Assembly: GCF_056746865.1 (NCBI RefSeq) | Contig: NZ_CM163382.1 | Direction: 5' to 3' (one strand) | Length of the DNA stretch: 64,000 bases | Shown here: positions 1-64,000 of the stretch, one piece after another | Numbering within the stretch: the first letter of the stretch is position 1 | Layout: each line of letters opens with the position of its first letter | The notes under the pieces: generated by a model | The model's input: only the letters and a program-made list of their open reading frames with translations | What the model was told of the DNA's origin: nothing | Database searches by the model: none | Program-made: the position numbers and the translations under genes

Positions 1-84
1 AAGGGATCATTATCTTTTATGAAAACTTTCAACCCATTTATCGTTTTATTATATATCATAATGAATTATTTTAACCTTAAATCT

Positions 85-1092
85 TTAGAAGCATTTTTCT
101 TTATAATACTTTAAATAATTAAAAATGCCTGCCATATAATGCTTTTGTTTAAATTTATGTTTTGCACAATACCGATACTGATTGCTATTCACAGGTTTAA
201 GTAAATCTTCTTTACACCACGGAGAAGCTGCTTTGGCGATCAAAAAACTACGTGACACCGGATAATCAGCCCACTCATGCCAGGGTTTTGTAGGTCCCAC
301 ATAGTGTATAAACACGGTGTCATCATTGACTGGATTATCAACTTTGTCTTTTAATTCATAGTTAATACTATATCGGGTATTATATTTCCCCGAAATAAAC
401 TTCACTTTACCATTCAATAATACATTCAGTACATCTTGATCAAGGTGGGTGATTTTACTTACCCAATCTGGGTCACGCAACATTTCAATAGCTTTTGACG
501 AAATGTTATTTAGATTCCACTCATCAATATTTATCAGCAAAAAACCAGCATTGAAATATCCAGAAGCTAATTGTGGTGTAGTTAATACCGAGGCTCGATT
601 CTGCCACCATTCAACATCTCTTTCAGCTACAACTGCGGCAATTTCATTAGTAGAGAATTGATAATCTAAGAGTTCTTTAATACTACCCTTGCAAGCAATA
701 TCTGCATCAAGGTATAGTATTTTTTCATGTTTATTATAGAAATAATCTGCAATTATAAATCGAAAATATGTAGCGTAAGTCCAGTTTTTCGTGCTTGGTA
801 ATGACTTCAGCTTATCACAATTGATAACATAAATATTAATTCTTGAATTATATTGTTTTGCTAAATCGGAAAAATATAACTTGTCTTTATCACTGATATA
901 ATCTGTGAAAACATGAAATTCACAAGAGATTTCGCTATTGTTTAATAGAATAGATGCGATGGCTACACCACATCCAAAAAGAAAATTTCTGTCAATACCA
1001 AATGCGATATCAAGAGTATTTTTAGATCTTATATTTTGATAATGAAAGTTATACTCAAAAAGGATGATGTCACTATCATTGAGTTGAGACAT
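85..1092 (-). CDS. LPS outer-core glycosyltransferase, glycosyltransferase family 8 (WaaO/WaaI-type)
   Basis: 335-aa ORF immediately downstream of waaP in the waaQ operon; size and sequence resemble GT8 outer-core transferases; AT-rich as is typical of outer-core genes. Cannot separate WaaO from WaaI by eye. Confidence 0.8.
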   Translation of the reverse strand: MSQLNDSDIILFEYNFHYQNIRSKNTLDIAFGIDRNFLFGCGVAIASILLNNSEISCEFHVFTDYISDKDKLYFSDLAKQYNSRINIYVINCDKLKSLPSTKNWTYATYFRFIIADYFYNKHEKILYLDADIACKGSIKELLDYQFSTNEIAAVVAERDVEWWQNRASVLTTPQLASGYFNAGFLLINIDEWNLNNISSKAIEMLRDPDWVSKITHLDQDVLNVLLNGKVKFISGKYNTRYSINYELKDKVDNPVNDDTVFIHYVGPTKPWHEWADYPVSRSFLIAKAASPWCKEDLLKPVNSNQYRYCAKHKFKQKHYMAGIFNYLKYYKEKCF

Positions 1093-1134
1093 ATTTATTC
1101 TGTATCCAAAATTTTGGCAAAAATAAGTTACGGG

Positions 1135-1932
1135 TTACAACGATTTTCTAATCGTTCTTTCCCTGATTTTTGTGGCTTTTGCTTCTGCTTGCGACAGCAG
1201 TCCTTGTTCCTGCTTGAGAATGTCTTTAAGCGGGGCGGCAAAATACACTTTCATAAACCGCCAGATATCCCGCTGAGTCAGGCCAATATTCATCGAAGAA
1301 AAATAAAGCCCTATAAGATCTTTATCGCGCCAACGATGTGGAACGCGCGTGCGAAGCTGCGCCCGGTGCAGGTCAATTACCGAAATTTTTAACTCCTCTT
1401 CCTTACCGGAAAAAGGCAAGTGCAGCAGGAAATGACAGATATAACAGTCACGGTGGTTAATGCCCGCAGCATGCATATCGCGCACCATCGTCGCGACACG
1501 CTTAATAAGCATACGCTTTACGCGAACATCTGGTGGGTTAGTCGCCCAGTCAGCACAGTAATCTTCCAGACTGATGGTTGGTGTCAGATCTTCAGTTATA
1601 ATAAACGAGGTTCTGGTGAGCGGATTAATGCCTTTTTCGCCGAATGCCACCCCATACATAGTATCAACGCCGACATCCCGCAGTCGATGAATCGCATTCC
1701 ATTCGCGGTCTGCGCCTAATACTGGCATCCGCAATGAGAGTAAATTTTTGATTATCTCTTTCAGGGTCGTGCCGCGATGCCATTTGAGAAAATAGCTTTT
1801 GCCCGCCATTTCAAAGCGCAGAGTGCGGCGAGTTTCCAGTTCACGAAATACCTCACCCTGCAAGGTTTTAACTTCCTCAAAAGGATCTTTACCGCGCCAT
1901 AACGTGGCAAACGGCTCTTTAAGTTCAACCAT
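1135..1932 (-). CDS. waaP: LPS core heptose(I) kinase
   Basis: ORF translation [36 protein letters not shown] matches WaaP as recalled; start taken at MVELK; 4-bp overlap with waaG end. Confidence 0.93.
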
Positions 1933-3049
1933 CCAGACCACCCGTTATGATGTCCGCCGCTTTCTCTGGCAGACTGTATAAATCTTGTGTATCAGCATAA
2001 TGTCGCGCATTTTCCGCCCAGGCCTGGCGCAATGAAGATTGCGTTAACGCTTTGCGTAAAATCTCATTCAATGTTTCCTGGCGGAATGGCTCAGCAATAG
2101 CCTCGCCGCAATTGGCGTCGACAATATAATGCGCATAGCCACAAACGGCTGTTGTTAGTACCGGTAATCCTGCAGTTATCGCTTCCAGCAGTACAATTCC
2201 CGCGGCTTCCTGGTAGGCAGGATGCAGTAATAAATCCGCCGCCGCCATTAATTCCGAGACATCGTTGCGCCCCGAGAAGAAGTGAACATTACTGCGCACG
2301 CCGCGTTTTTCTGCCAGCGCCTCAAATTTTCGCGGTTTATCCTGCCCAACAACATATAGCAATGTGTTGTGGCGCAGCGAATCCGGTAACGAAGCAAGTG
2401 CTTCAATGGAACGATCGACACCTTTACGCGTGAAGTCTGAACCAACCTGCAACAATAAATATTGTTGTTCGGTTATTCCATTCTTCTTACGGAAGATTTC
2501 ACGGCTATTGGCTGGCTGCTGGCTATATTTACGATCAGGATAAATCCCCGGTGGCAGAATATGAAAACGCTCCACTTCAGTCTGATAATGTTTCTGGAAA
2601 TCGGCGATTTGCTTATCTGTCAGCATCAGCAGCTGTGTCGGCTTGCCCTGTTCGAAGGTTGCCCGCTCAAAGGCGGCATAATGGCGATAACGTGACGTCA
2701 GGCGATAGAAAAAGCCTTTTTCCTGCGCTACTTTCTCGGCATAACAAACATCAGCGGCATAATAAACGTCCAGCCCCGGCATTTTGTTGAATCCAACGAC
2801 TTTATCGACGGGATGTTCGCGTAAATGTTTTTGCACCCAGGCAAAATACTCCGCATTGCGCCCGTGATTGGTATGCGATTTAACCGGCACTTTGATCAGT
2901 TCAAATACATCAGGACATTCGCCTTCCCACGACTGGGTATAAACCCGAACATGATGACCTCGGGCGGCGACTGTCTGAGCAATACGCATAAAATCGCGCT
3001 GCAAACCGCCAAAGGGAAAATATTTATATAAACAAAAAGCAACGATCAT
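1925..3049 (-). CDS. waaG: LPS core glucosyltransferase I
   Basis: 374-aa [27 protein letters not shown] matches WaaG (GT4); sits between waaQ and waaP. Confidence 0.95.
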
Positions 3050-4104
3050 AACGACGTACCTGTCGTGGAGGAGGGCAGTAATTTATCGACAGCAGCAATG
3101 ACATCTGCCGCCGGAATAACCGAAAGATACATCTCATTTCGGTCACGCTGATCGCGCGTTGGCATTTCCCGGTAATCTCCCGCCCAGAATTGAATCATGT
3201 TATTTGACCAGGGACGCCAGAAAATATGGTCTGTCGCACCAAACAGCGATATCAGCGGCGTATTAACTGCTGCGGCAATATGCGCCGGTGCGGAATCAAC
3301 GCCAATAAACAGCTGCGCATGATCGATTAACGCACCAAGTTCCGGGAAGGTCACCTTTCCGGCCAGCGCCGTTACTGGTGGCGTCTGGCATCCCTGCGCA
3401 ATTTCATTGACGCAGACCAGATCGTCTTTATCTGGGCCGGACGTCAGAACGACTTCATAACCACGAGCATGTAAGGCATCAATCACAGCGGAAAACTTGG
3501 CGTTGTCCCAGCATTTGAAGATTTGCCGCGCCGTAGGTTGGATAACCACATAATTTTGTCCAACACCAGCGTGATCAAGTTCGCGACGCATACGTTTCCA
3601 GCTTGCAGGCGGGTAACTCATGGTTGTCTGCTTCACCAACGATTCAAGCCCCAATGGCGACAGCACGGATAAGTTACTTTCCACCACATTTCCACCCTGC
3701 AACGGCACCAAATGAGTGAAACTATTACGCCAAAAAGCAGCCTGCCGATGATGATAATCCTGGGAAATTTTCACACGGGCATTTAATAAGCGCACCAGTA
3801 TAGCAACCATCCATTGATCGGTAAGATTAACGATAAGGTCATACTTATTGGCACGTAATACCTTGATGAGATGAAAAAAGTTGGCAATTTTTTCTGCGGC
3901 TTTTGCTTTTTTATTTTTTATGCCGTAGAGCGCGTTAATCTCTGGATTTTCAGACAGGATCGGGATGGTGTCCTGATAAAGCAGCACATCGATTTTTGCG
4001 TCAGGGTAATTTTTTTTCAGCGAACTAATGACGGGAGTAGTTAATAACATATCCCCATGAAAACGCATCTTAATGAGCAAAATTCTTCGAAATGGCTTAT
4101 CCAC
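3046..4104 (-). CDS. waaQ: LPS core heptosyltransferase III
   Basis: 352-aa ORF with heptosyltransferase (GT9) features, first gene of the waaQ operon; the true start may be an internal Met (MRFHGDM). Confidence 0.9.
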   Translation of the reverse strand: MDKPFRRILLIKMRFHGDMLLTTPVISSLKKNYPDAKIDVLLYQDTIPILSENPEINALYGIKNKKAKAAEKIANFFHLIKVLRANKYDLIVNLTDQWMVAILVRLLNARVKISQDYHHRQAAFWRNSFTHLVPLQGGNVVESNLSVLSPLGLESLVKQTTMSYPPASWKRMRRELDHAGVGQNYVVIQPTARQIFKCWDNAKFSAVIDALHARGYEVVLTSGPDKDDLVCVNEIAQGCQTPPVTALAGKVTFPELGALIDHAQLFIGVDSAPAHIAAAVNTPLISLFGATDHIFWRPWSNNMIQFWAGDYREMPTRDQRDRNEMYLSVIPAADVIAAVDKLLPSSTTGTSL

Positions 4105-4153
4105 AAGTAACTCTTTTTGTTGAGATTATCCGATTAAGGTGAAGCAGAAAAAG

Positions 4154-4165
4154 CACGCTACCGCC
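4154..4165 (-). promoter_or_regulatory. ops element (GGCGGTAGCGTG) in the waaQ leader, RfaH recruitment site within JUMPstart
   Basis: Plus strand reads cacgctaccgcc; the reverse complement is the canonical ops 12-mer, placed upstream of waaQ on its coding strand. Confidence 0.75.
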
Positions 4166-4516
4166 CCAGGCTCAACAGCTACCTGAATACTGATACCGCA
4201 CTGATATTGACGCGCTAGTGTATCACTTCTTTCGCGGCAATCCGACCCGAATGATTTTTAAGCACATTGTTGATTTTCAATAAAGAAATCAATCAAATAA
4301 AATCATTAGCAACCATATTCTTTCACTGTTGCTCTGCGATTCCTTCCTGCACGTACTGCAGAAATCAATGAATCGCATAAAAATACAAAAAAAGTATAGA
4401 TGTTCAGCAAGAATTGGCGGGTAAATTGCTATTTAAGTCAAAAACGGGAAAAGTAATGGTAAAGCCACAGCTAAATACATAGAATCCCCAGCACATCCAT
4501 AAGTCAGCTATTTACT

Positions 4517-6281
<1,765 letters not shown>

Positions 6282-6319
6282 CGTTTATGCCGGATGGTAT
6301 GCCATCCGGCGCGCATGAA

Positions 6320-7129
6320 TTACTTCTGGCACTGCCGACAATAAAACGTTGCCCGCTGCGCATGTTTAGTCGCCACAATCGGCGTACCGCACACCCGACA
6401 GGGTTCGCCTTTTCGCCCGTAAACCTGCAATTCCTGCGCGAAATAGCCCGGTTTACCATCACTTTGCAGAAAATCTTTCAGCGTTGTACCACCCTGCTCA
6501 ATCGAACGCAGCAACACCGCTTTAATCACCCGAGCTAACAATTCACACTCTGCCAGCGACAGTGATGACGCCAGCCGATCCGGATGGATCCCCGCCGCAA
6601 ACAGAGATTCGCTGGCATAGATATTCCCTACGCCTACCACCAGCTTGTTATCCATCAGCCACGGTTTAATCGCCGTTTTTTTCTTCGCGCACTTCTGATG
6701 CAGGTACTCACCGTTGAAATCGTCACTAAGCGGCTCCGGTCCAAGATGGGCCAGAACGTTGTGCCCTTCCAGCTCTTTGGTCCATAGCCAGGCACCAAAG
6801 CGGCGCGGATCGGTGTAGCGCAGCACTTTACCGTTGCTCATCACCAAATCCACATGGTCATGCTTTTCAGGGGGAAGTTCTTCTGGAAGGATGCGCAGAC
6901 TGCCAGACATCCCCAAATGAATGATAATCCAGCCCTCAGGCAGCTCCAGCAGCAGATATTTAGCCCGCCGCTGCACGCTAAGCACTGGTTGGTCGCTTAA
7001 ACGGTAGATCTCTTCTGAAACCGGCCAGCGCAAGCGTCCGTTGCGCACCACCGCATGAAGAATGGTTGCACCAACGAGATGCGGTTCTATGCCGCGACGG
7101 CTGGTTTCAACTTCGGGTAATTCAGGCAT
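6320..7129 (-). CDS. mutM: formamidopyrimidine-DNA glycosylase
   Basis: 269-aa [23 protein letters not shown] with C-terminal zinc finger CRVCGTPI...CRQCQ. Confidence 0.95.
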
Positions 7130-7180
7130 AGCATCTCCAGGAATGAACAGATGCAGTCAATATGGGGGCAGGCAGATAAC

Positions 7181-7212
7181 AAAAAACCCCGCCGGGGCGA
7201 GGTTTTTCGTTA
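7181..7212 (-). terminator. GC-rich hairpin with U-tract downstream of rpmG
   Basis: Minus-strand transcript CCUCGC-CCCG-GCGGGG followed by UUUUUU; read by eye, no folding energy computed. Confidence 0.5.
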
Positions 7213-7226
7213 CATCAAAGCAAAAA

Positions 7227-7397
<171 letters not shown>

Positions 7398-7414
7398 TTA
7401 TTTCCTCTAAGTAC

Positions 7415-7672
<258 letters not shown>

Positions 7673-7867
7673 TTAGCTCGAGCTTCGTATGGGGTATTGG
7701 CGCCTCGTCAGGCTTTACAGCCCGGTCATCGCAGTTCTATGTGAACTCTCGATTGCCAGGCCCAAATGCCAAACCCGAGATTCTCAAAGGTGGCGTAGTA
7801 TACGCTGACTCAGCGATGTGCTCAAGTCCCGAACAGACAAAGATCCCGAAGGATCGCGCATAGCGGG

Positions 7868-8542
7868 TTAAATCCAGCCGCGTTCGGCAAAAGAAACATA
7901 CTCTCCACGCCCAATCACGATATGGTCGAGCACGCGTAAATCCATGAACTGACAACTCTTTATTATCCGTTCAGTAATGAGTTTATCCGCTTTACTGGGT
8001 TCAGCACAACCCGAAGGGTGATTATGTGCAAGGATCAGCGCCGAGGCATTTATTTTTATCGCTTCGCGGATAATTTCCCGAGGATGGACTTCAACATGGT
8101 TTAGCGTGCCGGAAAAAAGACGGCTATGCGTTATAACCCGGTGTTGTGAGTCGAGAAAGATCACCATAAAGATCTCCCGCTCTTCACCCGTGAGCTGGCT
8201 TTGTAAAAATTCCCTCGTCATCTCCGGGCTGAGTAAAGGGCTTTCTTCACGCATCCGCACGTTGTAGTAACGCCGCGCCAGTTCAGCAATCCCCTTTAAC
8301 TGGGCAAATTTCGCCACGCCAATTCCATGAACGCCACTAAATTGTTCATATTCAGAGGTTAACAAGCCATAAAGAGAGCCGAAATTCTCCAGCATCTCTT
8401 TTGCCAGGGTTAATACATCTTTACCGCGCGTTCCGGTACGCAGAAATAGCGCCAGCAGCTCGACATCCGTTAAGGCGCTAATACCAAACTTCAGCATTTT
8501 TTCGCGCGGCATCAACAGCTGTGCATTGTTTTTCACCTTCAC
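7868..8542 (-). CDS. yicR: RadC-like JAB-domain protein (UPF0758)
   Basis: 224-aa ORF with HNHPSG JAMM motif; position between rpmB and coaBC matches K-12 yicR. Confidence 0.9.
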
Positions 8543-8707
8543 CTCCTTTGTGGTGCTCGCATCCTGTCATAGCCGTTCCGTTAAATCGACGGCCAGTTTT
8601 CAATCCTGGAAAGCGCCTCGCAAAGTGATTCTCAGGTGAAGGCACGACAACAAAAGTATTGTGATAAAATCGCCAACTTCTGGTGTCACCCAACAGGAAA
8701 AATCATC

Positions 8708-9928
8708 ATGAGCCTGGCCGGTAAAAAAATCGTTCTCGGCGTCAGCGGCGGTATTGCTGCCTATAAAACCCCTGAACTGGTGCGTCGTTTGCGCGATCGC
8801 GGGGCCGACGTCCGCGTAGCCATGACCGAAGCGGCAAAAGCCTTTATCACCCCACTTAGCTTGCAGGCGGTTTCTGGTTATCCCGTTTCCGACAGTCTGC
8901 TGGACCCGGCAGCCGAAGCCGCTATGGGCCATATTGAGCTGGGTAAATGGGCTGATTTAGTGATTCTCGCCCCTGCCACGGCAGATTTGATTGCCCGTGT
9001 TGCTGCCGGAATGGCGAATGATCTGGTATCGACGATTTGTCTGGCCACACCTGCGCCTGTAGCCGTGCTCCCCGCCATGAACCAGCAGATGTACCGTGCC
9101 GCTGCCACGCAGCATAATTTAGAGGTGCTTGCTTCCCGTGGTTTGCTCATCTGGGGGCCAGACAGTGGCAGTCAGGCTTGTGGTGATATCGGCCCTGGGC
9201 GAATGCTCGATCCGTTAACCATTGTTGATATGGCGGTAGCGTATTTTTCGCCCGTCAACGACCTGAAACATCTGAACATTATGATTACCGCCGGCCCGAC
9301 GCGTGAACCGCTCGATCCGGTGCGTTATATCTCTAATCACAGCTCAGGCAAGATGGGTTTTGCTATCGCCGCCGCCGCTGCCCGTCGTGGCGCGAACGTC
9401 ACGCTGGTATCAGGTCCGGTTTCACTACCGACGCCACCGTTTGTTAAACGTGTTGATGTGATGACTGCGCTGGAAATGGAAGCGGCCGTGAATGCTTCTG
9501 TACAGCAGCAAAATATTTTTATCGGTTGCGCCGCCGTGGCGGATTATCGCGCAGCTACCGTGGCCCCAGAGAAAATCAAAAAGCAGGCCACGCAGGGTGA
9601 TGAATTAACAATAAAAATGGTTAAAAACCCCGATATCGTCGCAGGCGTTGCCGCACTAAAAGACCATCGACCCTACGTCGTTGGATTTGCCGCCGAAACA
9701 AATAATGTGGAAGAATACGCCCGGCAAAAACGTATCCGTAAAAACCTTGATCTGATCTGCGCGAACGATGTTTCCCAGCCAACTCAAGGATTTAACAGCG
9801 ACAACAACGCATTACACCTTTTCTGGCAGGACGGAGATAAAGTCTTACCGCTTGAGCGCAAAGAGCTCCTTGGCCAATTATTACTCGACGAGATCGTGAC
9901 CCGTTATGATGAAAAAAATCGACGTTAA
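8708..9928 (+). CDS. coaBC: bifunctional phosphopantothenoylcysteine decarboxylase / synthetase
   Basis: Start at [20 protein letters not shown] (flavoprotein fold); 406 aa; the six-frame ORF has a 24-codon upstream extension. Confidence 0.95.
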
Positions 9929-10364
9929 GATTCTGGACCCGCGCGTTGGGAAGGAATTTCCGCTCCCGACTTATGCCACCTCTGGCTCTGCCGGACTTGA
10001 CCTGCGTGCCTGTCTCGACGACGCCGTAGAACTGGCTCCGGGTGACACTACGCTGGTTCCGACCGGGCTGGCGATTCATATTGCCGATCCTTCACTGGCG
10101 GCAATGATGCTGCCGCGCTCCGGATTGGGACATAAGCACGGTATCGTGCTTGGTAACCTGGTAGGATTGATCGATTCTGACTATCAGGGCCAGTTGATGA
10201 TTTCCGTGTGGAACCGTGGTCAGGACAGCTTCACCATTCAACCTGGCGAACGCATCGCCCAGATGATTTTTGTTCCGGTAGTACAGGCTGAATTTAATCT
10301 GGTGGAAGATTTCGACGCCACCGACCGCGGTGAAGGCGGCTTTGGTCACTCTGGTCGTCAGTAA
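9906..10364 (+). CDS. dut: dUTP diphosphatase
   Basis: [36 protein letters not shown]; overlaps the coaBC 3' end. Confidence 0.95.
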
Positions 10365-10470
10365 CACATACGCATCCGAATAACGTCATAACATAGCCGC
10401 AAACATTTCGTTTGCGGTCATAGCGTGGGTGCCGCCTGGCAAGTGCTTATTTTCAGGGGTATTTTGTAAC

Positions 10471-11067
10471 ATGGCAGAAAAACAAACTGCGAAAAGGAAC
10501 CGTCGCGAGGAAATACTTCAGTCTCTGGCGCTGATGCTGGAATCCAGCGATGGAAGCCAACGTATCACGACGGCAAAACTGGCCGCCTCTGTCGGCGTTT
10601 CCGAAGCGGCACTGTATCGCCACTTCCCCAGTAAGACCCGCATGTTCGATAGCCTGATTGAGTTTATCGAAGATAGCCTGATTACTCGCATCAATCTGAT
10701 TCTGAAAGATGAGAAGGACACCACAGCGCGCCTGCGTCTGATTGTGTTGCTGCTTCTCGGTTTTGGTGAGCGTAATCCTGGCCTGACCCGCATCCTCACT
10801 GGTCATGCACTAATGTTTGAACAGGATCGCCTGCAAGGGCGCATCAACCAGCTGTTCGAGCGTATTGAAGCGCAGTTGCGTCAGGTATTGCGCGAAAAGA
10901 GAATGCGTGAGGGTGAAGGTTACACCACCGATGAAACCCTGCTGGCAAGCCAGATCCTGGCCTTCTGTGAAGGTATGCTGTCACGCTTTGTCCGCAGCGA
11001 GTTTAAATACCGCCCGACGGATGATTTTGACGCCCGCTGGCCGCTAATTGCCGCACAGTTGCAGTAA
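10471..11067 (+). CDS. slmA: nucleoid occlusion factor SlmA (TetR family)
   Basis: Start at [24 protein letters not shown]; 198 aa; HTH near the N-terminus. Confidence 0.93.
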
Positions 11068-11103
11068 TATGACGCCGGATGACTTTTCATCCGGCGAGTT
11101 TCT

Positions 11104-11745
11104 TTAAACGCCGAACTCTTCGCGATAGGCCTTAACCGCCGCCAGATGTTCCGCCATTTCCGGCTTCTCTTCCAGGTAAGCAATCAGGTCTTTCAAGGTG
11201 ATGATAGAGATCACTTTGCAGTTGTAATCACGCTCAACTTCCTGAATTGCCGAAATCTCGCCGCGCCCCCGTTCCTGACGATCGAGCGAAATCAATACGC
11301 CAGCAAGCGTCGCGCCATTGGCCTGAATAATTTCCATCGACTCGCGGATCGCCGTTCCGGCGGTGATCACATCATCTACCAGCATTACGCGTCCTTGTAA
11401 CGCGCTACCAACCAGATTGCCGCCTTCACCGTGGTCTTTTGCCTCTTTGCGGTTAAAGCAGTACGGCAGGTCAAGGTCATGATGCTCCGCCAGCGCCACG
11501 GCGGTAGTGGTCGCAATCGGGATCCCTTTGTAAGCAGGGCCAAACAGCAGATCGAACTCAATGCCGGAATCCACCAACGCTTCAGCGTAAAAACGGCCTA
11601 ACAGTGCCAGATCGCGCCCGGTATTAAACAGCCCGGCGTTGAAGAAATAGGGGCTTTTGCGCCCGGACTTCAGCGTAAACTCGCCAAACTTTAACACCTG
11701 CTTGCTAAGCGCAAATTCAATAAACTGGCGCTGATATGGTTTCAT
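11104..11745 (-). CDS. pyrE: orotate phosphoribosyltransferase
   Basis: [38 protein letters not shown]; 213 aa; convergent with slmA, sharing a hairpin at 11070-11100. Confidence 0.95.
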
Positions 11746-11773
11746 GCCTTCGCTCCTCATCTTACTTTTCTAC

Positions 11774-11807
11774 AGACAAAATAAATATCCTCCGGCATAG
11801 CCGGAGG
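11774..11807 (-). terminator. pyrE attenuator hairpin with U-rich tract, ~30 nt upstream of the pyrE start
   Basis: Plus-strand cctccggcatagccggagg (11789-11807); on the pyrE-sense transcript it is followed by AUAUUUAUUUUG. Confidence 0.6.
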
Positions 11808-11809
11808 TT

Positions 11810-12520
11810 TTTCAAATGCGCCTATAAGGCTCTCTTACCAGCCGCGCCCTAACAGGCGCACACGATCTGACATTTGCATCCAACTTCGTTACTTACGGCC
11901 CGTAAACGGGCTGCCCGGATAGGGAATCGATAACTGCTCTCCCATTTTATCCTCTTCAAGCTGGTGCTTTATGTAATCCTGTATCTTCGCCGTGTTCTTA
12001 CCCACTGTATCGACGTAGTACCCTCTGCACCAGAACTCCCTGTTCCTGTATTTGAATTTCAAATCACCAAACTGCTCGTAAAGCATCAGACTGCTTTTCC
12101 CTTTCAGATATCCCATAAACCCGGATACGCTCATTTTAGGCGGGATCTCCACAAGCATATGGATATGATCTGCACAGCATTCAGCTTCCAGAATCCGTAC
12201 GCTTTTCCACTCACACAGCTTTCTCAAAATACTGCCTATTGCTCTACGCTTCTCTCTGTAGAACACCTGTCTTCGGTATTTTGGCGCAAAAACTATGTGA
12301 TATTTACAGTTCCATCGGGTGTGCGCTAAGCTCTTTTCGTTCCCCATTGGGACCCCCTTTTGATTTCTTGTTTGACACTTGCAGTTGCCAGACCGCAAGG
12401 TGTTTTAACAAATCAAAAGGGGTTTTAATAACTGGCTCAAAGCTGAAAGCTTTCCGGAACCCCCAGCCTAGCTGGGGGTTTTCTGTGCACAAAAAAAGGC
12501 GACTCATCAGTCGCCTTAAA
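11810..12520 (-). mobile_element. IS200-family insertion sequence (about 0.71 kb, ends approximate)
   Basis: Contains an IS200-type tnpA plus two hairpins at the rph-proximal end (aaggcgactgatgagtcgcc+T7, and aacccccagcctagctgggggtt). The rph-pyrE gap is 777 bp against about 68 bp recalled for K-12. Confidence 0.7.
11889..12347 (-). CDS. tnpA: IS200/IS605-family transposase TnpA (HUH Y1 type)
   Basis: MGNEKSLAHTRWNCKYHIVFAPKYRR...HIHMLVEIPPKMSVS matches IS200 TnpA; 152 aa from the internal Met. Confidence 0.9.
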   Translation of the reverse strand: MGNEKSLAHTRWNCKYHIVFAPKYRRQVFYREKRRAIGSILRKLCEWKSVRILEAECCADHIHMLVEIPPKMSVSGFMGYLKGKSSLMLYEQFGDLKFKYRNREFWCRGYYVDTVGKNTAKIQDYIKHQLEEDKMGEQLSIPYPGSPFTGRK

Positions 12521-12522
12521 AA

Positions 12523-13239
12523 TCAGTTTGCCAGCGCCGCCTTCTGCGTCGCTACAATGGATTCGATTCCCCCTCGGGCCAGCGCCAACAAGGTGAGTAG
12601 CTCTTCATGGGTGAACGGCTCGCCTTCTGCCGTTCCCTGCACTTCAATGATACGCCCGTCTTCGGTCATCACTACGTTCATGTCGGTCTCTGCGGCTGAG
12701 TCTTCAACGTATTCCAGATCGCAAACCGCTTCGCCGTTCACAATCCCGACAGAAACCGCGGCTACCATCCCTTTCATCGGGTTGGTTTTCAGCTTGCCGT
12801 TTTCCACCAGCTTCTGTAGCGCATCTGCCAGCGCCACGCAGGCACCCGTAATCGACGCGGTACGCGTGCCACCATCAGCCTGAAGCACGTCGCAGTCCAG
12901 CGTAATAGTGAACTCACCCAGCGCTTTCAAATCTACTGCCGCGCGAAGAGCACGGGCGATCAGACGCTGGATTTCCATGGTGCGTCCACCCTGCTTACCT
13001 TTCGCCGCTTCACGCGCGTTACGGGTGTGGGTAGAACGTGGCAGCATGCCGTACTCTGCGGTGATCCAGCCCTGGCCCTGACCTTTCAGGAAGCGCGGCA
13101 CGCCTTCTTCAATAGAGGCGGTACACAATACTTTGGTATCGCCAAATTCGACCAGCACCGAGCCTTCTGCATGTTTTGTATAGTTACGAGTCAGGGTAAC
13201 GGGACGCACCTGATTATTGCTACGGCCTGCTGGACGCAT
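12523..13239 (-). CDS. rph: ribonuclease PH (full length, no K-12-type rph-1 frameshift)
   Basis: [58 protein letters not shown]...; 238 aa with an intact C-terminus. Confidence 0.95.
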
Positions 13240-13365
13240 ATTGAAATCTCCGGCTTGAAACAAATGTGGCTGCGCATTATACGGACTTCCGGCGGTTATT
13301 CCTATCCTGACAAGGCATCGATGGCTATAATCCTTCCACCTCTCCTTTTATAAACAGGAACGTCT

Positions 13366-14229
13366 ATGATCCGCAGTATGACCGCCTACGCCCGGCGTGA
13401 AATCAAGGGTGAATGGGGGAGCGCAACCTGGGAAATGCGCTCGGTAAACCAGCGTTATCTGGAAACTTACTTTCGTCTGCCGGAGCAGTTCCGTAGCCTT
13501 GAACCTGTCGTTCGCGAGCGTATTCGTTCTCGCCTGACGCGCGGTAAAGTGGAATGTACCCTGCGCTATGAACCAGATGTTAGCGCACAAGGTGAGCTGA
13601 TCCTCAACGAAAAACTGGCTAAACAGCTGGTAACTGCCGCGAACTGGGTAAAAATGCAGAGTGACGAAGGGGAAATCAACCCGGTTGATATTCTCCGCTG
13701 GCCGGGGGTAATGGCAGCCCAGGAGCAGGATCTCGACGCGATTACCGCTGAAATTCTCGCGGCGCTGGATGGTACGCTGGACGACTTTATCGTCGCACGC
13801 GAAACCGAAGGTCAGGCGCTGAAAGCATTGATCGAGCAGCGTCTGGAAGGCGTCACCGCCGAAGTGGTCAAAGTCCGCGCCCATATGCCGGAAATCCTGC
13901 AATGGCAGCGTGAGCGTCTGGTCGCGAAGCTGGAAGATGCTCAGGTGCAACTGGAAAACAACCGTCTGGAGCAGGAGTTGGTTCTGCTGGCACAACGAAT
14001 TGACGTTGCCGAAGAACTGGATCGCCTCGAAGCGCATGTCAAAGAGACCTACAACATTCTGAAGAAAAAAGAAGCGGTTGGTCGTCGTCTGGACTTTATG
14101 ATGCAGGAGTTCAACCGCGAGTCGAACACTCTTGCGTCGAAATCTATCAATGCCGAAGTGACGAATTCTGCCATCGAGCTGAAAGTGTTGATTGAGCAGA
14201 TGCGCGAGCAGATCCAGAATATCGAATAA
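13366..14229 (+). CDS. yicC: YicC-family stress-induced protein
   Basis: 287-aa ORF MIRSMTAYARREIKGEWGSATWEMRSVNQRYLE. Confidence 0.95.
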   Translation: MIRSMTAYARREIKGEWGSATWEMRSVNQRYLETYFRLPEQFRSLEPVVRERIRSRLTRGKVECTLRYEPDVSAQGELILNEKLAKQLVTAANWVKMQSDEGEINPVDILRWPGVMAAQEQDLDAITAEILAALDGTLDDFIVARETEGQALKALIEQRLEGVTAEVVKVRAHMPEILQWQRERLVAKLEDAQVQLENNRLEQELVLLAQRIDVAEELDRLEAHVKETYNILKKKEAVGRRLDFMMQEFNRESNTLASKSINAEVTNSAIELKVLIEQMREQIQNIE

Positions 14230-14265
14230 GCTATCAGTAAAAATCACCAAGCAGCAAAAAACCAC

Positions 14266-14294
14266 AAAGCCCGCGAAATGTCGGGCTTTTTTGT
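14266..14294 (+). terminator. rho-independent terminator after yicC
   Basis: agcccgcgaaatgtcgggc stem followed by tttttt. Confidence 0.6.
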
Positions 14295-14336
14295 TATCAT
14301 GAGCTATCATAACGACGCAACAAAGCGCACAATATG

Positions 14337-14360
14337 CGTGTACATAGAGGTGTACATAAT
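14337..14360. repeat. left boundary direct repeat of the island (putative attL): cgtgtacatagaggtgtacataat
   Basis: 22 of 24 identical to 35327-35350; flanked by further TGTACA palindromes at 14365-14390. Confidence 0.6.
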
Positions 14361-14417
14361 GACTTTCATGTACATTGCTTTATGTACACACCCATATTCG
14401 ATATTCAGGTATTCGCA

Positions 14418-15677
14418 ATGCCAAAACTCACAGATATGCAGATCCGCGCATGGATAAAGGCGGGAGACAGATTTGATGGCAAGGCAGACGGCAACGGCCT
14501 TTATATTTGCTACCCCAAAAACTACACAGTCCCGTTCTGGCGATTCCGCTATAAGCTCGCAGGAAAGCAGCGGGCTATGGTTATAGGCTCTTACTCCGAA
14601 CTGTCACTATCAAAAGCCAGAGAAACAGCAAAAGAGCTGTCAGCCAGAGTTGCTCTTGGCTATGACGTAGCAGCAGAGAAACAGGAACGAAAAGCTGAAG
14701 CACTGGCAAAAATGGAGGCTGAGAAAAACGCCATGCGTGTTTCAGATCTGGCCTCCGAATACTTCGAGCGCCAGATACTTCCGAGATGGAAACATCCCGA
14801 TATCCTTCGCCGGAGAATTGATAAGGATATTAACCCCTGCATTGGGCATATGAAGGTGGAGGACGTTAAGCCACGCCACATTGACGACATGTTGAAAGGT
14901 ATCGTTGACCGAGGAGCACCAACGATAGCAACAGATGTATTACGCTGGACACGCCGTATCTTTGACTATGGGATAAAACGCCATGCTCTGGAGATAAACC
15001 CTTGTTCAGCGTTTGAAGTATCTGATGCTGGTGGTAAAGAGGTTTCCCGCGACCGTTGGCTAACTCGCGATGAGCTTATCAGGCTATTCGAGGCTATGCG
15101 CACCGCAAAAGGATTCAGCCGCCAAAACGAACTGACATTTAAGCTATTGCTGGCACTATGCGTTCGTAAGATGGAGTTATGCGCCGCACGATGGGAAGAG
15201 TTTGATTTAGATAGTGCTGTATGGCATTTGCCGGAAGAACGCAGCAAAAACGGGGACCCTATTGATATACCTCTACCTTCTCCAGCCGTTGAATGGTTGA
15301 GAGAGCTACACACCTTTTCATGTAATAGCGCATGGGTGCTTCCAGCCAGGAAGATGCAAAACAGAATGATCCCACATATTCAGGAAAGCACTTTACCCGT
15401 AGCACTGGCTAAGGTTCGCGCCGAAATGCCGGATGTGCCTAATTTCACGATTCACGACTTCCGACGCACCGCACGTACTCATTTAGCAGCGTTGGGTGTT
15501 GATCCTGTTGTGGCGGAACGATGCCTCAATCATCGCATTAAGGGCGTAGAGGGGATTTATAACCGCCATCAGTATTTTAATGAGCGTAAAGCAGCACTGG
15601 CACAGTGGGCTGATCTGCTGGTGGCACTGGAAAGCGGAAAAGACTACAACGTAACGCCTCTCAGAAGGGCGAACTAA
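14418..15677 (+). CDS. int: tyrosine recombinase, P4/CP4-57 integrase family
   Basis: MPKLTDMQIRAWIKAGDRFDGKADGNGLYICYPKN... with C-terminal HDFRRTARTHL...NHR...IYNRHQY catalytic region; 419 aa. Confidence 0.9.
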   Translation: MPKLTDMQIRAWIKAGDRFDGKADGNGLYICYPKNYTVPFWRFRYKLAGKQRAMVIGSYSELSLSKARETAKELSARVALGYDVAAEKQERKAEALAKMEAEKNAMRVSDLASEYFERQILPRWKHPDILRRRIDKDINPCIGHMKVEDVKPRHIDDMLKGIVDRGAPTIATDVLRWTRRIFDYGIKRHALEINPCSAFEVSDAGGKEVSRDRWLTRDELIRLFEAMRTAKGFSRQNELTFKLLLALCVRKMELCAARWEEFDLDSAVWHLPEERSKNGDPIDIPLPSPAVEWLRELHTFSCNSAWVLPARKMQNRMIPHIQESTLPVALAKVRAEMPDVPNFTIHDFRRTARTHLAALGVDPVVAERCLNHRIKGVEGIYNRHQYFNERKAALAQWADLLVALESGKDYNVTPLRRAN

Positions 15678-15902
15678 CTGAATAGATTGAGCCTAGCTCG
15701 ACGGGGCGAAAAGCGGGAAGCCTTACCGCCTGGCTCAATCACAAAATAAGGCGCAGCGTAAAAGGTGACGCAATGAACGACTCTCATGAAACAACTGCGG
15801 TGCATAGAAATTAGACTGGCCCCCTGAATCTCCAGACAACCAATATCACTTAAATAAGTGATAGTCTTAATACTAGTTTTTAGACTAGTCATTGGAGAGC
15901 AG

Positions 15903-16268
15903 ATGATTGATGTCTTAGGACCGGAGAAACGCAGACGGCGTACTACACAGGAAAAGATCGCTATTGTTCAGCAGAGTTTTGAACCGGGAATGACGGTCTC
16001 CCTTGTTGCCCGGCAACACGGTGTGGCAGCCAGCCAGTTATTTCTCTGGCGCAAGCAATACCAGGAGGGAAGTCTTACTGCTGTGGCCGCAGGAGAGCAG
16101 GTCGTTCCTGCCTCTGAACTTGCTGCTGCCATGAAGCAGATTAAAGAACTCCAGCGCCTGCTCGGCAAAAAAACGATGGAAAATGAACTCCTTAAAGAAG
16201 CCGTTGAATACGGGCGTGCAAAAAAGTGGATAGCGCACGCGCCCTTATTGCCCGGGGATGGGGAGTAA
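15903..16268 (+). CDS. insC: IS2 transposase OrfA (InsC)
   Basis: [53 protein letters not shown] matches IS2 InsC. Confidence 0.9.
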
Positions 16269-17131
16269 GCTTAGTCAGCCGTTGTCTCCGGGTGTCGCGT
16301 GCGCAGTTGCACGTCATTCTCAGACGAACCGATGACTGGAAAGATGGTCGCCGCAGCCGTCACTCAGATGATACGGATGTGCTTCTCCGTATACACCATG
16401 TTATCGGAGAGCTGCCCACGTATGGTTATCGTCGGGTATGGGCGCTGCTTCGCAGACAGGCCGAACTTGATGGTATGCCTGCGATCAATGCCAAACGTGT
16501 TTACCGGATCATGCGCCAGAATGCGCTGTTGCTTGAGCGAAAAACCGCTGTACCGCCATCGAAACGGGCACATACTGGCAAAGTGGCCGTGAAAGAAAGC
16601 AATCAACGATGGTGCTCTGACGGGTTCGAGTTCCGCTGTGATAACGGAGAAAAACTGCGAGTCACGTTCGCGCTGGACTGCTGTGACCGTGAGGCACTGC
16701 ACTGGGCAGTCACTACGGGCGGCTTCGACAGTGAAACAGTACAGGACGTAATGCTGGGAGCGGTGGAACGCCGCTTCGGCAACGAGCTTCCGGCGTCTCC
16801 AGTAGAGTGGCTGACGGATAATGGTTCATGCTACCGGGCTAATGAAACACGGCAGTTTGCCCGGATGTTGGGGCTTGAACCGAAGAACACGGCGGTGCGG
16901 AGTCCGGAGAGTAACGGCATAGCAGAGAGCTTCGTGAAAACGATAAAGCGTGACTACATCAGTATCATGCCTAAACCAGACGGGTTAACGGCAGCAAAGA
17001 ACCTTGCAGAGGCGTTCGAGCATTATAACGAATGGCATCCGCATAGTGCACTGGGTTATCGCTCGCCACGGGAATATCTACGGCAGCGGGCCAGTAATGG
17101 GTTAAGTGATAACAGGTGTCTGGAAATATAG
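16226..17131 (+). CDS. insD: IS2 transposase OrfB (InsD), DDE integrase domain
   Basis: 301-aa ORF overlapping insC in another frame, as in IS3-family frameshifted transposases. Confidence 0.9.
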
Positions 17132-18090
17132 GGGCAAATCCAGAAATTTATGGCAGGAATCAGGTATTCCACCTTTGGACTACTGCACGATAGAGCGAGC
17201 ATCAAAATTATTAAATTGTGAAATTGATGATATATGGCATTGGAAAGATAGACTACATATAGACTTTTATGTCTATGCTGACTTTCTTGATTTCATTGAA
17301 GCTGATGCCACCATCCACTTCAAAAAAGATGCTGATTTTATAACTGATTTATTACTTATGTACCCAGAAGAAGTAAGGTTTACATTTCCTTTTCTTATTA
17401 CCAGCGCAAGCAACGAAGTTTATATCCCAGCATCTGAAAGCGGTGCTTATGAGCTATTTTATGCACATAAACCACTGACAGTTGAAGACAGAGACAATAA
17501 AAATGTTTTTGAACAAATTGGCAAAAACTCTTTTATTGTAAGAAAATCAATTGCATGTGGATTGTTGCGTGTACGCGGTAGTACAAAACGACATTATCAT
17601 TCACAAGAATGTGGAGAGCCATATGTGCGACTTGAAGCAACATTTGATTGTGATCTATATAAATTCAAAATGCAAAGTTCCCAGATTCACCTGAGTAGCC
17701 TGTCAGATAAAAACATTTATATAACAAAGGCTGATTTAGAATACCTTCACGACGCAAAGGTTAATGGAAGTTTTGACGCAGCTAAGAGCAAAAAACGATA
17801 CGAAATGGCGGTAGAACAGGAACTAATACCTGAAATAAAAAATAGCAACCATAATGCCGAGAGACATGCTGAAAACAGGGAAAAACTTTTCAAATCAGCA
17901 ATATATCTTTTGTCAAAGTATCCTGATGAATGCCGTGGCAAAAAGAAAGAAATAAGCCCTGAGAAGTGGCGGGATTGCATAGTGGCTCATAAAGACGAAA
18001 TTCCACCGTTAGCAATCACAAATGAAGATGTGATTTTGAGACACTTACGTGCTGCCGCCAACGGTAAGGGGTAGAGTAGCTAACTATTCA

Positions 18091-18117
18091 GGCACAGTAT
18101 CATTACTGTGCCTTTTT
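18091..18117 (+). terminator. rho-independent terminator after the orphan gene
   Basis: ggcacagta-tcat-tactgtgcc stem followed by ttttt. Confidence 0.5.
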
Positions 18118-18188
18118 ATTGTTCATATATGTACAGATACTTCCTCCCGTAACGAAGCAACAACTATCGCTAAGAGGTTACGGGAAGC

Positions 18189-18392
18189 ATGAACACCGAC
18201 ACTATTCCTACAAAAGGCTATATCAGACGCTTCCGCCTGGCTGAATTGCTGGGCGTTAGTGTATCCACCATCGACCGTAAAGTAAGAAACGGTTCACTAC
18301 CACGTCCGGTAAAGCTGGGAGAAAAAATAACTGCGTTTGATGCGGTTGAGATTCACAACTGGCTGGCAGAACGCCGCGGGAAGGTGGTCTGA
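18189..18392 (+). CDS. alpA: AlpA/Vis-family excisionase-like transcriptional regulator
   Basis: 67 aa; RFRLAELLGVSVSTIDRKVRNGSLPRPVKLGEK...WL pattern typical of AlpA. Confidence 0.85.
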   Translation: MNTDTIPTKGYIRRFRLAELLGVSVSTIDRKVRNGSLPRPVKLGEKITAFDAVEIHNWLAERRGKVV

Positions 18393-18823
18393 TGGAAAAG
18401 AAAAACCGCCCATTACAGGCGGCTAATTCAGATATTCGCGTATCTGATGTTACGCCCCTTACAAAATCCCTTCAAGCACCAAAGCGCACACCGAAAAAGC
18501 ATCGTGCCAGAGTCTATATGCTGCGTACTGGTATAGAGGGATGGACAGAAAATGACATTCTTCGCTACTGCCGTCTGTCTTCTGGTCGTAACTATGCAAC
18601 AGAGTTAGAACGCCAGCTTGGAATCACTCTGGAGCGTATCGACGAAAAGAATCCTGATGGTATCGGAACACACCTTCGCTACCGTTTCTCCTGCCGTGGT
18701 GATGTTCTGAAAGTGATCACTCATGTTAACCATCTTGCGAGCATAAATGATCACAACGGACTTTCTCAGCAGGAAATTGCCGACATTCTGAAACTCTACC
18801 CGGACGCGTTTAACGCCGCCTAA
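18392..18823 (+). CDS. hypothetical protein (143 aa)
   Basis: ORF start overlaps the alpA stop (ATGA); no recognisable motif. Confidence 0.6.
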   Translation: MEKKNRPLQAANSDIRVSDVTPLTKSLQAPKRTPKKHRARVYMLRTGIEGWTENDILRYCRLSSGRNYATELERQLGITLERIDEKNPDGIGTHLRYRFSCRGDVLKVITHVNHLASINDHNGLSQQEIADILKLYPDAFNAA

Positions 18824-18835
18824 CGGAGACTGAAA

Positions 18836-19669
18836 ATGAACATCGAAAAAAGCAGATTAATTTCTGAGGCCGCCCCTCATCTGAACGCCTCTCTGGGCAC
18901 AATTAACGGTAATGAATTTGCCGCAATTGTCCCGGTTATTCCTGGTCATATCGGTGGGCGTGAAACCAATATTGTTAGCGCAAAAGCGTTACACAAAGCG
19001 TTGGGCGTGGGAAAAGACTTCTCTACATGGATCACTGATCGCATCTCTGAATATGACTTCACCATTGGGCACGATTACTCAGTCCATAAAACAATTTCCC
19101 CAAATTTGGGGAAAAGCCCGAATGGCGCGGCTTACAGCAAGATTAAGCAGTCTGGCAGACCCGGCAAAGACTATCTGTTAAGTGTCGGAATGGCGAAAGA
19201 ACTGGCAATGATCGAACGCAATGATCAGGGTCGCGCTATCCGTCGTTATTTCATCCAGTGCGAGGAAGAATTACAGCGTAGCGTGCCTGAAATCGCCGCC
19301 CGCTATCGTCGCCAGCTAAAAGCCCGTATCAGTGCCGCAAACAACTTTAAGCCAATGTGCGATGCGCTGAATATGGCCCGTGCCGAGCAGGGGAAAACGA
19401 CGCAGCAACACCACTACACAAACGAGAGCAATATGATTTCTCGTATCGTTCTTGGTGGGCTAACTGCTAAGCAGTGGGCGCGGATAAATGGCTATTCTGG
19501 CGAACCTCGCGACCATATGAACGCAGAACAACTTGAGCACCTCTCATATCTCGAAAGCACCAATATCACGTTAATTGATATGGGCATGGAATATGAGCAG
19601 CGCAAAGGAGAACTCACCCGCCTGTCGCAACGCTGGCTCGCCAAGCGTCTGGAGGCGGTCCATGTTTAA
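18836..19669 (+). CDS. phage antirepressor-like protein (KilA-C/Ant-type C-terminal region)
   Basis: 277 aa; C-terminal segment ...GRAIRRYFIQCEEELQ resembles antirepressor proteins; assignment from memory. Confidence 0.55.
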   Translation: MNIEKSRLISEAAPHLNASLGTINGNEFAAIVPVIPGHIGGRETNIVSAKALHKALGVGKDFSTWITDRISEYDFTIGHDYSVHKTISPNLGKSPNGAAYSKIKQSGRPGKDYLLSVGMAKELAMIERNDQGRAIRRYFIQCEEELQRSVPEIAARYRRQLKARISAANNFKPMCDALNMARAEQGKTTQQHHYTNESNMISRIVLGGLTAKQWARINGYSGEPRDHMNAEQLEHLSYLESTNITLIDMGMEYEQRKGELTRLSQRWLAKRLEAVHV

Positions 19670-19837
19670 GCCGACAGGAACACCACAACCTCAAAAACGC
19701 TACAAAGATGCCCACGGAGCACTCGTTACTGTCGAAAGCGTGTCTCACAACCGAGTGACGTTTTATCGCGACGGGTATCAATCGCCATGCGTACAACCGC
19801 TGGCGCGCTTCATGAAGGAGTTCGCGGAGGTTAACAA

Positions 19838-20869
19838 ATGCTAACCGTCCAGAAGAAGATATTTTCACTGACTGCTATGTTGCAAAAATCCAGCAATATG
19901 ACAGCAAAGTCTGGCATTAATACAGCAGATACAAGCAAAGCTTATCATTTTATGGTGGTAGGAGCGGATGCCTTAACTATGTCAGAAATTACGGTCGATG
20001 GTGTTAGCGTTGAGAAGGTCAGCGGCTGCGCCAGAGAATTTCTGGTCGTAGATGGCTTTCTCTTCTCGCGTAGTGACTCCACAAAAACCTTCGTCCATGC
20101 GCGTGACGTTAACGAAATGAGCGCGATGTACTGTGCATCTGGTGCTTCCAATAGCGAGTTTTCGGAGTCCATAAAAAAGAGCTTGCCGTTATGCGGCAAC
20201 ACGGTTTATGGTTATAAGGCACCTCATAAAACGGGTGCCGGGATTGGCCTCCCGCTGGAGTTATCGGCGATACATGACGCGCCAGCGTCTTTTTTTGTAT
20301 CGGCGCACACGCACACCTTATCAATGGTGGGCTGTATGGGGCTACCTTCGGGTAGGCTGGTTTCCGATAACGCCAGTAAGGCCAACTCCGTACAGTCCAC
20401 CGCCAGCAAGATTGGTCTCTTCTGCGGTGGTTATAACAAGCCAACGTTATCGGAGGATGCCACATGCTGGCTACTACCCCTACCCAAAAACCGCAATTTA
20501 TCTGGATTATCGCCGCAGTTCGCCGCGATTGCCCGACAATTACCGCCAAAATTCATCATATTGCTGCCGAGTCTGAACGTGATGCTCGCCGTTCTCTGGT
20601 GCGCGATCACGTCTGCTTTTTTGCTGGTCGTATCCGCATGGAGGTGGCTCATGATTAAAACCTACGATGTGCATATGGATCCCCTCGAACGCACAAGCCA
20701 GATCATCACACTGACAGAAGTGATTAACGACATTCTGGTGAGCAACTCTCCCTCACGAGACGAAAGACTGAAGGCGTTACTCGCGATATTGGATCTCGCC
20801 GTTCGTGACGTTCATTTCCTGCTGGAAGGTGGCGAAATGCCAGTAAAAACGGGGGCAACCAATGAATAA
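19838..20869 (+). CDS. hypothetical ORF (343 aa as read; may instead be two or three small genes)
   Basis: Long open frame, but an alternative-frame small ORF 20464-20658 has a GGAGGA SD and an in-frame internal start MIKTYD at ~20654 has a GGAGG SD; gene structure unresolved. Confidence 0.3.
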
Positions 20870-21056
20870 CTCAATTAATACCCCTCGCCTTACGTCCGCA
20901 CTTCAATTAATCGAGCAAGCAGCGGCTGTCCTGGTTGCTGTCAGTCTTTCGGCTGAAGAAATGGACGCTACTGATGTCGTGGATGCGATTAAAGCGTGCT
21001 CATCTTTGGTTAACGATGCCCGTGCAGAGCTGGTAATTCTTGGGGGTGAAAAATGA
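20862..21056 (+). CDS. hypothetical small protein (64 aa)
   Basis: Start overlaps the upstream stop; part of a co-directional overlapping ORF chain. Confidence 0.45.
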   Translation: MNNSINTPRLTSALQLIEQAAAVLVAVSLSAEEMDATDVVDAIKACSSLVNDARAELVILGGEK

Positions 21057-21316
21057 ATATCAACTTAATTTATCGTCATCCGTGTGAGCTGGAAATTGAA
21101 TCATTGCTGAGCCGTGAAGAGCCATATCCAGACACATTCACTCTTGCAGATCGCACGACTGAACGGCTTACCAGAGCGCGCACAGGTCTGGTTCATGTGA
21201 TGAATGAGATTCTTCCATCGGTGGGAGGGGAACAGGCGACAGTAATCACTAGCTGGCTACAAAAAGTTACCTCTCTGATAGATATCAGTTTAATCGATGC
21301 GGAGAGTGCGAAATGA
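21053..21316 (+). CDS. hypothetical small protein (87 aa)
   Basis: ATGA overlap with the upstream ORF. Confidence 0.5.
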   Translation: MNINLIYRHPCELEIESLLSREEPYPDTFTLADRTTERLTRARTGLVHVMNEILPSVGGEQATVITSWLQKVTSLIDISLIDAESAK

Positions 21317-21534
21317 CCAACATCCAGCTCATTGAAGCGCAATGTCGCATCGAACAGGTTCAGACTGTTTTAGGGTTCTGGCTTGAAGGGGCCAGCCCCA
21401 GCAACAGAGACAAGTTAATGATTGGCGCGGTTATGTCACTGCTCAATGGCGTACCAGAAGCTATTCAGGAAGCAGACGAATTGTTGGGCAAATATGAGTT
21501 ACAGAATCATTCAGGCGAGGCGAAACATGAATAA
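21313..21534 (+). CDS. hypothetical small protein (73 aa)
   Basis: ATGA overlap with the upstream ORF. Confidence 0.45.
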   Translation: MTNIQLIEAQCRIEQVQTVLGFWLEGASPSNRDKLMIGAVMSLLNGVPEAIQEADELLGKYELQNHSGEAKHE

Positions 21535-22129
21535 TTTCTTAACGTTCCATGCAGAAGCAACGCCTGACGGCGTAAACATCATGCACCGCAGCAACGATGG
21601 CATGACAGAACGCGTTGAGGCCGTCTCATATATTGATGCCGTAAATCGTCTGGATGACGGGGATTATGACGATAAACCAGATGAAGGTATGTCAATACAT
21701 CTCGCTATTGCCGATGGCGGCAACCAGGGATATTTCGATTACACATCACAGCATAACGTCATTATGTGGAGATGGCTGATCGCAACAGTATTCATGCTGG
21801 AAATGAGAGAGGAAAACGGCACTGTCAGCATCATTGATGATACTGGCAATCCTTCCGAAGTGGCTGTTTATTCCAACGGCATCGTCGCCATGCCGCTGTA
21901 TCCAGTAGCAGAGCGCCTCGCTATGGCAAACAACATTGAGGGCGCGATGATAGAACGTTTTGGCATCGAGTCTGGCACAGAACGCGCCATCATTTTCTAC
22001 AGAGCCATGATGGATGTGGAACAAGGAGCACTGACTCCATTTGGTCGTGAAACGCTTGCTGAACTTCACAACAGCTTTATAGCTGAACTGAATGAAAACG
22101 GCATGCCAGCGGAACCAGTGACGCACTAA
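21527..22129 (+). CDS. hypothetical protein (~201 aa, start at MNNFLTFHAE)
   Basis: Internal start overlapping the upstream stop; acidic protein. Confidence 0.55.
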   Translation: MNNFLTFHAEATPDGVNIMHRSNDGMTERVEAVSYIDAVNRLDDGDYDDKPDEGMSIHLAIADGGNQGYFDYTSQHNVIMWRWLIATVFMLEMREENGTVSIIDDTGNPSEVAVYSNGIVAMPLYPVAERLAMANNIEGAMIERFGIESGTERAIIFYRAMMDVEQGALTPFGRETLAELHNSFIAELNENGMPAEPVTH

Positions 22130-22139
22130 GGATGGAGCC

Positions 22140-22481
22140 ATGATTACTAAAAATTTCCGACTGAATGCGCTGGCAAATAAGTATGCGTCGGCACTGTATA
22201 ACCACATTACCTCCACCAGCGGCGGGGACTATTTCATGATTGATGCGGACGGAGAGGCCGTCCGTGTGGAAATCGTCAATGGAGTAAAAGGCGTTCGCAG
22301 CCTGATCGATAGTTACGCACTGGCAGCCATGAAAGTGTTCTACCCGCAGTGGGAAACCGTGGGGATCGAGCTTCTTGATCGTTGCGTCACTAAGGACGGA
22401 TTGACTGACGCCGGGCGTGAGATATGGCAAAGCATGGTTAATGACATGGGCGCAACTGTAGCGGGAGGTTCTCATGCGTGA
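22140..22481 (+). CDS. hypothetical protein (113 aa)
   Basis: Co-directional, closely spaced. Confidence 0.55.
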   Translation: MITKNFRLNALANKYASALYNHITSTSGGDYFMIDADGEAVRVEIVNGVKGVRSLIDSYALAAMKVFYPQWETVGIELLDRCVTKDGLTDAGREIWQSMVNDMGATVAGGSHA

Positions 22482-22845
22482 AAATGCAGAAATGGCGCTT
22501 AGCTCCGCAATCGGAGAGCAGGTGGCAAAGATTGCTGGTGCTGTGTGGATTCATAACCTTCATTCTACTGGTGAAGAGAAAATGGCAATTCAGACGCCAG
22601 AGGGACGCACCATTACTACATCTCTGAAGCCGTCAGATGTTTGTGATCTGATTTGCGCATTCATGTACCCAGCAATGAGGACTGTCCACGGCGATAAGTG
22701 GAAACTTGCGACAACCGCTGAATTTGATATGTGGCTAAACAATGATGGCATGCTGACTGATTACGGAATAACCAAGTGGCAGATGCTGGTTAGCCATATC
22801 GCAAACGCTATAGACCACGTGGGGTACGGTGATGCGAAACATTGA
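22474..22845 (+). CDS. hypothetical protein (123 aa)
   Basis: Overlaps neighbours at both ends. Confidence 0.55.
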   Translation: MRENAEMALSSAIGEQVAKIAGAVWIHNLHSTGEEKMAIQTPEGRTITTSLKPSDVCDLICAFMYPAMRTVHGDKWKLATTAEFDMWLNNDGMLTDYGITKWQMLVSHIANAIDHVGYGDAKH

Positions 22846-33115: not shown

Positions 33116-33665
33116 CTAATAAGCCCGGTACGCCGGGCATTTATGCCCCTATTATTCATGAATCGCTTTTTCTAGAAGGTATGCGACAAACGTTAAGTGA
33201 CATTGCCTACACATTCGGGGCGGGATTTCAAATCCGCTCCCAGTTGATGGGGGGCGTTACAGTACGCGCATATCCGCTTTATGTGAAACAGGAAGATTTT
33301 TCTGATATCACTGCCACAGCAAAACACCAATTTCGTGACCAGTACGCGCGCGAGGGGCATCAGTTGCAAAAAGTTTTGCAACTGCGTCCGACCAGTACAC
33401 ACACGATGGCGGTGGATACCATAAAACTGTTCTCTACATGAGACAGAGTGGTGGTGATGTGTTGATTATCGGCGTATATGCGCACAGGTCGCGCTATGAC
33501 GATGTTTTATGCGGGTACACCAATCACATGTATCTGATGTGATAAATCGCGTTACATGACCTCTCTGTTGTGCTGGTGGTTATCACGACGTTCTGAATCT
33601 GGCTTTTGTCTGATATTTTGCGACAAGTACGCGCGCGTAGCATCGACAGCATACACATTGGATAT

Positions 33666-33887
33666 TCATTTTGTGACCAATGCGATAAGTAGCGGGATAA
33701 GCATTGATAAAATCAACAGGCCGATGATCCACTTTTGATTTTCACTGGCCTTATCTCTATTTTCATCAATCTTATCCATAATTCGACGCTCCAAGCCGTG
33801 CATATCACCGCGAATGGCAATTATCTCATTGCGAACATCCGAGAAGTGGTTGGCTTGATGTTCAATGTGTGGCGTTCTGCCTTTCAT
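33666..33887 (-). CDS. small protein with C-terminal transmembrane helix (73 aa)
   Basis: C-terminal WIIGLLILSMLIPLLIALV. Confidence 0.4.
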   Translation of the reverse strand: MKGRTPHIEHQANHFSDVRNEIIAIRGDMHGLERRIMDKIDENRDKASENQKWIIGLLILSMLIPLLIALVTK

Positions 33888-33966
33888 GCCTGATCCTCAC
33901 CCATCGTCACCACCTGCTGGTGTATAAAGGTATTGGCCCAAGCAGCTTTCCAATGGGCACTCATGT

Positions 33967-34422
33967 TTATACGCTGACCTTACAATCAATCACCGCTTTT
34001 AACTTTTCAGCATTGCTTCCCTGACGCTTCCACGCGCTGTAAATATCTTTATCCCACGCTTTACCAGCTTTTGTTTGATAGCCTGCTTCATTGATCCGTT
34101 CAGCTATCACACGCCCATTATCAAATCCCTGTTGGATGGTATCGGCAATGATCTTTATAACTGCCGTTTCGTTATATGGCTTTGGTGGGATGTTCGACTT
34201 TCCGGCAATAAGCGACGCAGCGGCTTTTTCCATGCGCTCCACCAGCCCAAGCATTCGTGAATCAATAGACTTTTCCGGCTGTCCCAGCTTCATGCGAATC
34301 GCATCAACAAGCCAGGAGGTTTTATCCCCTCCAGAAGCGAGAACAGACCGATTAAACTCATCCTGCAATTCAGATGGGATGCGGAACGCGACCAGATTAG
34401 ATTTGCTCATTGCAAAGACCAT
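33967..34422 (-). CDS. hypothetical protein, possible DNA-binding regulator (151 aa)
   Basis: Divergent from the PerC-like gene across the operator array; start may be at MSKSNL. Confidence 0.5.
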   Translation of the reverse strand: MVFAMSKSNLVAFRIPSELQDEFNRSVLASGGDKTSWLVDAIRMKLGQPEKSIDSRMLGLVERMEKAAASLIAGKSNIPPKPYNETAVIKIIADTIQQGFDNGRVIAERINEAGYQTKAGKAWDKDIYSAWKRQGSNAEKLKAVIDCKVSV

Positions 34423-34523
34423 ATCAGTGAGTAATATCCATACAGTATACCACTGTATAACACTGTTATACGCTCAAATATCAGCCAGAAAATAACGAAC
34501 CAATCACAAATCTATCGCTGTGT

Positions 34524-34645
34524 TGTTGGTTCAGAGCTGGGCTGTGTTGGTTCAAAATGAGTTGATGTTGGTTCAATATTTTAGAAAAAACGCAATAAAA
34601 ACAACGATCTTTACAAATTGAACCAACTGAACCAACTGAACCAAC
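34524..34645. promoter_or_regulatory. operator array: three TGTTGGTTCA copies at 21-bp spacing plus three tandem TGAACCAAC copies in inverse orientation
   Basis: tgttggttca at 34524, 34545, 34566; tgaaccaac x3 tandem at 34619-34645; tatataat -10-like box at 34661-34668 before the 34682 start. Confidence 0.55.
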
Positions 34646-34681
34646 ACCTTTTTGCTTATCTATATAATCTGAGAGGCAGAA

Positions 34682-34969
34682 ATGATAAGGGACAGGAAAG
34701 CTGAAGAGCTGGAGTCAAAAGGGCTATACCGGAGAGCTGCCGCACGATGGGCAGAAGTCATGATGCTGGCAGATGGCGATAAAGAACGTGAACATGCAGC
34801 AAACAGACGCTCTGAATGTATCCGTAAGGCGGCACGCCCACCAGCAACTACAGACAAATTCGGAGATTTAAGACAGGCAGTTAAGCGGACTCATTCGGCT
34901 CTTGGTATGGATGAGGAAGCGAGAGGGTACTTCAGGCGTTATCGCGATAAAGATTGCCAGAGACAGTAA
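34682..34969 (+). CDS. PerC-family transcriptional activator-like protein (95 aa)
   Basis: AEELESKGLYRRAAARWAEVM resembles the PerC/Pch family signature; from memory. Confidence 0.55.
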   Translation: MIRDRKAEELESKGLYRRAAARWAEVMMLADGDKEREHAANRRSECIRKAARPPATTDKFGDLRQAVKRTHSALGMDEEARGYFRRYRDKDCQRQ

Positions 34970-35326
34970 TGCTCTATCTGTTTTGGCAAATTACCCCTCA
35001 CTTTGAAGGGATCGGAGCTATAAAAATGGTGTTATCCGGCTTCCTGCATTGCAGGTTTTCGAAAAAATCAATGGGTTAGGTCATCGTGCAAATTTGCACT
35101 CTGCCAGCCAACGCAATTTCTCGTTGGCGAAAATATCAGGTATTTACTGATTCTGCCGCCTCACAAGGATGCGAGAACCTTATAAAACCTAATATCGCAG
35201 AGCTTAATTGTGTACAGCAATTTCACGAGCAATACGCGCGCGCAGGACAACAAGCCTGAACATGGTTACACACCTCGATCGTGAGGGATGTAGGCAATGG
35301 CTTCTGACCAAAGCACCCGAAAAAAC

Positions 35327-35350
35327 CGTGTACATAAGGGTGTACATAAT
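35327..35350. repeat. right boundary direct repeat of the island (putative attR): cgtgtacataagggtgtacataat
   Basis: 22 of 24 identical to 14337-14360. Confidence 0.6.
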
Positions 35351-35580
35351 CAAAAATCGCATTAGGAAGAAACCAGATACAATGCGGCATTGAAGCCAAT
35401 ACTCTACAAACAGATCCAAACTCGTAACGCCAATTCTTCCTTTTCAGCCTTCACAAATGCCGCCCACTCAAACAGAGCGGCATTTTTCCTCCCCGCAACA
35501 TTCAATTCTGTTTTGCGTGCCTGCTCCAGATTTTGCGATGTTTTTTTGCCCAGCGCAGTGAGAACGTGAGATACTTACAA

Positions 35581-35596
35581 CTGTATATAAACACAG
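35581..35596 (+). promoter_or_regulatory. LexA box (CTGTATATAAACACAG) in the dinD promoter
   Basis: Matches the CTGT-N8-ACAG SOS box, about 45 bp upstream of the dinD start. Confidence 0.8.
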
Positions 35597-35641
35597 TTGT
35601 AGACTTACTTTCCTTGCAATCGATATCACATGGAGTGGGCA

Positions 35642-36466
35642 ATGAACGAACATCATCAACCTTTTGAAGAGATAAAGCTGATTAATGCAAACGGAGCAGA
35701 ACAATGGTCAGCAAGACAACTTGGAAAACTACTGGGTTATTCAGAGTATCGTCACTTTATACCTGTATTAACGCGCGCCAAAGAAGCTTGTCTGAATAGT
35801 GGTCACACAATTGATGACCATTTCGAGGAGATCCTCGATATGGTCAAAATTGGCTCAAATGCCAAAAGAGCATTAAAAGACATCGTACTCTCCCGCTATG
35901 CCTGTTACCTGGTAGTACAAAACGGCGACCCTGCGAAACCGGTTATTGCGGCAGGGCAAACTTATTTTGCTATCCAGACCCGACGGCAGGAGCTGGCTGA
36001 CGATGAAGCTTTCAGGCAACTTCGTGAAGACGAAAAGCGTCTTTTTCTGAGAAATGAGTTGAAAGAACATAACAAACAATTAGTTGAGGCAGCGCAGCAA
36101 GCTGGGGTAGCGACAGCTATCGATTTCGCCATATTTCAGAATCATGGTTACCGGGGACTGTATGGTGGATTAGATCAGAAAGCTATCCATCAGCGGAAGG
36201 GGCTGAAAAAGAGTCAGAAGATCCTGGATCATATGGGTTCAACAGAACTGGCGGCTAATCTCTTTCGAGCTACCCAAACAGAAGAAAAACTCAAGCGGGA
36301 TGGCGTGAATTCAAAACAGCAAGCTAACACCACACACTTTGACGTGGGTAGCAAGGTGAGGCAAACCATTCAGGAACTTGGCGGAACCATGCCTGAGGAG
36401 TTGCCGACCTCGCAGGTCAGCATCAAGCAGTTGGAAAACAGTGTAAAAATTACAGAGAAGAAATAG
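35642..36466 (+). CDS. dinD: DNA damage-inducible protein D
   Basis: MNEHHQPFEEIKLINANGAEQWSARQLGKLLGYSEYRHF matches DinD; 274 aa. Confidence 0.93.
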   Translation: MNEHHQPFEEIKLINANGAEQWSARQLGKLLGYSEYRHFIPVLTRAKEACLNSGHTIDDHFEEILDMVKIGSNAKRALKDIVLSRYACYLVVQNGDPAKPVIAAGQTYFAIQTRRQELADDEAFRQLREDEKRLFLRNELKEHNKQLVEAAQQAGVATAIDFAIFQNHGYRGLYGGLDQKAIHQRKGLKKSQKILDHMGSTELAANLFRATQTEEKLKRDGVNSKQQANTTHFDVGSKVRQTIQELGGTMPEELPTSQVSIKQLENSVKITEKK

Positions 36467-36756
36467 CAGAAACTAAAAACTCTTTTTGTTGATTGAGATA
36501 CCCGATGCGTAAGCCAAAGTCCAGGTGCGGTGAACACAATGGCTAACATTGCACCTTTCTTTTCCACCCCTCAGTTTTAACCTACTTTTTCTTATGTATT
36601 TTCTCAGACAAGAAGTCAGAAGAATGCATCTACGCTACAGAAAACAACGATTTCACATAACTAAAAATTATCAATTTCCTCTCACCTTAAAAAATCTCAA
36701 TCGTGACAATGCGTACAAATCGCTACCCTGCCAGACAGATTTTTAGGGAGATAACC

Positions 36757-39145
<2,389 letters not shown>

Positions 39146-39146
39146 G

Positions 39147-39934
<788 letters not shown>

Positions 39935-39988
39935 ACCTGATTTCAGTATCATGCCCAGTCATTTCTTCACCTGTGGAGCTTTTTAAGT

Positions 39989-40264
39989 ATGGCACGCGTA
40001 ACTGTTCAGGACGCTGTAGAGAAAATTGGTAACCGTTTTGACCTGGTACTGGTCGCCGCGCGTCGCGCTCGTCAGATGCAGGTAGGCGGAAAGGATCCGC
40101 TGGTACCGGAAGAAAACGATAAAACCACTGTAATCGCGCTGCGCGAAATCGAAGAAGGTCTGATCAACAACCAGATCCTCGACGTTCGCGAACGCCAGGA
40201 ACAGCAAGAGCAGGAAGCCGCTGAATTACAAGCCGTTACCGCTATTGCTGAAGGTCGTCGTTAA
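39989..40264 (+). CDS. rpoZ: RNA polymerase omega subunit
   Basis: [31 protein letters not shown]; 91 aa. Confidence 0.95.
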
Positions 40265-40282
40265 TCACAAAGCGGGTCGCCC

Positions 40283-42391
40283 TTGTATCTGTTTGAAAGC
40301 CTGAATCAACTGATTCAAACCTACCTGCCGGAAGACCAAATCAAGCGTCTGCGGCAGGCGTATCTCGTTGCACGTGATGCTCACGAGGGGCAAACACGTT
40401 CAAGCGGTGAACCCTATATCACGCACCCGGTGGCGGTTGCCTGCATTCTGGCCGAGATGAAACTCGACTATGAAACGCTGATGGCGGCGCTGCTGCATGA
40501 CGTGATTGAAGACACACCCGCCACCTACCAGGACATGGAACAGCTTTTTGGTAAAAGCGTCGCCGAGCTGGTAGAGGGGGTGTCGAAACTTGATAAGCTC
40601 AAGTTCCGCGATAAGAAAGAGGCGCAGGCCGAAAACTTTCGCAAGATGATTATGGCGATGGTGCAGGATATCCGCGTCATTCTCATCAAACTTGCCGACC
40701 GTACCCACAACATGCGCACGCTGGGCTCACTTCGCCCGGACAAACGTCGCCGCATCGCCCGTGAAACACTCGAAATTTACAGCCCGCTGGCGCACCGTTT
40801 AGGTATCCACCACATTAAAACCGAACTCGAAGAGCTGGGTTTTGAGGCGCTGTATCCCAACCGTTATCGCGTAATCAAAGAAGTGGTGAAAGCCGCGCGC
40901 GGCAACCGTAAAGAGATGATCCAGAAGATTCTTTCTGAAATCGAAGGGCGTTTGCAGGAAGCGGGAATACCGTGCCGCGTCAGTGGTCGCGAAAAGCATC
41001 TTTATTCGATCTACTGCAAAATGGTGCTCAAAGAGCAGCGTTTTCACTCAATCATGGACATCTACGCTTTCCGCGTGATCGTCAATGATTCCGACACCTG
41101 TTATCGCGTGCTCGGGCAAATGCATAGCCTGTACAAGCCGCGTCCGGGTCGCGTGAAAGACTACATCGCCATTCCAAAAGCGAACGGCTATCAGTCTTTG
41201 CACACCTCGATGATTGGCCCGCACGGCGTGCCGGTTGAGGTCCAGATCCGTACCGAAGATATGGATCAGATGGCAGAGATGGGTGTTGCCGCGCACTGGG
41301 CTTATAAAGAGCACGGCGAAACCAGCACCACCGCACAAATCCGCGCCCAGCGCTGGATGCAAAGCCTGCTGGAGCTGCAACAGAGTGCCGGTAGCTCGTT
41401 TGAATTTATCGAGAGCGTTAAATCCGATCTCTTCCCGGATGAGATTTACGTTTTCACACCGGAAGGGCGCATTGTAGAGCTGCCTGCCGGTGCAACGCCC
41501 GTCGACTTCGCTTATGCGGTGCATACCGATATCGGTCATGCCTGCGTGGGCGCGCGTGTCGACCGTCAGCCTTACCCGCTGTCGCAGCCGCTTACCAGCG
41601 GTCAAACCGTTGAAATCATTACCGCACCGGGCGCTCGCCCGAATGCCGCGTGGCTGAACTTTGTCGTCAGCTCGAAAGCGCGCGCAAAAATTCGTCAGTT
41701 GCTGAAAAACCTCAAGCGTGATGATTCTGTTAGTCTGGGCCGTCGTCTGCTCAACCATGCGTTGGGGGGTAGCCGTAAGCTCAATGAAATCCCGCAGGAA
41801 AATATTCAGCGCGAGCTGGATCGCATGAAGCTGGCTACGCTTGACGATCTGCTGGCTGAAATCGGCCTTGGTAACGCAATGAGCGTGGTGGTCGCGAAAA
41901 ATCTGCAACATGGGGACGCCTCCATTCCACCGGCAACCCAAAGTCACGGACATCTGCCCATTAAAGGTGCCGATGGCGTGCTGATCACCTTTGCGAAATG
42001 CTGCCGCCCTATTCCTGGCGACCCGATTATCGCCCACGTCAGCCCCGGTAAAGGTCTGGTGATCCACCATGAATCCTGCCGTAACATCCGTGGCTACCAG
42101 AAAGAGCCAGAGAAGTTTATGGCTGTGGAATGGGATAAAGAGACGGCGCAGGAGTTCATCACCGAAATCAAGGTGGAGATGTTCAATCATCAGGGCGCGC
42201 TGGCAAACCTGACAGCGGCAATTAACACCACCACCTCGAATATTCAAAGTTTGAATACGGAAGAGAAAGATGGTCGCGTCTACAGCGCCTTTATTCGTCT
42301 GACCGCCCGTGACCGTGTGCATCTGGCGAATATCATGCGCAAAATCCGCGTGATGCCAGACGTGATTAAAGTCACCCGAAACCGAAATTAA
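40283..42391 (+). CDS. spoT: bifunctional (p)ppGpp synthetase / hydrolase
   Basis: 702-aa ORF with HD domain (HDVIEDT) followed by synthetase and TGS/ACT regions. Confidence 0.95.
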   Translation: MYLFESLNQLIQTYLPEDQIKRLRQAYLVARDAHEGQTRSSGEPYITHPVAVACILAEMKLDYETLMAALLHDVIEDTPATYQDMEQLFGKSVAELVEGVSKLDKLKFRDKKEAQAENFRKMIMAMVQDIRVILIKLADRTHNMRTLGSLRPDKRRRIARETLEIYSPLAHRLGIHHIKTELEELGFEALYPNRYRVIKEVVKAARGNRKEMIQKILSEIEGRLQEAGIPCRVSGREKHLYSIYCKMVLKEQRFHSIMDIYAFRVIVNDSDTCYRVLGQMHSLYKPRPGRVKDYIAIPKANGYQSLHTSMIGPHGVPVEVQIRTEDMDQMAEMGVAAHWAYKEHGETSTTAQIRAQRWMQSLLELQQSAGSSFEFIESVKSDLFPDEIYVFTPEGRIVELPAGATPVDFAYAVHTDIGHACVGARVDRQPYPLSQPLTSGQTVEIITAPGARPNAAWLNFVVSSKARAKIRQLLKNLKRDDSVSLGRRLLNHALGGSRKLNEIPQENIQRELDRMKLATLDDLLAEIGLGNAMSVVVAKNLQHGDASIPPATQSHGHLPIKGADGVLITFAKCCRPIPGDPIIAHVSPGKGLVIHHESCRNIRGYQKEPEKFMAVEWDKETAQEFITEIKVEMFNHQGALANLTAAINTTTSNIQSLNTEEKDGRVYSAFIRLTARDRVHLANIMRKIRVMPDVIKVTRNRN

Positions 42392-42397
42392 TGTTTT

Positions 42398-43087
42398 ATG
42401 AACCCAACACGTTATGCACGCATCTGCGAAATGCTCGCCAGGCGGCAGCCTGATCTGACCGTCTGCATGGAGCAGGTCCACAAACCTCATAACGTTTCTG
42501 CGATTATTCGTACTGCAGATGCCGTTGGCGTACATGAAGTTCATGCTGTCTGGCCTGGCAGTCGGATGCGCACCATGGCTTCGGCAGCTGCGGGTAGTAA
42601 CAGCTGGGTACAGGTGAAAACGCACCGCACCATTGGCGATGCCGTCGCTCATCTGAAAGGCCAGGGCATGCAGATTCTGGCAACCCATCTTTCTGATAAC
42701 GCTGTCGATTTCCGCGAAATTGATTACACTCGCCCGACCTGTATTTTGATGGGACAGGAGAAAACAGGCATCACGCAGGAAGCGTTGGCCCTGGCGGATC
42801 GGGACATCATCATTCCGATGATTGGCATGGTGCAATCGCTGAATGTTTCCGTTGCCTCAGCCCTCATTCTTTACGAAGCCCAGCGCCAGCGGCAAAATGC
42901 GGGCATGTACCTGCGTGAAAACAGCATGTTGCCGGAAGCAGAGCAACAACGCCTGCTGTTTGAAGGCGGCTATCCGGTGCTGGCGAAAGTCGCAAAACGC
43001 AAAGGCCTGCCTTACCCCCACGTCAATCAGCAGGGCGAAATTGAAGCCGATGCCGACTGGTGGGCCACTATGCAAGCTGCAGGGTAA
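42398..43087 (+). CDS. trmH: tRNA (Gm18) 2'-O-methyltransferase
   Basis: 229-aa SpoU-family ORF directly after spoT. Confidence 0.93.
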   Translation: MNPTRYARICEMLARRQPDLTVCMEQVHKPHNVSAIIRTADAVGVHEVHAVWPGSRMRTMASAAAGSNSWVQVKTHRTIGDAVAHLKGQGMQILATHLSDNAVDFREIDYTRPTCILMGQEKTGITQEALALADRDIIIPMIGMVQSLNVSVASALILYEAQRQRQNAGMYLRENSMLPEAEQQRLLFEGGYPVLAKVAKRKGLPYPHVNQQGEIEADADWWATMQAAG

Positions 43088-43092
43088 GTACC

Positions 43093-45174
43093 ATGAAAGG
43101 TCGCCTGTTAGATGCTGTCCCGCTCAGTTCCCTAACGGGCGTTGGTGCAGCGCTTAGTAACAAGCTGGCGAAAATCAACCTGCATACCGTGCAGGATCTA
43201 CTCTTACACCTTCCCCTGCGCTACGAAGATCGCACCCATCTCTACCCCATCGGAGAACTACTACCGGGCGTTTATGCCACGGTAGAAGGCGAAGTACTGA
43301 ATTGCAATATCTCCTTCGGCGGTCGGCGGATGATGACCTGCCAGATCAGCGACGGTTCCGGCATTCTCACCATGCGCTTTTTCAACTTCAACGCGGCAAT
43401 GAAAAATAGCCTGGCGACGGGCCGCCGTGTACTGGCTTATGGCGAAGCAAAGCGCGGTAAATATGGTGCGGAGATGATCCACCCGGAATACCGCGTGCAG
43501 GGCGATCTCAGCACGCCAGAATTACAGGAAACGCTCACGCCGGTTTACCCAACTACGGAAGGCGTAAAGCAGGCCACGCTGCGTAAATTAACCGATCAGG
43601 CGCTGGATCTGCTCGACACCTGCGCCATTGAAGAACTCCTGCCGCCGGAACTGTCACAAGGAATGATGACGCTACCGGAAGCGTTGCGCACTTTGCACCG
43701 CCCGCCGCCGACGCTACAGCTTAGCGATCTCGAAACCGGGCAGCATCCAGCACAACGCCGTCTGATTCTGGAAGAACTGCTTGCGCACAACCTCAGCATG
43801 TTGGCGTTACGCGCTGGTGCACAACGTTTCCATGCCCAGCCGCTTAGCGCCAATGACGCGCTGAAAAATAAACTCCTCGCAGCCTTACCGTTCAAGCCAA
43901 CGGGCGCACAGGCACGCGTGGTGGCGGAGATCGAGCGCGATATGGCGCTGGATGCGCCGATGATGCGCCTGGTACAGGGCGATGTAGGTTCCGGTAAAAC
44001 GCTGGTCGCTGCCCTCGCCGCGCTGCGTGCGATTGCCCACGGCAAACAGGTGGCATTGATGGCACCAACCGAATTACTCGCCGAACAGCACGCCAATAAC
44101 TTCCGCAACTGGTTTGCACCGCTCGGTATCGAAGTGGGCTGGCTCGCCGGTAAACAGAAAGGTAAAGCACGGCTGGCACAGCAGGAAGCCATCGCCAGCG
44201 GTCAGGTGCAGATGATTGTCGGAACACACGCCATCTTCCAGGAACAGGTGCAGTTTAACGGCCTGGCGCTGGTGATTATCGACGAACAGCATCGTTTTGG
44301 CGTGCATCAGCGTCTGGCGTTATGGGAGAAAGGCCAGCAGCAGGGCTTCCATCCGCATCAGTTGATCATGACCGCGACGCCGATCCCCCGCACGCTGGCG
44401 ATGACCGCGTATGCCGATCTCGATACCTCGGTGATAGATGAGCTGCCGCCAGGCCGCACGCCAGTGACGACAGTGGCAATCCCGGATACGCGTCGTAACG
44501 ACATTATCGACCGCGTGCGCCACGCCTGTATGACTGAAGGGCGTCAGGCGTACTGGGTGTGCACACTCATTGAAGAGTCAGAGTTACTGGAAGCGCAGGC
44601 GGCGGAAGCTACCTGGGAAGAGTTGAAACTGGCGCTACCAGAGTTGAATGTTGGTCTGGTACACGGACGGATGAAACCAGCCGAGAAGCAGGCCGTCATG
44701 GCATCATTTAAACAAGGCGAGTTACACCTGCTGGTTGCCACTACCGTTATTGAAGTCGGCGTTGATGTGCCTAACGCCAGCCTGATGATTATCGAAAACC
44801 CGGAGCGTCTGGGTCTGGCGCAGTTGCACCAGCTTCGCGGGCGTGTAGGTCGTGGTGCGGTGGCTTCTCACTGCGTGTTGCTCTACAAAACACCGCTCTC
44901 TAAAACGGCGCAAATTCGCCTGCAGGTACTGCGCGACAGCAACGACGGTTTTGTGATTGCACAGAAAGACTTAGAGATTCGCGGACCGGGTGAACTGTTA
45001 GGTACGCGTCAGACGGGTAATGCTGAGTTTAAAGTGGCGGATTTACTGCGCGATCAGGCGATGATCCCGGAAGTTCAGCGCCTGGCGCGACATATTCACG
45101 AACGTTACCCACAACAGGCAAAAGCCCTGATAGAACGCTGGATGCCGGAGACGGAACGTTACTCGAATGCGTAA
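43093..45174 (+). CDS. recG: ATP-dependent DNA helicase RecG
   Basis: MKGRLLDAVPLSSLTGVGA...; Walker A GDVGSGKT and DEQHRFG box; 693 aa. Confidence 0.95.
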   Translation: MKGRLLDAVPLSSLTGVGAALSNKLAKINLHTVQDLLLHLPLRYEDRTHLYPIGELLPGVYATVEGEVLNCNISFGGRRMMTCQISDGSGILTMRFFNFNAAMKNSLATGRRVLAYGEAKRGKYGAEMIHPEYRVQGDLSTPELQETLTPVYPTTEGVKQATLRKLTDQALDLLDTCAIEELLPPELSQGMMTLPEALRTLHRPPPTLQLSDLETGQHPAQRRLILEELLAHNLSMLALRAGAQRFHAQPLSANDALKNKLLAALPFKPTGAQARVVAEIERDMALDAPMMRLVQGDVGSGKTLVAALAALRAIAHGKQVALMAPTELLAEQHANNFRNWFAPLGIEVGWLAGKQKGKARLAQQEAIASGQVQMIVGTHAIFQEQVQFNGLALVIIDEQHRFGVHQRLALWEKGQQQGFHPHQLIMTATPIPRTLAMTAYADLDTSVIDELPPGRTPVTTVAIPDTRRNDIIDRVRHACMTEGRQAYWVCTLIEESELLEAQAAEATWEELKLALPELNVGLVHGRMKPAEKQAVMASFKQGELHLLVATTVIEVGVDVPNASLMIIENPERLGLAQLHQLRGRVGRGAVASHCVLLYKTPLSKTAQIRLQVLRDSNDGFVIAQKDLEIRGPGELLGTRQTGNAEFKVADLLRDQAMIPEVQRLARHIHERYPQQAKALIERWMPETERYSNA

Positions 45175-45207
45175 AAGGCGGCGGTGAGAAGACCGCCGCT
45201 TCATCGG

Positions 45208-46413
45208 TTAACCGGCAAAAATCGGCAACATTAAATACAGCTTAATCACCAGCGCGTTAACGATATCAATAAAGAACGCACCGACCATCGGCACTACCAG
45301 GAACGCCATGTGCGACGGGCCAAAACGTTCAGTGATCGCCTGCATGTTGGCGATTGCCGTTGGCGTTGCACCGAGGCCAAAACCACAATGACCCGCAGCC
45401 AGCACTGCCGCATCGTAGTTTTTGCCCATCATGCGCCAGGTAACGAAGATGGCATACAACGCCATGAAGATGGTCTGTACCACCAGAATCGCCAGCATCG
45501 GCAGCGCCAGCGAAGCCAGCTCCCATAGTTTCAGCCCCATCAGCGCCATCGCCAGGAACAACGACAGGCTTACGTTACCAAGCACGGATACCGCACGCTC
45601 AAAGACGCGGTAAAAGCCCATCATTGACAGACCGTTGCTCAGAATCACGCCAACAAACAGTACACAGACGAAGGTCGGCAGTTCAAAAGCAGTGCCAGCC
45701 AAAAGTTGCGCAACAATTTTCCCCACCGTCAGGCAGATAGCAATCAGCGCGATAGTTTCAATCAGCACCAGCGAGGTGATCATGCGGCCCACATCCGGCT
45801 TTTCGAACGCCGTCGGGACTTCCTGGTCATCCGGAATACCGTTCGGCGTGGTGGAGTGTTTCACCAGATAGCGCGCTACCGGACCGCCAATCAAGCCGCC
45901 CAGCACCAGACCAAACGTCGCACAGGCCATCGCCACTTCCGTCGCATTGGTGAAGCCATAACGTTCAATGAACAATTTACTCCATGCTGCTCCCGTACCG
46001 TGACCGCCGGAAAGCGTAATAGAACCGGCCAGCAGCCCCATCAGCGGATCAAGCCCTAACAGGCTAGCCATACCAATGCCAATGGCATTTTGCATCACCA
46101 ACAGACCAACAACCACAATCAAGAAGATGCCAACCACACGCCCACCGGCACGCAAACTGGCAATGTTGGCGTTCAGGCCAATGGTGGCGAAGAATGCCAG
46201 CATTAACGGATCGCGCAGGGACATATCAAAGTTGACTTCCCAGCCCATGCTTTTTTTCAGTACCAGTAGCGCCAGCGCCACCAACAAACCACCCGCAACT
46301 GGTTCCGGTATGGTGTATTTCTTCAAAAAGGAGACGGAATGGACCAACTTACGCCCGAGCAGCAACGTCAGCGTTGCGGCAACAAGCGTTGCTAAAGTAT
46401 CGAGATGAAACAT
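45208..46413 (-). CDS. gltS: sodium/glutamate symporter
   Basis: 401-aa polytopic membrane ORF convergent with recG; a shared hairpin lies between them. Confidence 0.93.
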   Translation of the reverse strand: MFHLDTLATLVAATLTLLLGRKLVHSVSFLKKYTIPEPVAGGLLVALALLVLKKSMGWEVNFDMSLRDPLMLAFFATIGLNANIASLRAGGRVVGIFLIVVVGLLVMQNAIGIGMASLLGLDPLMGLLAGSITLSGGHGTGAAWSKLFIERYGFTNATEVAMACATFGLVLGGLIGGPVARYLVKHSTTPNGIPDDQEVPTAFEKPDVGRMITSLVLIETIALIAICLTVGKIVAQLLAGTAFELPTFVCVLFVGVILSNGLSMMGFYRVFERAVSVLGNVSLSLFLAMALMGLKLWELASLALPMLAILVVQTIFMALYAIFVTWRMMGKNYDAAVLAAGHCGFGLGATPTAIANMQAITERFGPSHMAFLVVPMVGAFFIDIVNALVIKLYLMLPIFAG

Positions 46414-46691
46414 AGTTACTCCTTTGTATCCGCATCACTCTTTCATACTCGTCATACTTCATCGCGCAGTGGCAACTTATGAACTATGACGGGTATCGAG
46501 TTATGCTTTCCTGGGTCAAATTCTCAGCTGTTAATGAACAAATGGCATGGATTTTAAGCAGAAAAATACCAAAAGTTATATAAAAAAGTGCATTTATCTC
46601 ATTTAAATATTTAGATGAGGATGTGGCAAACGTTTGCTTTTATCTTTCGGTCAGCTAAAATGCCCGCTTTGCTACCACGGGATTGTTTTCG

Positions 46692-48083
46692 ATGTCTGTT
46701 TCCACCCTCGAGTCAGAAAATGCGCAACCGGTTGCGCAGACTCAAAACAGCGAACTGATTTACCGTCTTGAAGATCGTCCGCCGCTTCCTCAAACTCTGT
46801 TTGCCGCCTGTCAGCATCTGCTGGCGATGTTCGTTGCGGTGATCACGCCAGCGCTATTAATCTGCCAGGCGCTGGGTTTACCGGCACAAGACACGCAACA
46901 CATTATTAGTATGTCGCTGTTTGCCTCCGGTGTGGCATCGATTATTCAAATTAAGGCCTGGGGTCCGGTTGGCTCCGGGCTGTTGTCTATTCAGGGCACC
47001 AGCTTCAACTTTGTTGCCCCGCTGATTATGGGCGGTACCGCGCTGAAAACCGGTGGTGCTGATGTTCCTACCATGATGGCGGCTTTGTTCGGCACGTTGA
47101 TGCTGGCAAGTTGCACCGAGATGGTGATCTCCCGTGTTCTGCATCTGGCGCGCCGCATTATTACGCCGCTGGTTTCTGGCGTTGTGGTGATGATTATCGG
47201 CCTGTCGCTAATTCAGGTGGGGCTAACATCCATTGGCGGCGGTTACGCAGCCATGAGCGATAACACCTTCGGCGCACCGAAAAATCTGTTGCTGGCAGGC
47301 GTGGTCTTAGCCTTAATTATCCTGCTTAACCGTCAACGTAACCCATATTTGCGCGTGGCCTCACTGGTGATTGCGATGGCGGCCGGATATGCGCTGGCGT
47401 GGTTTATGGGCATGTTGCCAGAAAGCAACGAACCGATGACGCAAGAACTGATTATGGTACCAACGCCGCTCTATTACGGCCTTGGCATTGAATGGAGTCT
47501 GCTGCTGCCGCTGATGCTGGTCTTTATGATCACTTCGCTGGAAACCATTGGCGATATCACGGCGACCTCTGACGTTTCCGAACAGCCAGTGTCCGGTCCG
47601 CTGTACATGAAACGCCTGAAAGGCGGCGTGCTGGCAAACGGCCTGAACTCGTTTGTTTCGGCGGTATTTAACACCTTCCCGAACTCCTGCTTCGGGCAGA
47701 ACAACGGTGTGATCCAGTTGACCGGTGTTGCCAGCCGCTATGTCGGTTTTGTCGTCGCGCTGATGTTGATCGTGCTGGGTCTCTTCCCGGCGGTGAGCGG
47801 TTTTGTACAACATATTCCAGAACCGGTTCTGGGCGGCGCAACGCTTGTAATGTTTGGCACCATCGCCGCCTCCGGTGTGCGCATTGTGTCTCGTGAGCCG
47901 CTGAACCGTCGGGCGATTCTGATTATCGCGCTGTCGCTGGCGGTCGGTCTGGGCGTGTCTCAGCAGCCGCTGATTTTGCAGTTTGCCCCTGAATGGCTGA
48001 AAAACCTGCTCTCCTCCGGGATCGCCGCGGGCGGTATTACTGCCATCGTGCTGAATCTGATTTTCCCACCAGAAAAACAGTAA
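46692..48083 (+). CDS. xanP: xanthine permease (NCS2 family)
   Basis: [34 protein letters not shown]; ~463 aa. Confidence 0.9.
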
Positions 48084-48203
48084 TTCACTGGCGGCGGTAA
48101 GATAATTACCGCCGCAGTCTCACCTCTTTCACCATTCCCGCCTTGAGGATTGCGCGTAAATCGTGCATAACTCCCTTATGTGCATTTCACGGGATGGAAG
48201 ACC

Positions 48204-49913
48204 ATGAAATTTATTGGGAAGCTGCTTCTCTACATTCTCATCGCTCTGTTAGTGGTGATCGCTGGCCTCTATTTTCTTCTGCAAACCCGCTGGGGAGCAG
48301 AACATATCAGCGCATGGGTTTCCGAAAATAGTGACTATCATCTGGCCTTCGGGGCGATGGATCACCGTTTTTCCGCGCCATCTCATATCGTGCTGGAGAA
48401 CGTCACGTTTGGTCGTGATGGTCAGCCCGCGACCCTGGTGGCCAAAAGTGTCGACATTGCGCTAAGCAGTCGCCAACTGACCGAATCACGCCATGTCGAT
48501 ACCATCCTGCTGGAAAACGGGACGCTGAATCTCACCGACCAGACCGCGCCGCTACCGTTCAAAGCCGATCGTCTGCAACTGCGTGATATGGCGTTTAATA
48601 GCCCGAATAGCGAATGGAAACTGAGCGCGCAGCGGGTAAATGGCGGCGTGGTTCCGTGGTCACCAGAAGCCGGTAAAGTGCTGGGTACGAAGGCGCAGAT
48701 TCAGTTTAGTGCCGGATCGCTTTCGCTCAATGATGTTCCTGCCACCAATGTACTGATTGAAGGCAGTATTGATAACGATCGCGTTACGCTGACTAACCTG
48801 GGTGCCGACATCGCCCGCGGGACATTAACCGGAAACGCGCAGCGTAACGCCGACGGCAGCTGGCAAGTGGAAAATCTGCGCATGGCGGATATCCGTCTAC
48901 AAAGCGAAAAATCGCTAACCGACTTCTTTGCGCCATTACTCTCTGTCCCGTCGTTGCAGATTGGTCGCCTGGAAGTCATCGACGCTCGCCTGCAAGGTCC
49001 GGACTGGGCGGTGACCGACCTCGATCTCAGCTTGCGCAACATGACCTTCAGTAAAGATGACTGGCAGACACAGGAAGGCAAACTGTCGATGAACGCTAGC
49101 GAGTTCATTTATGGTTCGCTGCATTTATTTGACCCGATTATAAACGCGGAATTTTCCCCGCAGGGCGTAGCGCTGCGCCAGTTCACCAGCCGCTGGGAAG
49201 GGGGCATGGTCAGAACGTCCGGAAACTGGCTGCGCAACGGGAAAACGTTGATCCTTGATGATGCGGCAATTGCCGGACTGGAATATACCTTGCCAAAAAA
49301 CTGGCAACAGTTGTGGATGGAAACGACACCGGGTTGGTTAAACAGCCTGCAACTGAAGAGATTTAGCGCCAGCCGCAATCTGATCATTGATATCGACCCT
49401 GACTTCCCGTGGCAGCTCACCGCGCTCGATGGTTACGGTGCCAACCTGACGCTGGTTACCGATCATAAATGGGGCGTCTGGAGTGGTTCGGCGAATCTGA
49501 ATGCCGCCGCCGCGACATTCAATCGTGTTGATGTTCGTCGCCCATCGCTGGCGCTGACCGCCAACAGCAGCACGGTGAATATCAGCGAACTGAGTGCATT
49601 TACTGAAAAAGGCATTCTGGAAGCCACCGCCAGTGTTTCACAAACGCCACAACGTCAGACCCATATCAGCCTGAATGGACGCGGTGTGCCGGTGAATATT
49701 TTGCAACAGTGGGGATGGCCTGAATTACCGTTGACTGGCGACGGCAATATTCAGCTTACCGCCAGCGGCGATATTCAGGCCAATATCCCGCTGAAACCTA
49801 CGGTTAGCGGGCAACTCCATGCCGTGAACGCCGCAAAGCAGCAAGTGACTCAAACCATGAATGCGGGCGTCGTTTCCAGTGGTGAAGTTACGTCGACGGA
49901 GCCGGTGCAGTAA
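48204..49913 (+). CDS. yicH: AsmA-family protein
   Basis: MKFIGKLLLYILIALLVVIAGLYFLLQ N-terminal anchor; ~569 aa. Confidence 0.85.
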   Translation: MKFIGKLLLYILIALLVVIAGLYFLLQTRWGAEHISAWVSENSDYHLAFGAMDHRFSAPSHIVLENVTFGRDGQPATLVAKSVDIALSSRQLTESRHVDTILLENGTLNLTDQTAPLPFKADRLQLRDMAFNSPNSEWKLSAQRVNGGVVPWSPEAGKVLGTKAQIQFSAGSLSLNDVPATNVLIEGSIDNDRVTLTNLGADIARGTLTGNAQRNADGSWQVENLRMADIRLQSEKSLTDFFAPLLSVPSLQIGRLEVIDARLQGPDWAVTDLDLSLRNMTFSKDDWQTQEGKLSMNASEFIYGSLHLFDPIINAEFSPQGVALRQFTSRWEGGMVRTSGNWLRNGKTLILDDAAIAGLEYTLPKNWQQLWMETTPGWLNSLQLKRFSASRNLIIDIDPDFPWQLTALDGYGANLTLVTDHKWGVWSGSANLNAAAATFNRVDVRRPSLALTANSSTVNISELSAFTEKGILEATASVSQTPQRQTHISLNGRGVPVNILQQWGWPELPLTGDGNIQLTASGDIQANIPLKPTVSGQLHAVNAAKQQVTQTMNAGVVSSGEVTSTEPVQ

Positions 49914-51144
49914 AAATCAATCTCGCCGGGTACGACTCAGACGTACCCGGCATTCCGTCAATAGATTACAACGTAATTGTCAGCGCATTCCCTTGAGGCG
50001 TCACCACCAGCCCCTGCTCACTTTCAGCCTGCGAACCGCCTTGCAGACCATTTACTTTCACAACATTGCGCAAGCACAGTGTCCAGTTCTTCGCCTCGCC
50101 CGCACCAGTCACAGTAATCGTGTTACCAGTACGTGTTGCTTTTAGAGTAAAGATCACCGAACCGTCAGCAGCGGGCACTTCACAAAGAGCTTCATGCCCG
50201 TCTTGCAGATTAAAGAGATGGAATGCCGTGCCTTCGTGCCACGCGTAATCGGGACGTTGCTCGTTGTTGCCCAGCGCCAGTAGGGTGTTATCACGCACAT
50301 AAACGGGCAGACTCAGGAAGCTGTGCTGCTGTTTATGCCAGCGACTACCATCGAGTTCATCGTTGTGCCACAGATGTGTCCAGCGACCTTCCGGCAAGTA
50401 GAACTGCACATCGCCCGCTTCAGTGAACACCGGAGCAACCATCACGTTGTCGCCTAACATGTATTGACGGTCAAGGTAATCACAAGCCGGATCGTCCGGG
50501 AACTCCATCATCATGGCCCGCATCATCGGCGTACCCCGCGCGTTCGCACGAGCAGCTTCACGATACAGATACGGCATCATGCGGCATTTCAGTTGCGTGA
50601 AGAAGCGCACCACATCACAGGACTCATCATCATAGGCCCACGGCACACGATAAGATTTGCTGCCATGTAAACGGCTATGGCTGGAGAGCAAACCAAACGC
50701 GCACCAGCGTTTGTAAACGTGCGCCGGAGCGGTATTCTCAAAGCCGCCGATATCGTGGCTCCAGAAGCCAAAACCTGAAAGGCCAATAGACAAACCACCG
50801 CGCAGGCTTTCCGCCATTGATTCGTAGTTAGCGTAACAGTCGCCACCCCAGTGTACCGGGAATTTCTGCGCACCAACGGAGGCCGAGCGAGCAAACAAGA
50901 CGGCTTCTTCCTGGCCAACGGTTTCCTTGAGCACGTTCCACACCAGTTCGTTGTAGATGTACGCATAATGGTTATGCATTTTCTGCGGATCGGAACCGTC
51001 AAACCATTGAACATCGGTTGGAATACGTTCGCCAAAGTCAGTCTTAAAGCAATCAACGCCCATCGCGACCAGACCTTTCAGTTTGTCGGCGTACCATTTG
51101 CAGGCATCCGGATTGGTAAAGTCATAAATCGCCAGACCTGGCTG

Positions 51145-52570
51145 TAATGCCGATCAGTTAAGGATCAGTTGACCGATCCAGTGGCTGTGTAAGAATCCGG
51201 AAACGCTCACTTGTTTCCGGATTTTTTTATGCACATTGGACAGGCTCTTGATCTGGTATCCCGTTACGATTCTCTGCGTAACCCACTGACTTCTCTGGGG
51301 GATTACCTCGACCCCGAACTCATCTCTCGTTGCCTTGCCGAATCAGGTACTGTAACGCTACGCAAGCGCCGTCTTCCCCTCGAAATGATGGTCTGGTGTA
51401 TTGTTGGCATGGCGCTTGAGCGTAAAGAACCTCTTCACCAGATTGTGAATCGCCTGGACATCATGCTGCCGGGCAATCGCCCCTTCGTTGCCCCCAGTGC
51501 CGTTATTCAGGCCCGCCAGCGCCTGGGAAGTGAGGCTGTCCGCCGCGTGTTCACGAAAACAGCGCAGCTCTGGCATAACGCCACGCCGCATCCGCACTGG
51601 TGCGGCCTGACCCTGCTGGCCATCGATGGTGTGTTCTGGCGCACACCGGATACACCAGAGAACGATGCAGCCTTCCCCCGCCAGACACATGCCGGGAACC
51701 CGGCGCTCTACCCGCAGGTCAAAATGGTCTGCCAGATGGAACTGACCAGCCATCTGCTGACGGCTGCAGCCTTCGGCACGATGAAGAACAGCGAAAATGA
51801 GCTTGCTGAGCAACTTATAGAACAAACCGGCGATAACACTCTGACGTTAATGGATAAAGGTTATTACTCACTGGGACTGTTAAATGCCTGGAGCCTGGCG
51901 GGAGAACACCGCCACTGGATGATACCTCTCAGAAAGGGAGCGCAATATGAAGAGATCAGAAAACTGGGTAAAGGCGATCATCTGGTGAAGCTGAAAACCA
52001 GCCCGCAGGCACGAAAAAAGTGGCCGGGACTGGGAAATGAAGTGACTGCCCGCCTGCTGACCGTGACGCGCAAAGGAAAAGTCTGCCATCTGCTGACGTC
52101 GATGACGGACGCCATGCGCTTCCCCGGAGGAGAAATGGGGGATCTGTACAGTCATCGCTGGGAAATCGAACTGGGATACAGGGAGATAAAACAGACGATG
52201 CAACGGAGCAGGCTGACGCTGAGAAGTAAAAAGCCGGAGCTTGTGGAGCAAGAGCTGTGGGGTGTCTTACTGGCTTATAATCTGGTGAGATATCAGATGA
52301 TTAAAATGGCGGAACATCTGAAAGGTTACTGGCCGAATCAACTGAGTTTCTCAGAATCATGCGGAATGGTGATGAGAATGCTGATGACATTGCAGGGCGC
52401 TTCACCGGGACGTATACCGGAGCTGATGCGCGATCTTGCAAGTATGGGACAACTTGTGAAATTACCGACAAGAAGGGAAAGGGCCTTCCCGAGAGTGGTA
52501 AAGGAGAGGCCCTGGAAATACCCCACAGCCCCGAAAAAGAGCCAGTCAGTTGCTTAACTGACTGGCATTA
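51145..52570 (+). mobile_element. IS4, 1426 bp, 18-bp terminal inverted repeats, 12-bp target-site duplication CAGACCTGGCTG
   Basis: Ends taatgccgatcagttaag and cttaactgactggcatta (16/18 match as inverted repeats); TSD at 51133-51144 and 52571-52582. Confidence 0.9.
51229..52557 (+). CDS. insG: IS4 transposase
   Basis: [34 protein letters not shown] matches IS4 InsG; 442 aa. Confidence 0.9.
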
Positions 52571-53731
52571 CAGACCTGGCTGCCATTTATCCCACTGCCA
52601 CAGCGAACCGTCCGGGCGTTTGAGTAAATAGCCTTTCTCTTGTAACTCTTTAAAGACAGGGGATTTTTGCCCGATATAGGGGTTAATCCAGACGCAGATT
52701 TTCAGCCCTTTCGCTTTCAGGCGGCGGATCATCCCTTCCGGGTCCGGGAAAGTCAGCGGGTCCCACTCAAAATCGCACCACTGGAAGGCTTTCATCCAGA
52801 AACAGTCAAAGTGGAAAACATGCAGTGGCAGATTGCGTTCCGCCATACCATCGATAAAGCTGTTTACCGTCGCTTCGTCGTAGTTGGTGGTAAATGAAGT
52901 GGTTAGCCACAGACCGAAGGACCACGCGGGCGGCAGCGCCGGACGACCAGTAAAACGGGTATAACGATCAAGTACCGCTTTCGGCGTCGGGCCGTCGATA
53001 ACAAAGTATTCGAGATATTCACTCTCAACGCTGAACTGCACTTTGGAGACTTTCTCCGCTCCCACTTCAAAAGAGACGCATTGAGGATGATTGACCAGTA
53101 CCCCATAACCACGGTTAGTCATATAGAACGGGATATTTTTATACGCCTGTTCAGTACTTGTGCCGCCGTCCCGGTTCCAGGTCTCTACCGTCTGGCCATT
53201 GCGCACCAGGGCAGTAAAGCGCTCACCCAGACCGTAAACTGTTTCGCCAACGCCAAGATCCAGCCGCTCAAACATATAATTTCGTTGATTATTCGTGTCC
53301 TGCACGTAGCCATTATTTTTCACCTGACTACCGGTAATACGTTCGCCGTTGCGCAGAAAATCCAGTGACCAGAACTCACCTTTGCTGACACGCGCGCTTA
53401 AGTTGCCACTTTTAAACTCAGCGTAACGTTCTGTGTTTTCGATTGTGACCTTCACGTCCTGCAAAATATTGAGCGGATAATGAGGACCGTTATTCAGCGC
53501 CCCCTGAAAATGCTCAATCCGTACACCGACAATACCTTCCTGTGGGGAGAAAAAGCGCAGCGTAAATAAAGGCGTATCAAGCTGCCAGGTTCGTTCACGC
53601 ACATCACGGGGGGCAGCATAGACCACCATTTCATTACCCTGCTGTTCAACCTCGAACACCTGAAGCGGGTGAATCAAATTGAGGCCAGGTTGAATCAACC
53701 AGTTTCCATCGCTAATTTTCATTGCCGTTCC

Positions 53732-55114
53732 TTAGTTCTGCACTTCTTGAGAGGTGAATTGTTGCTGGCAACGGCGTTTGCCCTGGGCCAGCTGTTCCAT
53801 AACGGTTTTCAGATTGTGCGTCGTGAGTGAGTAGTAGCGTTTAGCGATAATCGCGCTCAGCAAATAACAGATCGCCGGAACAATCGTGAATAGCGCAATA
53901 ATGATGCTAATCGTGGCGCTGTTCTGCGCTTTTTCTGCCGCATCATATCCGCCATAAGCCAGCATCCAGCCGATAAGAGCGCCGCCGAAGGCCAACCCCA
54001 GTTTGAGCACAAACAGCGTGCCAGCAAAACTGATCCCGGTCAGGCGTTTACCATTGCACCACTCGCCGTAGTCGACGGTATCGGACATCATTACCCACTG
54101 GATAGGTGTCACTAGTTGATGCAACACACCAATCACGAAGATGAAGACAAACATGGTGATGCTGGCCTGCATAGGAACAAAGAACATCGCGAGGCTAATC
54201 ACTGCCAGCAGGGCGTTCGTCCACCAGAAGATAGTGACTTTACATTTCCAGTCGGTCAGCGGTTTTGCCAGTGCGGAACCAATCAGGTTACCCACGCAAT
54301 AAGTGGTGAGAAAAGCGACAAACACTTCCGGCGTACCCAAAATCCATGTGACGTAATACATCATCGCTCCACCGCGTACGCACACCGCCAGGATATTGAA
54401 AATGGTTAGTAAACCGACAATCCGCCACTGGTCGTTTTGCCAGATATCACGTAAATCTTCCCGCATAGACGTCGTTGTAGGTGGTGCTTCAACGCGTTCT
54501 TTAGTGGTGAAGAAACAAAATGCCAGCATCATAAATGCCACCACGGAAAGGACCGCGATACCGCCCTGGAAACCGAGTGGTTTATTATCACCACCAATTA
54601 AATTAACCAGCGGCATCATCAGCACAGTAGAGAGCATGCCTCCCGCGGTCGCCAGCACAAAACGCCAGGATTGCAGCGAGATACGCTGAGTCGGGTCATT
54701 GGTGATTACACCACCCAATGCGCAGTAAGGGATATTAACGATGGTATAAAGTAAGGTAAGTAGGGTGTAAGTAATTGCTGCATAAATCATTTTTCCGTTC
54801 ATACTGAGATCTGGCGTGCTATAGGCCAGTACACAGACGATCCCAAATGGCAGTGCGCCAAACAGTACCCACGGACGAAATTTACCCCAGCGAGAGCGCG
54901 TTCGATCGGCCAACAACCCCATGCAAGGATCGGAAATCGCATCCAGTGCACGAGCGACCAAAAACATGGTTCCGACAAATCCGGCAGGTATGCCAAAAAT
55001 ATCGGTATAAAAGAACATCATATATAACATTACGTTATCGAAAATAATGTGGCTGGCGGCGTCTCCCATGCCATAACCAATTTTCTCTTTAACGGACAAC
55101 ACTTCACTCTTCAT
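53732..55114 (-). CDS. yicJ: GPH-family sugar:cation symporter
   Basis: MKSEVLSVKEKIGYGMGDAASH; about 460 aa; upstream of yicI in the same orientation. Confidence 0.9.
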   Translation of the reverse strand: MKSEVLSVKEKIGYGMGDAASHIIFDNVMLYMMFFYTDIFGIPAGFVGTMFLVARALDAISDPCMGLLADRTRSRWGKFRPWVLFGALPFGIVCVLAYSTPDLSMNGKMIYAAITYTLLTLLYTIVNIPYCALGGVITNDPTQRISLQSWRFVLATAGGMLSTVLMMPLVNLIGGDNKPLGFQGGIAVLSVVAFMMLAFCFFTTKERVEAPPTTTSMREDLRDIWQNDQWRIVGLLTIFNILAVCVRGGAMMYYVTWILGTPEVFVAFLTTYCVGNLIGSALAKPLTDWKCKVTIFWWTNALLAVISLAMFFVPMQASITMFVFIFVIGVLHQLVTPIQWVMMSDTVDYGEWCNGKRLTGISFAGTLFVLKLGLAFGGALIGWMLAYGGYDAAEKAQNSATISIIIALFTIVPAICYLLSAIIAKRYYSLTTHNLKTVMEQLAQGKRRCQQQFTSQEVQN

Positions 55115-55406
55115 CTGCTTTTCCTTGATGCTATAGGGGTGCTGAGACCGATAACGCATTTTGTAAACCATCCCTGTGAGAGCGAATATTCCGATATCTG
55201 GTTATTAATTTATGATTCTTGTTTTATGTGATCGTGGTAGCGTTAATTTCGCTCATATATCATTGTAAAATATGGGTTTTATATGAACTATAATGCTTTC
55301 GTGATAATACGCTGCGTGTATTAGGCGGAAAAAACTGATCTGGGGGATGTAGAAACTCAAGGAAGTAGCTATAATGCGCCCCGCCTCCATGTAGCAATCG
55401 AGGCGC

Positions 55407-55501
55407 GGAAGATCGTCGTCTCCGGTGAGGCGGCTGGACTTCAAATCCAGTTGGGGCCGCCAGCGGTCCCGGGCAGGTTCGACTCCTGTGATCTTCCGCC
55501 A
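55407..55501 (+). tRNA. selC: tRNA-Sec (selenocysteine, UCA anticodon)
   Basis: ggaagatcgtcgtctccggtgaggcggctggacttcaaatccagttggggccgccagcggtcccgggcaggttcgactcctgtgatcttccgcca matches selC; 95 nt with long variable arm and 3' CCA. Confidence 0.95.
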
Positions 55502-56138
55502 ATTAGCCTCTTCTGACATTCTCCAACCCCTTGTAATACTGTCATTCCAGAGATTTTCTATCTGCTCAATATTCAATCGGCTTCAGGAATACCTGATCAA
55601 AAGTTTTGTGATGGACGATGAGCGACTGAAGAATCCGCCTGTCGGTTCTTCTGTCCTCGAACGCATCCGCGATATGCGCGCCAGCATGTGCCGTGTTTAT
55701 TTGCAGGTGATTTGCCCCCTGCTGGCTCTCAGCCAACTGTATCGCCATTAAGGTGAAGATATTGTTTTACACGCTCCATAACACCCTTTTTTATACGACG
55801 ATTCTATTCCTTTAACAGCTGGCGAAAAAAACTGACCTGTAAACTTCACCAATAATCAGACTGTCATCAAGATTAATTTTTTCATTTAATATATCAAATC
55901 AACTTGTTTTATTTTTACTATCAAAAATAGCTCATTGCCTTACTATAATTAATATATAAATTCGGTGATTAATTCTTAACATGCTTTTGCTAATAATCTC
56001 AATTGCTGGCCCTATAATATTGCGCTAGCATTGCTTTCTGGTTGTATCAGCGACACTCAAAAATTCTTAATACAATACTCATTCGACTGGTACTTATTTG
56101 TAACTCAGTTATATTTTGTCGCCCGGTGATTCAGAAGA

Positions 56139-57323
56139 ATGCAAAAAACGGCTACCACTCCATCAAAAATACTTGATCTCACTGCCGCGGCATTTTTACT
56201 TGTCGCCTTTCTGACGGGTATTGCGGGCGCTCTCCAGACTCCTACCCTAAGTATATTCCTCGCAGATGAACTGAAAGCCCGTCCTATAATGGTAGGTTTT
56301 TTCTTCACCGGTAGCGCTATTATGGGAATTCTTGTCAGTCAATTTCTGGCAAGACACTCCGATAAACAAGGCGACCGTAAATTACTGATCCTGCTATGTT
56401 GCTTATTTGGAGTGCTGGCCTGCACGCTTTTTGCGTGGAATCGCAACTACTTCATTCTCCTCTCTACGGGCGTACTTCTGAGTAGTTTTGCTTCCACCGC
56501 AAACCCGCAAATGTTCGCCCTCGCCCGTGAACACGCCGACAGAACAGGCCGTGAGACGGTAATGTTCAGTACATTTTTACGTGCTCAGATCTCGCTTGCC
56601 TGGGTTATCGGGCCACCGCTCGCTTATGAGCTGGCAATGGGATTTAGTTTTAAAGTGATGTATCTCACCGCAGCCATCGCATTTGTTGTTTGCGGGCTGA
56701 TAGTCTGGTTGTTTTTGCCATCAATACAAAGAAATATTCCTGTCGTTACCCAACCCGTAGAAATTTTACCCTCCACCCATAGGAAGCGGGATACACGGCT
56801 ACTTTTCGTGGTTTGTTCAATGATGTGGGCGGCGAATAATCTCTACATGATAAATATGCCGCTATTTATTATTGATGAACTGCATCTAACCGATAAACTG
56901 GCTGGAGAAATGATTGGTATTGCTGCCGGTCTGGAAATTCCGATGATGTTAATCGCAGGCTATTACATGAAACGTATTGGCAAGCGGCTATTAATGCTCA
57001 TTGCTATCGTGAGTGGAATGTGTTTTTACGCCAGCGTACTCATGGCGACGACTCCGGCAGTTGAGCTGGAATTGCAAATTCTAAATGCCATCTTCCTTGG
57101 TATTCTCTGTGGTATCGGCATGCTTTATTTTCAGGACCTGATGCCTGAAAAAATAGGCTCTGCGACAACGTTATATGCAAATACTTCACGCGTCGGCTGG
57201 ATTATCGCCGGCTCTGTTGACGGAATTATGGTTGAAATCTGGAGCTACCACGCGTTGTTCTGGCTGGCGATAGGGATGTTGGGTATTGCGATGATTTGCC
57301 TGCTGTTTATTAAAGATATTTAG
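56139..57323 (+). CDS. setC: sugar efflux transporter (MFS)
   Basis: 394-aa ORF MQKTATTPSKILDLTAAAFLLVAFLTGIAGALQTPTLSIFLADEL. Confidence 0.93.
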   Translation: MQKTATTPSKILDLTAAAFLLVAFLTGIAGALQTPTLSIFLADELKARPIMVGFFFTGSAIMGILVSQFLARHSDKQGDRKLLILLCCLFGVLACTLFAWNRNYFILLSTGVLLSSFASTANPQMFALAREHADRTGRETVMFSTFLRAQISLAWVIGPPLAYELAMGFSFKVMYLTAAIAFVVCGLIVWLFLPSIQRNIPVVTQPVEILPSTHRKRDTRLLFVVCSMMWAANNLYMINMPLFIIDELHLTDKLAGEMIGIAAGLEIPMMLIAGYYMKRIGKRLLMLIAIVSGMCFYASVLMATTPAVELELQILNAIFLGILCGIGMLYFQDLMPEKIGSATTLYANTSRVGWIIAGSVDGIMVEIWSYHALFWLAIGMLGIAMICLLFIKDI

Positions 57324-57433
57324 CTCACCTGTCTGGGCTAAGAAAAATCGGCGTGGCGCAAACAGAGCCATCCTCGCCATTTTTGCTATCATGCCTGCAT
57401 ACATAAACGACAAAACAGTATGCAGAGGGAAAA

Positions 57434-64000: not shown

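Follow-up and report, generated by a model that had tools for sequence, protein, structure and literature searches.

The gene at 85..1092 on the minus strand of the 64,000-nucleotide stretch of DNA that we analysed (the window) is very probably waaI of the Escherichia coli R3 core type, which stands fourth in the waaQ operon, itself dependent on RfaH and ops. The outer core of a strain with this allele would almost certainly be of the R3 rather than the K-12 type; the chemotype is predicted from linkage in other genomes, because the rest of waaY, together with waaJ, waaD and waaL, lies beyond the window. Both the gene and its place are those of a textbook R3 waaI, and the biology is already known. 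The source strain is typed by it as an R3-core E. coli, an ordinary chemotype found in roughly one in four sequenced E. coli, O157:H7 among them, and the typing provides background for phage adsorption, the site of O-antigen ligation, and serum and amoeba interactions rather than new biology.

The waaI gene and the waaQ operon

The first-pass annotation had placed a family 8 glycosyltransferase (GT8) gene directly after waaP. This was borne out: the ORF of 335 codons is intact, is separated from waaP by a spacer of 42 bp, and encodes a product that matched both Pfam PF01501 and NCBIfam NF011718. The PF01501 (Glyco_transf_8) match spanned residues 29-275 (E 8.5e-74) and took in positions 2-253 of the 253-position profile, with a score of 248.8 bits against a cut-off of 24.3, establishing membership of GT8. 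A second domain, PF08437 (GT8 C-terminal; E 1.1e-20), is also present, and the score for the NF011718 equivalog was 616 bits (cut-off 461). These family matches and the operon context exclude a chance ORF.

On the same strand the gene order is waaQ-waaG-waaP-waaI (Table 1). For waaP we used the start at 1932, which is the PGAP start in the identical sequence of 118UI, an R3 genome. The JUMPstart leader element upstream of waaQ contains an exact match to the ops octamer GGCGGTAG, at 4158-4165 on the minus strand. The window holds six copies of GGCGGTAG against 1.25 expected from shuffles, the others being at 9232, 11500, 17807, 23514 and 36962. Only the copy at 4158-4165 sits in a JUMPstart element, and two of the others (17807 on the plus strand and 23514 on the minus strand) are inside the island described below. 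These five further copies may be due to chance.

The last gene reached by the window on this side is waaY, of which 19 codons are present. Their translation, MIYNKTINGLKVFIKDNDP, was identical to the start of WaaY from 118UI at 19/19 positions and to that of O157:H7 WaaY at 18/19, and was clearly unlike the N-termini of K-12 WaaY and R1 WaaY and unlike R1 WaaT. Among the listed matches spanning the full query of window positions 1-1200, all were annotated as rfaY at the waaY position.

Table 1. Coordinates of the features found in the window
Feature	Coordinates	Strand	Remarks
waaY 5' end (R3 allele), cut by window edge	1..59	-	19 codons; translation MIYNKTINGLKVFIKDNDP
waaI-waaY intergenic spacer	60..84	-	25 bp; within the 80/80 F653 arm match (window 26-105)
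waaI (very probably; R3-type HexII glycosyltransferase)	85..1092	-	335 aa; ATG start; intact, without internal stop; from the ORF list
waaP (LPS core heptose I kinase)	1135..1932 with PGAP start (ORF 1135..1941)	-	NF011703, E 7e-145
waaG (GT4 glucosyltransferase I)	1925..3049	-	ORF; Glycos_transf_1, E 2.4e-40; named waaG in 118UI and O157
waaQ (heptosyltransferase III), first gene of the operon	3046..4104	-	NF007742, E 1e-213
JUMPstart leader element, upstream of waaQ	4154..4192	-	Rfam RF01707, 55.2 bits (gathering score 35)
waaA	4517..5794		divergent to the waaQ operon
IS200-type element	11800-12520		between pyrE and rph
169-aa ORF	11889-12398	-	in the IS200-type element
STnc490 RNA	12357-12480	-	Rfam, 146 bits; in the IS200-type element
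yicC	13366-14229		
Island, about 21 kb	14334-~35500		between yicC and dinD
P4-type integrase	14334-15677		island
IS3-family transposase	16226-17131		island
P4 alpha-like primase	22829-25183		island; Zn-ribbon/Toprim/DUF5906
Inj_translocase, P22-like DNA-ejection gene	28230-29549		island
SLT-domain 908-aa protein, P22-like DNA-ejection gene	29540-32266		island
dinD	35630-36466		
yicI, C-terminal half	49966-51063	-	alpha-xylosidase
IS4-family transposase gene	51211-52557		between the yicI halves
yicI, N-terminal half	52568-53722	-	alpha-xylosidase
tRNA-Sec (selC)	55407-55501		
SetB/SetC-type sugar efflux transporter gene	56139-57323		follows selC

Allele identity and gene order across core types

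The protein was compared by BLASTP with the GT8 and neighbouring proteins of annotated K-12, R1, R2, R3 and R4 loci. It was 100% identical to the R3 protein of 118UI (WP_000080652.1) and 98.8% identical to the R3 WaaI of O157:H7, which has the same length of 335 residues and differs from the window protein at four positions (S53R, N120H, G235E and C293S). Identity to WaaO was 58% for R2, 57% for K-12, 55% for R4 and 54% for R1. It was 37-40% for the HexIII GT8 enzymes WaaT, WaaR, WaaW and WaaJ, and 34% for R2 WabA. K-12 WaaS gave no BLASTP match, and K-12 WaaB aligned solely over an 8-residue stretch that was not significant (E 9.4). In a neighbour-joining tree, the window protein and O157 WaaI formed a separate branch inside the HexII (WaaO/WaaI) clade, while the HexIII enzymes and WabA stood apart from that clade. 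The HexIII transferases WaaJ, WaaR, WaaT and WaaW were ruled out by their 37-40% identity and separate clade; K-12 WaaS, K-12 WaaB and R2 WabA were ruled out by the BLASTP results.

The flanks of the gene were matched to published deletion constructs. The lambda-Red waaI knockout arms of F653, the R3 prototype, are given in PMC9927288 as 80 nt each; the R3-waaI-down arm matched the window at 80/80 positions (26-105) and the other arm at 79/80 (1090-1169). The waaI deletion arms for O157:H7 ATCC 43895, as printed in PMC11394844, matched at 42/42 (85-126) and 43/43 (1050-1092).

The first-pass annotation had taken a GT8 gene directly after waaP as the arrangement of R1 or R3, and had given the K-12 order as waaP-waaS-waaB. 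This K-12 order was right: MG1655 has waaP-waaS-waaB-waaO, within an annotated order of waaQ-G-P-S-B-O-J(R)-Y-Z-U. A GT8 gene after waaP was also correct for R1 and R3, R1 having waaP-waaO-waaT and R3 waaP-waaI-waaY, but the restriction to these two types did not hold, R2 and R4 also having a GT8 gene in that place. In full, the R1 loci (ATCC 25922, AR434 and 300081) read waaQ-G-P-O-[GT8 = waaT]-Y-[waaW]-[GT2 = waaV]-waaL, and the R4 locus (23CRST011) has the R1 order except that a GT25 gene (waaX) replaces the GT2 gene. The R2 locus (CRE1493) reads waaQ-G-P-[GT8, 326 aa = wabA]-B-O-J-Y-Z-[GlcNAc transferase waaK]. Its gene in the 'waaS' position (10061-11041 of the R2 locus) encodes a GT8 protein (PF01501, E 9.4e-50), and the GT8 gene following waaP in R2 is named wabA in PMC13293308. 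No Pfam domain was matched in K-12 WaaS. The R3 loci (118UI and O157:H7 Gim1-1) read waaQ-G-P-['waaO' = waaI]-Y-[waaJ]-[waaD], and in them waaL closes the hldD-waaF-waaC operon. The window order waaP-waaI-waaY is that of R3, as against waaP-waaO-waaT in R1 and R4.

A GT8 gene directly after waaP thus rules out K-12 only, the arrangement being shared by R2 (wabA) and R4. Since gene order by itself excludes only K-12, the R3 call rests on sequence identity: near-identity to R3 WaaI, with the R3 waaY downstream, settles the choice of 'R1 or R3' in favour of R3. The alignments to R1 WaaO and R3 WaaI that the first-pass annotation had proposed gave 54% and 98.8%, respectively, and so point to R3. 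Its placing of the strain outside the K-12 core chemotype agrees with 98.8% identity to R3 WaaI against 57% to K-12 WaaO, and the best match that would have spoken against it, to K-12 WaaS or WaaB, was not seen, neither giving a significant BLASTP match.

Two other identities for the gene were weighed against these data. A WaaO of the R1 or R4 core, that is, a UDP-glucose:(glucosyl)LPS alpha-1,3-glucosyltransferase, would occupy the same place after waaP, belong to the same family and length class (338 aa) and carry the same PGAP product name. However, it would be expected neither at 98.8% identity to R3 WaaI and 54% (R1) or 55% (R4) to its own type, nor in front of waaY with an R3 N-terminus, the next gene in those types being the GT8 gene waaT; moreover, non-R3 genomes lie at 60-80% DNA identity to the window gene with none intermediate. 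This WaaO reading is ruled out by identity (54-55%) and by the downstream gene, and we consider it extremely improbable. The other identity is a K-12/R2-type locus, in which the gene would be waaS/wabA, waaB, or a K-12 WaaO displaced by a waaS-waaB deletion. R2 does have a GT8 gene, the 326-aa wabA, directly after waaP, and K-12/R2 hybrid waa loci are reported, which lends this some support. Against it, identity is 34% to R2 WabA and 57-58% to K-12 and R2 WaaO, neither K-12 WaaS nor K-12 WaaB matches significantly, K-12 WaaS has no Pfam domain, and the downstream gene is R3 waaY, not waaB or waaR. A K-12/R2-type origin therefore has a vanishingly small probability.

Linkage of the R3 block and other features of the window

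The waaI gene was searched by blastn against 5426 complete E. coli genomes. Its nucleotide identity was bimodal (n = 5426), with 1363 genomes above 90%, 4060 at 60-80% and none between. The R3 waaI allele was therefore present in 25.1% of complete E. coli genomes, in agreement with the R3 frequency of 25.8% among 4,505 typed genomes given in PMC13293308, which assigns the R3 chemotype to nearly all EHEC and much of phylogroups B1 and E. The query 1-1200, which includes the waaI-waaY junction, was covered to at least 80% in 1363/5426 genomes, and for the entire waaD-waaJ-waaY-waaI block of 118UI a coverage of 80% or above was also reached in 1363 genomes. The equal counts, compared as totals from two sets that were not intersected, indicate complete linkage of the R3 block. 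These counts and the 100%-identical 118UI locus stood in for the distal operon outside the window.

Linkage bears directly on a further reading, that the gene is a true R3 waaI but that differing or disrupted distal genes give a hybrid, truncated or non-canonical outer core. Only the first 59 bp of waaY are in the window, E. coli is known to have waa loci that are hybrid or disrupted by IS elements, and several IS elements occur within the same 64 kb, all of which would leave room for such a core. On the other side, the junction count of 1363 equals the count for the block (at least 80% of waaD-waaJ-waaY-waaI), and the hybrids described in the published accounts retrieved are R2/K-12, plus R1/R4 in ECOR46, with none involving R3. 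We regard a non-canonical core of this kind as quite unlikely. It is very unlikely that R3 waaI is joined here to a non-R3 or disrupted distal block, an R3 hybrid of a type yet undescribed, or that one of the four substitutions alters donor or acceptor preference; if either were true, the core would have a new structure and the surface offered to phages as receptor would be altered.

The waaP stop codon marks the sharp edge of the core-type-specific cassette. In non-R3 genomes, megablast alignment to the window starts at 1135, which is the waaP stop codon, and reading leftward GC content drops at the same place (window ~1093-1135), from 0.47-0.49 to 0.31-0.36 in waaI. Among the complete genomes compared, none was colinear with the first 25 kb of the window, the best coverage being 89%, because of its island and IS content.

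Several mobile elements were seen elsewhere in the window (Table 1). The genes pyrE and rph are separated by an IS200-type element, which holds a 169-aa ORF and a match to the Rfam STnc490 RNA. Judged from the sequence and this Rfam match, the ORF is a putative IS200-type transposase. 118UI lacks the element, and its genes are offset from those of the window by ~712 bp. An IS4-family transposase gene stands between the two separate halves of the alpha-xylosidase gene yicI. After the tRNA-Sec gene selC comes a gene for a SetB/SetC-type sugar efflux transporter and not an integrase gene, and no island was obvious immediately at selC in the window.

An island of about 21 kb, encoding a P4-type integrase, a P4 alpha-like primase and P22-like DNA-ejection genes, lies between yicC and dinD. 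It also encodes an Ash-family protein and an AntA-like protein (a weak PADLOC PDC-S22 match), and no tRNA gene was found at its integration site. This is probably the island meant by the first-pass annotation, which had tied the core type to phage receptor specificity and to exclusion functions proposed for an island in the same genome. A link of core type to receptor specificity and island-encoded exclusion is plausible on general grounds; where an O antigen is present, it would hide the core. Outer-core type of the LPS belongs to the surface traits for which a significant association with lysis by some phages is reported (Gaborieau et al. preprint; PMC13293308 introduction).

Donor sugar and comparison with known systems

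The donor of the R3 enzyme (Gal or Glc) is not readable from sequence. Of the solved structures, the closest by sequence was LgtC (1G9R/1GA8; E 4.7e-18, aligned over residues 27-273), a retaining alpha-galactosyltransferase and the structural archetype of bacterial GT8. D129-A-D131 of the window protein aligns with the DXD motif D103-I-D105 of LgtC, D218-Q219-D220 with D188-Q189-D190, and H263 with H244. We take these LgtC positions to be metal and UDP-sugar binding residues, with H244 as the C-terminal metal ligand.

WaaI is a GT8 enzyme of the retaining, GT-A-fold kind and would work on the cytoplasmic side of the inner membrane, as a UDP-galactose:(glucosyl)LPS alpha-1,3-galactosyltransferase. 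With Mn2+ as cofactor, it would take Gal from UDP-Gal and attach it through an alpha-1,3 bond to the GlcI residue of the growing lipid A-core, the acceptor that WaaG adds. The product would be the HexII residue, to be extended next by WaaJ and other R3 enzymes. Transcription would start at the waaQ promoter, and antitermination through RfaH and ops would let RNA polymerase reach the AT-rich distal genes of an operon predicted to read waaQ-waaG-waaP-waaI-waaY-waaJ-waaD. We infer the donor sugar, the linkage, the metal dependence and the RfaH-antiterminated expression from the LgtC structure and from published LPS phenotypes of mutants.

Deletion of waaI is described as truncating the core stepwise in F653 (PMC9927288), O157:H7 (PMC11394844) and S. 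flexneri 2a. The galactose at HexII is attributed to WaaI (Kaniuk et al. 2004 J Biol Chem 279:31237, through citing papers), and the methods of PMC11394844 call it a glucosyltransferase. Product names were tried as a test of Gal versus Glc and were uninformative. All five core types, non-reference K-12 assemblies included, carry one and the same PGAP name, 'waaO: lipopolysaccharide 3-alpha-galactosyltransferase', and the K-12 reference annotation of WaaO is alpha-1,3-glucosyltransferase; the NF011718 equivalog evidently spans Gal and Glc enzymes, and the names of homologues are equally uniform. Because the PGAP name does not vary across the five core types, annotation is unusable for core typing, which needs allele identity or the distal genes; neither product names nor 'GT8 after waaP' is sufficient.

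Among known systems, Neisseria meningitidis LgtC shares with the window WaaI the GT-A fold region and the DXD, DQD and His positions. However, its overall identity is low, the Gal that it adds to lipooligosaccharide is alpha-1,4-linked, and it has no PF08437 domain, which the window WaaI has. Salmonella enterica WaaI (RfaI) is of the same family and presumed role, and the Salmonella sequences recovered were 55-63% identical to the window WaaI. In the neighbour-joining tree, the homologue from S. enterica subsp. enterica grouped with K-12 WaaO, away from R3 WaaI. This suggests either that donor specificity does not follow the family phylogeny or that the recovered Salmonella sequence is not an LT2-type WaaI, and the tree was accordingly set aside as support for galactosyl specificity. 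The nearest relatives outside Escherichia are homologues from Cedecea, Citrobacter and Atlantibacter (71-73% identity), of the same family and presumably the same role.

WaaO of K-12, R1, R2 and R4 shares with WaaI the GT8 plus GT8-C architecture, the HexII clade, the GlcI acceptor and the alpha-1,3 linkage, and in R1 and R4 it also lies directly after waaP, as waaI does in the window. It differs in identity (54-58%), in its donor, which is Glc rather than Gal according to the literature and the K-12 reference annotation, and in its neighbours, with waaT downstream in R1 and R4 and waaB upstream in K-12 and R2. The R3 WaaI of O157:H7, F653 and S. flexneri 2a is like the window protein in identity (98.8-100%), length (335 aa) and position, with waaP upstream and waaY downstream. 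The flanks of F653 waaI match the window through the knockout arms, and O157:H7 WaaI differs from the window protein by four conservative or surface-type substitutions and in nothing else.

Follow-up and report, generated by a model that had tools for sequence, protein, structure and literature searches.

IS200C inserted behind the native pyrE attenuator of Escherichia coli: anatomy, target preference and predicted effect on pyrE expression

The attenuator upstream of pyrE can open when UTP is limiting, and intrinsic terminators are seldom absolute. In the window, the whole stretch of 64,000 nucleotides that was analysed (contig NZ_CM163382.1), the region between rph and pyrE is occupied by an IS200-type element ~0.71 kb long and has two hairpins with T-rich tails, one beside the rph stop codon and the other spaced from the pyrE start codon much as in the native arrangement. 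The question is which of the two hairpins is the attenuator and on which side of it the element was inserted. The first-pass annotation considered the hairpin and T7 tract beside the rph stop to be the element's own and the hairpin at 11789-11807 to be the attenuator. The element would then lie between the rph stop and the attenuator, uncouple rph translation from attenuation and block read-through at an IS-borne hairpin and T7 tract.

Anatomy of the rph-pyrE intercistronic region

The presence of an IS200-type element was confirmed by Pfam, NCBIfam and Rfam matches and by RefSeq, in which the same rph-IS-pyrE arrangement in other E. coli genomes is annotated with an element named IS200C. The tnpA product matched the full length of the Pfam Y1_Tnp model (PF01797) with 130.6 bits and the NCBIfam model transpos_IS200 (NF033573) with 147.7 bits (cutoff 55). 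The HIH motif and the Y...Q signature can be read in the translation, and the protein is a single-domain Y1 (HUH) transposase of the ~150 aa class, as in the IS200 group. The tnpA leader matched Rfam RF01405 (STnc490, the IS200 5'UTR RNA) over model positions 1-124 of 124, with 146.4 bits against a gathering threshold of 56; in IS200, this leader, at which the antisense RNA art200 is directed, forms a stem-loop that sequesters the Shine-Dalgarno (SD) sequence (PMC4513863). With a length of ~0.7 kb, one open reading frame, no terminal inverted repeats and left and right subterminal hairpins that are unrelated in sequence, the element has those defining features of the IS200 group of the IS200/IS605 family that were tested. 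The element is one more copy of IS200C, an insertion sequence already catalogued, and not a new kind of element. Nothing structural distinguishes it from Salmonella IS200, with which it shares a length close to 710 bp, one gene for a Y1 transposase, a left-end terminator hairpin, a right-end hairpin, the SD-sequestering 5'UTR (STnc490/art200 region) and the lack of terminal inverted repeats; only the site differs, and it is undescribed in the literature searched.

The flanking genes are undamaged. The rph product is identical to RefSeq WP_001247093.1, and the gene has a run of GGGGG where K-12 rph-1 has GGGG, so that it is wild type and encodes 238 residues as compared with 228 in K-12. A frameshift of the rph-1 type near the 3' end of the gene was tested for and is not present in the window rph, in agreement with the first-pass annotation. 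The pyrE product is identical to WP_000806177.1.

Alignment with E. coli K-12 MG1655, which lacks IS200C between rph and pyrE, located the insertion (Table 1). The empty site has the arrangement rph-stop TTTTT AAGGCGACTGATGAGTCGCC T8 GTCTGTAGAAAAG...ATG(pyrE), which in full reads rph-TGA TTTTT AAGGCGACTGATGAGTCGCC TTTTTTTT GTCTGTAGAAAAGTAAGATGAGGAGCGAAGGC ATG(pyrE). The window is identical to K-12 as far as GTCGCC-T7, which is followed by the 711 bp of the IS, with GTGCACAGAAAACCCCC as its first letters, and afterwards by TT-GTCTGTAGAAAAG of the host. The ends of the IS are placed to within 1-2 T, because the target and the right end of the element are both T-rich; the same ends were recovered at five unrelated loci. 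The host Ts total 8-9, compared with T8 in K-12, a gain of one nucleotide that polymorphism in tract length or a homopolymer error could equally produce. No target-site duplication longer than 1 nt is present at the rph-pyrE junctions and, since the target is a run of T, a duplicated single base would look the same as none.

Both hairpins recognized by the first-pass annotation were present in the fold and in the terminator scan, with their assignments reversed. Since the K-12 empty site has the rph-proximal hairpin and T8, the hairpin and T7 tract at 12491-12517 are the native attenuator. This segment has the K-12 intercistronic sequence except for T7 in place of T8, its hairpin begins 5 nt past the rph stop codon (TGA), and it is terminator-like in the scan with a folding energy of -14.7 kcal/mol (z -5.3). 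The pyrE-proximal hairpin at 11789-11807 (-15.9 kcal/mol, terminator-like on both strands, AUAUUUAUUUU on its 3' side) is absent from the K-12 empty site and occurs at a constant offset within all IS200C copies examined, at five unrelated loci; it is therefore the right end of the IS and not the attenuator. In short, the hairpin nearest pyrE is part of the transposon, and the one formerly credited to the transposon is the true attenuator. IS200C, co-oriented with rph and pyrE, has entered the attenuator T-tract at its distal (3') edge and separates the attenuator from the pyrE SD sequence.

Two hairpins with T-rich tails, the pyrE-proximal one at nearly the native distance from the start codon, are what gave the earlier model its plausibility. 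However, the K-12 empty site has the rph-proximal hairpin and lacks the other one, and the pyrE-proximal hairpin is carried not only by IS200C elsewhere but also by IS1541 of Yersinia. An empty E. coli site with the 11789-11807 hairpin, or one without the 12496-12517 hairpin, was not seen. Mapping of the IS ends, which had been proposed as the check, thus placed the insertion past the attenuator, and virtually no room is left for an element located between the rph stop and the attenuator. Because the attenuator hairpin still lies 5 nt past the rph stop with its U7 tract kept, the coupling of rph translation to attenuation appears, as judged from the sequence, to be undisturbed.

Table 1. Features of the rph-IS200C-pyrE region of the window
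Feature	Position	Strand	Description
pyrE	11104-11745	-	Orotate phosphoribosyltransferase, intact, 213 aa; NCBIfam TIGR00336, 240.6 bits
Rest of native intercistronic region	11746-11779	-	2 leftover T, GTCTGTAGAAAAGTAA, pyrE SD GAGGAG (11753-11758); collinear with K-12
IS200C	11780-12490	-	711 bp; starts GTGCACAG, ends GGAGGATATTTATT; left end at 12490
IS right end	11780-11807	-	8-bp hairpin CCUCCGGC/GCCGGAGG (11789-11807) and tail AUAUUUAUU
tnpA	11889-12347	-	Y1 (HUH) transposase, 152 aa; Pfam PF01797 and NCBIfam NF033573
tnpA 5'UTR, STnc490 region	12357-12480	-	Rfam RF01405
IS left-end hairpin	12458-12480	-	IS nt 11-33; dG -18.7 kcal/mol
Native pyrE attenuator	12491-12517	-	9-bp hairpin AAGGCGACU/AGUCGCCUU (12496-12517) and U7 tract (12491-12497)
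rph	12523-13239	-	Full-length RNase PH, 238 aa; NCBIfam TIGR01966 (RNase PH equivalog), 380.8 bits

Target sites of IS200-group elements

The position of IS200C in the attenuator T-tract is accounted for by the target preference of its group, which inserts behind sequences with the anatomy of a terminator, the attenuator being an intrinsic terminator. Copies of IS200C in other E. coli genomes were located behind zntB, metG, ybiR, mscK and amiC. In all five cases the gene had the orientation of the IS, and its 3' end carried a GC-rich hairpin and a T-run directly followed by the element; at each of these loci GTGCACAG abutted the Ts. The family was then scanned with the 24-nt left-end hairpin as query and one genome per species, which gave 120 loci with 118 unique left-end flanks. 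These included ~57 IS1541 copies of Yersinia pestis and loci from Vibrio, Brenneria, Edwardsiella, Pluralibacter, Mailhella, Bacillota and Oxalobacter MAGs.

In 90 of the 118 flanks (76%) there was a hairpin with a perfect stem whose T-rich tail stopped precisely where the IS begins. Within these loci, random positions satisfied this rule in 64 of 12,000 cases (0.53%) and TTNTT sites, taken all together, in 8.9% (binomial p ~2e-69). Most of the flanks that failed it had visibly imperfect hairpins. In 81 of 96 cases, a distance of 6-9 nt separated the last G-C pair of the stem from the IS. The left end abutted a TTNTT motif: the last five bases of the flank followed the pattern T-T-N-T-T, with T in 113, 98, 74, 116 and 105 of the 118 sequences, respectively. 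The right end of the IS mirrors the shape of the target, a hairpin followed by 9 nt that end in TTATT, and at two Y. pestis loci one IS1541 copy was located in tandem, directly behind the right-end hairpin of another. A family-wide preference of the IS200 group for terminators is thus shown, although part of the association with hairpins could reflect the survival of harmless insertions in addition to targeting. Mechanistically, IS200-group elements would insert left end first, directly 3' of a TTNTT located 6-9 nt behind a GC-rich hairpin.

Terminator-like stem-loops flanking IS1541 were reportedly already noted by Odaert et al. in 1998. An enrichment of terminator-like sequences just upstream of IS200/IS605 elements is described in a 2026 preprint (10.1101/2025.07.22.666184). 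Because both of these earlier observations point to it, the targeting rule is not new; the contribution made here is to render it quantitative.

In the 'peel and paste' mechanism of IS608, transposition proceeds through single strands, and a guide sequence 5' of the left-end hairpin reads the target tetranucleotide. The elements considered here resemble this paradigm in several respects: 1) the left end lies directly against a short, specific target sequence, 2) T-rich sequences, TTNTT and TTATT, are found at the two cleavage positions and 3) A-rich tetranucleotides precede both IS200C hairpins and, by analogy, would fit a T-rich target. Strand specificity may be a fourth likeness. Members of the IS200/IS605 family are reported to insert into the lagging-strand template. 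The rph-pyrE locus is at 3.815 Mb in K-12 and, with oriC near 3.93 Mb, the hairpin-T8 strand is the lagging-strand template, as the rule would have it. The orientation of the element was the same at all 14 occupied pyrE sites examined in sequence, and at the five other loci it matched that of the upstream gene. In contrast, a hairpin 6-9 nt from the insertion point, which the flanks suggest to be required or preferred by the IS200 group, does not figure in the IS608 model.

The closest parallel to the pyrE insertion is IS1541 at the pheA attenuator of Yersinia, where the element is reported to disrupt the pheL-pheA region (PMC3082878). In both, an IS200-group element has entered a biosynthetic attenuator at its terminator hairpin. 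At the Y. pestis locus (L103) the order is the pheL leader (…FFFAFFFTFP*) with the antiterminator segment, then IS1541, then the hairpin GCCTCCCAAGCGGGAGGC with T7, and then pheA. IS1541 is 710 bp long there and inverted relative to pheA, and took the complementary face of the terminator hairpin (tail TTTCTTGTT). It thereby splits the leader and antiterminator from the terminator, whereas IS200C in the window is co-oriented and downstream of an intact attenuator. Transcription attenuators appear to be predictable collateral targets of the IS200 group, pyrE in E. coli and pheA in Yersinia being two examples.

Recurrence of the insertion in E. coli

A 1 kb query spanning the rph-IS-pyrE junctions was compared with 5,426 complete E. 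coli genomes. It was fully covered in 15 of them, and 5,411 lacked the IS at this position. The sequences of 13 of the 15 carriers were compared in detail. In all 14 occupied sites that were examined in sequence, the IS had the same orientation and lay in the same T-tract. Five flank haplotypes were distinguished among the carriers, 12-33 positions apart in 3 kb, with haplotype-specific SNPs within ~100 bp of the junction on the left and 110-200 bp on the right. There were also several variants of the IS, one of which had 22-24 differences from the rest and a different TnpA accession, and one flank haplotype bore two different IS variants. The copy in the window showed 0-1 differences from copies in other carriers.

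The five flank haplotypes, the several IS variants, the SNPs close to the junctions and the single orientation are most economically read as at least five independent insertions of IS200C at the pyrE attenuator. The spread of a single ancestral insertion by recombination is made unlikely by the SNPs within 100-200 bp of the junctions and by the 5,411 of 5,426 genomes that are without the IS. The numbers of T at the junctions varied (7|4, 8|2, 7|3, 8|3 and, in M21170, T8GTT|2), even between otherwise identical sequences. Their use as a tally of insertion events was dropped, as homopolymer assembly error or slippage may be responsible.

The pyrE gene was intact in all carriers, and its protein was the common allele in the carriers examined. 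One combination of IS variant and haplotype was common to isolates from the UK, Poland and Ecuador. Most carriers came from faeces, rectal swabs or wastewater, and there were two blood isolates and one urine isolate. The allele is thus a rare but recurrent natural allele of E. coli. No published description of IS200 at rph/pyrE, or of IS200C there, was found in a literature search; the insertion site itself is present in annotated public genomes. Two other attenuators were examined with chimeric queries that joined the flank to the left end of the IS in the sense orientation at one insertion point, and IS200C was found at the pheA attenuator in 0 of 5,426 E. coli genomes and likewise at the pyrBI attenuator in 0 of 5,426.

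Predicted effect on pyrE expression

The insertion is probably best explained as a polar pyrE allele that has a lower ceiling of expression, is still regulated by pyrimidines (UTP) and is buffered by feedback. UTP-sensitive attenuation coupled to rph translation would still operate, and transcripts that read through the attenuator would have to cross three barriers before reaching pyrE: 1) the left-end terminator hairpin, 2) the tnpA stretch, where ~460 nt of poorly translated RNA would be open to Rho, and 3) the right-end hairpin with its U-rich tail. Expression of pyrE would be scaled down yet regulated. As the feedback attenuator lies upstream of the block, falling UTP would open it and raise read-through, and could in this way partly compensate, which would explain the persistence of the allele in nature. 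The outcome foreseen by the first-pass annotation, less read-through into pyrE and possibly pyrimidine limitation, may therefore come about by another route, the polarity of an IS located past an intact attenuator.

The properties reported for IS200 are consistent with a polar effect. In PMC4513863 the left-end hairpin (nt 12-34) is described as a rho-independent terminator that acts in both directions and shields the element from impinging transcription. According to the same paper the tnpA promoter is weak, with a start near nt 40, and the tnpA SD sequence is sequestered, expression being repressed by art200 and Hfq (PMC4513863). The hisD984::IS200 insertion of Salmonella was reported to be polar (Lam and Roth 1983, as cited in PMC4513863). 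It resembles the present insertion in that IS200 is within an operon and upstream of biosynthetic genes, but hisD984::IS200 breaks a coding sequence, whereas the insertion in the window is intercistronic and lies behind a feedback attenuator. No promoter was found by scan in 11600-12700, and no sigma70-like promoter with at least 8 of 12 matches and a spacer of 16-18 was found on the sense strand from the 3' end of rph to the pyrE ATG, the scans being aimed at sigma70-like sites, with weak or non-sigma70 promoters outside their reach.

A less likely but serious alternative is that the insertion is nearly neutral, with pyrE expression and prototrophy close to normal, either because read-through is efficient or because the weak tnpA promoter or a cryptic one suffices. 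The left-end hairpin may terminate weakly in this orientation, since its tail in the sense direction is UUCCGG, without a U-tract. Moreover, the allele has been maintained in several lineages and in relatives isolated far apart, and the carriers include blood and urine isolates. Mutants in de novo pyrimidine synthesis are reported not to grow in serum or blood (PMC13328217), which together with these isolates argues against a severe reduction of pyrE. Neutrality is, however, opposed by the polarity and the left-end terminator ascribed to IS200 in PMC4513863, by the terminator-like right-end hairpin with AUAUUUAUUUU and by the lack of a promoter-like site in the scans. The absence of IS200C from both the pyrBI and the pheA attenuators of the 5,426 genomes, for sense-orientation queries at one insertion point, is also compatible with a usual cost of such insertions.

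At the other extreme, pyrE might be silenced and the carriers be pyrimidine auxotrophs that meet their needs in the gut by salvage. A series of three barriers with no promoter in sight would be expected to have such an effect, and faeces, rectal swabs and wastewater are the source of most carriers. Silencing is nevertheless improbable, considering that some carriers were isolated from blood or urine, that the pyrE protein is the common allele in those examined, and that, as is well established, most intrinsic terminators let some transcripts through and a shortage of UTP can open the attenuator upstream. A partial, still regulated reduction of pyrE expression is the reading that we prefer.

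The effect may be compared with that of rph-1 in E. coli K-12, a lesion of the rph-pyrE operon that is expected to lower pyrE expression (Jensen 1993, as cited in PMC5933015). A similar expectation applies to the insertion described here. In rph-1, however, the frameshift makes the ribosomes stop too early, so that attenuation is no longer coupled to translation, whereas here rph is intact, the coupling is predicted to be kept and the cause of any reduction would lie past the attenuator. If the insertion does lower the output of pyrE, ~0.3% of sequenced E. coli bear a natural pyrimidine-limitation allele, with a bearing on growth phenotypes, on sensitivity to fluoro-orotate and fluoropyrimidines and on the choice of 'wild-type' strains.

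A more far-reaching reading, which we regard as decidedly improbable, is that the pyrE attenuator is a genuine hotspot of IS200C where feedback-buffered pyrE hypomorphs are generated, and that these are kept because a mild pyrimidine limitation helps some host-associated lineages. The transposase would in that case mistake the terminator, whose hairpin has TTNTT at a distance of 6-9 nt, for the right end of its own element, and the allele would be a natural counterpart of rph-1 that acts through a different mechanism.

The flanks and the IS of the window are identical to those of strain S1-CAM-04-C. In a comparison of the two, the window was seen to have an extra island beside yicC.

Junctions of IS200C and related elements at attenuators

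At the rph-pyrE junctions L009-L014, five genomes had identical 3-kb flanks and an identical IS, yet the number of Ts before the left end and after the right end of the element varied (7|4, 7|3, 8|3 and 8|2), and in strain M21170 (L014) an additional TTG preceded the left end, giving T8GTT. Slippage or an error in assembly could account for this variation, including the extra TTG, as could insertions that occurred separately.

The pheA and pyrBI attenuators of E. coli also have a hairpin plus T-run geometry suitable for IS200C, the pheA tail ending in TTATT. Nevertheless, while the pyrE attenuator was occupied, IS200C was found at neither of these two (L140, L141) in any of 5,426 complete genomes when the sense orientation was tested. 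In Yersinia pestis NCTC5923 (L103), IS1541, the Yersinia element of the IS200 group, lay inverted relative to pheA, with the pheL leader and antiterminator on one side and the pheA attenuator hairpin on the other. The element used the face that the terminator hairpin presents on the complementary strand, with the tail TTTCTTGTT. The Y. pestis pheA attenuator was split by IS1541, whereas the E. coli pyrE attenuator was not split by its element.

The right end as a possible sRNA terminator and as a target-like structure

A partial Rfam match to the Yersinia sRNA Ysr202, at 25.9 bits far below the gathering threshold, covered only the terminator portion of that RNA. The matching segment was the IS200/IS1541 right-end hairpin on the antisense strand, followed by UUUUU, which suggests that Ysr202 may terminate in an IS1541 end. 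In two Y. pestis loci with tandem IS1541 copies (L084 and L131), the left end of one copy adjoined the right-end hairpin of another plus ATATTTATT(T); the right end of the element is therefore itself a target-like structure.

The left-end hairpin in distant taxa

The exact 24-nt IS200 left-end hairpin was also present in MAG contigs from phylogenetically distant taxa (L020-L081), namely Mailhella, Bacillota, Oxalobacter, Peptococcaceae, Saccharibacteria and Elusimicrobiaceae. It was very often about 90 nt from the contig end, so these assemblies are broken at the IS. The initial 10 nt of the element varied by taxon, but the flanks followed the same rule of a hairpin with a T-rich tail before the left end.

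An island at yicC

An island of about 21 kb between yicC and the dinD side was absent from K-12, S1-CAM-04-C and 98210. Several of its large ORFs had no family match, and PADLOC returned a single weak match, PDC-S22. An integrase at yicC was also present in E118 and M21170, which likewise carry the IS at the pyrE site, but their similarity to the window ended at about 15665.

Coordinates of the features described
Feature	Sequence	Position	Remark
Ysr202 partial match	window	11770-11812 (+)	
yicC island	window	14230-35418	
P4-type tyrosine integrase ORF	window	14334-15677	first gene of island
IS2	window	16226-17131	inside island
PDC-S22 ORF	window	18836-19669	inside island
784-aa ORF	window		inside island; weak match to P4-family primase
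IS1541	L103	1569-2278

Follow-up and report, generated by a model that had tools for sequence, protein, structure and literature searches.

The EcCIMP1 family was first described in 2025, in E. coli MP1 (Pick, Stadel & Raivio, PMC11773190). EcCIMP1 excises, circularises and is transduced only upon induction of the P22-like phage vB_EcoP_Kapi1; its mobility requires its int and alpA, and the transduction frequency is very low (PMC11773190). The presence of an integrase varies among EcCIMP1-like elements, and EcCIMP1 would score only 'Type C' in the de Sousa scheme (PMC11773190). P4-like elements are defined by seven components (PMC8628076). The 3′ end of yicC is the attB of MGIVflInd1 and SGI1-like IEs and, in E. 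coli, of IEEcoMOD1 (PMC8409611).

Here we analysed an island between yicC and dinD in a 64,000-nucleotide stretch of contig NZ_CM163382.1 (assembly GCF_056746865.1), hereafter the window. The island is very likely a PICI-type phage satellite of the EcCIMP1 family, ~19.9 kb in length, that carries a 1.3-kb IS2, is integrated at yicC and depends on a P22-like helper. Judged by its sequence, it is of an already known kind, a member of the EcCIMP1 satellite family with a different int-alpA/att module. The two elements have 12.6 kb in common at 94.6-98.7% nucleotide identity: positions 18382-23853 (5.5 kb) are 94.6% identical to EcCIMP1 and positions 26515-33646 (7.1 kb) are 98.7% identical. The 2025 experimental description of the EcCIMP1 family is absent from an earlier sequence-only reading of this DNA.

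The island is inserted at the 3′ end of yicC

Base-by-base comparison with the empty site of the near-isogenic E. coli 118UI placed the inserted DNA at 14230-35420 (21,191 bp). The empty-site flanks matched the window at 1588 of 1590 positions on the left and at 1729 of 1729 on the right, and the two left mismatches fall at positions 12 and 15 of the core, where attL has the element's bases. K-12 also lacks the island and, as the sequence-only reading had stated, has yicC adjoining dinD; the proposal of a site-specifically integrated island is supported. No tRNA was found at either junction, again as proposed, and dinD retains an intact LexA box at about 35583-35598. The attachment site itself was misplaced in that reading: it is not intergenic, and the target, which forms the attachment core, is CAGATYCAGAAYATCGAATAA, the terminal 21 bp of the yicC reading frame.

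Alignment of attB, attP, attL and attR, together with the 118UI comparison, identified the attL core, CAGATCCAGAATATCGAATAA (14209-14229, + strand), as the final 21 bp of yicC, TAA stop included. Its positions 1-11 are host-type and positions 12 and 15 element-type, both changes being synonymous; the latter two positions are converted to the element's sequence. Insertion restores the reading frame and stop codon of yicC and brings a new terminator. At attR, the same comparisons located a core remnant, CAGATCCA followed by AA (35411-35420, + strand), in which a deletion has removed GAAYATYGAAT, 11 bases of the 21-bp core. Because attR lacks these bases, the present copy is probably immobilised and locked in place, and the attR deletion and the IS2 suggest that it is decaying. 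This att type is present in about 256-279 of 5,426 complete E. coli genomes. The attR core is strikingly variable from carrier to carrier; strain PK12, for one, has an intact attR.

Candidate arm-type sites flank the core

The sequence-only reading had taken two 24-mers to bound the island. Both are where it had placed them, at 14337-14360 (CGTGTACATAGAGGTGTACATAAT) and 35327-35350 (CGTGTACATAAGGGTGTACATAAT), identical at 22 of 24 positions, with no third match in the window and none expected in shuffles. Since the insertion relative to 118UI spans 14230-35420, however, they lie within the element, 107 bp inside its left end and 70 bp inside its right end. Each consists of two copies of GTGTACATA, 12 bp apart, and in attP they stand on either side of the yicC-derived core, separated by 188 bp that include it. 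For these reasons we read them, going by position and repetition only, as probably pairs of putative arm-type integrase sites. Other strains have attP junctions of the same element type, in circular or tandem form: an intact-core attP flanked by both 24-mers is present on a separate 19.2-kb contig of NRZ14408, in the 12.2-kb circular record pZ1323CEC0013_1-4 and at the junction of two tandem copies in strain HB37.

The P′ arm (14230-14417, + strand) lies just upstream of the int start and is conserved in six other carrier or attP sequences. It contains the replacement intrinsic terminator for yicC (stem at 14266-14289 followed by a T run), GTGTACATA at 14338 and 14350 (the left 24-mer), a degenerate repeat, ATGTACATT, at 14368 and an inverted GTGTACATA at 14381-14389. 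Within the P arm (34970-35410, + strand), 60 nt of a Kapi1_032-like antirepressor gene survive as a relic (35021-35080), and the right 24-mer, with its two GTGTACATA units, ends 60 bp before the core. Exact copies of GTGTACATA number five in the 64 kb, every one in the att arms (two on the P arm and, on the P′ arm, two direct copies plus an inverted one), and they are conserved across carriers. An integrase with arm-binding and catalytic domains, and repeats on both attP arms that are distinct from the core, are the features of arm-site-dependent systems of the lambda/P4 type. The N-terminal Arm domain of the integrase would bind the GTGTACATA pairs on both sides of the attP core, and the left set of sites, which would overlap the promoter region of int, may serve in autoregulation of that gene.

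Gene content of the island

The genes and RNAs described in this section, and the IS2, lie on the + strand except where noted. The tyrosine integrase gene (14418-15677, 419 aa; PHROG phrog_1) stands at the island start, as the sequence-only reading had noted, and its product has a P4-type domain architecture in Pfam (Arm-DNA-bind_3, 1e-18; Phage_int_M, 7e-16; Phage_integrase, 9e-17). It is followed by an int-alpA RNA motif (Rfam RF02996, 15686-15752; 60.6 bits, gathering score 35.8) and by a cargo slot between int and alpA (15773-18074). The cargo gene, of 321 aa and low in G+C (about 38-42%), begins with the ATG at 15773 and is split after codon 13 by the IS2, its remainder lying at 17148-18074; it received no assignment in Pfam, PADLOC, NCBIfam or PHROG searches. 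The IS2 (15812-17142, 1,331 bp) was recognised by its terminal inverted repeats and by NCBIfam (TnpA, 275.8 bits, cut-off 229; TnpB, 707.8 bits, cut-off 597), and a 5-bp target duplication, GAAAT, stands at 15807-15811 and 17143-17147. Homology to G749 ends at 15776 and restarts at 18202. The alpA gene (18189-18392) encodes a 67-aa regulator of the HTH/excisionase family (PHROG phrog_66; weak match to TIGR01764).

Downstream of alpA, a group comprising orf143, an Ant/AntB antirepressor (18836-19669), a DUF4222 gene (about 19665-19844) and an ash-family coding part (from 19838) occupies 18392-20210, as assigned from PHROGs, the RefSeq annotation of homologous copies and nucleotide identity to EcCIMP1. 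Rfam matches then identified an isrK-like RNA (20219-20295; 64.3 bits against 50) and a C4 antisense RNA (20320-20407; 77.1 bits against 45). Reading of the sequence showed complementarity between the C4 loop, UUUCCGAUAACG, and CGUUAUCGGAGG at about 20443-20454, the ribosome-binding site of an icd-like ORF (20464-20658). This ORF and the seven small conserved ORFs that follow it extend over 20464-22845 (PHROGs; homologue annotation).

The primase-helicase (22829-25183, 784 aa; PHROG phrog_2249) combines the Pfam domains Zn_Ribbon_Prim, Toprim_3 and DUF5906, completing the general layout of Gram-negative PICIs, in which int and, downstream of it, a co-oriented alpA precede primase/rep. Its C-terminal half differs from the TOPRIM-DUF927 allele of EcCIMP1, with a blastn breakpoint at 23853. 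Three ORFs (58, 83 and 245 aa) and then an iteron cluster occupy 25170-26430. The ORFs (25170-26317) had no function-assigned match in PHROG or NCBIfam, the sole match, to an unannotated PHROG, being borderline (E 7e-4). The cluster (26323-26430), built of direct and inverted GGTACAG(G) units, is a candidate replication origin; the iteron region varies together with the primase C-terminal domain and is not common to EcCIMP1.

An ejection module of P22-like phage descent follows (26920-33115; PHROGs 651, 598, 917 and 770; Pfam). It comprises a conserved 53-aa ORF (26920-27081), a gp14-like DUF2824 gene (27098-27559), a gp7-like gene (27553-28230), a gp20-like gene (28230-29549), an SLT and gp16-like gene (29540-32266) and a lipoprotein gene (32417-33115), with Pfam matches to P22_gp7 (8.5e-73), Inj_translocase (1.2e-21) and SLT (3.8e-12). 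By these homologies the P22-type cassette of gp14, gp7, gp20 and gp16 homologues is complete, and the same gene order, including the lipoprotein, is found in a Serratia P22-like prophage. The variable right-end cargo (33181-34969; PHROG phrog_994/10396 and homologue annotation) consists of an 86-aa ORF, a 151-aa ORF on the − strand (33967-34422) and a PerC-family regulator (34682-34969). The ejection cassette with its lipoprotein, the IS2, the C4, isrK and int-alpA RNAs and the damaged attR are all absent from the sequence-only reading.

Proposed mechanism and alternative readings

Site-specific recombination of the tyrosine-recombinase type placed the island in the 21 bp that end yicC. In the mechanism we propose, the C4-type antisense RNA would silence icd and the genes downstream of it in the quiescent state. 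A P22-like helper would trigger alpA, leading to excision and then to replication through the iterons and primase; this regulation is argued by analogy because Int and AlpA share only 29% and 36% identity with the counterparts required in EcCIMP1. About two genome units may fill one P22-type headful, and the satellite may equip the virions carrying it with ejection proteins of its own (gp14/gp7/gp20/gp16). PHROG and NCBIfam searches of the island ORFs revealed no terS, rpp, ppi or pac determinant.

Other readings account for parts of these data. If the 24-mers were a duplicated att core, the element would span 14337-35350 within an intergenic attB containing one 24-mer, as the sequence-only reading had predicted, and near-identical direct repeats near both ends, unique in the window, are what such an event would leave. 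However, a synthetic single-24-mer empty site was covered by 0 of 5,426 complete E. coli genomes, the actual empty sites lack all 201 bp of 14230-14360 and 35351-35420, and attP has both 24-mers around a yicC-derived core. There is hardly any chance that this reading is right; the empty-site search and the 118UI comparison refute the 24-mers as att core. We give just as little credence to an integrative mobilisable element that exploits conjugative plasmids or ICEs in the manner of MGIVflInd1 and SGI1-like IEs. The yicC 3′ target is shared with IEEcoMOD1 in E. coli (PMC8409611), but neither a relaxase nor mpsA/traG/traN/sgaC or rdfM-like genes turned up in PHROG and NCBIfam searches, the genes present resemble those of phage satellites, and a phage transduces a close relative.

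A decayed P22-like prophage, with the ejection genes left over and the remainder unrelated junk, is less far-fetched than these two but still very unlikely. The gp14/gp7/gp20/gp16 genes and downstream lipoprotein mirror a contiguous late-region block of P22-like phages, and the MP1 copy was initially annotated as an incomplete prophage (PMC11773190). Yet PHROG searches of 14230-35420 found no coat, scaffold, portal, terminase, tail accessory factor, tailspike or lysis genes, the int-alpA-ant-C4-primase architecture is conserved with intact ORFs in the copies examined, the ejection module is 98.7% identical between elements with different int, att and primase modules, and EcCIMP1 was mobile in experiment (PMC11773190). 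Marginally less probable again is a P4-like satellite using P2-like helpers, which the P4-type integrase architecture, alpA, C4/CI-type RNA immunity, 'ash' gene and Toprim primase-helicase would fit. The about 30 ORFs include no psu, delta, sid or epsilon homologue among their PHROG profile matches, and the earlier view of a satellite- or PICI-like element distinct from canonical P4 is supported; the P4 alpha signature is missing from the primase (TIGR01613, 20.4 bits, cut-off 108.7; no PF03288 match), at most two of the seven defining components (integrase and alpA) are present (PMC8628076), and the virion genes carried are P22-type, not P2-type.

Comparison with known systems

An EcCIMP1-family satellite with a P22-like helper is the reading we favour, and it relates to other elements as follows. 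The Gram-negative PICIs EcCICFT073 and EcCIEDL933 likewise have int then alpA in the same orientation and a primase/replication module, and helper dependence is expected; the island differs in its larger size (20 kb) and in having no detected rpp/terS/ppi/capsid-morphogenesis packaging module downstream of the primase. A further general criterion for Gram-negative PICIs is the absence of phage virion genes, whereas the island has four P22-type assembly/ejection genes. It resembles phage P4 in integrase domain architecture including the Arm domain, in alpA and Toprim primase-helicase and in having antisense RNA immunity of the C4/CI family encoded upstream of its replication genes, but it has neither psu/delta/sid/epsilon nor the P4-alpha signature, and its helper type would be a P22-like podovirus with headful packaging. 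MGIVflInd1, IEEcoMOD1 and SGI1-like IEs use the same yicC 3′ target, but are conjugation-mobilised with unrelated cargo.

In KplE1 (CPS-53), arm-type integrase sites beside attL reportedly overlap the intS promoter region, suggesting autoregulation. The candidate arm sites of the island, predicted from its sequence, would likewise overlap the int promoter region, although KplE1 has another integrase and another site (argW). The island carries the four P22/Lederbergvirus genes 14-7-20-16 in the same order, but in a satellite without other structural genes; its SLT-gp16 fusion is as in phages Dewey and Huey, and identity to the Kapi1 cassette falls steeply, from 83% for gp14 to 58% for gp7, 26% for gp20 and 24% for gp16.

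Compared with EcCIMP1, the integration module has been swapped: EcCIMP1 uses IntS_1 and lies at tRNA-Thr between proA and yagU, with core TCCTATTATC, whereas the island lies at the yicC 3′ end. The primase C-terminal domain is DUF927 in EcCIMP1 and DUF5906 here, the adjacent iteron regions differ, the right-end cargo differs and the island lacks the second alpA_1; the IS2 insertion and damaged attR also set the present copy apart. By contrast, the synteny int-alpA-orf-ant-DUF4222-ash/icd-...-primase-...-DUF2824-gp7-gp20-SLT/gp16-lipoprotein-...-perC is kept, a PerC-family gene lies near the right end in both, and the 19,963 bp of EcCIMP1 compare with ~19,866 bp for the island once the IS2 is subtracted and the 11 missing bases are added.

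Integration into the 3′ end of yicC

The island and its 24-bp repeats are both real, and the repeats lie exactly at 14337–14360 and 35327–35350, where the sequence-only reading had placed them. They are not the boundaries that this reading had taken them for. We aligned the window base by base with 118UI, a near-isogenic E. coli strain that is 100% identical to it over 8.6 kb near selC and in which the yicC–dinD site is empty. The flanks matched at 1588 of 1590 bases on the left and at all 1729 on the right, the sole two differences falling within yicC, 10 and 7 bases short of its end. On the basis of this alignment, the inserted DNA comprises 14230–35420 (21,191 bp), which leaves the 24-mers 107 bp (left) and 70 bp (right) inside it. 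In K-12, CTCGTAACGCC... directly follows the yicC stop codon, and the same sequence starts at 35421 in the window. An empty site containing one 24-mer, as the earlier boundaries implied, was sought and found to be absent: a synthetic site with the flanks joined via a single 24-mer was covered by 0 of 5,426 complete E. coli genomes, in which the real empty sites lack the entire 201 bp.

The joined ends of the element (attP) occur in three public records: a separate NRZ14408 contig ('phage_14408_2', 19.2 kb); the circular Z1323CEC0013 'plasmid' pZ1323CEC0013_1-4 (12.2 kb), which is a deleted derivative of the element without most of its ejection cassette; and the HB37 chromosome, at the junction of two head-to-tail copies at yicC. 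The NRZ14408 chromosome also has an attR, besides the separate contig. All three attP sequences read from the P arm (the right end) through CAGATTCAGAATATCGAATAA into the P′ arm (the left, int-side end), and this 21-mer core is the 3′ end of yicC, including the stop codon. In the attL core of the window, positions 1–11 are host-type and positions 12 and 15 are element-type; both changes are synonymous, and they are the two mismatches to 118UI. Across five attL copies the 3′ half of the core was always element-type, whereas in attR it carries polymorphic host alleles, so that strand exchange must take place within the gene, on the 5′ side of core position 12. A replacement intrinsic terminator for yicC comes with the element (14266–14297). 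The insertion site is therefore the 3′ end of a coding gene, rather than into an intergenic attB as had been proposed. The absence of a tRNA from either junction, noted earlier, was confirmed.

Islands mobilised by conjugation had earlier been found to target the 3′ end of yicC, in E. coli among others (PMC8409611). Approximately 256–279 of the 5,426 complete E. coli genomes carry the yicC att type, so the island is found in roughly 5% of them. In G749 (locus L001, 23295 onward) and 2014C-3338 (L019), the sequence adjoining the attR core is GCGACATATCTCC...; in G749, dinD is absent and the first gene annotated beyond attR is yicG. As the sequence after attR differs in these two strains, a backbone variant with another right flank also harbours the element.

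The sole tRNA of the window is tRNA-Sec (selC, 55407–55501), which has no island directly beside it; setC, yicL and nlpA come next (55300–63900). In identical strains, the type III secretion translocon gene sctE is annotated toward the window end. Also outside the island are an STnc490 Hfq-binding sRNA (Rfam, 146 bits; 12357–12480, minus strand) and a JUMPstart element (Rfam, 55 bits; 4154–4192, minus strand).

The 24-mers as probable arm-type sites

The two 24-mers are identical to each other at 22 of 24 positions and, at up to two mismatches, have no further match in the window, with 0 expected in shuffled sequence. Each consists of two GTGTACATA copies at 12 bp spacing. The window holds five exact copies of this 9-mer (14338, 14350, 14381 in inverted orientation, 35328 and 35340), all adjoining the island ends, the inverted copy being an addition in the P′ arm. 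In attP, the 24-mers flank the core in the same orientation, 60 bp upstream and 107 bp downstream of it, and they are kept in every carrier examined. The integrase (14418–15677) has an N-terminal Arm-DNA-bind_3 domain, a central Phage_int_M domain and a catalytic domain. On these features, the 24-mers are best read as arm-type sites to which the integrase would bind. Because the left set lies directly upstream of int, autoregulation of int through it is plausible. Two further TGTACA palindromes, at 18130 upstream of alpA and at 35211 in the distal P arm, were considered as sites and rejected, as neither is conserved in other carriers.

Gene and RNA content of the element

We derived the layout from PHROG, Pfam, NCBIfam and Rfam searches. 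From left to right, the element comprises int, an int-alpA RNA motif, a cargo gene split by IS2, alpA, orf143 and an Ant antirepressor gene; a DUF4222 gene, ash, an isrK-like RNA with a C4 antisense RNA, an icd-like ORF and seven small ORFs; a Toprim/DUF5906 primase-helicase gene, three ORFs of unknown function, an iteron cluster and a 53-aa ORF; genes for gp14-like (DUF2824), gp7-like (Pfam P22_gp7, 8.5e-73) and gp20-like (Pfam Inj_translocase, 1.2e-21) proteins, a 908-aa SLT and gp16-like protein and a lipoprotein; and variable cargo followed by PerC.

The int-alpA RNA motif (RF02996; 15686–15752, 60.6 bits), which Rfam lists as an sRNA, lies immediately 3′ of the int stop codon. The isrK-like and C4 RNAs (20219–20407) fall within what ORF callers report as a 343-aa 'ash family' ORF; we rejected this ORF as a single gene, since it spans both of these RNAs as well as the icd-like ORF. 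The loop of the C4 RNA shows complementarity to the site (~20443–20454) at which ribosomes would bind the downstream icd-like ORF, and the region thus appears to encode P1/P4-type antisense immunity in a PICI-type element.

Dense direct and inverted GGTACAG(G) iterons occupy 26323–26430. This segment, probably the cognate origin, varies together with the C-terminal domain of the primase. Another short repeat, ACCTATACC (25213–25316), lies within the 58-aa ORF. The 53-aa ORF (26920–27081), which immediately precedes the gp14-like gene in every family member seen, had no database match and looks ribbon-helix-helix-like by eye. In the non-coding P arm downstream of perC, 35021–35080 is a 60-nt relic of an antirepressor gene resembling Kapi1_032, with 83% identity and an exact match over 25 nt. 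The 321-aa, 245-aa, 232-aa and 151-aa ORFs matched nothing in NCBIfam or Pfam, and a PADLOC search of the cargo for defence systems returned one insignificant match (PDC-S31, 15.5 bits).

The main ORFs of this copy all have the same lengths as in intact relatives. The IS2 copy (1,331 bp, 15812–17142; above the curated NCBIfam cut-offs), flanked by a GAAAT target duplication, interrupts a low-G+C cargo gene (321 aa) after codon 13, in a variable slot between int and alpA.

Recurrent deletions in the attR core

In the window, the attR core (35411–35420) reads CAGATCCA|AA and is missing 11 of its 21 bases. As excision depends on cores that match, this copy has probably lost its mobility. Among 14 carriers (loci including window 35411–35420, L001, L006–L010, L012 and L015–L021) we found at least ten attR core alleles: one full-length and others with deletions of 2, 4, 5, 6, 7, 8, 9 or 11 bases, the last in two distinct forms. 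Of 60 carrier records sampled at even intervals, 13 were of unchanged length through the core, 20 were 2–8 bases shorter and, in 27, the alignment stopped in or at the core. The core was intact in 3/3 attP and 5/5 attL examined. This distribution indicates that the attR core is a recurrent deletion hotspot.

All attR alleles of the 14 carriers retain a left-hand CAGATYC(A), with hardly any variation in the flanking DNA; this anchor may mark the integrase cleavage point, predicted on the top strand after CAGATTCA. One possible explanation for the deletions is that they are scars of recombination across a heterologous overlap, because synonymous differences separate host yicC alleles from attP at core positions 12, 15 and 18. 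They may equally be products of abortive integrase cleavage, or reflect repeated selection for immobilised, locked-in satellites. The erosion of attR offers a testable lead on how hosts or elements lock satellites in place.

A P22-type ejection cassette and its lipoprotein

The phage homologues of the gp14-like to gp16-like cassette all belong to P22-like podoviruses. A Serratia P22-like prophage has the same block (DUF2824, P22_gp7, Inj_translocase, SLT and gp16); a copy of the lipoprotein with 62% identity comes next, ahead of Arc and the tailspike. The shared block and lipoprotein show that the satellite contains a contiguous piece of a P22-type late region. Identity to Kapi1, the P22-like helper phage of the E. 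coli MP1 satellite EcCIMP1, falls steeply along the cassette from gp14 (83%) through gp7 (58%) to gp20 (26%) and gp16 (24%). Within gp14, a 292-nt stretch (window 27191–27482, Kapi1 28041–28332) is 97.6% identical, the remaining cassette being far more diverged, which suggests a recent exchange between satellite and helper. A pac-site or terS mimic was sought by way of nucleotide matches to Kapi1, but these comprised only this stretch and the 60-nt antirepressor relic, with none near Kapi1 terS. A 17-kb IMG/VR viral contig (IMGVR_UViG_3300014071_000035) carries a primase, an SSB and a cassette 78% identical to that of the window, which indicates that the family has more distant members. Sequence searches found no solved structures for the gp7-, gp20- and gp16-like proteins.

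The conserved lipoprotein (232 aa, MIKNLLLILSLSLLAGC...; 32417–33115) is encoded after the gp16-like gene, and its distant relatives carry DUF4136. Homologues (L022 and L023, each at 10001–10699) lie in the post-gene-16 slot of the Serratia prophage and in a tail-gene moron slot of a lambda-like Rouxiella prophage. We regard it as a candidate superinfection-exclusion factor that could exclude incoming helpers, which would fit the contribution to superinfection immunity reported for EcCIMP1.

It is possible, if rather doubtful, that EcCIMP1-type satellites re-equip stolen virions with their own DNA-delivery machinery. We infer that the satellite may equip its carrier particles with its own ejection proteins; the assembly-facing gp14 and gp7 would stay helper-compatible, while the channel-forming gp20 and SLT-gp16 have diverged. 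If so, satellite particles could inject cells with a helper-type prophage that excludes helper ejection proteins, exactly the cells that a satellite must reach. Two units of a ~20-kb element would fill one P22-type headful, and the HB37 tandem would fit integration of such a dimer. In our literature search for satellites with ejection proteins, we found the EcCIMP1 paper alone, and the cassette provides a testable lead on how satellites of headful podoviruses deliver their DNA into new hosts.

Comparison with known satellites

The satellite- or PICI-like assignment made from the sequence was right, and the answer is mostly an ordinary one, both the element and its site being of known kinds. 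A P4-like satellite, as defined in PMC8628076, was rejected: profile searches of the ORFs returned none of psu, delta, sid and epsilon, and the primase lacks the signature of P4 alpha, although C4-type antisense immunity is common to the island, P4 and P1. A P22 prophage remnant was rejected as well, as coat, portal, terminase, tail and lysis genes are all missing from the island, its architecture is conserved and its ORFs are intact in the other copies examined. No conjugative mobilisation genes were detected in the island. It differs from PICIs in general in having no recognisable packaging-hijack module and in holding virion-associated genes, and these two departures match the score of EcCIMP1, which its authors remark is only an ambiguous 'Type C' (PMC11773190).

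EcCIMP1 is a 19,963-bp PICI of E. coli MP1 that excised and circularised only with the P22-like phage Kapi1 present, required its own int and alpA for excision, was transduced at low frequency and adds to superinfection immunity (PMC11773190). The MP1 locus has the same gene order as the island, and window segments 18382–23853 and 26515–33646 are 94.6% and 98.7% identical to it. The two elements differ in the int–alpA/att module (Int 29% and AlpA 36% identical), in the C-terminal half of the primase together with the adjacent iterons, and in the right-end cargo. Integrase presence varies among EcCIMP1-like elements, according to the same authors (PMC11773190). Together, the shared order and identity, the differing module and this known variation indicate that the island is a member of the EcCIMP1 family, described in 2025, with a different integration module. 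This ties the island to the one family member that has been studied by experiment and corrects its anatomy, with the coding 3′ end of yicC as the target and the conspicuous repeats as probable arm sites, not ends; it also portrays a family that exchanges integration modules while retaining a near-identical P22-type ejection cassette.

Follow-up and report, generated by a model that had tools for sequence, protein, structure and literature searches.

The window, the 64-kb stretch of DNA analysed here, carries a phage satellite island of the PICI type at positions 14230–35418, inserted at the stop codon of yicC between yicC and dinD; all features of the window given below lie on the plus strand. 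Comparison with the empty site of K-12 places the junctions at 14229/14230 and 35418/35419, and without an IS2 copy described below, the island measures 19,853 bp. Its genes are unidirectional, its size falls in the class of about 10–20 kb, and it has no full set of phage morphogenesis or lysis genes. The gene order fits that of a Gram-negative PICI, with int at the left end, followed by alpA, Bro and antirepressor genes, a primase gene, and a late zone; the zone model is that of PMC10111431. Across 14230–28390, the island matches that of ECONIH1 at 99.1% identity. The int gene (14418–15677), taken from the list of open reading frames and its NCBIfam integrase domain, encodes a P4-type tyrosine integrase of 419 aa; an identical gene is annotated as ‘tyrosine-type recombinase/integrase’ in RefSeq, and its equivalents at related loci match the Pfam profiles Arm-DNA-bind_3, Phage_int_M, and Phage_integrase. 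The alpA gene (18189–18392), the first gene of the inducible operon, encodes an AlpA-family regulator/excisionase, and its equivalents at related loci match Phage_AlpA / HTH_17 of Pfam. The motif GTGTACA is repeated at both ends of the island; a similar doubled motif in other PICIs has been suggested as the target of the Int arm domains, of AlpA, or of ‘some unknown DNA binding protein’ (PMC10111431). A second island at tRNA-Sec was ruled out because the ORF after tRNA-Sec encodes a SetB/SetC-type sugar efflux transporter.

Between int and alpA lies a gene, here called X, that is split by IS2. The 5′ fragment (15773–15811, MNDSHETTAVHRN) holds the native start and 13 codons, and the 3′ fragment (17148–18074) comprises codons 14–321 and the stop codon. 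Translation would natively start from the ATG at 15773, with the Shine-Dalgarno sequence AAGGTG (15762–15767) located 5 nt upstream. Removal of IS2 and one copy of GAAAT in silico yields an ORF of 966 nt, encoding a protein of 321 aa that is identical to WP_001000002.1. X has a GC content of 37.3%, whereas int reaches 49.2% and the 64-kb window as a whole 48.8%. The earlier note, made from the sequence alone, had described a gene of about 321 aa directly downstream of the integrase, with its own Shine-Dalgarno sequence and terminator hairpin, a GC content below that of its surroundings, and a frame restored upon excision of IS2, and all of these features hold up. Uninterrupted X is present in 75 of 5426 complete E. 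coli genomes, where it is annotated as a hypothetical protein (WP_001000002.1 / WP_001000003.1); E. coli ECONIH1 and A30 each have an island with intact X. All X alleles have a GC content of 35–40% while the adjoining int and alpA genes are at about 50%; because the low GC content is constant across the alleles, it is no sign of recent acquisition and was dropped as evidence of a recent foreign origin. The AT-richness and the allelic hypervariability of X fit an arms-race gene equally well.

The inserted element (15812–17142, 1331 bp) carries tnpA and tnpB and has the features of IS2 of the IS3 family, namely a length of about 1.33 kb, terminal inverted repeats (which are imperfect), two ORFs, and a 5-bp target duplication. 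Judged against the curated NCBIfam cut-offs, the two ORFs score 276 bits as IS2 TnpA (cut-off 229) and 708 bits as IS2 TnpB (cut-off 597). As the earlier note had it, IS2 follows codon 13 of X and is flanked by a perfect duplication of GAAAT at 15807–15811 and 17143–17147. The exact IS2–X junction was found in 0 of 5426 complete E. coli genomes, and the insertion is therefore strain-specific; it is in itself an ordinary gene disruption. It had also been claimed that the right end of IS2 supplies an in-frame ATG, leading to a fusion in which 13 native residues are replaced by 13 from the element. An in-frame ORF of 322 aa does extend over 17106–18074, but it begins with a GTG inside the IS2 right end, immediately preceded by a TAA stop codon (TAA-GTG), and the exchange was miscounted: 12 IS-derived residues take the place of 11 native residues (MNDSHETTAVH), and the RN that follows survives, since the duplicated target site codes for it. 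Nothing resembling a promoter was detected in the right end of IS2 near the start of the fusion ORF. In this strain, IS2 separates X from its native start and promoter, so that X is probably silent or weakly produced as the GTG-initiated fusion.

X has the same orientation as int, from which it is separated by 95 nt here and by 11–18 nt in other alleles. In the spacer, cmscan detected the int-alpA RNA motif (Rfam RF02996, 15686–15752) at 60.6 bits, above the gathering score of 35.8. At the related loci L004, L010, and L026, int is likewise followed by this motif, with X coming next, and at L023 the motif stands between int and DUF6387. No terminator was found between int and X. An intrinsic terminator follows X at 18090–18123, with a 10-bp stem and then a T-run (18090–18113), and the stem is kept across loci with compensatory changes. 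We infer that int and X are co-transcribed and that the terminator closes the unit. The −10 region of alpA and a hairpin, CCCGTAAC-N23-GTTACGGG (18146–18184), which abuts the ribosome-binding site of alpA, both sit downstream of the terminator. We considered this repeat as an operator for X. It occurs, however, also in islands that have DUF6387 or a 216-aa gene instead of X, and its arms in L025, L026, and L028 differ in sequence yet stay complementary. Because the repeat persists without X and co-varies as an RNA hairpin, it is no operator of X, and the hairpin belongs to alpA.

X had been regarded as an orphan gene, but its relatives form at least 599 clusters at 50% identity. Synteny was inspected at about 20 loci, which represent about 17 of the clusters at 50% identity and several genera. 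At essentially every one of them (~20/20), X directly follows a P4-type integrase and, where alpA is detectable, directly precedes it; the intact homologues beside integrases that the earlier note had called for are therefore at hand, and they reside in mobile elements. The loci occupy several chromosomal contexts (yicC, der, tRNA-adjacent sites, and others), and no family member was seen outside the int-alpA slot in these ~20 loci.

Related integrases are present in 543 E. coli genomes. In the sampled E. coli islands, the slot always holds exactly one gene, which is an X allele, DUF6387, or the unrelated 216-aa gene, and the span from int to alpA is 1.74–2.03 kb in about 31 sampled E. coli records. 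Like iolg of Vibrio, one of the alternative occupants overlaps int, in this case by 4 nt. Neither DUF6387 nor the 216-aa gene has an HMM match to X. The position had been described as one for variable cargo, and the alternation of X alleles, DUF6387, and the 216-aa gene agrees with this description; X itself, however, is not free-floating but always linked to int. No known or multi-gene defence system was found in the slot in the E. coli sample. Turnover among unrelated genes, as seen in this slot, is typical also of accessory or defence hotspots. The CP4-57 element of K-12 has the arrangement intA-yfjH-alpA. YfjH and DUF6387 resemble X in slot position, in size (the occupants range from 216 to 318 aa), and in being uncharacterised, but they are not homologous to X; for YfjH, homology was ruled out by an hhalign probability of 0.2% and by the location of yfjH on the opposite strand. 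DUF6387 is also present in ICEKp258.2 / ROD21-like islands.

The statement that X matches no known family was borne out in Pfam, in NCBIfam, and in a sequence search of solved structures. The Pfam search returned no match for X or 97 relatives, the MerR, HTH_17, and AlpA profiles included. By fold, X is modular. Residues ~20–60 form an acidic winged helix of the MerR/Xis type, residues 61–197 form a hypervariable, β-rich, and acidic middle part, residues 224–270 form a long helix, and residues 247–321 form a conserved basic C-terminal module (ERHAxNRE...YPDECRG...ISPEKW...ILKHLR). The same charge distribution, with acidic N-terminal and middle parts and a basic C-terminus, is found family-wide. 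The winged-helix domain of X has a pI of 4.5, the median for the family being 5.4, and pI is a crude proxy for a DNA-binding surface. The domain shares the winged-helix fold with MerR, Xis, AlpA, and HTH_17 proteins, but the rest of X has no counterpart in them, and its acidic character is that of the protein-binding CbpM, unlike that of the DNA-binding MerR/Xis members. X showed neither an enzyme or effector-type fold nor conserved catalytic residues.

The modules differ sharply in conservation. In the islands at the yicC site, the integrases are 86–91% identical whereas the N-terminal and middle parts of X are merely 16–24% identical; the variable part of X thus cannot track Int or the att site. 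Which middle domain an island carries is also independent of its int and of its late-zone cargo. In contrast, the last 75 aa of X are 72–85% identical, with pS of 0.76–1.08, at which synonymous sites are saturated, and pN of 0.10–0.18. These values indicate ancient purifying selection on the C-terminal protein module and rule out that its conservation reflects a DNA segment shared recently. An embedded alpA promoter was also ruled out as the cause because the −10 region and hairpin of alpA lie downstream of the X terminator.

The closest functional reference for the island is EcCIMP1, the PICI of E. coli MP1 with the P22-like helper Kapi1 (Pick et al. 2025, PMC11773190), to which it is 97–99% identical along 12.3 kb of its 19.85 kb, from the end of alpA onward. 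The two elements share the antirepressor, ash with the C4 RNA, part of the primase, and the P22-type ejection-protein genes. EcCIMP1 differs in having another integrase, which targets tRNA-Thr, and another alpA allele, and it lacks both X and the int-alpA RNA. Helper-dependent excision, replication, and packaging have been demonstrated for EcCIMP1 (PMC11773190), while the X island is known from its sequence. The _002 gene of EcCIMP1 (~70 aa) is unrelated to X, and neither it nor the 427-bp int-alpA gap of EcCIMP1 is a remnant of X, as neither showed similarity in tblastn or blastn. Given that EcCIMP1 is functional with neither X nor a remnant of it, X is not universally required (PMC11773190).

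A counterpart by position is the iolg/icg gene of the Vibrio PICMIs (Barcia-Cruz et al. 2024, PMC10803314). In PICMI115 of Vibrio chagasii 34_P_115, the gene between int and alpA was reported to be necessary for helper-induced excision, and 13 families, unrelated to one another and without assigned function, make up the PICMI slot genes (PMC10803314). The iolg deletion was complemented only by int and iolg together (PMC10803314), so its effect may be a polar one on int. Like iolg/icg, X stands alone between int and alpA, has no assigned function, and is co-oriented with int; iolg/icg is contiguous with int or overlaps it, a position that ~20/20 X loci share. In both cases, the gene is presumably expressed along with int, alpA being induced by phage, many unrelated families fill the slot, and a few elements are without such a gene. 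X differs in belonging to PICI-type elements of Enterobacterales of about 20 kb, whereas iolg/icg belongs to PICMIs of 6 kb. The likeness is one of slot position, a role in excision having been shown for PICMI115 only.

Taking these features together, we tentatively favour, at somewhat less than even confidence, the view that X is an integrase-linked adaptor, comparable to iolg of PICMI, that recognises a variable partner, probably of phage origin, and couples this to excision or induction. X would be a resident of the single-gene int-alpA slot in the integration zone of a Gram-negative, EcCIMP1-like satellite of the PICI type, would be produced together with the integrase in the quiescent state, and would be insulated by its terminator from the helper-inducible alpA operon. 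As a non-enzymatic modular adaptor, X may dock through its basic C-terminal module on an element that is constant among islands, such as Int, AlpA, island DNA, or a host factor, and the acidic winged helix and the hypervariable middle may recognise an element that differs between islands, for which a protein encoded by the helper or by a competing phage is the most plausible candidate. Recognition of this partner would then be coupled to excision or induction of the island, in analogy to iolg/icg. We infer the identity of the partners as well as any involvement in excision or induction.

A more specific version of the adaptor proposal makes the X family the long-sought helper sensor of a large class of Gram-negative PICI-type satellites, with the acidic region binding a specific helper protein, the C-terminal module signalling to Int or AlpA so as to license excision and induction, and the alleles setting helper specificity. 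We consider this version unlikely. How Gram-negative satellites sense their helpers and regulate their excision has yet to be settled (PMC6092414; PMC10803314), and a helper sensor of this kind, if true, would explain helper detection without an Stl-type repressor.

A close rival of the adaptor is the possibility, which we find rather doubtful, that X is a stand-alone anti-phage or interference protein in the 5′ accessory region of the satellite, made constitutively from the int transcript. The corresponding division of labour, in which the hypervariable part recognises a phage component and the C-terminal module exerts the block, perhaps through contact with nucleic acid of the phage or host or with a conserved phage protein, is conceivable to the same doubtful degree. 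According to the literature, the immune and accessory genes of PICIs sit between int and the regulator, at the 5′ end (PMC11364771, PMC10085698). The slot swaps unrelated families and X alleles among islands with near-identical integrases, X is AT-rich in every allele and dispensable for a working satellite (EcCIMP1), and IS2 inactivates X here with the rest of the island intact. The absence of an effector-type fold and of catalytic residues weighs against this role, although non-enzymatic interference proteins are known from satellites, such as Tai. PICI immune systems and X share the satellite type, and some of these systems are single non-enzymatic proteins; the Tai genes, however, lie downstream of pri and occur also in phages and P4-like elements, whereas X lies only beside int, has no match in a defence library, and is confined to the int-alpA slot in the ~20 loci. 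Also against it, the E. coli slot never holds a known or multi-gene defence system, and superinfection immunity exists in EcCIMP1 without X. To look for defence relatives, we searched PADLOC-DB v2 with X, 10 other family members, and 3 other slot proteins. The sole match of X was PDC-S31 (E = 0.002, over 84 residues), which was absent from the 13 other slot proteins and was dismissed as noise; no match was reproducible among the 14 proteins. The earlier proposal of X as a candidate defence gene is therefore neither supported nor refuted: the published 5′ position of PICI immune genes and the alternation in the slot agree with it, X matches no well-characterised non-defence family, and intact homologues reside in mobile elements, but PDC-S31 was not reproduced and an effector fold is absent. 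If X were a defence protein, it would represent a new, widespread, single-gene anti-phage family specialised for satellites.

Quite improbable, in our judgement, is a master regulator like Stl of the SaPIs, in which X would repress the alpA operon by binding DNA, or activate it in the manner of MerR, and its variable domain would bind the helper inducer. Like Stl, X lies beside int, is predicted to be expressed in the quiescent state, and combines an N-terminal HTH-type fold, here of the MerR type, with a highly divergent region for partner recognition that assorts independently of int and the late-zone cargo. X is also predicted to be constitutive directly upstream of the helper-inducible alpA promoter, and the repressor and inducer of Gram-negative PICIs are stated to be unknown (PMC6092414). 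Unlike Stl, X runs in the same direction as its would-be target operon with a terminator in between, and the acidic character of its winged helix would be uncommon in a domain that binds DNA. The search for an operator specific to X found none, the inverted repeat before alpA being independent of X and RNA-hairpin-like. Furthermore, the closely related EcCIMP1 is regulated normally without X and keeps alpA silent until helper induction, and if X were an essential repressor, a stably integrated island with an IS2-disrupted allele would not be expected.

A plain architectural cofactor of recombination directionality, binding att arm DNA and contacting Int with no sensing, would account for the strict adjacency of X to int, its Xis-like fold, and the GTGTACA repeats at both island ends (a comparable PICI motif is discussed in PMC10111431), but it is highly improbable, as the N-terminal and middle parts of X diverge among the yicC islands with conserved Int and arm motifs, with which such a cofactor should co-vary, the Xis-like domain is acidic, and the gene is missing altogether from some related islands.

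The adaptor proposal concerns a gene that is usually passed over as ‘hypothetical’. One occupant of the int-alpA slot now stands as a very large integrase-linked family with no detectable enzyme fold, in which a C-terminal module of ancient conservation is joined to a recognition region that diversifies fast. The identity of the X island to EcCIMP1, which is already tractable, offers a concrete and cheap experimental handle. A genome scan for relatives listed four loci, all of Enterobacterales, and enterobacterial sequences filled the profile searches; in a Foldseek comparison, X-like folds were found also in Vibrio and Grimontia proteins.

X, the gene between int and alpA, begins with an ATG at 15773 behind AAGGTG and is broken off after 13 codons (15773–15811) by a 1331-bp element (15812–17142) with GAAAT at either flank. 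Both ORFs of this element scored above the curated NCBIfam cut-offs, as TnpA and TnpB, identifying it as IS2. The Shine-Dalgarno sequence and ATG, the insertion after codon 13 and the GAAAT duplication described in the earlier note are seen in the sequence. Removal of the element and one GAAAT copy in silico restored the expected intact frame, a 966-nt ORF of 321 aa that is found uninterrupted in 75 of 5426 complete E. coli genomes, chromosomal in every case and annotated as "hypothetical protein" (WP_001000002.1 / WP_001000003.1). The terminator hairpin 3′ of X (18090–18113, 10-bp stem) and the low GC content (37% vs 49% for int) were likewise confirmed.

The fusion ORF (17106–18074) differs from the description in the earlier note: it starts with an IS2-derived GTG, immediately preceded by TAA, rather than an ATG from the IS2 right end, and 12 IS-derived residues stand in place of 11 native ones rather than 13 for 13. 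IS2 cuts off X from its start codon and also from int-driven transcription; the IS2 right end showed nothing promoter-like. Because the native start of most relatives lies near residue 17–19 of X, the swapped residues belong to a non-conserved N-terminal extension, and the fusion protein, if produced, could be functional. The exact IS2-X junction occurs in none of the 5426 complete E. coli genomes, indicating that the insertion is recent and strain-specific; the event itself is ordinary.

X had been regarded as an orphan, but it belongs to a large family. A word-indexed search found 48 relatives, and an exhaustive profile search retrieved 599 cluster representatives at E ≤ 1e-3 (161 of them at E ≤ 1e-10), nearly all 260–380 aa long. 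The failure to place the protein in a family did hold in the sense that HMM searches of restored X against Pfam and NCBIfam yielded no named domain. None of 98 family members carries a Pfam domain, and X matched neither NCBIfam nor the sequences of solved structures. Distant members match PHROG 7144 (function unknown), and a Foldseek search of AFDB50 returned 127 clusters from Enterobacterales, Aeromonas and Vibrionaceae, every one "uncharacterized". The full-length AF2 model (pLDDT 84, pTM 0.72) comprises a small alpha/beta unit (20–60), a beta-rich middle, a long helix (224–270) and a C-terminal helical module, and contains no recognisable enzyme or toxin fold. In the middle domain no polar residue is conserved family-wide, G151 being the sole conserved residue. 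The family median pI is 5.4 for the N-terminal domain and 4.6 for the middle (both acidic) and 8.7 for the C-terminal module (basic); given the acidity of the N-terminal winged helix, its DNA binding is not to be assumed.

The genomic position of the family is strict. In every locus examined (the window, L001, L002, L004–L011, L013–L016, L018–L021, L025, L026 and L028–L030, from E. coli, Salmonella, Klebsiella, Pantoea, Kosakonia, Tatumella, Intestinirhabdus and metagenomes), X lies directly 3′ of a P4-type integrase gene (Arm-DNA-bind_3 / Phage_int_M / Phage_integrase), so intact homologues do stand beside integrases in several genera. An AlpA/HTH_17 gene follows directly, except in one locus where AlpA was undetected. 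The chromosomal contexts include yicC, der and tRNA-adjacent sites, and the late zones downstream carry P22-type ejection genes, an HK97-type capsid module, tail genes or none. The only "phage" record with an X relative is that of Klebsiella phage P12620-1 (L013; PQ569648.1, 94500–95441), again with an integrase on one side of the gene and an AlpA homologue on the other; this sparsely annotated 106-kb record may contain a satellite or host island.

We then surveyed the slot between the two genes in 5426 E. coli genomes, with a query running from the 3′ end of int through X to alpA. Related integrases were found in 543 of these, and the int-to-alpA span was 1.74–2.03 kb in all of the approximately 31 sampled records matching both genes, indicating that one gene is always present in the slot in these records. 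The occupants were X alleles, one of them 260 aa long with another C-terminus (HMM E = 3e-30); a DUF6387 protein with no relation to X; and an unrelated 216-aa gene with a 4-nt overlap with int. DUF6387 also adjoins AlpA in ICEKp258.2 / ROD21-like islands, and in CP4-57 of K-12 the position is filled by yfjH, unrelated to X and on the opposite strand. The 216-aa gene (2106–2756 of L024, a yicC-site island of E. coli E1654) overlaps the integrase stop, as does iolg in Vibrio PICMI satellites, and a 470-bp AT-rich non-coding stretch separates it from alpA. This occupancy matches the description of the PICMI slot; in PICMI115, expression of int and iolg is constitutive and that of alpA is induced by phage (PMC10803314). 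Among satellite genes contiguous with int, a class already known, X is a new and uncharacterised member.

The island itself spans 14230–35418 (19.85 kb without IS2) by comparison with the empty site of K-12, and its insertion point coincides with the yicC stop codon, upstream of dinD. It carries, in order, int, X, alpA, a gene for a 143-aa protein, an AntA/AntB antirepressor gene, DUF4222, an ash-like gene with C4/isrK RNAs inside, several small ORFs, a primase gene and P22-type gp14/gp7/gp20/gp16-like ejection-protein genes. Gram-negative PICIs have an Integration / Bro / Replication / Late layout with captured helper late genes, and the island shares both traits (PMC10111431). Sequence comparison reveals a mosaic: 14230–28390 shares 99.1% identity with the ECONIH1 island (L001), and 12.3 kb from the end of alpA onward is 97–99% identical to EcCIMP1, a PICI for which induction and transduction by the P22-like phage Kapi1 have been shown experimentally (PMC11773190). 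EcCIMP1 differs in exactly the integration module, with another integrase (target tRNA-Thr) and another alpA allele, and its 427-bp gap contains no trace of X. The isrK and C4 antisense RNA matches (20219–20407, +; 64 and 77 bits), a P4 CI-type immunity module, recur in EcCIMP1, L006, L008, L010 and L028. In the late zone (27098–32266, +), the gp16-like protein has 908 aa with an N-terminal lytic transglycosylase region; in related islands the ejection genes are replaced by an HK97 capsid/portal module in L004, by a tape-measure gene in L008 and by tail-tip genes in L011. Such variety agrees with the published proposal of helper late-gene capture by satellites.

BLAST and alignments divided X into three parts: a semi-conserved N-terminus of ~60 aa, a middle of ~137 aa alignable among close kin only, and a highly conserved last ~75 aa (ERHAxNRE...YPDECRG...ISPEKW...ILKHLR). 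Among yicC-site islands, integrase identity is 86–91% vs 16–24% for the N-terminal and middle parts of X, and the last 75 aa retain 72–85%. Synonymous sites of the C-terminal module have reached saturation (pS 0.76–1.08), and pN is 0.10–0.18, so the constraint is ancient and acts at the protein level; neither shared DNA nor an embedded cis-element explains the conservation. All X alleles have 35–40% GC (GC3 29–39%) next to int and alpA of ~50%, so that AT-richness is a trait of the family. Identical X alleles also occur in islands with different primases and late zones (L010 vs L011).

Because conservation of Int, AlpA and att persists where X diverges, its variable part cannot track them and must face something external to the integration module, most plausibly a phage component; the basic conserved C-terminal module must face something constant. 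We tentatively favor a role for X as a non-enzymatic adaptor that is linked to the module for integration and induction; its variable part would meet a phage component and its C-terminal module a constant partner. The strict int linkage, the operon layout, the single-gene slot, the lack of an effector fold and the PICMI precedent argue for this reading. A stand-alone anti-phage or interference protein is only a little less probable and would explain equally well the slot turnover between unrelated families, the AT-richness of X, its dispensability in EcCIMP1 and the published 5′ immune region. PICIs are reported to carry accessory and immune genes at their 5′ end, in the interval from int to the regulator (PMC11364771; PMC10085698), so the cargo-position premise behind the earlier proposal of orphan cargo or defence is fair in general. 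The proposal itself is only partly supported: the slot holds one gene, X has relatives, and a PADLOC search of the occupants found in the survey gave no match. That X is an Stl-like regulator seems unlikely, and that it is a plain architectural cofactor more unlikely still. What is of interest is the family itself: large, strictly integrase-linked and modular, it brings the question of how Gram-negative satellites sense helpers and control excision within reach of direct tests.

Several cis elements surround X. The Rfam int-alpA RNA motif (RF02996; 15686–15752, +; 60.6 bits vs a threshold of 35.8) lies in the int-X spacer directly 3′ of the int stop codon. It also follows int in L004, L010 and L026, and in L023, whose next gene is DUF6387, and is absent from loci with a short spacer between int and the slot gene; its recurrence before X or DUF6387 alike indicates that it belongs with int. 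The X terminator is kept across loci with compensatory changes. A hairpin at 18146–18184 (+) lies immediately next to the ribosome-binding site and start codon of alpA and has equivalents in L004, L006, L008, L010, L023–L026 and L028. We rejected it as an X operator: it also occurs in islands without X, and its arms are completely different from one alpA allele to another and remain complementary (CCCGTAAC/GTTACGGG, CCCCTATTAC/GTAATGGGG, TCCTGTCATG/CATGACAGGA, TATCCCCC/GGGGGATA), which makes it a feature of alpA. It probably acts as RNA, and the covariation points to a conserved 5′-UTR structure controlling alpA.

Four GTGTACA(T/C)A repeats upstream of int (14339–14389; conserved in L004, L006, L008 and L010) and three near the right end (35211–35346) are probably integrase arm-type sites and resemble the PICI "doubled motif" near att sites (PMC10111431). 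Past the right junction, the chromosome (35419–35427) starts with CTCGTAACG, a sequence similar to the left arm of the hairpin at alpA, C[C/T]CGTAACG (18146–18154); the likeness may be due to chance or to an integrase core-type site. Outside the island, an IS200/IS605-family transposase gene lies between pyrE and rph (11892–12347, −; NCBIfam 148 bits, cut-off 55). ECONIH1 instead carries, between slmA and pyrE, a gene of the reverse-transcriptase family (L001 14748–15707). This gene may be a retron and is absent at that position of the A30 genome.

Follow-up and report, generated by a model that had tools for sequence, protein, structure and literature searches.

The region 18836-25183 of a 64,000-nt stretch of GCF_056746865.1 NZ_CM163382.1 (hereafter the window; all positions are those of the whole stretch) probably constitutes the early, i.e. 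replication, operon of a phage-inducible chromosomal island (PICI) resembling EcCIMP1, headed by a P4-type RNA immunity switch. What we observe are two RNA genes, a three-way covariation of antisense loops and targets, an Icd homologue, a long open frame with a coupled start and no amino-acid conservation, coding signatures in the downstream genes, and near-identity to EcCIMP1 in shared segments. The switch is of an already-known kind of RNA-based on/off system and the stretch is mostly ordinary; what can be demonstrated as its function is control of the island's own immunity and replication. In the first-pass annotation the gene structure was called unresolved and annotation by length unreliable. 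The latter is borne out by the NCBI pipeline, which annotates the same stretch in five different ways among close relatives. Annotation is thus chaotic. The core of the region consists of an isrK and a C4 RNA gene, which had been missed, and the confusion at 19838-20869 arises because two regulatory RNAs, icd and a long read-through frame are superimposed there (Table 1).

Table 1. Genes, RNA elements and other features of the analysed region
Feature	Position	Strand	Evidence or remark
AntA/Bro-type antirepressor-family gene, first of the coupled chain	18836..19669	+	Pfam AntA 77.6 bits
DUF4222 gene, 60 aa	19662..19844	+	Pfam DUF4222 87 bits; stop overlaps long-ORF start
Long ORF, 343 aa ('Ash family'), apparent counterpart of P4 eta	19838..20869	+	runs across terS fragment, promoter, isrK, C4, C4 targets and icd (out of frame); ends in frame with p72
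P22-like small-terminase (terS/gp3) gene fragment, antisense to long ORF	19986..20103	-	85-88% identity to terS nt 268-374 of 117 P22-like phages
22-mer GAAGGTTTTTGTGGAGTCACTA at P22 pac-site position	20071..20092	-	aligns with GAAGATTTATCTGAAGTCGTTA of P22-type terS; predicted function
Putative constitutive promoter of isrK-C4 transcript, counterpart of P4 PLE	20183..20212	+	TTGCCG-N18-TATGGT
isrK/seqA-type RNA, 77 nt	20219..20295	+	Rfam isrK 64.3 bits (gathering score 50)
isrK-borne targets a1; b1	20244-20250; 20260-20267	+	covary with C4
isrK intrinsic terminator	20276-20297	+	terminator scan
C4/P4-CI-type antisense RNA	20320..20407	+	Rfam C4 77.1 bits (gathering score 45), full-length match
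C4 elements b' loop; a'	20361-20372; 20379-20385	+	
Downstream targets a2; b2 (within 20408..20456)	20412-20418; 20445-20456	+	b2 takes in icd Shine-Dalgarno GGAGG, 20452-20456
icd/kil-like gene, 64 aa	20464..20658	+	NCBIfam phage_ICD_like 71.7 bits; SD GGAGG 7 nt upstream
p72 (MIKTYD...), 72 aa	20651..20869	+	ATG 20651, SD GGAGGT at 5 nt; coupled to icd stop; also C-terminal 72 residues of long ORF
p64, small ORF	20862..21056	+	codon positions 2/0/6
p87	21053..21316	+	55-59% homologues in 7 loci; codon positions 46/30/72
p73	21313..21534	+	41-43% homologues; phrog_20558; codon positions 30/18/46
p200	21527..22129	+	59-64% homologues in 8 loci; phrog_1515 160.7 bits; codon positions 91/72/170
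p113	22140..22481	+	70-91% homologues; phrog_37628 169 bits; codon positions 32/26/79
p123	22474..22845	+	52-71% full-length homologues in Kluyvera, Citrobacter, Serratia
Primase/helicase, DUF5906 type, final operon gene	22832..25183 (alternative GTG start 22829)	+	PGAP annotation of 99.9%-identical protein

The gene chain and its regulatory RNAs

Where at least seven overlapping co-directional ORFs had been announced, there are 10, from AntA (18836) to the primase (22832), with stop/start overlaps at eight junctions and a 10-nt gap without overlap at one (p200/p113). The overlapping sequences are ATGTTTAA for AntA/DUF4222, ATGCTAA for DUF4222 and the 343-aa ORF, ATGATTAA for icd/p72, ATGAATAA both for the 343-aa ORF (or p72) with p64 and for p73/p200, ATGA for p64/p87 and again for p87/p73, and ATGCGTGA for p113/p123; p123 and the primase overlap by 14 nt. 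Judged by coding signatures and homologues, the chain is not a chance pattern, because six genes have either a strong third-codon-position excess across genera or 52-71% homologues in other genera; by the same signs Icd, p87, p73, p200, p113 and p123 are conserved coding genes. A codon-level comparison of each frame had been proposed as a check, and it gives this excess in icd and the genes downstream, and none in the long frame. At the two ends of the chain, AntA has homologues at 60-99% in 14 loci, the variable sites of DUF4222 fall 22/23/50 on the three codon positions, and the primase is 32.5% identical to P4 alpha.

The 343-aa frame is indeed overlapped by a 64-aa ORF with a strong SD, both lying exactly where they had been placed, and the suspicion that the latter is a real gene is confirmed: it is Icd-like, with variable sites distributed 20/18/50 in 16 sequences, and the C-terminal portion of the long ORF in P4 matches it at 43% identity. 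The internal MIKTYD start had been put at about 20654; it is preceded by an SD and in frame with the 343-aa ORF, as described, but its ATG lies three nucleotides earlier. Treating this ORF (p72) as a gene of its own agrees with its separate annotation in relatives where the long frame is broken. It is nevertheless the weakest gene call of the chain: homologues, among them C-terminal frameshift variants, occur only in close relatives, mostly E. coli (with one partial Salmonella record).

The isrK and C4 pair was found in P4 itself and in every related locus tested except one (L020, C4 only). The a1 and b1 sites carried by isrK are complementary to a' and b', respectively, and with the Rfam c4-a1b1 model one locus (L008) scores above the gathering score and P4 just under it (44.1 versus 46.7 bits). 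In the window b' and b2 can form 12 contiguous pairs, GGAGG included. Over all elements, pairing of b' with its own b2 extends over 8-12 nt (mean 10.5), as against 5.4 for foreign combinations, and a' pairs over 7 nt with both a1 and a2 in every element. The antisense loops and both target sites covary three ways, giving nine distinct b' and eight distinct a' specificities; between the window and a 98.7% identical relative (L001) five loop bases differ, and both targets are changed to match. The C4 RNA has the tRNA-like closing stem and the two hairpins typical of its kind, and within these helices 18 of the 28 predicted pairs are preserved through compensatory double changes. The terminator of isrK was the sole one detected in the scan. 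The putative promoter scores under the threshold of a consensus promoter scan; its block, which all relatives conserve, can be aligned with the stretch of P4 that precedes seqA. A block of 36-39 nt with a TATAAT-like box, present just upstream of C4 in EcCIMP1 and in L004-L006, is absent from the window, and the supply of C4 may therefore depend here on read-through of the isrK terminator.

The long reading frame

In each of the 14 loci first scanned, no stop interrupts the long frame across the RNAs, from 280-516 nt before isrK through C4; in the remaining two frames 3-16 stops fall in the upstream part (12 loci tabulated). The long frame is likewise open in all 16 aligned loci, which represent eight genera, and the indels there do not close it, including those whose length is not divisible by 3. 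At least 933 substitutions were counted in this alignment, for which about 32 stop-creating changes would be expected and none was seen, but the pooled count is inflated because poorly alignable mosaic segments are included, and the probabilities of finding zero stops within single groups (1e-4 to 4e-2) are the safer figures. The start of the frame overlaps the upstream stop by 1-14 nt in 17 of 17 loci, whichever gene precedes, and is usually provided with a GGAGG-like SD. Since the frame is kept open and its start coupled, yet variable sites show no third-position bias (22/13/18, 40/53/50 and 41/44/50 in three groups), selection appears to act on its translation rather than on the protein. 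On these patterns, the long ORF is not an ordinary protein gene, nor is it open by chance; it corresponds to P4 eta and has been kept open without amino-acid conservation.

It might be argued that the 343-aa ORF is a conventional protein gene ('Ash family' or a regulator of the Bro network), with its function in the amino-acid sequence, the overlap with the 64-aa ORF and the RNAs being incidental. In most relatives NCBI does annotate a protein here, nearly all of them have the open frame, and Pfam Phage_ASH (PF10554; 39 bits, cut-off 26) as well as several PHROG 'transcriptional regulator/repressor' families match above threshold. However, the Phage_ASH match is confined to aa 124-220, i.e. 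to nt 20207-20497, the isrK and C4 genes, and in this RNA part substitutions track base-pairing and not codons, with no purifying selection on the Phage_ASH amino acids (codon positions 29/25/35, 45/44/48 and 25/37/31); in every group, variable sites fall evenly on the three codon positions. Families differ in the mosaic N-terminal third, which in the window is antisense to a piece of a terminase gene, and a 1-2-nt indel decides whether the C-terminus is Icd, as in some islands, or p72, as in others. In the window family the long frame is out of frame with icd and fused to the 72-aa MIKTYD ORF; in the window itself it is +1 relative to icd and ends 211 nt later, the distance from C4 to icd being 144 nt versus 142 or 139 in nested loci. 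We find a conventional protein very improbable. The opposite proposal, that the ORF is a meaningless by-product whose frame persists by descent, only the two RNAs, icd and p72 being functional, would account for the missing amino-acid constraint, and most E. coli relatives are at least 90% identical. Moreover, the frame is not indispensable: two of about 22 relatives (L002 and L005) have it broken, the interruptions in MDR_56 and Z1323CEC0005 entailing no other visible damage. We consider this proposal unlikely all the same, given the hundreds of substitutions and many indels across which the frame has stayed open, the constant coupling of its start behind different genes, and the P4 homologue, which is reported, in the summary that PMC10111431 gives citing Forti 1999, to be translated and by its translation to prevent termination.

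Known systems and a possible mode of action

In P4 the order of the immunity region is PLL-orf88/alpA-eta[PLE, seqA, cI RNA, seqC, kil]-eps-orf151-orf106-alpha; regions of this type also have a Rho-dependent terminator (timm) further down, and their antisense RNA is processed by RNase P. The window has the same succession of an alpA-type gene upstream, a coupled long ORF, isrK/seqA, C4/CI, a target over the ribosome-binding site of an Icd/Kil-like gene, small coupled ORFs and a primase, and the P4 long ORF, like that of the window, carries Phage_ASH over its RNA genes (aa 37-161, over seqA and cI), to which it adds at its end an Icd-like domain (aa 161-208) recognised by the same phage_ICD_like model as icd. 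There are differences: alpA is separated from the long ORF by AntA, p143 and DUF4222, the small genes further down bear no relation to eps, orf151 and orf106, and P22-type ejection genes are found instead of sid, delta and psu. Furthermore, P4 and 9 of the 14 scanned loci have eta and kil in a common frame with a single stop codon; the window family does not, and because its long frame is shifted against icd, the P4 logic of a nested eta and kil is not literally transferable.

The P1/P7 immI region (a1 b1 - c4 - a2 b2 - icd - ant) resembles the window in having a C4 with two antisense elements, each having one target upstream and another downstream, of which the latter masks the icd ribosome-binding site, and in specificity variants that arise by co-variation. 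The closest match among phage records is in fact to a P1-sized (95-kb) one, 85% over 20202-20505, with an 'Icd protein' annotated beneath the match. The window is not, however, a P1 immI operon: the gene that follows icd is p72, which matches no family, the antirepressor-family gene AntA lies upstream of the switch and not downstream as an ant coupled to icd, and the controlled cargo is a primase operon. We know of no long overlapping ORF in P1. Gifsy-1 of Salmonella (isrK-orf45-anrP) shares an isrK RNA that ends at a terminator of its own, an RNA (STnc1160) processed from orf45 downstream of isrK, whose overlapping ORF is conserved in nucleotides and not in amino acids, and AUGA translational coupling to the next gene; it differs in that this ORF is 45 codons long and begins beyond isrK, that an antirepressor gene follows downstream, and that IsrK is a trans activator (PMC4825925).

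By gene content and identity, the window island is a further member of the EcCIMP1-like PICI family. The zone order of PICIs, int - alpA - Bro - primase - late, is found, with synteny to ECONIH1, MDR_56 and MP1. EcCIMP1 itself resides in E. coli MP1 and is a PICI for which induction, excision and transfer by a P22-like phage, Kapi1, have been shown (PMC11773190). The two islands are 97-99% identical in shared segments, agree in gene order from AlpA as far as the ejection-protein genes, and both contain the terS fragment and the long ORF. The window island lies next to yicC (as does ECONIH1) rather than at tRNA-Thr/proA, its primase is of the DUF5906 and not the TOPRIM/DUF927 type, and it has an IS insertion (15813-17141), a 39-nt deletion upstream of C4 and a different b' immunity specificity.

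For the island we infer the promoter position, termination after icd and a two-regime logic, against the background of P4 immunity (Forti 1999 and Sabbattini 1995, as summarised in PMC10111431; also PMC4825925). In the quiescent state, the weak internal promoter would yield the 77-nt isrK/seqA RNA, stopped by its own terminator, and read-through would supply the C4/CI antisense RNA, whose single-stranded a' and b' would bind a2 and b2 just downstream. Because C4-paired b2 holds its Shine-Dalgarno sequence, icd would remain untranslated. The later genes each start on the stop of the preceding one (except at the p200/p113 gap), and given this coupling the untranslated transcript would be expected to terminate, with p72 through the primase silent. 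On induction, a helper phage would turn on the upstream alpA promoter (on alpA induction see PMC11773190), ribosomes coming in from DUF4222 would re-start at ATGCTAA, and the 343-aa frame would be translated through a1/b1, C4, a2/b2 and icd, making the transcript insensitive to C4 and to termination; the ribosomes would then stop at 20869 and hand over to p64, and so onward to the primase. If so, the long ORF would be a translated leader like P4 eta, its amino-acid sequence being largely irrelevant.

Small genes before the primase and a candidate packaging signal

The first-pass annotation attributed helper interference or derepression to such arrays. We hold it possible, though rather doubtful, that the small ORFs from icd to the primase are helper-directed effectors of this sort, by analogy with P4 epsilon. 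Their position is that of P4 eps, orf151 and orf106, after kil and before alpha, and the ORFs are conserved across genera with a strong third-position excess at variable sites. Moreover, p72 and p64 have been inserted in particular lineages only, which is common among accessory effectors: p87 follows icd directly in most other genera, and p64, which is not present in L033, has homologues at 66-98% identity, all from E. coli where the source is named. On the other hand, no sequence similarity was found between these ORFs and P4 Eps or any defence, anti-defence or solved protein, and they could equally be replication accessory proteins. An effector role would be compatible with the RNA switch and is not opposed to it.

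The terS fragment is 92.4% identical over 118 nt to terS of three IMG/VR phage contigs (L025, L027 and L028), and in about 220 E. coli genomes it is the sole part of terS present, lying inside 'ash' CDSs. Its 22-mer is identical in three complete terS genes and in EcCIMP1. Compared with the P22 pac core, AAGATTTATCTG (PMC11226127), it matches at 9 of 12 positions, and it fits a pseudo-pac pattern at 16 of 17, which is at the chance rate (6 found, 4 expected in the window). The antisense fragment with the 22-mer may, as a tentative suggestion, be the island's packaging signal, in that EcCIMP1-type PICIs would lack a terminase gene of their own and be packaged through a copied pac site of P22-like helpers with the '[10 protein letters not shown]' TerS variant. 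If true, the suggestion would account for the extremely inefficient transfer by Kapi1, whose TerS is an unrelated protein of 142 aa and which offers no sequence to match; the copied site would also identify the preferred helpers of EcCIMP1-type PICIs. A second candidate packaging site is a conserved intergenic sequence, GAAGATTTTTCTGATATCACTG, at 33291-33312.

The overlapping ORF chain and its annotation

All the ORFs named in the first-pass annotation are found in the window, and the co-directional overlapping chain that it described comprises 10 ORFs, beginning with AntA (18836-19669) and leading up to the primase (ATG at 22832). At eight junctions, stop and start codons overlap (ATGTTTAA, ATGCTAA, ATGATTAA, ATGAATAA twice, ATGA twice and ATGCGTGA); of the other two, one overlaps the primase by 14 nt and one is a 10-nt gap. 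The 64-aa ORF encodes an Icd-like cell-division inhibitor (NCBIfam, 71.7 bits), and the sole Pfam match of the 343-aa ORF (hereafter the long ORF), Phage_ASH, covers aa 124-220, i.e. nt 20207-20497, which is exactly isrK plus C4.

Features of the island and of the equivalent P4 region (P4 rows in P4 coordinates, all others in window positions)
Feature	Position	Strand	Remarks
int-alpA RNA motif	15686-15752	+	Rfam 60.6 bits (gathering score 35.8); between integrase and IS
IS3-family insertion sequence	15813-17141		orfB 16226-17131; between int-alpA RNA motif and 322-aa ORF
343-aa (long) ORF	19838-20869	+	open frame
terS (P22-like small terminase) fragment	19986-20103	-	terS nt 259/264-374, antisense
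isrK	20219-20295	+	Rfam 64.3 bits (gathering score 50); inside long ORF
C4 antisense RNA	20320-20407	+	Rfam 77.1 bits (gathering score 45); inside long ORF
64-aa ORF (icd)	20464-20658	+	GGAGG 7 nt upstream
MIKTYD start	ATG 20651	+	in long-ORF frame; preceded by GGAGGT
P22-type late zone	27098-32266	+	satellite without capsid or terminase genes
DUF2824	27098-27559	+	late zone
gp7	27553-28230	+	late zone
gp20-like injectosome translocase	28230-29549	+	late zone
908-aa protein	29540-32266	+	late zone; SLT lytic transglycosylase domain
Second candidate pac site, GAAGATTTTTCTGATATCACTG	33291-33312	+	intergenic; 11/12 match to P22 pac core
P4 C4/CI	8420-8507	-	
P4 isrK/seqA	8615-8692	-	
P4 long ORF	8168-8812	-	formerly annotated 'cI gene product'

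In close relatives, the stretch has received five different annotations from the NCBI pipeline: an 'ash' protein of 342-355 aa; a 126-aa ash with Icd and a 72-aa protein; a frameshifted Icd pseudogene with a 72-aa protein; an 'Icd-like' protein of 291 aa; or a partial ash pseudogene with Icd. The earlier warning that annotation by length is unreliable here was therefore justified. A query with 19662-21060 found matches in 2251 of 5426 complete E. coli genomes; most of the stretch is present in about 480 of them, for which the gene structure of an inconsistently annotated spot is now settled, and the RNA core by itself is detectable in more than 2000. Among the matches listed, those of lower identity in E. 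coli are mostly restricted to isrK, C4 and the start of icd (20202-20505). Among the settings of such matches are plasmids of 88-99 kb and Stx phages, in which the next genes are Rha or Ant instead of icd.

The feature is real and its coordinates are correct; the head of the chain corresponds to an already known regulatory module, in an island family that is also known. Only two points are new, the frame-shifted arrangement of eta and icd and a testable packaging hypothesis. As for the functions of the small ORFs, tblastn of their products against P4 revealed no relatives of eps, orf151 or orf106, PADLOC gave no match, and PHROGs returned families of unknown function only; nor was there similarity to P4 Eps, to defence or anti-defence proteins or to solved structures. 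PDB sequence searches with profiles of p200 and p113 (the 200- and 113-aa ORFs) gave nothing usable, and the AlphaFold2 model of p200, built on a 10-sequence alignment, was unusable (pLDDT 43.8). The small ORFs may act on the helper or in replication.

Proposed translation through the isrK-C4 region

The arrangement in phage P4 is the same as in the window, on the P4 minus strand: orf88/alpA, the long ORF, then eps, orf151, orf106 and alpha. The P4 long ORF, which has Phage_ASH over the RNAs and ends in an Icd-like domain, is eta, and kil is nested inside it. As summarised in PMC10111431 from Sabbattini 1995 and Forti 1999, CI-seqA interactions terminate the transcripts of an internal constitutive promoter, whereas eta, translated only from the upstream promoter and coupled to the alpA homologue, blocks this termination by its translation; the same source reports that Gram-negative PICIs match the C4 and isrK models. 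At a related locus of Gifsy-1, the ORF over the processed orf45-derived RNA STnc1160 is conserved in nucleotides, not in amino acids, and is required for translational coupling (PMC4825925).

In 17 loci (14 scanned first, then L033, L034 and the E. coli MP1 island EcCIMP1), the long frame, which is offset by +1 relative to the start of C4, has no stop anywhere between 280-516 nt upstream of isrK and the end of C4, while the other two frames contain 3-16 stops in the upstream part (12 loci tabulated). Its start codon overlaps the stop of the upstream gene by 1-14 nt in all 17, regardless of whether that gene is DUF4222, AntA or another, and nearly always follows a GGAGG-like SD. Variable sites are spread evenly over the three codon positions, both in the upstream part (22/13/18, 40/53/50 and 41/44/50) and in the RNA part (29/25/35 and 45/44/48), in contrast to icd (20/18/50), DUF4222 (22/23/50) and the downstream ORFs p87 (46/30/72), p73 (30/18/46), p200 (91/72/170) and p113 (32/26/79). 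Judged by this pattern, the long ORF is apparently without amino-acid constraint, unlike icd and the neighbouring genes. Yet its frame stays open despite many indels: as about 3.5% of random substitutions create a stop, 3-9 stops would be expected per family group, about 32 overall, and none was observed (per-group probability of zero 1e-4 to 4e-2). The exceptions are two relatives, L002 and L005, in which the frame is broken. Because the frame is open, its start coupled, stops avoided and codon positions even, the simplest reading of these alignments is that selection would act on translation through the region and not on the protein sequence, as proposed for P4 eta. The Pfam 'Ash' family is the translation of the two RNA genes isrK and C4, which lie in a putative leader ORF with a frame that stays open and a sequence that is not conserved. 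On the Escherichia sp. contig L020 (2374-4233), the frame across C4 forms an ORF of 619 aa and runs 535 nt past icd; no isrK hit there reached the gathering score in the Rfam search.

The relation of the long frame to icd differs between families. In P4 and 9 of the 14 loci scanned, the two are in frame and have a common stop, with 142 or 139 nt from C4 to icd. In the window family and the Klebsiella michiganensis island L012 this distance is 141 or 144 nt, icd is read in the +1 frame and the long frame ends at the stop of the ORF after icd. In the window this next ORF is p72, which therefore exists in two forms: independently, as an ORF coupled to icd, and as the C-terminal end of the 343-aa product. 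Both p72 and p64, another small ORF between icd and the primase, are the least secure gene calls and practically confined to E. coli islands; the p72 homologues considered for a codon test (67% and 84% identity) were rejected, being deletion or frameshift variants. For p123, homologues of 52-71% exist in other genera.

Antisense elements and immunity specificity

Our alignment of the region included 18 different versions, from the window, its E. coli relatives, loci of Klebsiella, Enterobacter, Kosakonia, Kluyvera and Lonsdalea found through Icd, IMG/VR contigs and P4. The C4 loop b' and the single-stranded a' co-vary with both their targets, i.e. a1/b1 within isrK and a2/b2 between C4 and icd, with 9 variants of b' and 8 of a'. 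Between b' and its own b2 there are 8-12 contiguous pairs (mean 10.5), against 5.4 in foreign combinations, and a' pairs over 7 nt with a1 and a2 in every element. In the C4 helices, 18 of 28 pairs show compensatory changes (14 sequences; one of these was mis-specified and is scored as 'broken'). These patterns indicate that the antisense system is under selection, and three-way covariation has generated many immunity specificities.

Between the window and its 98.7%-identical relative L001, five loop bases differ, and b1 and b2 are changed to match; the specificity of the window island is not that of its 98.7%-identical relatives. The window b' (20361-20372) pairs with 20445-20456, a target that includes the GGAGG of icd. 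Its specificity, CCGATAACG (20361-20372; 20260-20267, 20445-20456), is unlike that of every E. coli relative at ≥97% identity. The same b' is found in L012, suggesting that immunity specificities have been exchanged or have converged. A block of 36-39 nt that lies between the isrK terminator and C4 in EcCIMP1, L004-L006 and L011 is missing from the window, L001, L002 and L003 (window ∼20305-20320, compared with L004:3136-3197); TGGTTATAAT within this block is likely a C4-proximal promoter.

Island context and candidate packaging signals

The island spans ∼14.4-35.7 kb and its shared segments are 97-99% identical to EcCIMP1, a PICI for which induction and transfer by the P22-like phage Kapi1 have been demonstrated (PMC11773190). 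Its genes of P22 type are gp14, gp7, gp20-like and gp16-like. Window 28390-33217 matches EcCIMP1 and has no nucleotide match to the segments compared of the related ECONIH1 island.

The authors of the EcCIMP1 study considered its packaging mechanism unknown and its transfer very inefficient (PMC11773190), and two candidate signals can be proposed for this experimentally studied family. One, a concrete and testable candidate, is the terS fragment, which starts where the P22 pac site lies (core AAGATTTATCTG; PMC11226127) and contains a 22-mer (20071-20092) identical in the complete terS of three phage contigs (IMG/VR L025, L027 and L028) and present in EcCIMP1. Kapi1, the known helper, has an unrelated TerS and no match to the 22-mer; a P22-like prophage in NZ_CP174273 is one that has the matching terS. 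In 4 of 16 islands the 22-mer contains a substitution. That it shows no mismatch within the phage alignment of 118 nt is not significant by itself (∼0.15, an estimate), and a match to the P22 pseudo-pac pattern was rejected since it occurs at chance rate. In L008, from another island family, the equivalent N-terminal segment has no phage match, so the terS fragment is a peculiarity of the window family and not a general feature. It may be the island's packaging signal, for which the evidence is suggestive only. Equally plausible is the intergenic site at 33291-33312, identical with its 20-nt flanks in the ECONIH1 island and EcCIMP1; about 0.09 such 11/12 matches to the pac core are expected by chance in the island.

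The IS, absent from the ECONIH1 island, lies between int and all other parts of the island, and it may influence expression of the alpA operon. The int-alpA RNA motif is also found in L011, L014, L018 and L019, four of the loci compared.

Follow-up and report, generated by a model that had tools for sequence, protein, structure and literature searches.

Which protein, if any, would be expected to bind a dense and phased set of short repeats that lies just upstream of a small regulator gene near the right end of a chromosomal island, and what would that binding be for? The question is raised by a 64,000-nucleotide stretch of contig NZ_CM163382.1 (RefSeq assembly GCF_056746865.1), referred to here as the window, in which such repeats are found between a 151-aa gene and a PerC-family gene that point away from each other. 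The original prediction was that they form an operator array to which a repressor encoded by the island itself would bind cooperatively, and which would serve as a genetic switch for the island. We have come to favour another answer, to which we would give a probability of about 70%: that the array is an origin-type iteron module for the replication initiator Rep, representing the distal half of a split origin of a phage-inducible chromosomal island (PICI), which was orphaned by the swap of a Rep cassette and which overlaps the promoter of the PerC gene.

What does the array consist of?

The description of the repeats themselves has stood up well. There are indeed three copies of GTTGGTTCA at an exact 21-bp spacing (start-to-start 21 + 21), each being the 9-mer core of a longer form, TGTTGGTTCA, that begins at 34524, 34545 and 34566, and these are followed by three tandem reverse-complement copies and by a perfect TATAAT ahead of the PerC-like gene; the flanking genes, too, are the ones that had been given, a 151-aa ORF on the minus strand and a 95-aa PerC-family ORF (Table 1). 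The two opposed sets enclose a spacer whose A+T content is 79%, against 51% for the whole window, and the copy number of the tandem set is two to three among relatives. An exact 9-mer would be expected by chance about 0.5 times per 64 kb (2 x 64000 / 4^9), and GTTGGTTCA has seven exact copies on the two strands of the window, six of them inside 121 bp, so that the PerC-proximal array is real and far beyond chance.

Table 1. Coordinates in the window of the island features discussed here
Feature	Position	Strand	Remarks
attL core, CAGATCCA	14209-14216	no strand	3' end of yicC, left island boundary
Resident primase-helicase (Pri-Rep)	22829-25183	+	N-terminal 344 aa shared with the EcCIMP1/A28 Rep, 76% identity
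Rep-adjacent cluster, CCTRTACCA (CCTGTACCA/CCTATACCA)	25214-25316	no strand	6 copies, one inverted, around 71% A+T
Second resident cluster, CCTGTACCA / CCACCTGTA	26323-26421	no strand	1.1 kb from the first cluster
151-aa gene	33967-34422	-	N-terminus resembles a ribbon-helix-helix motif by eye
Overlapping palindromes, ATACAGT-N5-ACTGTAT; GTATAACA-N1-TGTTATAC	34440-34472	no strand	next to the 151-aa gene
Three spaced iterons, GTTGGTTCA	34525-34533, 34546-34554, 34567-34575	+	21-bp phasing
A+T-rich spacer between the opposed iteron sets	34576-34618	no strand	43 bp, 79% A+T; candidate melting region
Three tandem iterons, reading TGAACCAAC on the + strand	34619-34627, 34628-34636, 34637-34645	-	period 9, facing the spaced set
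Presumed PerC promoter, -10 hexamer TATAAT	34663-34668	+	perfect match; 17 bp past the array
Small regulator gene of the PerC family (ANR-like), 95 aa	34682-34969	+	ATG at 34682; phrog_994, E 2.5e-37; RefSeq annotation of identical loci
attR core, CAGATCCA	35411-35418	no strand	right boundary, ~770 bp beyond the iteron module

The RefSeq annotation has nothing at the array, and a full-text literature search for the repeat sequence returned unrelated primers only. A known RNA was considered and dropped, the Rfam scan of the array having given a single miRNA-hairpin match that fell far short of the threshold, an artefact of the inverted repeats. In the phage collection the module is all but missing, one weak match to a Klebsiella phage having been obtained, and an operator for a helper phage is therefore not supported. 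Complete E. coli genomes are another matter, since 559 of 5426, about one in ten, carry the module.

Where does it sit?

The array lies within a 21.2-kb EcCIMP1-like PICI that is integrated into the 3' end of yicC and whose genes include those for an integrase, an AlpA-like protein, AntA/B, an Ash-family protein, the primase-helicase (Rep), P22-type ejection proteins, the 151-aa protein and PerC. The att cores that bound it were defined against the attP of NZ_CP148430.1 (L062), a circular record of 12,152 bp that was deposited as an E. coli plasmid and is a complete excised minimal island, comprising int, the AlpA region, AntA/B, Rep, the 151-aa gene, PerC and both iteron modules; such a record suggests that the element can exist as an episome. 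EcCIMP1 itself is a PICI of E. coli MP1 whose excision, and transduction by phage Kapi1, have been shown experimentally in a paper that mentions neither origin nor iterons (PMC11773190).

A location so close to the end of an island (attR is ~770 bp away here, and in some relatives the island stops after ~100-250 bp) might bring to mind arm-type sites for the integrase or excisionase, or a packaging signal. We find this barely credible, however, given that the module occurs together with integrases that are only 29% identical and that use different att sites (yicC versus tRNA-Thr), that identical copies are found beside rep, far from any att site, and that a separate set of repeats, GTGTACATA / ATGTACA, stands beside both att sites (14338-14389 and 35328-35348) and itself looks like integrase arm-type sites.

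Elsewhere in the window, a tRNA-Sec gene (selC, 55407-55501) is followed by a 394-aa ORF (56139-57323); the selC region is a classic site of island integration, and a second integrated element is possibly present there.

How is the PerC promoter arranged?

A strict sigma-70 consensus scan of 33900-35700 returned no complete promoter, and a relaxed scan returned a -10-only promoter for PerC, for which the sole -35 candidate is CCAACA (34641-34646, a 3/6 match), placed inside the last iteron. This iteron covers the -35 position relative to the TATAAT hexamer, and judged from the promoter sequence alone the repeats overlap the core promoter, just as an operator-array model would have it. Any protein bound there should therefore affect PerC, and to this extent the proposal that a dense, phased array of this kind provides sites for a sequence-specific protein holds. 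In addition, a TATATA(AT) box that stands 13-16 nt past the tandem set is retained in the right-end copies of the module and absent from the rep-adjacent copies described below, which hints at a promoter-linked role. The gene downstream is of some consequence in its own right, as the EcCIMP1 homologue of this PerC-family regulator silences LEE1 expression (PMC11773190). PerC itself was considered as the binder and is an unlikely one, in that it resembles ANR-type small regulators and that a PerC-like gene occurs without the module in L057.

Nature has also supplied a deletion variant of this region, flanked by microhomology, in L008:9860-9900 (IMG/VR contig 2563366968_000004), in which everything from the third spaced iteron through part of the PerC -10 is missing, A+T spacer and tandem array included, and only two iterons remain.

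Does a neighbouring repressor bind it?

On the face of it, the idea of an operator array, bound cooperatively by the 151-aa or the AlpA-like protein and acting as a divergent-promoter switch between the 151-aa gene and PerC, has several points in its favour. The array separates two divergent genes, its last repeat overlaps the PerC -35, a 21-bp phasing would suit a protein that binds cooperatively along one side of the helix, and the N-terminus of the 151-aa protein, for which Pfam, NCBIfam and PHROGs hold no informative domain, reads like a ribbon-helix-helix, a class of protein that binds repeat arrays. The distribution of the genes nonetheless makes it a very improbable explanation, because neither candidate repressor co-occurs or co-varies with the module. 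Homologues of the 151-aa protein that are 58-79% identical are found in islands with other iteron types, with no module adjoining them, and they form part of the many loci at which a 151-aa homologue occurs without the module; conversely, the module is present without the 151-aa gene in L055, L056 and L061, and islands of the EcCIMP1 type have the module at PerC and no 151-aa homologue at all. The AlpA-like proteins of two module-sharing islands are only 36% identical, and the module also occurs 3' of rep, where there is no promoter for it to control. Binding by either protein is thus not supported, nor is the genetic switch, the evidence favouring a replication-initiator site that also overlaps a promoter.

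Next to every 151-aa homologue it is another element that has been conserved. A second set of repeats near the start of the 151-aa gene had been described, and such a set is present, but it lies at 34440-34472 and not at 34455-34490, and it consists of two overlapping inverted repeats instead of plain direct ones. An alternative way of writing these palindromes is GTATAAC-N3-GTTATAC plus ACAGT-N5-ACTGT. They share sequence with an extended -10 of the minus strand, TGgTATACT, and the element is at least 90% conserved in 28 distinct regions upstream of 151-aa homologues (proteins 58-99% identical), the flanks of which are not conserved. It is probably the promoter and autoregulatory operator of the 151-aa gene. 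A LexA box within these palindromes was looked for and rejected, there being no CTGT-N8-ACAG.

Two further observations concern the same end of the islands. A canonical LexA box, CTGTATATAAACACAG, sits at 35581-35596, upstream of dinD and just beyond attR, and was called as a hairpin by the terminator scan. In several islands, moreover, triplets of GGTATCCA(C) with a spacing of 12-15 bp (L055:13534-13569, L021:2454-2489 and L012:3123-3158) adjoin a small HTH gene or the 151-aa gene near the right end; their resemblance to a DnaA box is a loose one only.

Where else does the same module occur?

In seven loci (A28 (L001), L002, L009, L056, L057, EcCIMP1 (L061) and L062) the module is found within ~25-40 bp of the rep stop codon, where three tandem copies of GTTGGTTCA are followed by an A+T-rich spacer, which includes a shared ‘ctttacaaat’, and by three spaced inverted copies. 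All of these but L057, that is six of the seven, also have a second copy near the right end, located upstream of PerC where PerC exists and, in EcCIMP1, upstream of the PerC-like EcCIMP1_025; there are also right-end copies with no PerC downstream, in L021 and L034. Within one and the same element the distal copy is inverted in orientation relative to the origin cluster, and two separated clusters of the same iteron occur in L001, L002, L009, L015, L024, L029, L056, L061 and L062. We would read the module directly 3' of rep and the one near the right end upstream of PerC in the EcCIMP1-like islands as the two halves of a single, split origin.

Origins of PICIs and of SaPIs have been defined by an A+T-rich region flanked on either side by two or more iterons, the two sets running in opposite directions, and by a position immediately 3' of rep (PMC6092414, PMC9371898). 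The array in the window has the first of these features, with 3 + 3 exact 9-mers, and departs from the second, being 9.3 kb from the rep stop (25183). The repeats, rather than the DNA around them, are what has been maintained: between the window and the EcCIMP1-type PerC modules, 54 of 54 iteron positions are identical as opposed to 38 of 67 other positions (Fisher p = 1.7e-9), and although the positions between the spaced iterons agree at only 9 of 24, the 21-bp phasing is retained.

How the second copies are distributed is also informative. A remote second module is present in 9 of 11 islands in which the rep-adjacent module is a single one of four to six iterons, its neighbour gene being variously PerC, an AlpA-like gene or a secreted-protein gene, and in none of the six islands in which the rep-adjacent origin is a double, inverted pair of 10-12 iterons (hypergeometric p ~0.002, uncorrected for the relatedness of the compared loci, which means that the counts overstate independence). 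This suggests that the origin is made up of two modules, which may be contiguous or split by cargo, as in the ori and crr of P4. Islands with other iteron types yielded no distal second module, so that the distal copy is not a general requirement.

Relatives with the double-module origin (L010, L030, L037 and others; for example, L010:7567-8640) carry a PerC-like gene ~0.5 kb downstream of that origin, and these PerC-like genes are 45-49% identical. The order ‘origin then PerC’ may be ancestral and may have been split later by the ejection-protein cargo.

Might the distal copy not be a positive half of an origin at all? Iteron plasmids use distal iteron arrays for copy control and incompatibility, and an array such as incA of P1 or incC of F could serve as a model, in which the module, by titrating or handcuffing Rep, would keep replication in check or shut out sibling islands. 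An additional cluster at a distance from rep, within the element that also carries the origin and in inverted orientation, would fit well enough. Such arrays normally lack opposed sets around an A+T-rich region, however, which are present here, and the complementary distribution with respect to double-module origins suggests a second origin module instead, for which reasons we rate control of copy number or incompatibility as an unlikely function and continue to regard the array as the distal half of a split origin.

Which protein is expected to bind it?

Among the relatives, the iteron sequence changes in step with the last ~90 aa of Rep, whereas the helicase body of Rep, the 151-aa protein, AlpA, the integrase and PerC show no such correspondence. 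Two loci make the point particularly well. The Rep of L028 is 88-93% identical in its helicase body to the Reps of the GTTGGTTCA type and only 52-54% identical in the last 90 aa, and its iteron is ACGGGTTA; the Rep of L038, with 64-65% identity in the helicase body and 69-71% in the last 90 aa, is found with GTTGGTTCA itself. Two further Rep C-terminal types pair with TGAGACAAC and TGGGATAA. The siblings, then, fit the rule that an iteron is matched to the C-terminus of its own Rep, as seen from this covariation, and the window departs from it.

The DUF927-type Rep of the siblings is homologous to a SaPI ‘pathogenicity island protein’ of solved structure (8TCH, E 2.5e-10) and to Cch helicases, and by analogy to the SaPI Rep its C-terminal domain may be a winged helix. 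Prediction with AlphaFold of the C-terminal 150 aa was of low confidence (pLDDT 41 with a 6-sequence alignment and 56 with a 41-sequence alignment), and a Foldseek search of these low-confidence models against the PDB gave no match with E < 1. Taking the covariation and the homology together, we consider the C-terminal domain of the DUF927-type Rep to be the most likely binder of the GTTGGTTCA iterons. With the last iteron on the PerC -35, one would expect the cognate Rep, if it were in the cell, to change how PerC is transcribed or to fire or handcuff the site.

Why would the module be an orphan?

The Rep that the window island actually encodes is a mosaic. Residues 1-344, the part shared with the EcCIMP1/A28 Rep, correspond to the zinc-finger and TOPRIM primase part, whereas the C-terminal 440 aa are unrelated to the DUF927 Rep, are assigned to DUF5906 by RefSeq and give a weak match to the P4-family primase C-terminal model. 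This Rep has iterons of its own, of the pattern CCTRTACCA, and the cluster beside it, which is identical in pattern in five other islands with a DUF5906 Rep, is presumed to be its cognate origin. These resident repeats form two clusters, as a P4-like bipartite origin would, on either side of an ORF at 25580-26317, whereas GTTGGTTCA forms a single cluster only in the window.

Both resident clusters fall in a block of ~2.65 kb (about 23.86-26.5 kb) that is found only in islands of the DUF5906 type, and matches to other islands resume at ~26,515, from which it appears that the swapped block consists of the C-terminal half of Rep plus both resident iteron clusters. Recombination would thus have replaced the helicase and origin-binding half of Rep, along with the adjacent iterons, by a DUF5906, P4-alpha-like cassette with CCTRTACCA iterons; the specificity half of Rep was apparently swapped together with its iterons and one half of the old origin left behind. 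With the C-terminus of Rep exchanged, the GTTGGTTCA module near PerC is apparently a non-cognate orphan, and as long as a cognate Rep is missing from the cell it would amount to mere DNA upstream of a -10-only promoter. All six islands with the DUF5906 cassette retain the GTTGGTTCA module upstream of PerC, with the spaced copies intact in five of the six, two to three tandem copies and a deletion in one island. In three such genomes an 11-kb query containing the module has only one matching place, which suggests that they hold no cognate origin elsewhere.

Why should six islands keep a module for which they have the wrong Rep? One explanation would be that it never depended on Rep, and that it is a regulatory module of PerC bound by a host factor or by a protein that the islands share (e.g. 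the Ash-family protein, AntA/B or a 143-aa protein), the rep-adjacent copies then being targets of the same regulator. The retention itself would be accounted for in this way, as would the confinement of the TATATA(AT) box to right-end copies, and several small proteins common to the window and the EcCIMP1-type islands are at hand as candidates. Against this, the iteron changes with the Rep C-terminus among Reps that are otherwise very similar, PICI/SaPI origins that have been defined by experiment show this architecture and this position beside rep, and the right-end copies of L021 and L034 have no PerC to regulate; we are accordingly doubtful of a Rep-independent regulator. The retention could reflect either a Rep-independent function or too little time for decay, the latter being a possible explanation because the islands are 97-99% identical, and it is a point against the reading of the module as an orphaned origin half.

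Why does it matter?

An orphaned half-origin need not be a silent one, and a bolder extension of our preferred reading is that the PerC-proximal module is a half-origin that can be activated in trans, and at the same time a Rep-responsive promoter, to be fired or handcuffed by the Rep of a co-resident PICI of the EcCIMP1 type. We would call this speculative, with the odds clearly against it. If it were true, it would mean cross-talk or parasitism between satellites with different Reps, expression of a LEE-silencing PerC-family regulator would be coupled to PICI induction and, in the excised circle, read-through across attP into int could change. If, on the other hand, the module is inert here, what we have described is an ordinary scar of recombination in a familiar kind of element.

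The module has so far been read as plain intergenic DNA, and recognising its repeats as iterons would locate the origin or origins of a widespread and experimentally mobilisable family of PICIs. In addition, a replication-initiator site placed on a PerC-family promoter would connect the induction of satellites with the regulation of virulence in a way that can be tested. Elements of this kind are known; a distal copy that overlaps a promoter, and its orphan state, are, as far as could be found, undescribed for PICIs.

How does it compare with known systems?

Arrays of operators for ribbon-helix-helix proteins of the omega type likewise have short direct and inverted repeats that overlap a promoter, but this is a resemblance only, since the module does not co-occur with a gene for a candidate repressor and the 151-aa gene has a different conserved palindrome. 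EcCIMP1 is much closer. It has AntA/B, Ash, DUF4222, ejection-protein and PerC-family genes in common with the window island, and the module stands both at its rep and upstream of EcCIMP1_025; it differs in its tRNA-Thr site, in an integrase of 29% identity, in having the cognate DUF927 Rep and in being without the 151-aa gene.

With the origins of PICIs and SaPIs at large, the window copy has in common the opposed sets of iterons around an A+T-rich region, and the sibling modules share the position directly 3' of rep as well. Those origins are bound by a winged-helix domain at the C-terminus of Rep, and in the siblings the DUF927 Rep is homologous to SaPI Rep/Cch and the iteron type tracks the Rep C-terminus. 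Unlike them, the window copy is far from rep, upstream of PerC and overlapping a promoter, its iterons are 9-mers as opposed to 5-6-mers, and the resident Rep of the window comes from another helicase family and has other iterons.

The satellite P4 provides the remaining comparison. Its ori and crr reportedly consist of two separated clusters of type I iterons, both bound by the C-terminal domain of the alpha protein. The siblings, too, have two clusters of one iteron several kb apart in a small satellite replicon, with a multifunctional primase-helicase-initiator encoded beside one of them, and the DUF5906 Rep of the window is itself weakly P4-family and has its two clusters 1.1 kb apart. The iterons bear no sequence relationship to those of P4, however, and the DUF927 Rep of the siblings is MCM- and SaPI-Rep-like and not P4 alpha-like. 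In its arrangement, all the same, the distal module is reminiscent of crr, and it may be required in cis for replication.

Follow-up and report, generated by a model that had tools for sequence, protein, structure and literature searches.

The open reading frame at 34682-34969 (plus strand, ATG start, 95 aa), which is the final gene of a genomic island before its right end in the 64-kb stretch of DNA analysed here (the window), encodes a genuine PerC-family member. We consider it fairly probable (about 0.7) that this gene is the PerC component of an EcCIMP1-like phage-inducible chromosomal island (PICI), that it is controlled by an origin-type repeat array, and that its product acts via other regulators. 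The reading is built on the observed family membership, island type, synteny, repeat array, homology to ANR proteins and lack of association with the eip locus, and it extends from there to a likely protein-protein mechanism, to a probable control by the array and to candidate targets. The finding is largely ordinary: a 2025 study already covered this island type, including tests of its PerC-like gene, and the window contributes an allele of an established family, carried by a sort of phage satellite that has recently been characterised. Only two aspects might reward further study, namely the homology to ANR proteins and the origin-linked placement of perC. Three points are also corrected by the analysis: perC is carried by a phage satellite, likeness to PerC does not make a protein a T3SS activator, and the proximity to eip is coincidental.

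PerC-family membership and homology to ANR proteins

The 95-aa protein matched the PerC profile PF06069 with 115.5 bits (E = 1.3e-33), far above the gathering cutoff of 22.6, and residues 1-89 were aligned with profile positions 1-89 of 90. A sequence-only reading of the window had taken the product of 34682-34969 for a PerC/Pch-family protein and proposed an HMM search as a check; this full-length match, together with the invariant residues described below, bore the assignment out. The protein also matched the phage family phrog_994 with 128 bits. In an alignment of 39 PerC-family members the invariant core consists of D4, L10, E11, G14, Y16, R17, R18, A20, R22, W23 and C46, and all 11 of these residues are kept in the 95-aa protein. 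The protein database contains copies 96-99% identical to it, named "PerC family transcriptional regulator" by NCBI, and relatives from E. coli, Salmonella and Citrobacter at 45-69% identity. It forms a separate subgroup within the PerC family, and annotation of the gene as a PerC-family regulator is already present in hundreds of E. coli genomes.

A second match was obtained with the NCBIfam model NF033650 (ANR), in which residues 5-52 of the protein were aligned with positions 7-54 of the 54-position model (24.4 bits, E = 1.9e-5). Because this score is below the curated cutoff of 32, the protein is an ANR homologue and not an ANR member. The same model was matched at E <= 0.01 by 27 of the 39 PerC-family members (best 1.6e-7), and Pick et al. 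had noticed ANR matches for EcCIMP1_025, the PerC-like protein of the island EcCIMP1 (PMC11773190). This family-wide N-terminal homology between PerC and ANR proteins suggests that PerC proteins may work through contact with other proteins.

The AF2 model of the 95-aa protein is all-helical with a mean pLDDT of 78.5. Helices 5-13, 16-29 and 33-50 were predicted at a pLDDT of about 90, and helices 57-73 and 81-85 with less confidence. No DNA-binding domain was detected in the protein. A sequence profile search of the PDB returned only noise at E > 3, and a Foldseek search of the AF2 model against the PDB gave nothing below E = 2.6, the hits being generic TPR/MIT-like helical hairpins only.

The ANR proteins Aar and Rnr regulate hundreds of genes, including those of the LEE, via contact with AraC/XylS regulators, H-NS and Ler (PMC10148876). 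Because of the ANR homology and this ANR mode of action, binding of nucleoid-associated or AraC-type regulators would be the most likely mode for the protein of the window. It would thus most likely alter transcription by binding H-NS-family silencers or AraC-type activators, most likely with no specific promoter recognition of its own, and host genes would be affected broadly, in a manner that varies with allele and host. In the literature examined, we found no report of H-NS or AraC-protein binding by any PerC-family protein.

An EcCIMP1-like satellite and the array at the perC promoter

The window is a piece of E. coli chromosome with the order waa-mutM-coaBC-dut-slmA-pyrE-rph-yicC, island, dinD-yicG-ligB-gmk-rpoZ-spoT-trmH-recG-gltS-xanP-yicH-yicI::IS4-yicJ-selC-setC-yicL-nlpA-yicS-eicA-eipB-eipC. 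Alignment to the empty site of K-12 placed the island at 14230-35420 (21.2 kb, plus strand, right end approximate), between yicC and dinD. The foreign DNA begins directly after the yicC stop codon (14230) and stops at about 35420, just upstream of the dinD promoter and LexA box, and the insertion is clean relative to both K-12 and strain 118UI. Close to the two ends lie the two plus-strand copies of a 24-nt imperfect direct repeat (repeat family D5), a candidate integrase-binding or att-proximal site. The left copy (CGTGTACATAGAGGTGTACATAAT) is at 14337-14360 and the right copy at 35327-35350; they are 92% identical and 20,990 bp apart.

The gene content of the island was taken partly from the RefSeq annotation of the near-identical island of G749. 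All genes named here are on the plus strand unless stated otherwise. A tyrosine integrase of 419 aa (14418-15677; Arm-DNA-bind_3, Phage_int_M and Phage_integrase domains) stands at the left end. Between it and the AlpA gene an IS3-family element has inserted at 15858-17131, with orfA at 15858-16268 and the rve transposase at 16226-17131 (HTH_21, rve and rve_3); the G749 island has no such element at the corresponding position. The AlpA-family regulator of 67 aa (18189-18392; PF05930, 34.3 bits against a cutoff of 21) is followed by an AntA/AntB antirepressor (18836-19669) and an Ash-family protein (19838-20869), a pair supported by PF08346 and PF10554, and then by the gene of an Icd-like protein. 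The primase/replicase of 784 aa comes next (22829-25183; phrog_2249 DNA primase, 313 bits; the G749 homologue is annotated DUF5906), with a four-gene P22-type head-morphogenesis/DNA-ejection module at 27098-32266 (phrog_651, phrog_598, phrog_917 and phrog_770) behind it. A 232-aa putative lipoprotein, a few small ORFs, a divergent 151-aa ORF and finally perC complete the island, and its right-end region is mosaic with repeated fragments.

The integrase at one end, followed by an AlpA regulator in the same orientation, is an arrangement expected of an EcCIMP1-like PICI, and the size of 21.2 kb, which includes about 1.3 kb of IS3, is in keeping with the expected 10-20 kb or so. Compared with EcCIMP1 of strain MP1, the island is 94.6% identical over 18382-23853 (5.5 kb) and 98.7% identical over 26515-33646 (7.1 kb), so that 12.6 kb in total is shared at 95-99% nucleotide identity; the ejection module is 98.7% identical to EcCIMP1_017-019 and their neighbours. 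Experiments on the commensal E. coli MP1 established EcCIMP1 as a PICI that the P22-like phage Kapi1 mobilises (Pick, Stadel & Raivio, ISME J 2025, PMC11773190), and its excision, replication and transfer on induction of the helper Kapi1 have been demonstrated (PMC11773190). EcCIMP1-like elements vary in their integrase, AlpA and PerC (PMC11773190).

Judged from its gene set and nucleotide identity, the island appears to be an EcCIMP1-like PICI, that is, a phage satellite and not a prophage. The location of perC on a mobile island, as the sequence-only reading had it, is confirmed by the insertion relative to the empty K-12 site and by the likeness to EcCIMP1. A prophage as the carrier, like those that it named for the related activators of attaching-effacing E. 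coli, was rejected in view of the satellite gene set and the near-identity to the validated EcCIMP1; no capsid, tail, lysis or lambdoid regulatory genes were found in the gene content of the island, only P22-type ejection/head-morphogenesis genes. A P4-like satellite was also considered, for which the Icd-like, Ash and alpha-like primase genes could speak. The PICI label was preferred because psu/delta/sid-type genes are absent and the island is near-identical to a validated PICI. The island probably exploits a P22-like helper. Because of the IS3 element inside it, it may no longer be mobile. A PADLOC search detected no known defence system among the variable genes of the island, and its weak DrmC/PDC matches (IS3 orfA and a 322-aa ORF) were regarded as chance.

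A probable perC promoter was read by eye, with a perfect -10 hexamer TATAAT at 34663-34668 (plus strand); a Shine-Dalgarno sequence, GAGAGG, is present at 34671-34676 (plus strand). The -35 position lies within the last repeat of an array at 34525-34645, of the type found at PICI origins, in which six exact TGAACCAAC copies overlie the perC promoter. A strict consensus scan near perC found no two-hexamer sigma-70 promoter, which agrees with a weak or occluded -35. Three minus-strand copies start at 34525, 34546 and 34567 (21-bp spacing), an AT-rich spacer follows, and three plus-strand copies start at 34619, 34628 and 34637 (9-bp spacing). Apart from these six, a single exact TGAACCAAC is present elsewhere within the 64 kb.

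The same composite TGAACCAAC array occurs twice in EcCIMP1, once upstream of perC and once, inverted, directly after the primase, the latter being the canonical position of a PICI origin. Canonical E. coli PICI origins, which lie in the gap between primase and SSB, show the same grammar of 9-bp tandem and 21-bp inverted repeats, built from the 9-mers TGCGGGTTA or TGGGACAAC. The canonical arrays examined were those of the PerC clusters P0016 and P0042 (six places, with more distant PerC genes) and of OI-51. In all six places, and in OI-51 with its PchE gene as well, the gene order is AlpA...DUF927 primase, origin gap, SSB, (ProQ), PerC and packaging genes. Since the same order is kept in every PICI examined, PerC-family genes are a fixed, origin-proximal component of E. 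coli satellites of this kind. PICIs of Gram-negative bacteria commonly carry PerC variants (PMC6092414, PMC11773190).

In the window, the array adjoins perC at a distance of 9 kb from the island's primase and has the exact grammar of a PICI origin. It is thus an origin-type structure, and a working origin, a regulatory operator and a recombination relic are its candidate roles. Any of the three is conceivable, because the C-terminal part of the window's primase differs from that of EcCIMP1 and because the repeats that follow this primase are different ones (ACCTGTACCACCTATACC at 25213, 25298 and 26364). The divergent 151-aa ORF (33967-34422, minus strand) has a ribbon-helix-helix-like N-terminus and is, by inference, a candidate binder of the array. 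It had no match in Pfam, NCBIfam or PADLOC and a weak match to phrog_30270. The ORF accompanies perC in G749 and many other genomes and is missing from EcCIMP1.

With the origin-type TGAACCAAC array directly overlapping its promoter, perC would probably be governed by the protein bound to the repeats, be it the replicase or the product of the divergent 151-aa ORF, and its expression would probably be coupled to the satellite cycle. The conserved origin-(SSB)-PerC block and the iteron-covered promoter likewise hint at an expression tied to satellite replication.

This arrangement also raises the possibility that PerC serves the satellite in its dealings with the helper, either by switching on packaging or ejection genes or by interfering with the regulation of the helper phage, with effects on host virulence being incidental. 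We regard such a role as tentative. The position between replication and packaging modules is fixed in the examined PICIs, the promoter lies within an array of the origin type, the protein belongs to a phage family, and the gene occurs widely in commensals and shows no relation to T3SS content. However, Pick et al. treat the gene as accessory and report no life-cycle role for it (PMC11773190), and in the window's island, as in EcCIMP1, perC comes after the ejection module and not before it.

Direction of regulation and the eip locus

The 95-aa protein was compared with EPEC PerC (pMAR2), PchA (Sakai prophage Sp4), PchE (Sakai OI-51/Sp7 = PICI EcCIEDL933) and EcCIMP1_025. Among these characterised members PchE is the closest (56% identity), followed by EcCIMP1_025 (51% by alignment; 54% over 85 aa by BLASTP), PchA (49%) and EPEC PerC (44%). 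PerC and PchA/B/C are activators of LEE1/ler (PMC6265319, PMC11773190). PchD and PchE have little effect on the LEE, and PchE represses csgD/curli (PMC6265319). LEE1 does not respond to the PICI-borne PerC-like proteins of EDL933 and CFT073, and EcCIMP1_025 silences a LEE1-lux fusion in C. rodentium in a dose-dependent manner (PMC11773190). Porter et al. 2005 is the key comparison of PerC-like proteins, and its conclusions are used here as they are reported in PMC11773190 and PMC6092414.

PchA and EPEC PerC both activate although they share only 47% identity, and the family contains activators as well as a repressor; neither sequence nor percentage identity therefore tells in which direction a member regulates. 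The nearest tested relatives are non-activators. The label "activator" in the sequence-only reading was therefore not sustained: the protein is 44-49% identical to the activators PerC and PchA and closer to PchE and EcCIMP1_025, which do not activate. The function of PchE is not assumed to transfer to the protein of the window either.

With such relatives, the protein could be an anti-virulence, ANR-like repressor that lowers the expression of host adhesion and secretion genes, with EilA/eip/air, curli and flagella as possible targets. This is conceivable, and we would not put it above a minority view. The protein shares island type and gene position with EcCIMP1_025, along with an identical promoter and identical first 23 residues; its nearest characterised relative, PchE, is a repressor of csgD/curli; and ANRs, to which it is homologous, repress the LEE and adhesion (PMC10148876). 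On the other hand, the protein body after residue 23 has been swapped for another allele and may be the seat of functional specificity. The LEE, the known target, may also be absent from this strain, as it was not evident within the window and selC is unoccupied.

The sequence-only reading had further placed a SipB/C/D-like translocon locus about 25 kb from perC. This is correct: eicA starts at 59984, at a distance of 25.0 kb. The window holds 59984-63673 (plus strand, outside the island) of the eip ("selC-B") locus, with eicA, eipB and eipC downstream of selC-setC-yicL-nlpA. They encode a class-II chaperone (eicA, 59984-60481, TPR_3), a SipB/SseC-domain protein (eipB, 60728-62509, T3SSipB and SseC) and a 383-aa protein (eipC, 62522-63673), which is a hypothetical protein in the RefSeq annotation of an identical locus. 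In that annotation the series is SycD/LcrH chaperone, SctE, hypothetical protein, IpaD/SipD tip protein, EilA and EaeX/Air. The window cuts the locus at eipC, and in strain 118UI the genes for the tip protein, eilA and eaeX/air come next. The eip locus (eicA, eipB, eipC, eipD, eilA, eaeX/air) is an ETT2 accessory with its own HilA-like regulator EilA (PMC7058095, PMC4210603), and ygeH, a related ETT2 regulator, is silenced by H-NS (PMC4210603). The ETT2 secretion apparatus itself, at glyU, is outside the window.

In strain 118UI the eip locus is 100% identical over 4.8 kb and yicI carries the same IS4 insertion, yet yicC adjoins dinD and the island is absent. The association was then counted in 5426 complete E. 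coli genomes, with 33900-35400 as the query for the perC module; any megablast match was counted, so paralogous modules are included. The module was present in 730 genomes, eipB in 734 and either of them in 1354. By inclusion-exclusion over these three counts, the two occur together in 110 genomes against 98.8 expected (odds ratio 1.16, Fisher p = 0.20, with no correction for phylogeny). P(eipB | module) is 0.151 and P(eipB | no module) is 0.133, and 85% of the module-bearing genomes are without eipB. The number of places per record hit by a composite island and eipB query was rejected as a readout of co-occurrence, being ambiguous through paralogous perC modules at other sites. Hence perC and eipB are found together about as often as chance would give. 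ETEC, STEC and commensal lineages from a wide range of hosts commonly carry the module.

Because 118UI lacks the island, co-occurrence is at chance level and the module is spread across ETEC, STEC and commensals, a dedicated link between perC and eip is disfavoured. No sequence evidence favours cross-talk between the two, and their presence in one 64-kb window is a coincidence. With EilA as the locus's own regulator in addition, the regulatory cross-talk that had been put forward for this pair is unsupported.

A wider form of the idea would treat PerC-family proteins as core, origin-linked satellite regulators and no longer as sporadic virulence cargo; they would consist of an ANR-type module and a C-terminal extension and would act on regulators of the H-NS family or AraC type. 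In a phylogroup-D-like eip host, which probably carries ETT2, this allele could then shift the H-NS-silenced EilA/eip/ETT2/air regulon on satellite induction. We consider it improbable; if true, the activity of a phage satellite would be linked to a cryptic type III system.

It is more doubtful still that a PerC/Pch-type activator from the mobile element switches on the eip operon, directly or via EilA, as PchABC do with ler. The protein is a true family member, an identity of 44-49% to PchA and EPEC PerC is compatible with activation given that these two share no more than 47%, and a gene silenced by H-NS, as ygeH is, represents the type of target open to an H-NS-directed regulator. Against this stand the silencing of LEE1 by EcCIMP1_025, the inert PICI copies of EDL933 and CFT073, the lack of a LEE effect of PchE, the missing island in 118UI beside an identical eip locus, the chance co-occurrence, the possession of EilA by the eip locus, and the absence of the PchA/B C-terminal tail from the window's protein.

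Finally, it is very improbable that perC is a non-functional leftover, decaying at the margin of a degraded island: the IS3 element, the mosaic right end and the truncated PerC ORFs common in databases would suit it, but the ORF is of full length with all invariant residues, a good ribosome-binding site and a perfect -10, and its near-identical copies are found in many genomes.

Comparison with known systems

With the ANR family (Aar of EAEC, Rnr of EPEC and C. rodentium), the protein shares the three-helix module in its N-terminal half. It differs in being about 40 residues longer, owing to an extra C-terminal part, and in its genomic setting, as ANR genes usually lie beside AraC-type regulators and not in satellites.

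PerC and PchA/B/C belong to the same Pfam family and have the same invariant N-terminal motif KG(L/F)YRRAA.RW, but they are carried on the EPEC pEAF plasmid (PerC) or on EHEC lambdoid prophages (Pch). PchA has 104 aa with a 10-residue C-terminal extension, which the 95-aa protein does not have. With 49% identity to PchA, no such extension and a PICI as the carrier (pchA is in prophage Sp4), the protein of the window falls outside Pch group 1. PchE (ECs1588, O157:H7) is nearer in its setting, being PICI-borne and encoded downstream of primase, origin and SSB, although its island is of another PICI lineage, with capsid, portal and terminase genes.

The system most similar to that of the window is EcCIMP1 with EcCIMP1_025. 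The islands differ in the integrase and attachment site, which is thrW/proA in MP1 and yicC-dinD in the window, and in the C-terminal part of the primase. EcCIMP1 also has the second array copy after its primase, and a divergent alpA_1 where the window has the 151-aa ORF. The gene body of the window's perC is another allele after residue 23 (about codon 28). Because identity to EcCIMP1 is kept through residue 23 and another allele follows, a recombination joint lies inside the window's perC. In other respects the likeness is close: the island type is the same, perC is the last gene behind the same TGAACCAAC array, the whole promoter and residues 1-23 are identical, and both proteins have a sub-threshold ANR match.

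Lineage and dinD side of the insertion

In the window, yicI (alpha-xylosidase) is interrupted by an IS4 element (49966-53722; transposase 51211-52557), and the same insertion was found in strain 118UI. This common IS4 insertion marks one lineage, within which the PerC island is present in the window and missing from 118UI. The LexA box of dinD, CTGTATATAAACACAG, lies at 35581-35596, some 160 bp beyond the right-hand end of the island, and was called as a hairpin by the terminator scan. The SOS-regulated dinD promoter of the window was undamaged by the insertion of the island. In genome G749, which carries the same island, dinD has been lost.

Mobile element and cargo within the island

An IS3-family element (orfA and an rve transposase, 15858-17131) sits between the island integrase and AlpA genes, while the G749 island is free of it. 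This insertion may impair the induction or mobility of the island.

Near the right end, three copies of a 23-nt repeat, ATTTCGTGACCAGTACGCGCGCG, were located at 33330-33352, 33615-33637 and 35220-35242, with identities of 83-100%. As the ORFs flanking these repeats share the short peptide motif QF.(D/E)QYAR.G.Q, the sequence of this region suggests either that pieces of one gene are repeated or that remnants of older island ends lie stacked here. Small cargo ORFs (33666-33887, minus strand, and 33181-33441, plus strand) lie between the gene of a 232-aa putative lipoprotein and the divergent 151-aa ORF, and gave no match in PADLOC. The product of one of them is 73 aa long, has a transmembrane helix at its C-terminus, and matches phrog_6324 and, weakly, SLATT. 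Because EcCIMP1 confers an unexplained superinfection immunity, this variable slot could be the home of an undescribed defence gene.

Repeat arrays at the primase and perC genes

In some genomes (L008-L010, 10051-10353), two PerC-family genes of 95 and 100 aa are found about 4 kb apart within one satellite region, adjoining a SocA_Panacea-domain gene and a Phage_Nu1 gene.

A PICI-origin-type iteron array of TGAACCAAC (34525-34645) overlies the perC promoter of the window, with three copies every 21 bp, an AT-rich spacer and then three copies every 9 bp. Unlike this array, the repeat downstream of the primase gene is ACCTGTACCACCTATACC(ATT), with two exact copies 85 bp apart (25213-25318) and a third copy 1 kb beyond (26364-26379). 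These repeats fall where the island sequence departs from EcCIMP1, and may represent the cognate origin of, or a binding site for, the primase allele of the island.

EcCIMP1 itself (L004) contains two copies of the iteron array, one behind the primase gene (12736-12856) and the other ahead of perC (21276-21396), whereas the window and G749 contain only the perC copy. The grammar of the perC-promoter array recurs in canonical PICI origins, which are built from different 9-mers.

Follow-up and report, generated by a model that had tools for sequence, protein, structure and literature searches.

The yicI gene in the 64,000-nucleotide stretch of DNA analysed here (hereafter the window) is, judged by its sequence, a pseudogene, and the IS4 copy that interrupts it very probably arrived by canonical transposition in the ancestor of a sub-clade of Escherichia coli ST69, at a site set by the target preference of the element. 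The observations behind this reading are the identity of the element, its junctions, the clean restoration of the gene on excision, the sharing of the insertion within a clade, the repeated use of one 12-bp site and the pattern shared by IS4 targets. IS4 would have moved by its normal DDE mechanism, with cuts staggered by 12 bp, into codons 381–384 of yicI in the ancestor of a large ST69 sub-clade of which the window would be a member. The insertion would thereby have split the GH31 TIM barrel and stranded D416 and D482 on the downstream fragment, with loss of alpha-xylosidase activity; its position would have been determined by target preference, and neither by chance nor necessarily by selection.

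The IS4 copy and the interrupted yicI gene

The element, which belongs to the IS4 subgroup of the IS4 family, is identical over 1,426 of 1,426 nucleotides to the feature ‘insertion sequence:IS4’ of K-12 MG1655, which bears out the assignment to IS4 made in a first-pass annotation from the letters alone, together with the length and the 18-bp inverted repeats given there. These terminal repeats (TAATGCCGATCAGTTAAG and TAATGCCAGTCAGTTAAG) are imperfect, matching at 16 of 18 positions with two mismatches, and no second pair of this type occurs in the window (chance expectation 0.09). The transposase is identical to K-12 InsG over 442 residues and contains the Pfam domains PF13006 (Nterm_IS4, E = 3e-33) and PF01609 (DDE_Tnp_1, E = 2.8e-31). 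Because the open reading frame and both ends are intact, this copy is presumably competent for transposition; the 1–7 IS4-matching places per chromosome in ST69 genomes are consistent with occasional further transposition. A putative terminator hairpin near the right end is the first thing in IS4 that transcription from yicJ and the yicI 5' fragment would meet (Table 1).

The 12-bp repeats that flank the element are perfect copies of CAGACCTGGCTG, with identity ending at the repeat edges and no match in the bases beyond either edge; the window contains no further copy besides these two. On the minus strand the repeat reads CAGCCAGGTCTG and corresponds to yicI codons 381–384 (Q-P-G-L). The first three bases of the right IS end form an in-frame TAA (52570–52568), so that the upstream YicI fragment, residues 1–384, stops exactly at Leu384. 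In-silico removal of the IS and one repeat yields a minus-strand frame of 772 amino acids from 53722 to 49966, free of stops and frameshifts, and E. coli 042 has this same gene uninterrupted (WP_000702939.1), with 0 of 2,319 nucleotides different. The earlier description of a 12-bp target duplication, a split yicI and a 772-codon frame recovered on excision is thus accurate, and the extra stops or frameshifts that it had named as a sign of older decay are absent. As the same junctions are found in 52 independently assembled complete genomes, the insertion is not an assembly artefact.

The rebuilt protein aligns over residues 1–772 to the YicI structure sequences 1WE5, 1XSI and 2F2H (1844 bits) and contains the domains Gal_mutarotas_2, Glyco_hydro_31_2nd and Glyco_hydro_31_3rd. 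The break after codon 384 falls inside the GH31 TIM-barrel domain (residues 261–575), upstream of the motifs KTDFGE (414; D416) and WGGD (479; D482), both of which are held by the 3' fragment. D416 and D482 are the catalytic aspartates (nucleophile and acid/base), and they are not part of one uninterrupted YicI polypeptide, both lying downstream of the break. Because the break precedes both, the YicI of the window is almost certainly inactive and its alpha-xylosidase activity lost.

Table 1 Features at the interrupted yicI locus (window coordinates)
Feature	Position	Strand	Remarks
yicI 3' fragment: duplicated codons 381–384, codons 385–772 and stop	49966..51144	-	RefSeq in 118UI: pseudogene ‘missing N-terminus’
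Target-site duplication, left copy, CAGACCTGGCTG	51133..51144	.	yicI codons 381–384
IS4	51145..52570	+	1426 bp; compared with K-12 MG1655 IS4
Left terminal inverted repeat, TAATGCCGATCAGTTAAG	51145..51162	+	
Promoter-like site: TTGACC, 16-nt spacer, AAGAAT, TG extension	51169..51196	+	Consensus match only; upstream of transposase start
IS4 transposase (InsG), 442 aa + stop	51229..52557	+	Intact ORF; opposite strand to yicI
Terminator-like hairpin: 11-bp stem GCCAGTCAGTT / AACTGACTGGC, then TCTTTTTCGG	52541..52566	-	Consensus match only
Right terminal inverted repeat, TAATGCCAGTCAGTTAAG as read on the minus strand	52553..52570	-	
Target-site duplication, right copy, CAGACCTGGCTG	52571..52582	.	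Perfect repeat
yicI 5' fragment, codons 1–384	52571..53722	-	RefSeq in 118UI: pseudogene ‘missing C-terminus’
yicJ, glycoside-pentoside-hexuronide (GPH) family transporter, 460 aa	53732..55114	-	Intact

The upstream gene yicJ, placed 9 bp from yicI on the same strand, had been called intact, and so it proves: its 460-residue product shows a full-length MFS_2 domain (PF13347, residues 13–428, E = 2e-90), and the YicJ of strain 118UI, which has one mismatch to the window over 35419–64000, is WP_000834422.1, an accession also present in strains with an uninterrupted operon. Strains with an empty site have the same yicJ, promoter region and selC sequences as the window. The transporter gene would therefore be structurally untouched and probably still expressed, and polarity should affect nothing else, because no gene follows yicI in the operon and yicH is convergent. 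No experimental assignment of a YicJ substrate was found in the literature searched; from the operon association it might be supposed, as the first-pass annotation did, that the locus would import but not hydrolyse its substrate.

Recurrent insertion at one 12-bp target

Recurrence of IS4 at this yicI target does not figure in the first-pass annotation. Across 5,426 complete E. coli genomes, four (APEC E18055, A37, PRO_A-1443-6M-A and fS25a), which represent three lineages, have the element at the identical 12 bp but inverted relative to the window, and in 14EC007 it lies there in the same orientation as in the window. All of these other carriers restore the 772-aa frame on excision. The yicI backgrounds of the independent carriers differ from one another at 10–63 of 2,319 nucleotides, and four distinct IS4 sequence variants are found among yicI-site carriers; in contrast to the window element, the copies at this site in the other carriers show 1, 7 or 15 differences, with the transposase gene frameshifted in two. 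At least five independent insertions at exactly these 12 bp, in both orientations and in unrelated lineages, are well supported, marking the site as an IS4 hot spot.

A target weight matrix was built from 53 IS4 flanks outside yicI. In these flanks, A occurs at −18 in 86%, G at −4 in 74% and G at −1 likewise in 74%, accompanied by an A-run from −21 to −16 and a C-rich stretch from −14 to −9; the A at −18 and the G at −1 are present in both yicI flanks. A matrix trained without the yicI flanks ranks the yicI site 109th of 187,506, in the top 0.06% of positions in the window. Rank 109 within 62.5 kb leaves many sites that score better yet are not occupied, and a simple weight matrix does not fully explain the frequent hits at the yicI site. 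The target duplication of IS4 spans roughly one helical turn (11–13 bp); other IS4 sites have duplications of 11, 12 and 13 bp. In the yicI target, GATAAATGGCAGCCAGGTCTGGCGATTTATG, a G+C-rich core is bracketed by an A-rich and a T-rich arm in symmetric positions ~6 nt beyond the 12-bp duplication, as at other IS4 sites; this target and that of K-12 both show an AAA run, at −18 to −16 or at −19 to −17, and a TTT run shortly past the duplication. IS4 has a target consensus of AAA-N20-TTT and has inserted repeatedly into galT at one site; the pattern derived here (AAA, 19–20 nt, TTT) is consistent with that consensus. Literature searches on the IS4 target in galT and on IS4 pseudogenes in ST69 returned nothing.

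Many IS4 flanks resemble terminators or terminator hairpins, and the IS4 site at bamD-raiA folds strongly (−13.2 kcal/mol, z = −6.3). A hairpin or terminator was nevertheless rejected as a required target feature: the K-12 site lacks any potential to form a hairpin, which means that IS4 does not need dyad symmetry, and the yicI site, which has weak dyad symmetry (z = −2.07), folds weakly. The A/T arms and G/C pattern describe IS4 targets better than hairpin structure does.

It is unlikely that ExPEC lineages such as ST69 gain an advantage from the repeated loss of yicI and that selection, not target preference, drives the spread and recurrence of the knock-outs. The benefit would come either from loss of the alpha-xylosidase or from a transporter kept when the hydrolase is gone. 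In favour of such an effect are the five or more independent events, one of them now present in 52 of the 5,426 complete genomes. A further point is that, in ST38, chromosomal ISEcp1-blaCTX-M-14 is found more often in yicI than anywhere else (PMC9241692), so that the gene appears to be repeatedly lost, or at least dispensable. However, all five IS4 events fall on the identical 12 bp, whereas selected loss should vary in position and in type of mutation, and this site matches the target preference seen at unrelated IS4 sites. Moreover, a near-identical strain with an empty site persists, and deletion of yicJI, in the summary of Reperant et al. 2011 given in PMC11157272, lowered stationary-phase level and competitive fitness, although that deletion removes yicJ too. 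We infer that the insertion is selectively neutral. A mixed account, in which codons 379–389 form a species-wide, orientation-independent, terminator-like IS4 hot spot and the parallel knock-outs, including the rise in ST69, may be non-neutral, is comparably doubtful as a whole, its hot-spot part being well supported; the niches favoured might then, speculatively, be extra-intestinal or of the antibiotic era, through the retained YicJ or through lost use of xyloglucan oligosaccharides.

Still less probable is the movement of one yicI::IS4 segment among lineages by homologous recombination instead of repeated transposition. The region is indeed mosaic, 042 having a yicI identical to that of the window and a yicJ region that differs at 71 of 1,860 nucleotides, but recombination could not produce the opposite orientation seen in three lineages; the flanks of 14EC007, which has the same orientation, depart from the ST69 allele starting 31 bp and 105 bp away from the IS, and the IS4 sequence itself varies among carriers.

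Distribution and age of the ST69 insertion

The junction in the orientation of the window occurs in 53 of the 5,426 genomes, 52 of which are ~100% identical. These 52 span several continents and hosts: Mexico and Australia are represented, and the sources include humans, poultry, duck and water. MS14387, one of the carriers, is documented as ST69 O17:H18 (PMC10024524), and the ST69 label of the carriers is based on this member and the near-identity of the rest; disruption of yicI by IS4 in ST69 has already been mentioned (PMC9241692). An assignment to ST38, guessed from strain names, was discarded in view of the sequence type of MS14387 and the placement of the IS4 disruption in ST69 by PMC9241692, which describes a different yicI insertion, ISEcp1-blaCTX-M-14, in ST38. 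Since orientation and IS sequence are the same throughout and the flanks are near-identical over 28 kb, 52 separate gains are very unlikely. The insertion is real, and it is an ordinary marker of ST69 that had been reported before.

A very recent event private to the source strain is scarcely credible: the perfect duplication, the absence of substitutions in both yicI halves relative to intact alleles and the match of the IS copy to reference IS4 would all suit it, but identical junctions and flanks recur in 52 complete genomes from varied places and hosts, the yicI copy is the sole chromosomal IS4 of MS14387, and ST69 isolates with an IS4-disrupted yicI are on record (PMC9241692).

The site is empty in at least 15 genomes with an identical 5,162-bp region. 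Ec-FL1-1X, also with an empty site, differs from the window at 1 of 26,562 bp and is exactly as close to it as MS14387, an ST69 strain that carries the IS. Ec-FL1-1X is probably ST69 as well, to judge from a preprint with ST69 isolates in the same fresh-litter group. Its empty site could in principle reflect precise excision or recombinational repair, not the ancestral state. On these sequence comparisons, the view that the insertion is recent on an evolutionary scale holds. Of the earlier wording, ‘clean, probably recent’, the perfect repeats, undecayed flanks and near-identical empty-site Ec-FL1-1X uphold the general sense, whereas an event confined to a single strain does not stand, since 52 genomes share it.

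ST69 is a pandemic lineage of extra-intestinal pathogenic E. coli, and one large sub-clade of it can be recognised simply by the yicI::IS4 junction, through PCR or k-mers; the junction predicts missing alpha-xylosidase activity in those strains. The locus also offers a tidy natural case of the extreme target specificity of IS4, the same 12 coding base pairs having been hit at least five times and in both orientations. Two cautions follow: recurrent gene loss need not signal selection, and a shared IS junction is no proof of common descent. Knowledge of IS4 or YicI is left unchanged by these findings.

Comparison with known alleles and with K-12

The ST69 yicI::IS4 allele, represented by genomes such as 118UI and MS14387, in which RefSeq annotates yicI as a split pseudogene, has junctions, orientation, IS and flanks identical to those of the window. 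118UI and the window agree at every position of yicI and the IS, and have a single mismatch over 35419–64000. The two are not collinear over the full 64 kb; an IS200-like element (11786–12490) and a 21-kb phage-like island (14230–35418) set them apart, and the full island was present in no genome of the searched collection.

By contrast, the yicJI locus is uninterrupted in E. coli 042, Ec-FL1-1X, RM14516 and EcPF15, whereas the window copy is broken after codon 384. K-12 YicI and the rebuilt window protein align over all 772 residues, with about a dozen substitutions. The family rule for IS4 is a target duplication of ‘about 10 bp’ (PMC2266710), and K-12 IS4 (insG, b4278; MG1655 4502090–4503515) has, like the window copy, a 12-bp duplication, a length of 1,426 nucleotides, a transposase of 442 residues and imperfect 18-bp ends. 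The two differ in location: the K-12 element lies between yjgZ and nanX, flanked by the duplication CAGAACCAAGAT, whereas that of the window lies inside yicI.

The IS4 copy in yicI and its consequences

The first-pass annotation had described an IS4 insertion of 1426 bp, with 18-bp inverted repeats and a 12-bp target duplication, in the alpha-xylosidase gene yicI; reading of the sequence and a script check found all of these. The 12-mer CAGACCTGGCTG has no third occurrence within 64 kb, and the nucleotides immediately flanking its two copies are unlike, so that the duplication is exactly 12 bp. The IS ends, TAATGCCGATCAGTTAAG and (on the other strand) TAATGCCAGTCAGTTAAG, match at 16 of 18 positions and form the sole such pair in the window when up to three mismatches are allowed (chance expectation 0.09). 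All 1426 nucleotides are identical to the E. coli K-12 MG1655 feature 'insertion sequence:IS4', and the transposase is identical to InsG of K-12; the element is IS4 proper, more than a relative.

Excision of 51145–52582 (the IS and one repeat) restored, as had been claimed, a 772-codon frame (53722 to 49966, minus strand) free of stops and frameshifts. The reconstructed gene is the same as the yicI annotated as intact in E. coli 042 (0 differences over 2,319 nt), and the protein it encodes can be aligned over its whole length with crystallised K-12 YicI (1WE5, 1XSI, 2F2H; 1844 bits, ~12 substitutions). The duplication coincides exactly with codons 381–384 (Q-P-G-L), and because TAA opens both IS4 ends, the upstream YicI fragment stops right after Leu384 with zero extra residues. 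The break falls inside the GH31 TIM-barrel domain (Pfam, residues 261–575), upstream of the motifs KTDFGE (D416) and WGGD (D482), which in the YicI structures hold the catalytic nucleophile and acid/base residue, so that activity of either fragment appears implausible. In strains of identical structure RefSeq treats each yicI half as a pseudogene fragment, and the IS4 insertion most probably inactivates yicI.

Features of the window discussed in the text (window positions)
Feature	Position	Strand	Details
IS200-like element	11786–12490		~706 bp; between pyrE and rph; absent from ST69 strain 118UI
Y1_Tnp 'Transposase IS200 like' ORF	within 11889–12398	−	E = 3.8e-38
Phage-like integrative island	14230–35418		~21.2 kb; directly after yicC; absent from 118UI
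Tyrosine integrase	14334–15677		Island start; Arm-DNA-bind_3, Phage_int_M, Phage_integrase
Target duplication CAGACCTGGCTG	51133–51144 and 52571–52582		12 bp; sequence read over 50900–52800, script check
IS4 (between duplicates)	51145–52570		1426 bp
Transposase ORF	51229–52557	+	442 aa; Pfam Nterm_IS4, DDE_Tnp_1; single long ORF of the element
Terminator-like hairpin	52566–52541	−	Just inside IS end; 11-bp stem then T-run; consensus scan, pattern match
yicJ	53732–55114	−	460 aa; full-length MFS_2 match; intact; 9 bp upstream of yicI
tRNA-Sec (selC), then internal rhuM fragment	~55407–55709		Fragment of 129 bp
Type III secretion translocon cluster	~59980–64000		Beside yicS; SycD/LcrH-like chaperone, SctE, IpaD/SipD-like tip protein

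The symporter gene yicJ is indeed upstream and intact, and YicJ in 118UI, a carrier of the same insertion with one mismatch to the window over 35419–64000, shares its accession with strains whose operon is uninterrupted. That the locus would import its substrate without hydrolysing it is a sensible guess drawn from operon structure; a literature search found no evidence on the YicJ substrate or on expression of the yicJ–yicI operon. The next gene past yicI, yicH, is convergent, so polarity has no downstream gene to act on. If functional, the terminator-like hairpin would end the yicJ–yicI' transcript straight after the new stop codon. This hairpin sits inside the right IS4 end, against inward-reading transcription. 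With a TAA at the tip of both ends and this hairpin, IS4 insertions in genes may leave upstream fragments cleanly stopped and terminated.

A recurrent IS4 target

IS4 also lies in exactly the same 12 bp in APEC E18055, A37, PRO_A-1443-6M-A and fS25a, in the reverse orientation, transposase and yicI being read in the same direction, and at the same site in 14EC007, in the window's orientation within a different yicI background; excision restores 772 codons in all five. The yicI backgrounds of independent carriers are 10–63 of 2,319 nt apart, the IS copies fall into four different sequence variants (compared with the copy in the window: 1 substitution; 15 substitutions; 6 substitutions and a 1-nt insertion; a 1-nt deletion), and the 14EC007 flanks part from the ST69 allele starting 31 bp and 105 bp away from the IS. 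Orientation, yicI background, IS variant and the 14EC007 flanks thus show the events to be independent; they number at least five, split two to three between the orientations. Selection for loss of yicI might be invoked for such recurrence; this adaptive reading is weakened by the identity of the 12 bp in all events, and by a reduction in fitness upon yicJI deletion reported in a study cited in PMC11157272. Spread by recombination is contradicted by the IS4 orientations and by the flanks. An addition of the present analysis is that IS4 strikes the yicI site recurrently and in either orientation, which makes it a hot spot.

The IS4 copies at this site in 14EC007, PRO_A-1443-6M-A and fS25a are 1425 or 1427 bp long, with transposase genes that carry frameshift annotations; this could be real decay or homopolymer errors of long-read assembly. 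In the metagenome contig OGEM01002215.1 (L055), 14EC007-type yicI sequence adjoins IS4 on the right, but the left flank is unrelated and terminator-like, and a duplication is absent; the contig is either a chimeric assembly or the product of recombination (inversion or deletion) between two copies of IS4. Similar mismatched IS4 flanks occur in the comparison sequences L031, L051 and L056.

The older target consensus for IS4 is 'AAA-N20-TTT'. IS4 ends and flanks were gathered from 80 metagenome contigs plus genome loci; with flanks sharing their last 16 nt collapsed and two yicI flanks omitted, 53 flanks from other sites were obtained. Read outward from the IS end, these display an A-run at −21 to −16 (A at −18 in 86%), C-rich positions −14 to −9, and G at −4 and at −1 (74% each), and duplications at IS4 sites are 11, 12 or 13 bp long. 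Many sites are obvious terminator hairpins between A- and T-runs, for example AAAACGGCAGCCTTGAGCTGCCGTTTT between bamD and raiA. The yicI target GATAAATGGCAGCCAGGTCTGGCGATTTATG has a G+C-rich core and symmetric AAA and TTT arms separated by 19 nt, with A at −18 and G at −1 in both arms. In two-sided matrix scoring of the excised window, with yicI flanks excluded from training, it ranked 109th of 187,506 candidate positions (top 0.06%, ~3.4 s.d. above the mean); this score is good, not best, so the simple matrix misses part of the target preference. By these measures the yicI site fits the empirically derived pattern, a further addition of this analysis. Hairpin potential was rejected as an essential target feature, the K-12 site being without a fold and the yicI site folding weakly. 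The IS200 terminal hairpin CCCCCAGCCTAGCTGGGGG (12457–12477) is occupied by IS4 in three metagenome contigs (L018, L028 and L059), and is therefore also an IS4 target.

Neighbouring elements and mosaic ancestry

Genes annotated in related copies of the phage-like island include ash and those for a TOPRIM/DUF927 primase, a phage DNA ejection protein and a lytic transglycosylase; with a 22-kb query spanning the island, none of the complete E. coli genomes in the collection covered more than 84%. The translocon cluster includes a small frameshifted ORF, and in related strains runs on into eilA and the giant inverse autotransporter air/eaeX or iatC. The rhuM fragment resembles a scar left by an earlier island at the selC integration site; 042 has an integrase at this position. 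Over the yicJ region (53723–55582), 042 differs from the window at 71 of 1,860 nt; together with its identity in yicI, this points to a recombination breakpoint at or near the yicI–yicJ boundary, and the ancestry of the region is mosaic.

Distribution, age and origin of the insertion

Both junctions, in the window's orientation, are present in 53 of 5,426 complete E. coli genomes; for 52 of these, a 2,238-bp query across the element matched at ~100% identity. These 52 come from humans, chickens, one duck, wastewater, seawater and surface water, and two carriers examined individually originate from Mexico and Australia. The carrier MS14387 is ST69 O17:H18 (PMC10024524); its yicI copy is its sole chromosomal IS4, and other carriers have up to seven places matching the query. 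With this documented ST69 member and the near-identity of 118UI (28.6 kb around the locus), the 52 carriers identify the insertion as a lineage marker, already noticed, and contradict a strain-specific event.

An uninterrupted site, with 100% identity to the window over the 5,162 bp around it (end of yicH, yicI, yicJ, selC and the rhuM scar), is present in at least 15 genomes. Ec-FL1-1X, with an empty site, differs from the window at 1 of 26,562 bp, a distance equal to that of IS-bearing MS14387, and is probably also ST69, because its source preprint has ST69 isolates in the same fresh-litter group. The uninterrupted RM14516 (O17:H18) and EcPF15 (apparently ST394 from its announcement table) each show ~60 differences over 26.5 kb. 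The near-identical empty-site genomes therefore place the origin of the insertion within, or at the base of, an ST69 sub-clade; precise excision or recombinational repair is a possible source of the empty site in Ec-FL1-1X. That the insertion is polymorphic among near-identical genomes is likewise new here. The description 'clean, probably recent' holds on an evolutionary scale, given these genomes and zero substitutions in the yicI halves and in the IS since insertion, but the event is older than the world-wide spread of the sub-clade.

The locus is best read as ordinary IS4 transposition into a sequence that happened to match its target preference, followed by inheritance of the insertion, with yicI inactivated, in a successful ST69 sub-clade. 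Every element of the original observation was thus confirmed, and its interpretation is partly supported. The configuration, a canonical IS4 in a known, dispensable gene, is as such already known: dozens of RefSeq genomes carry it in annotated form, and the literature mentions it.
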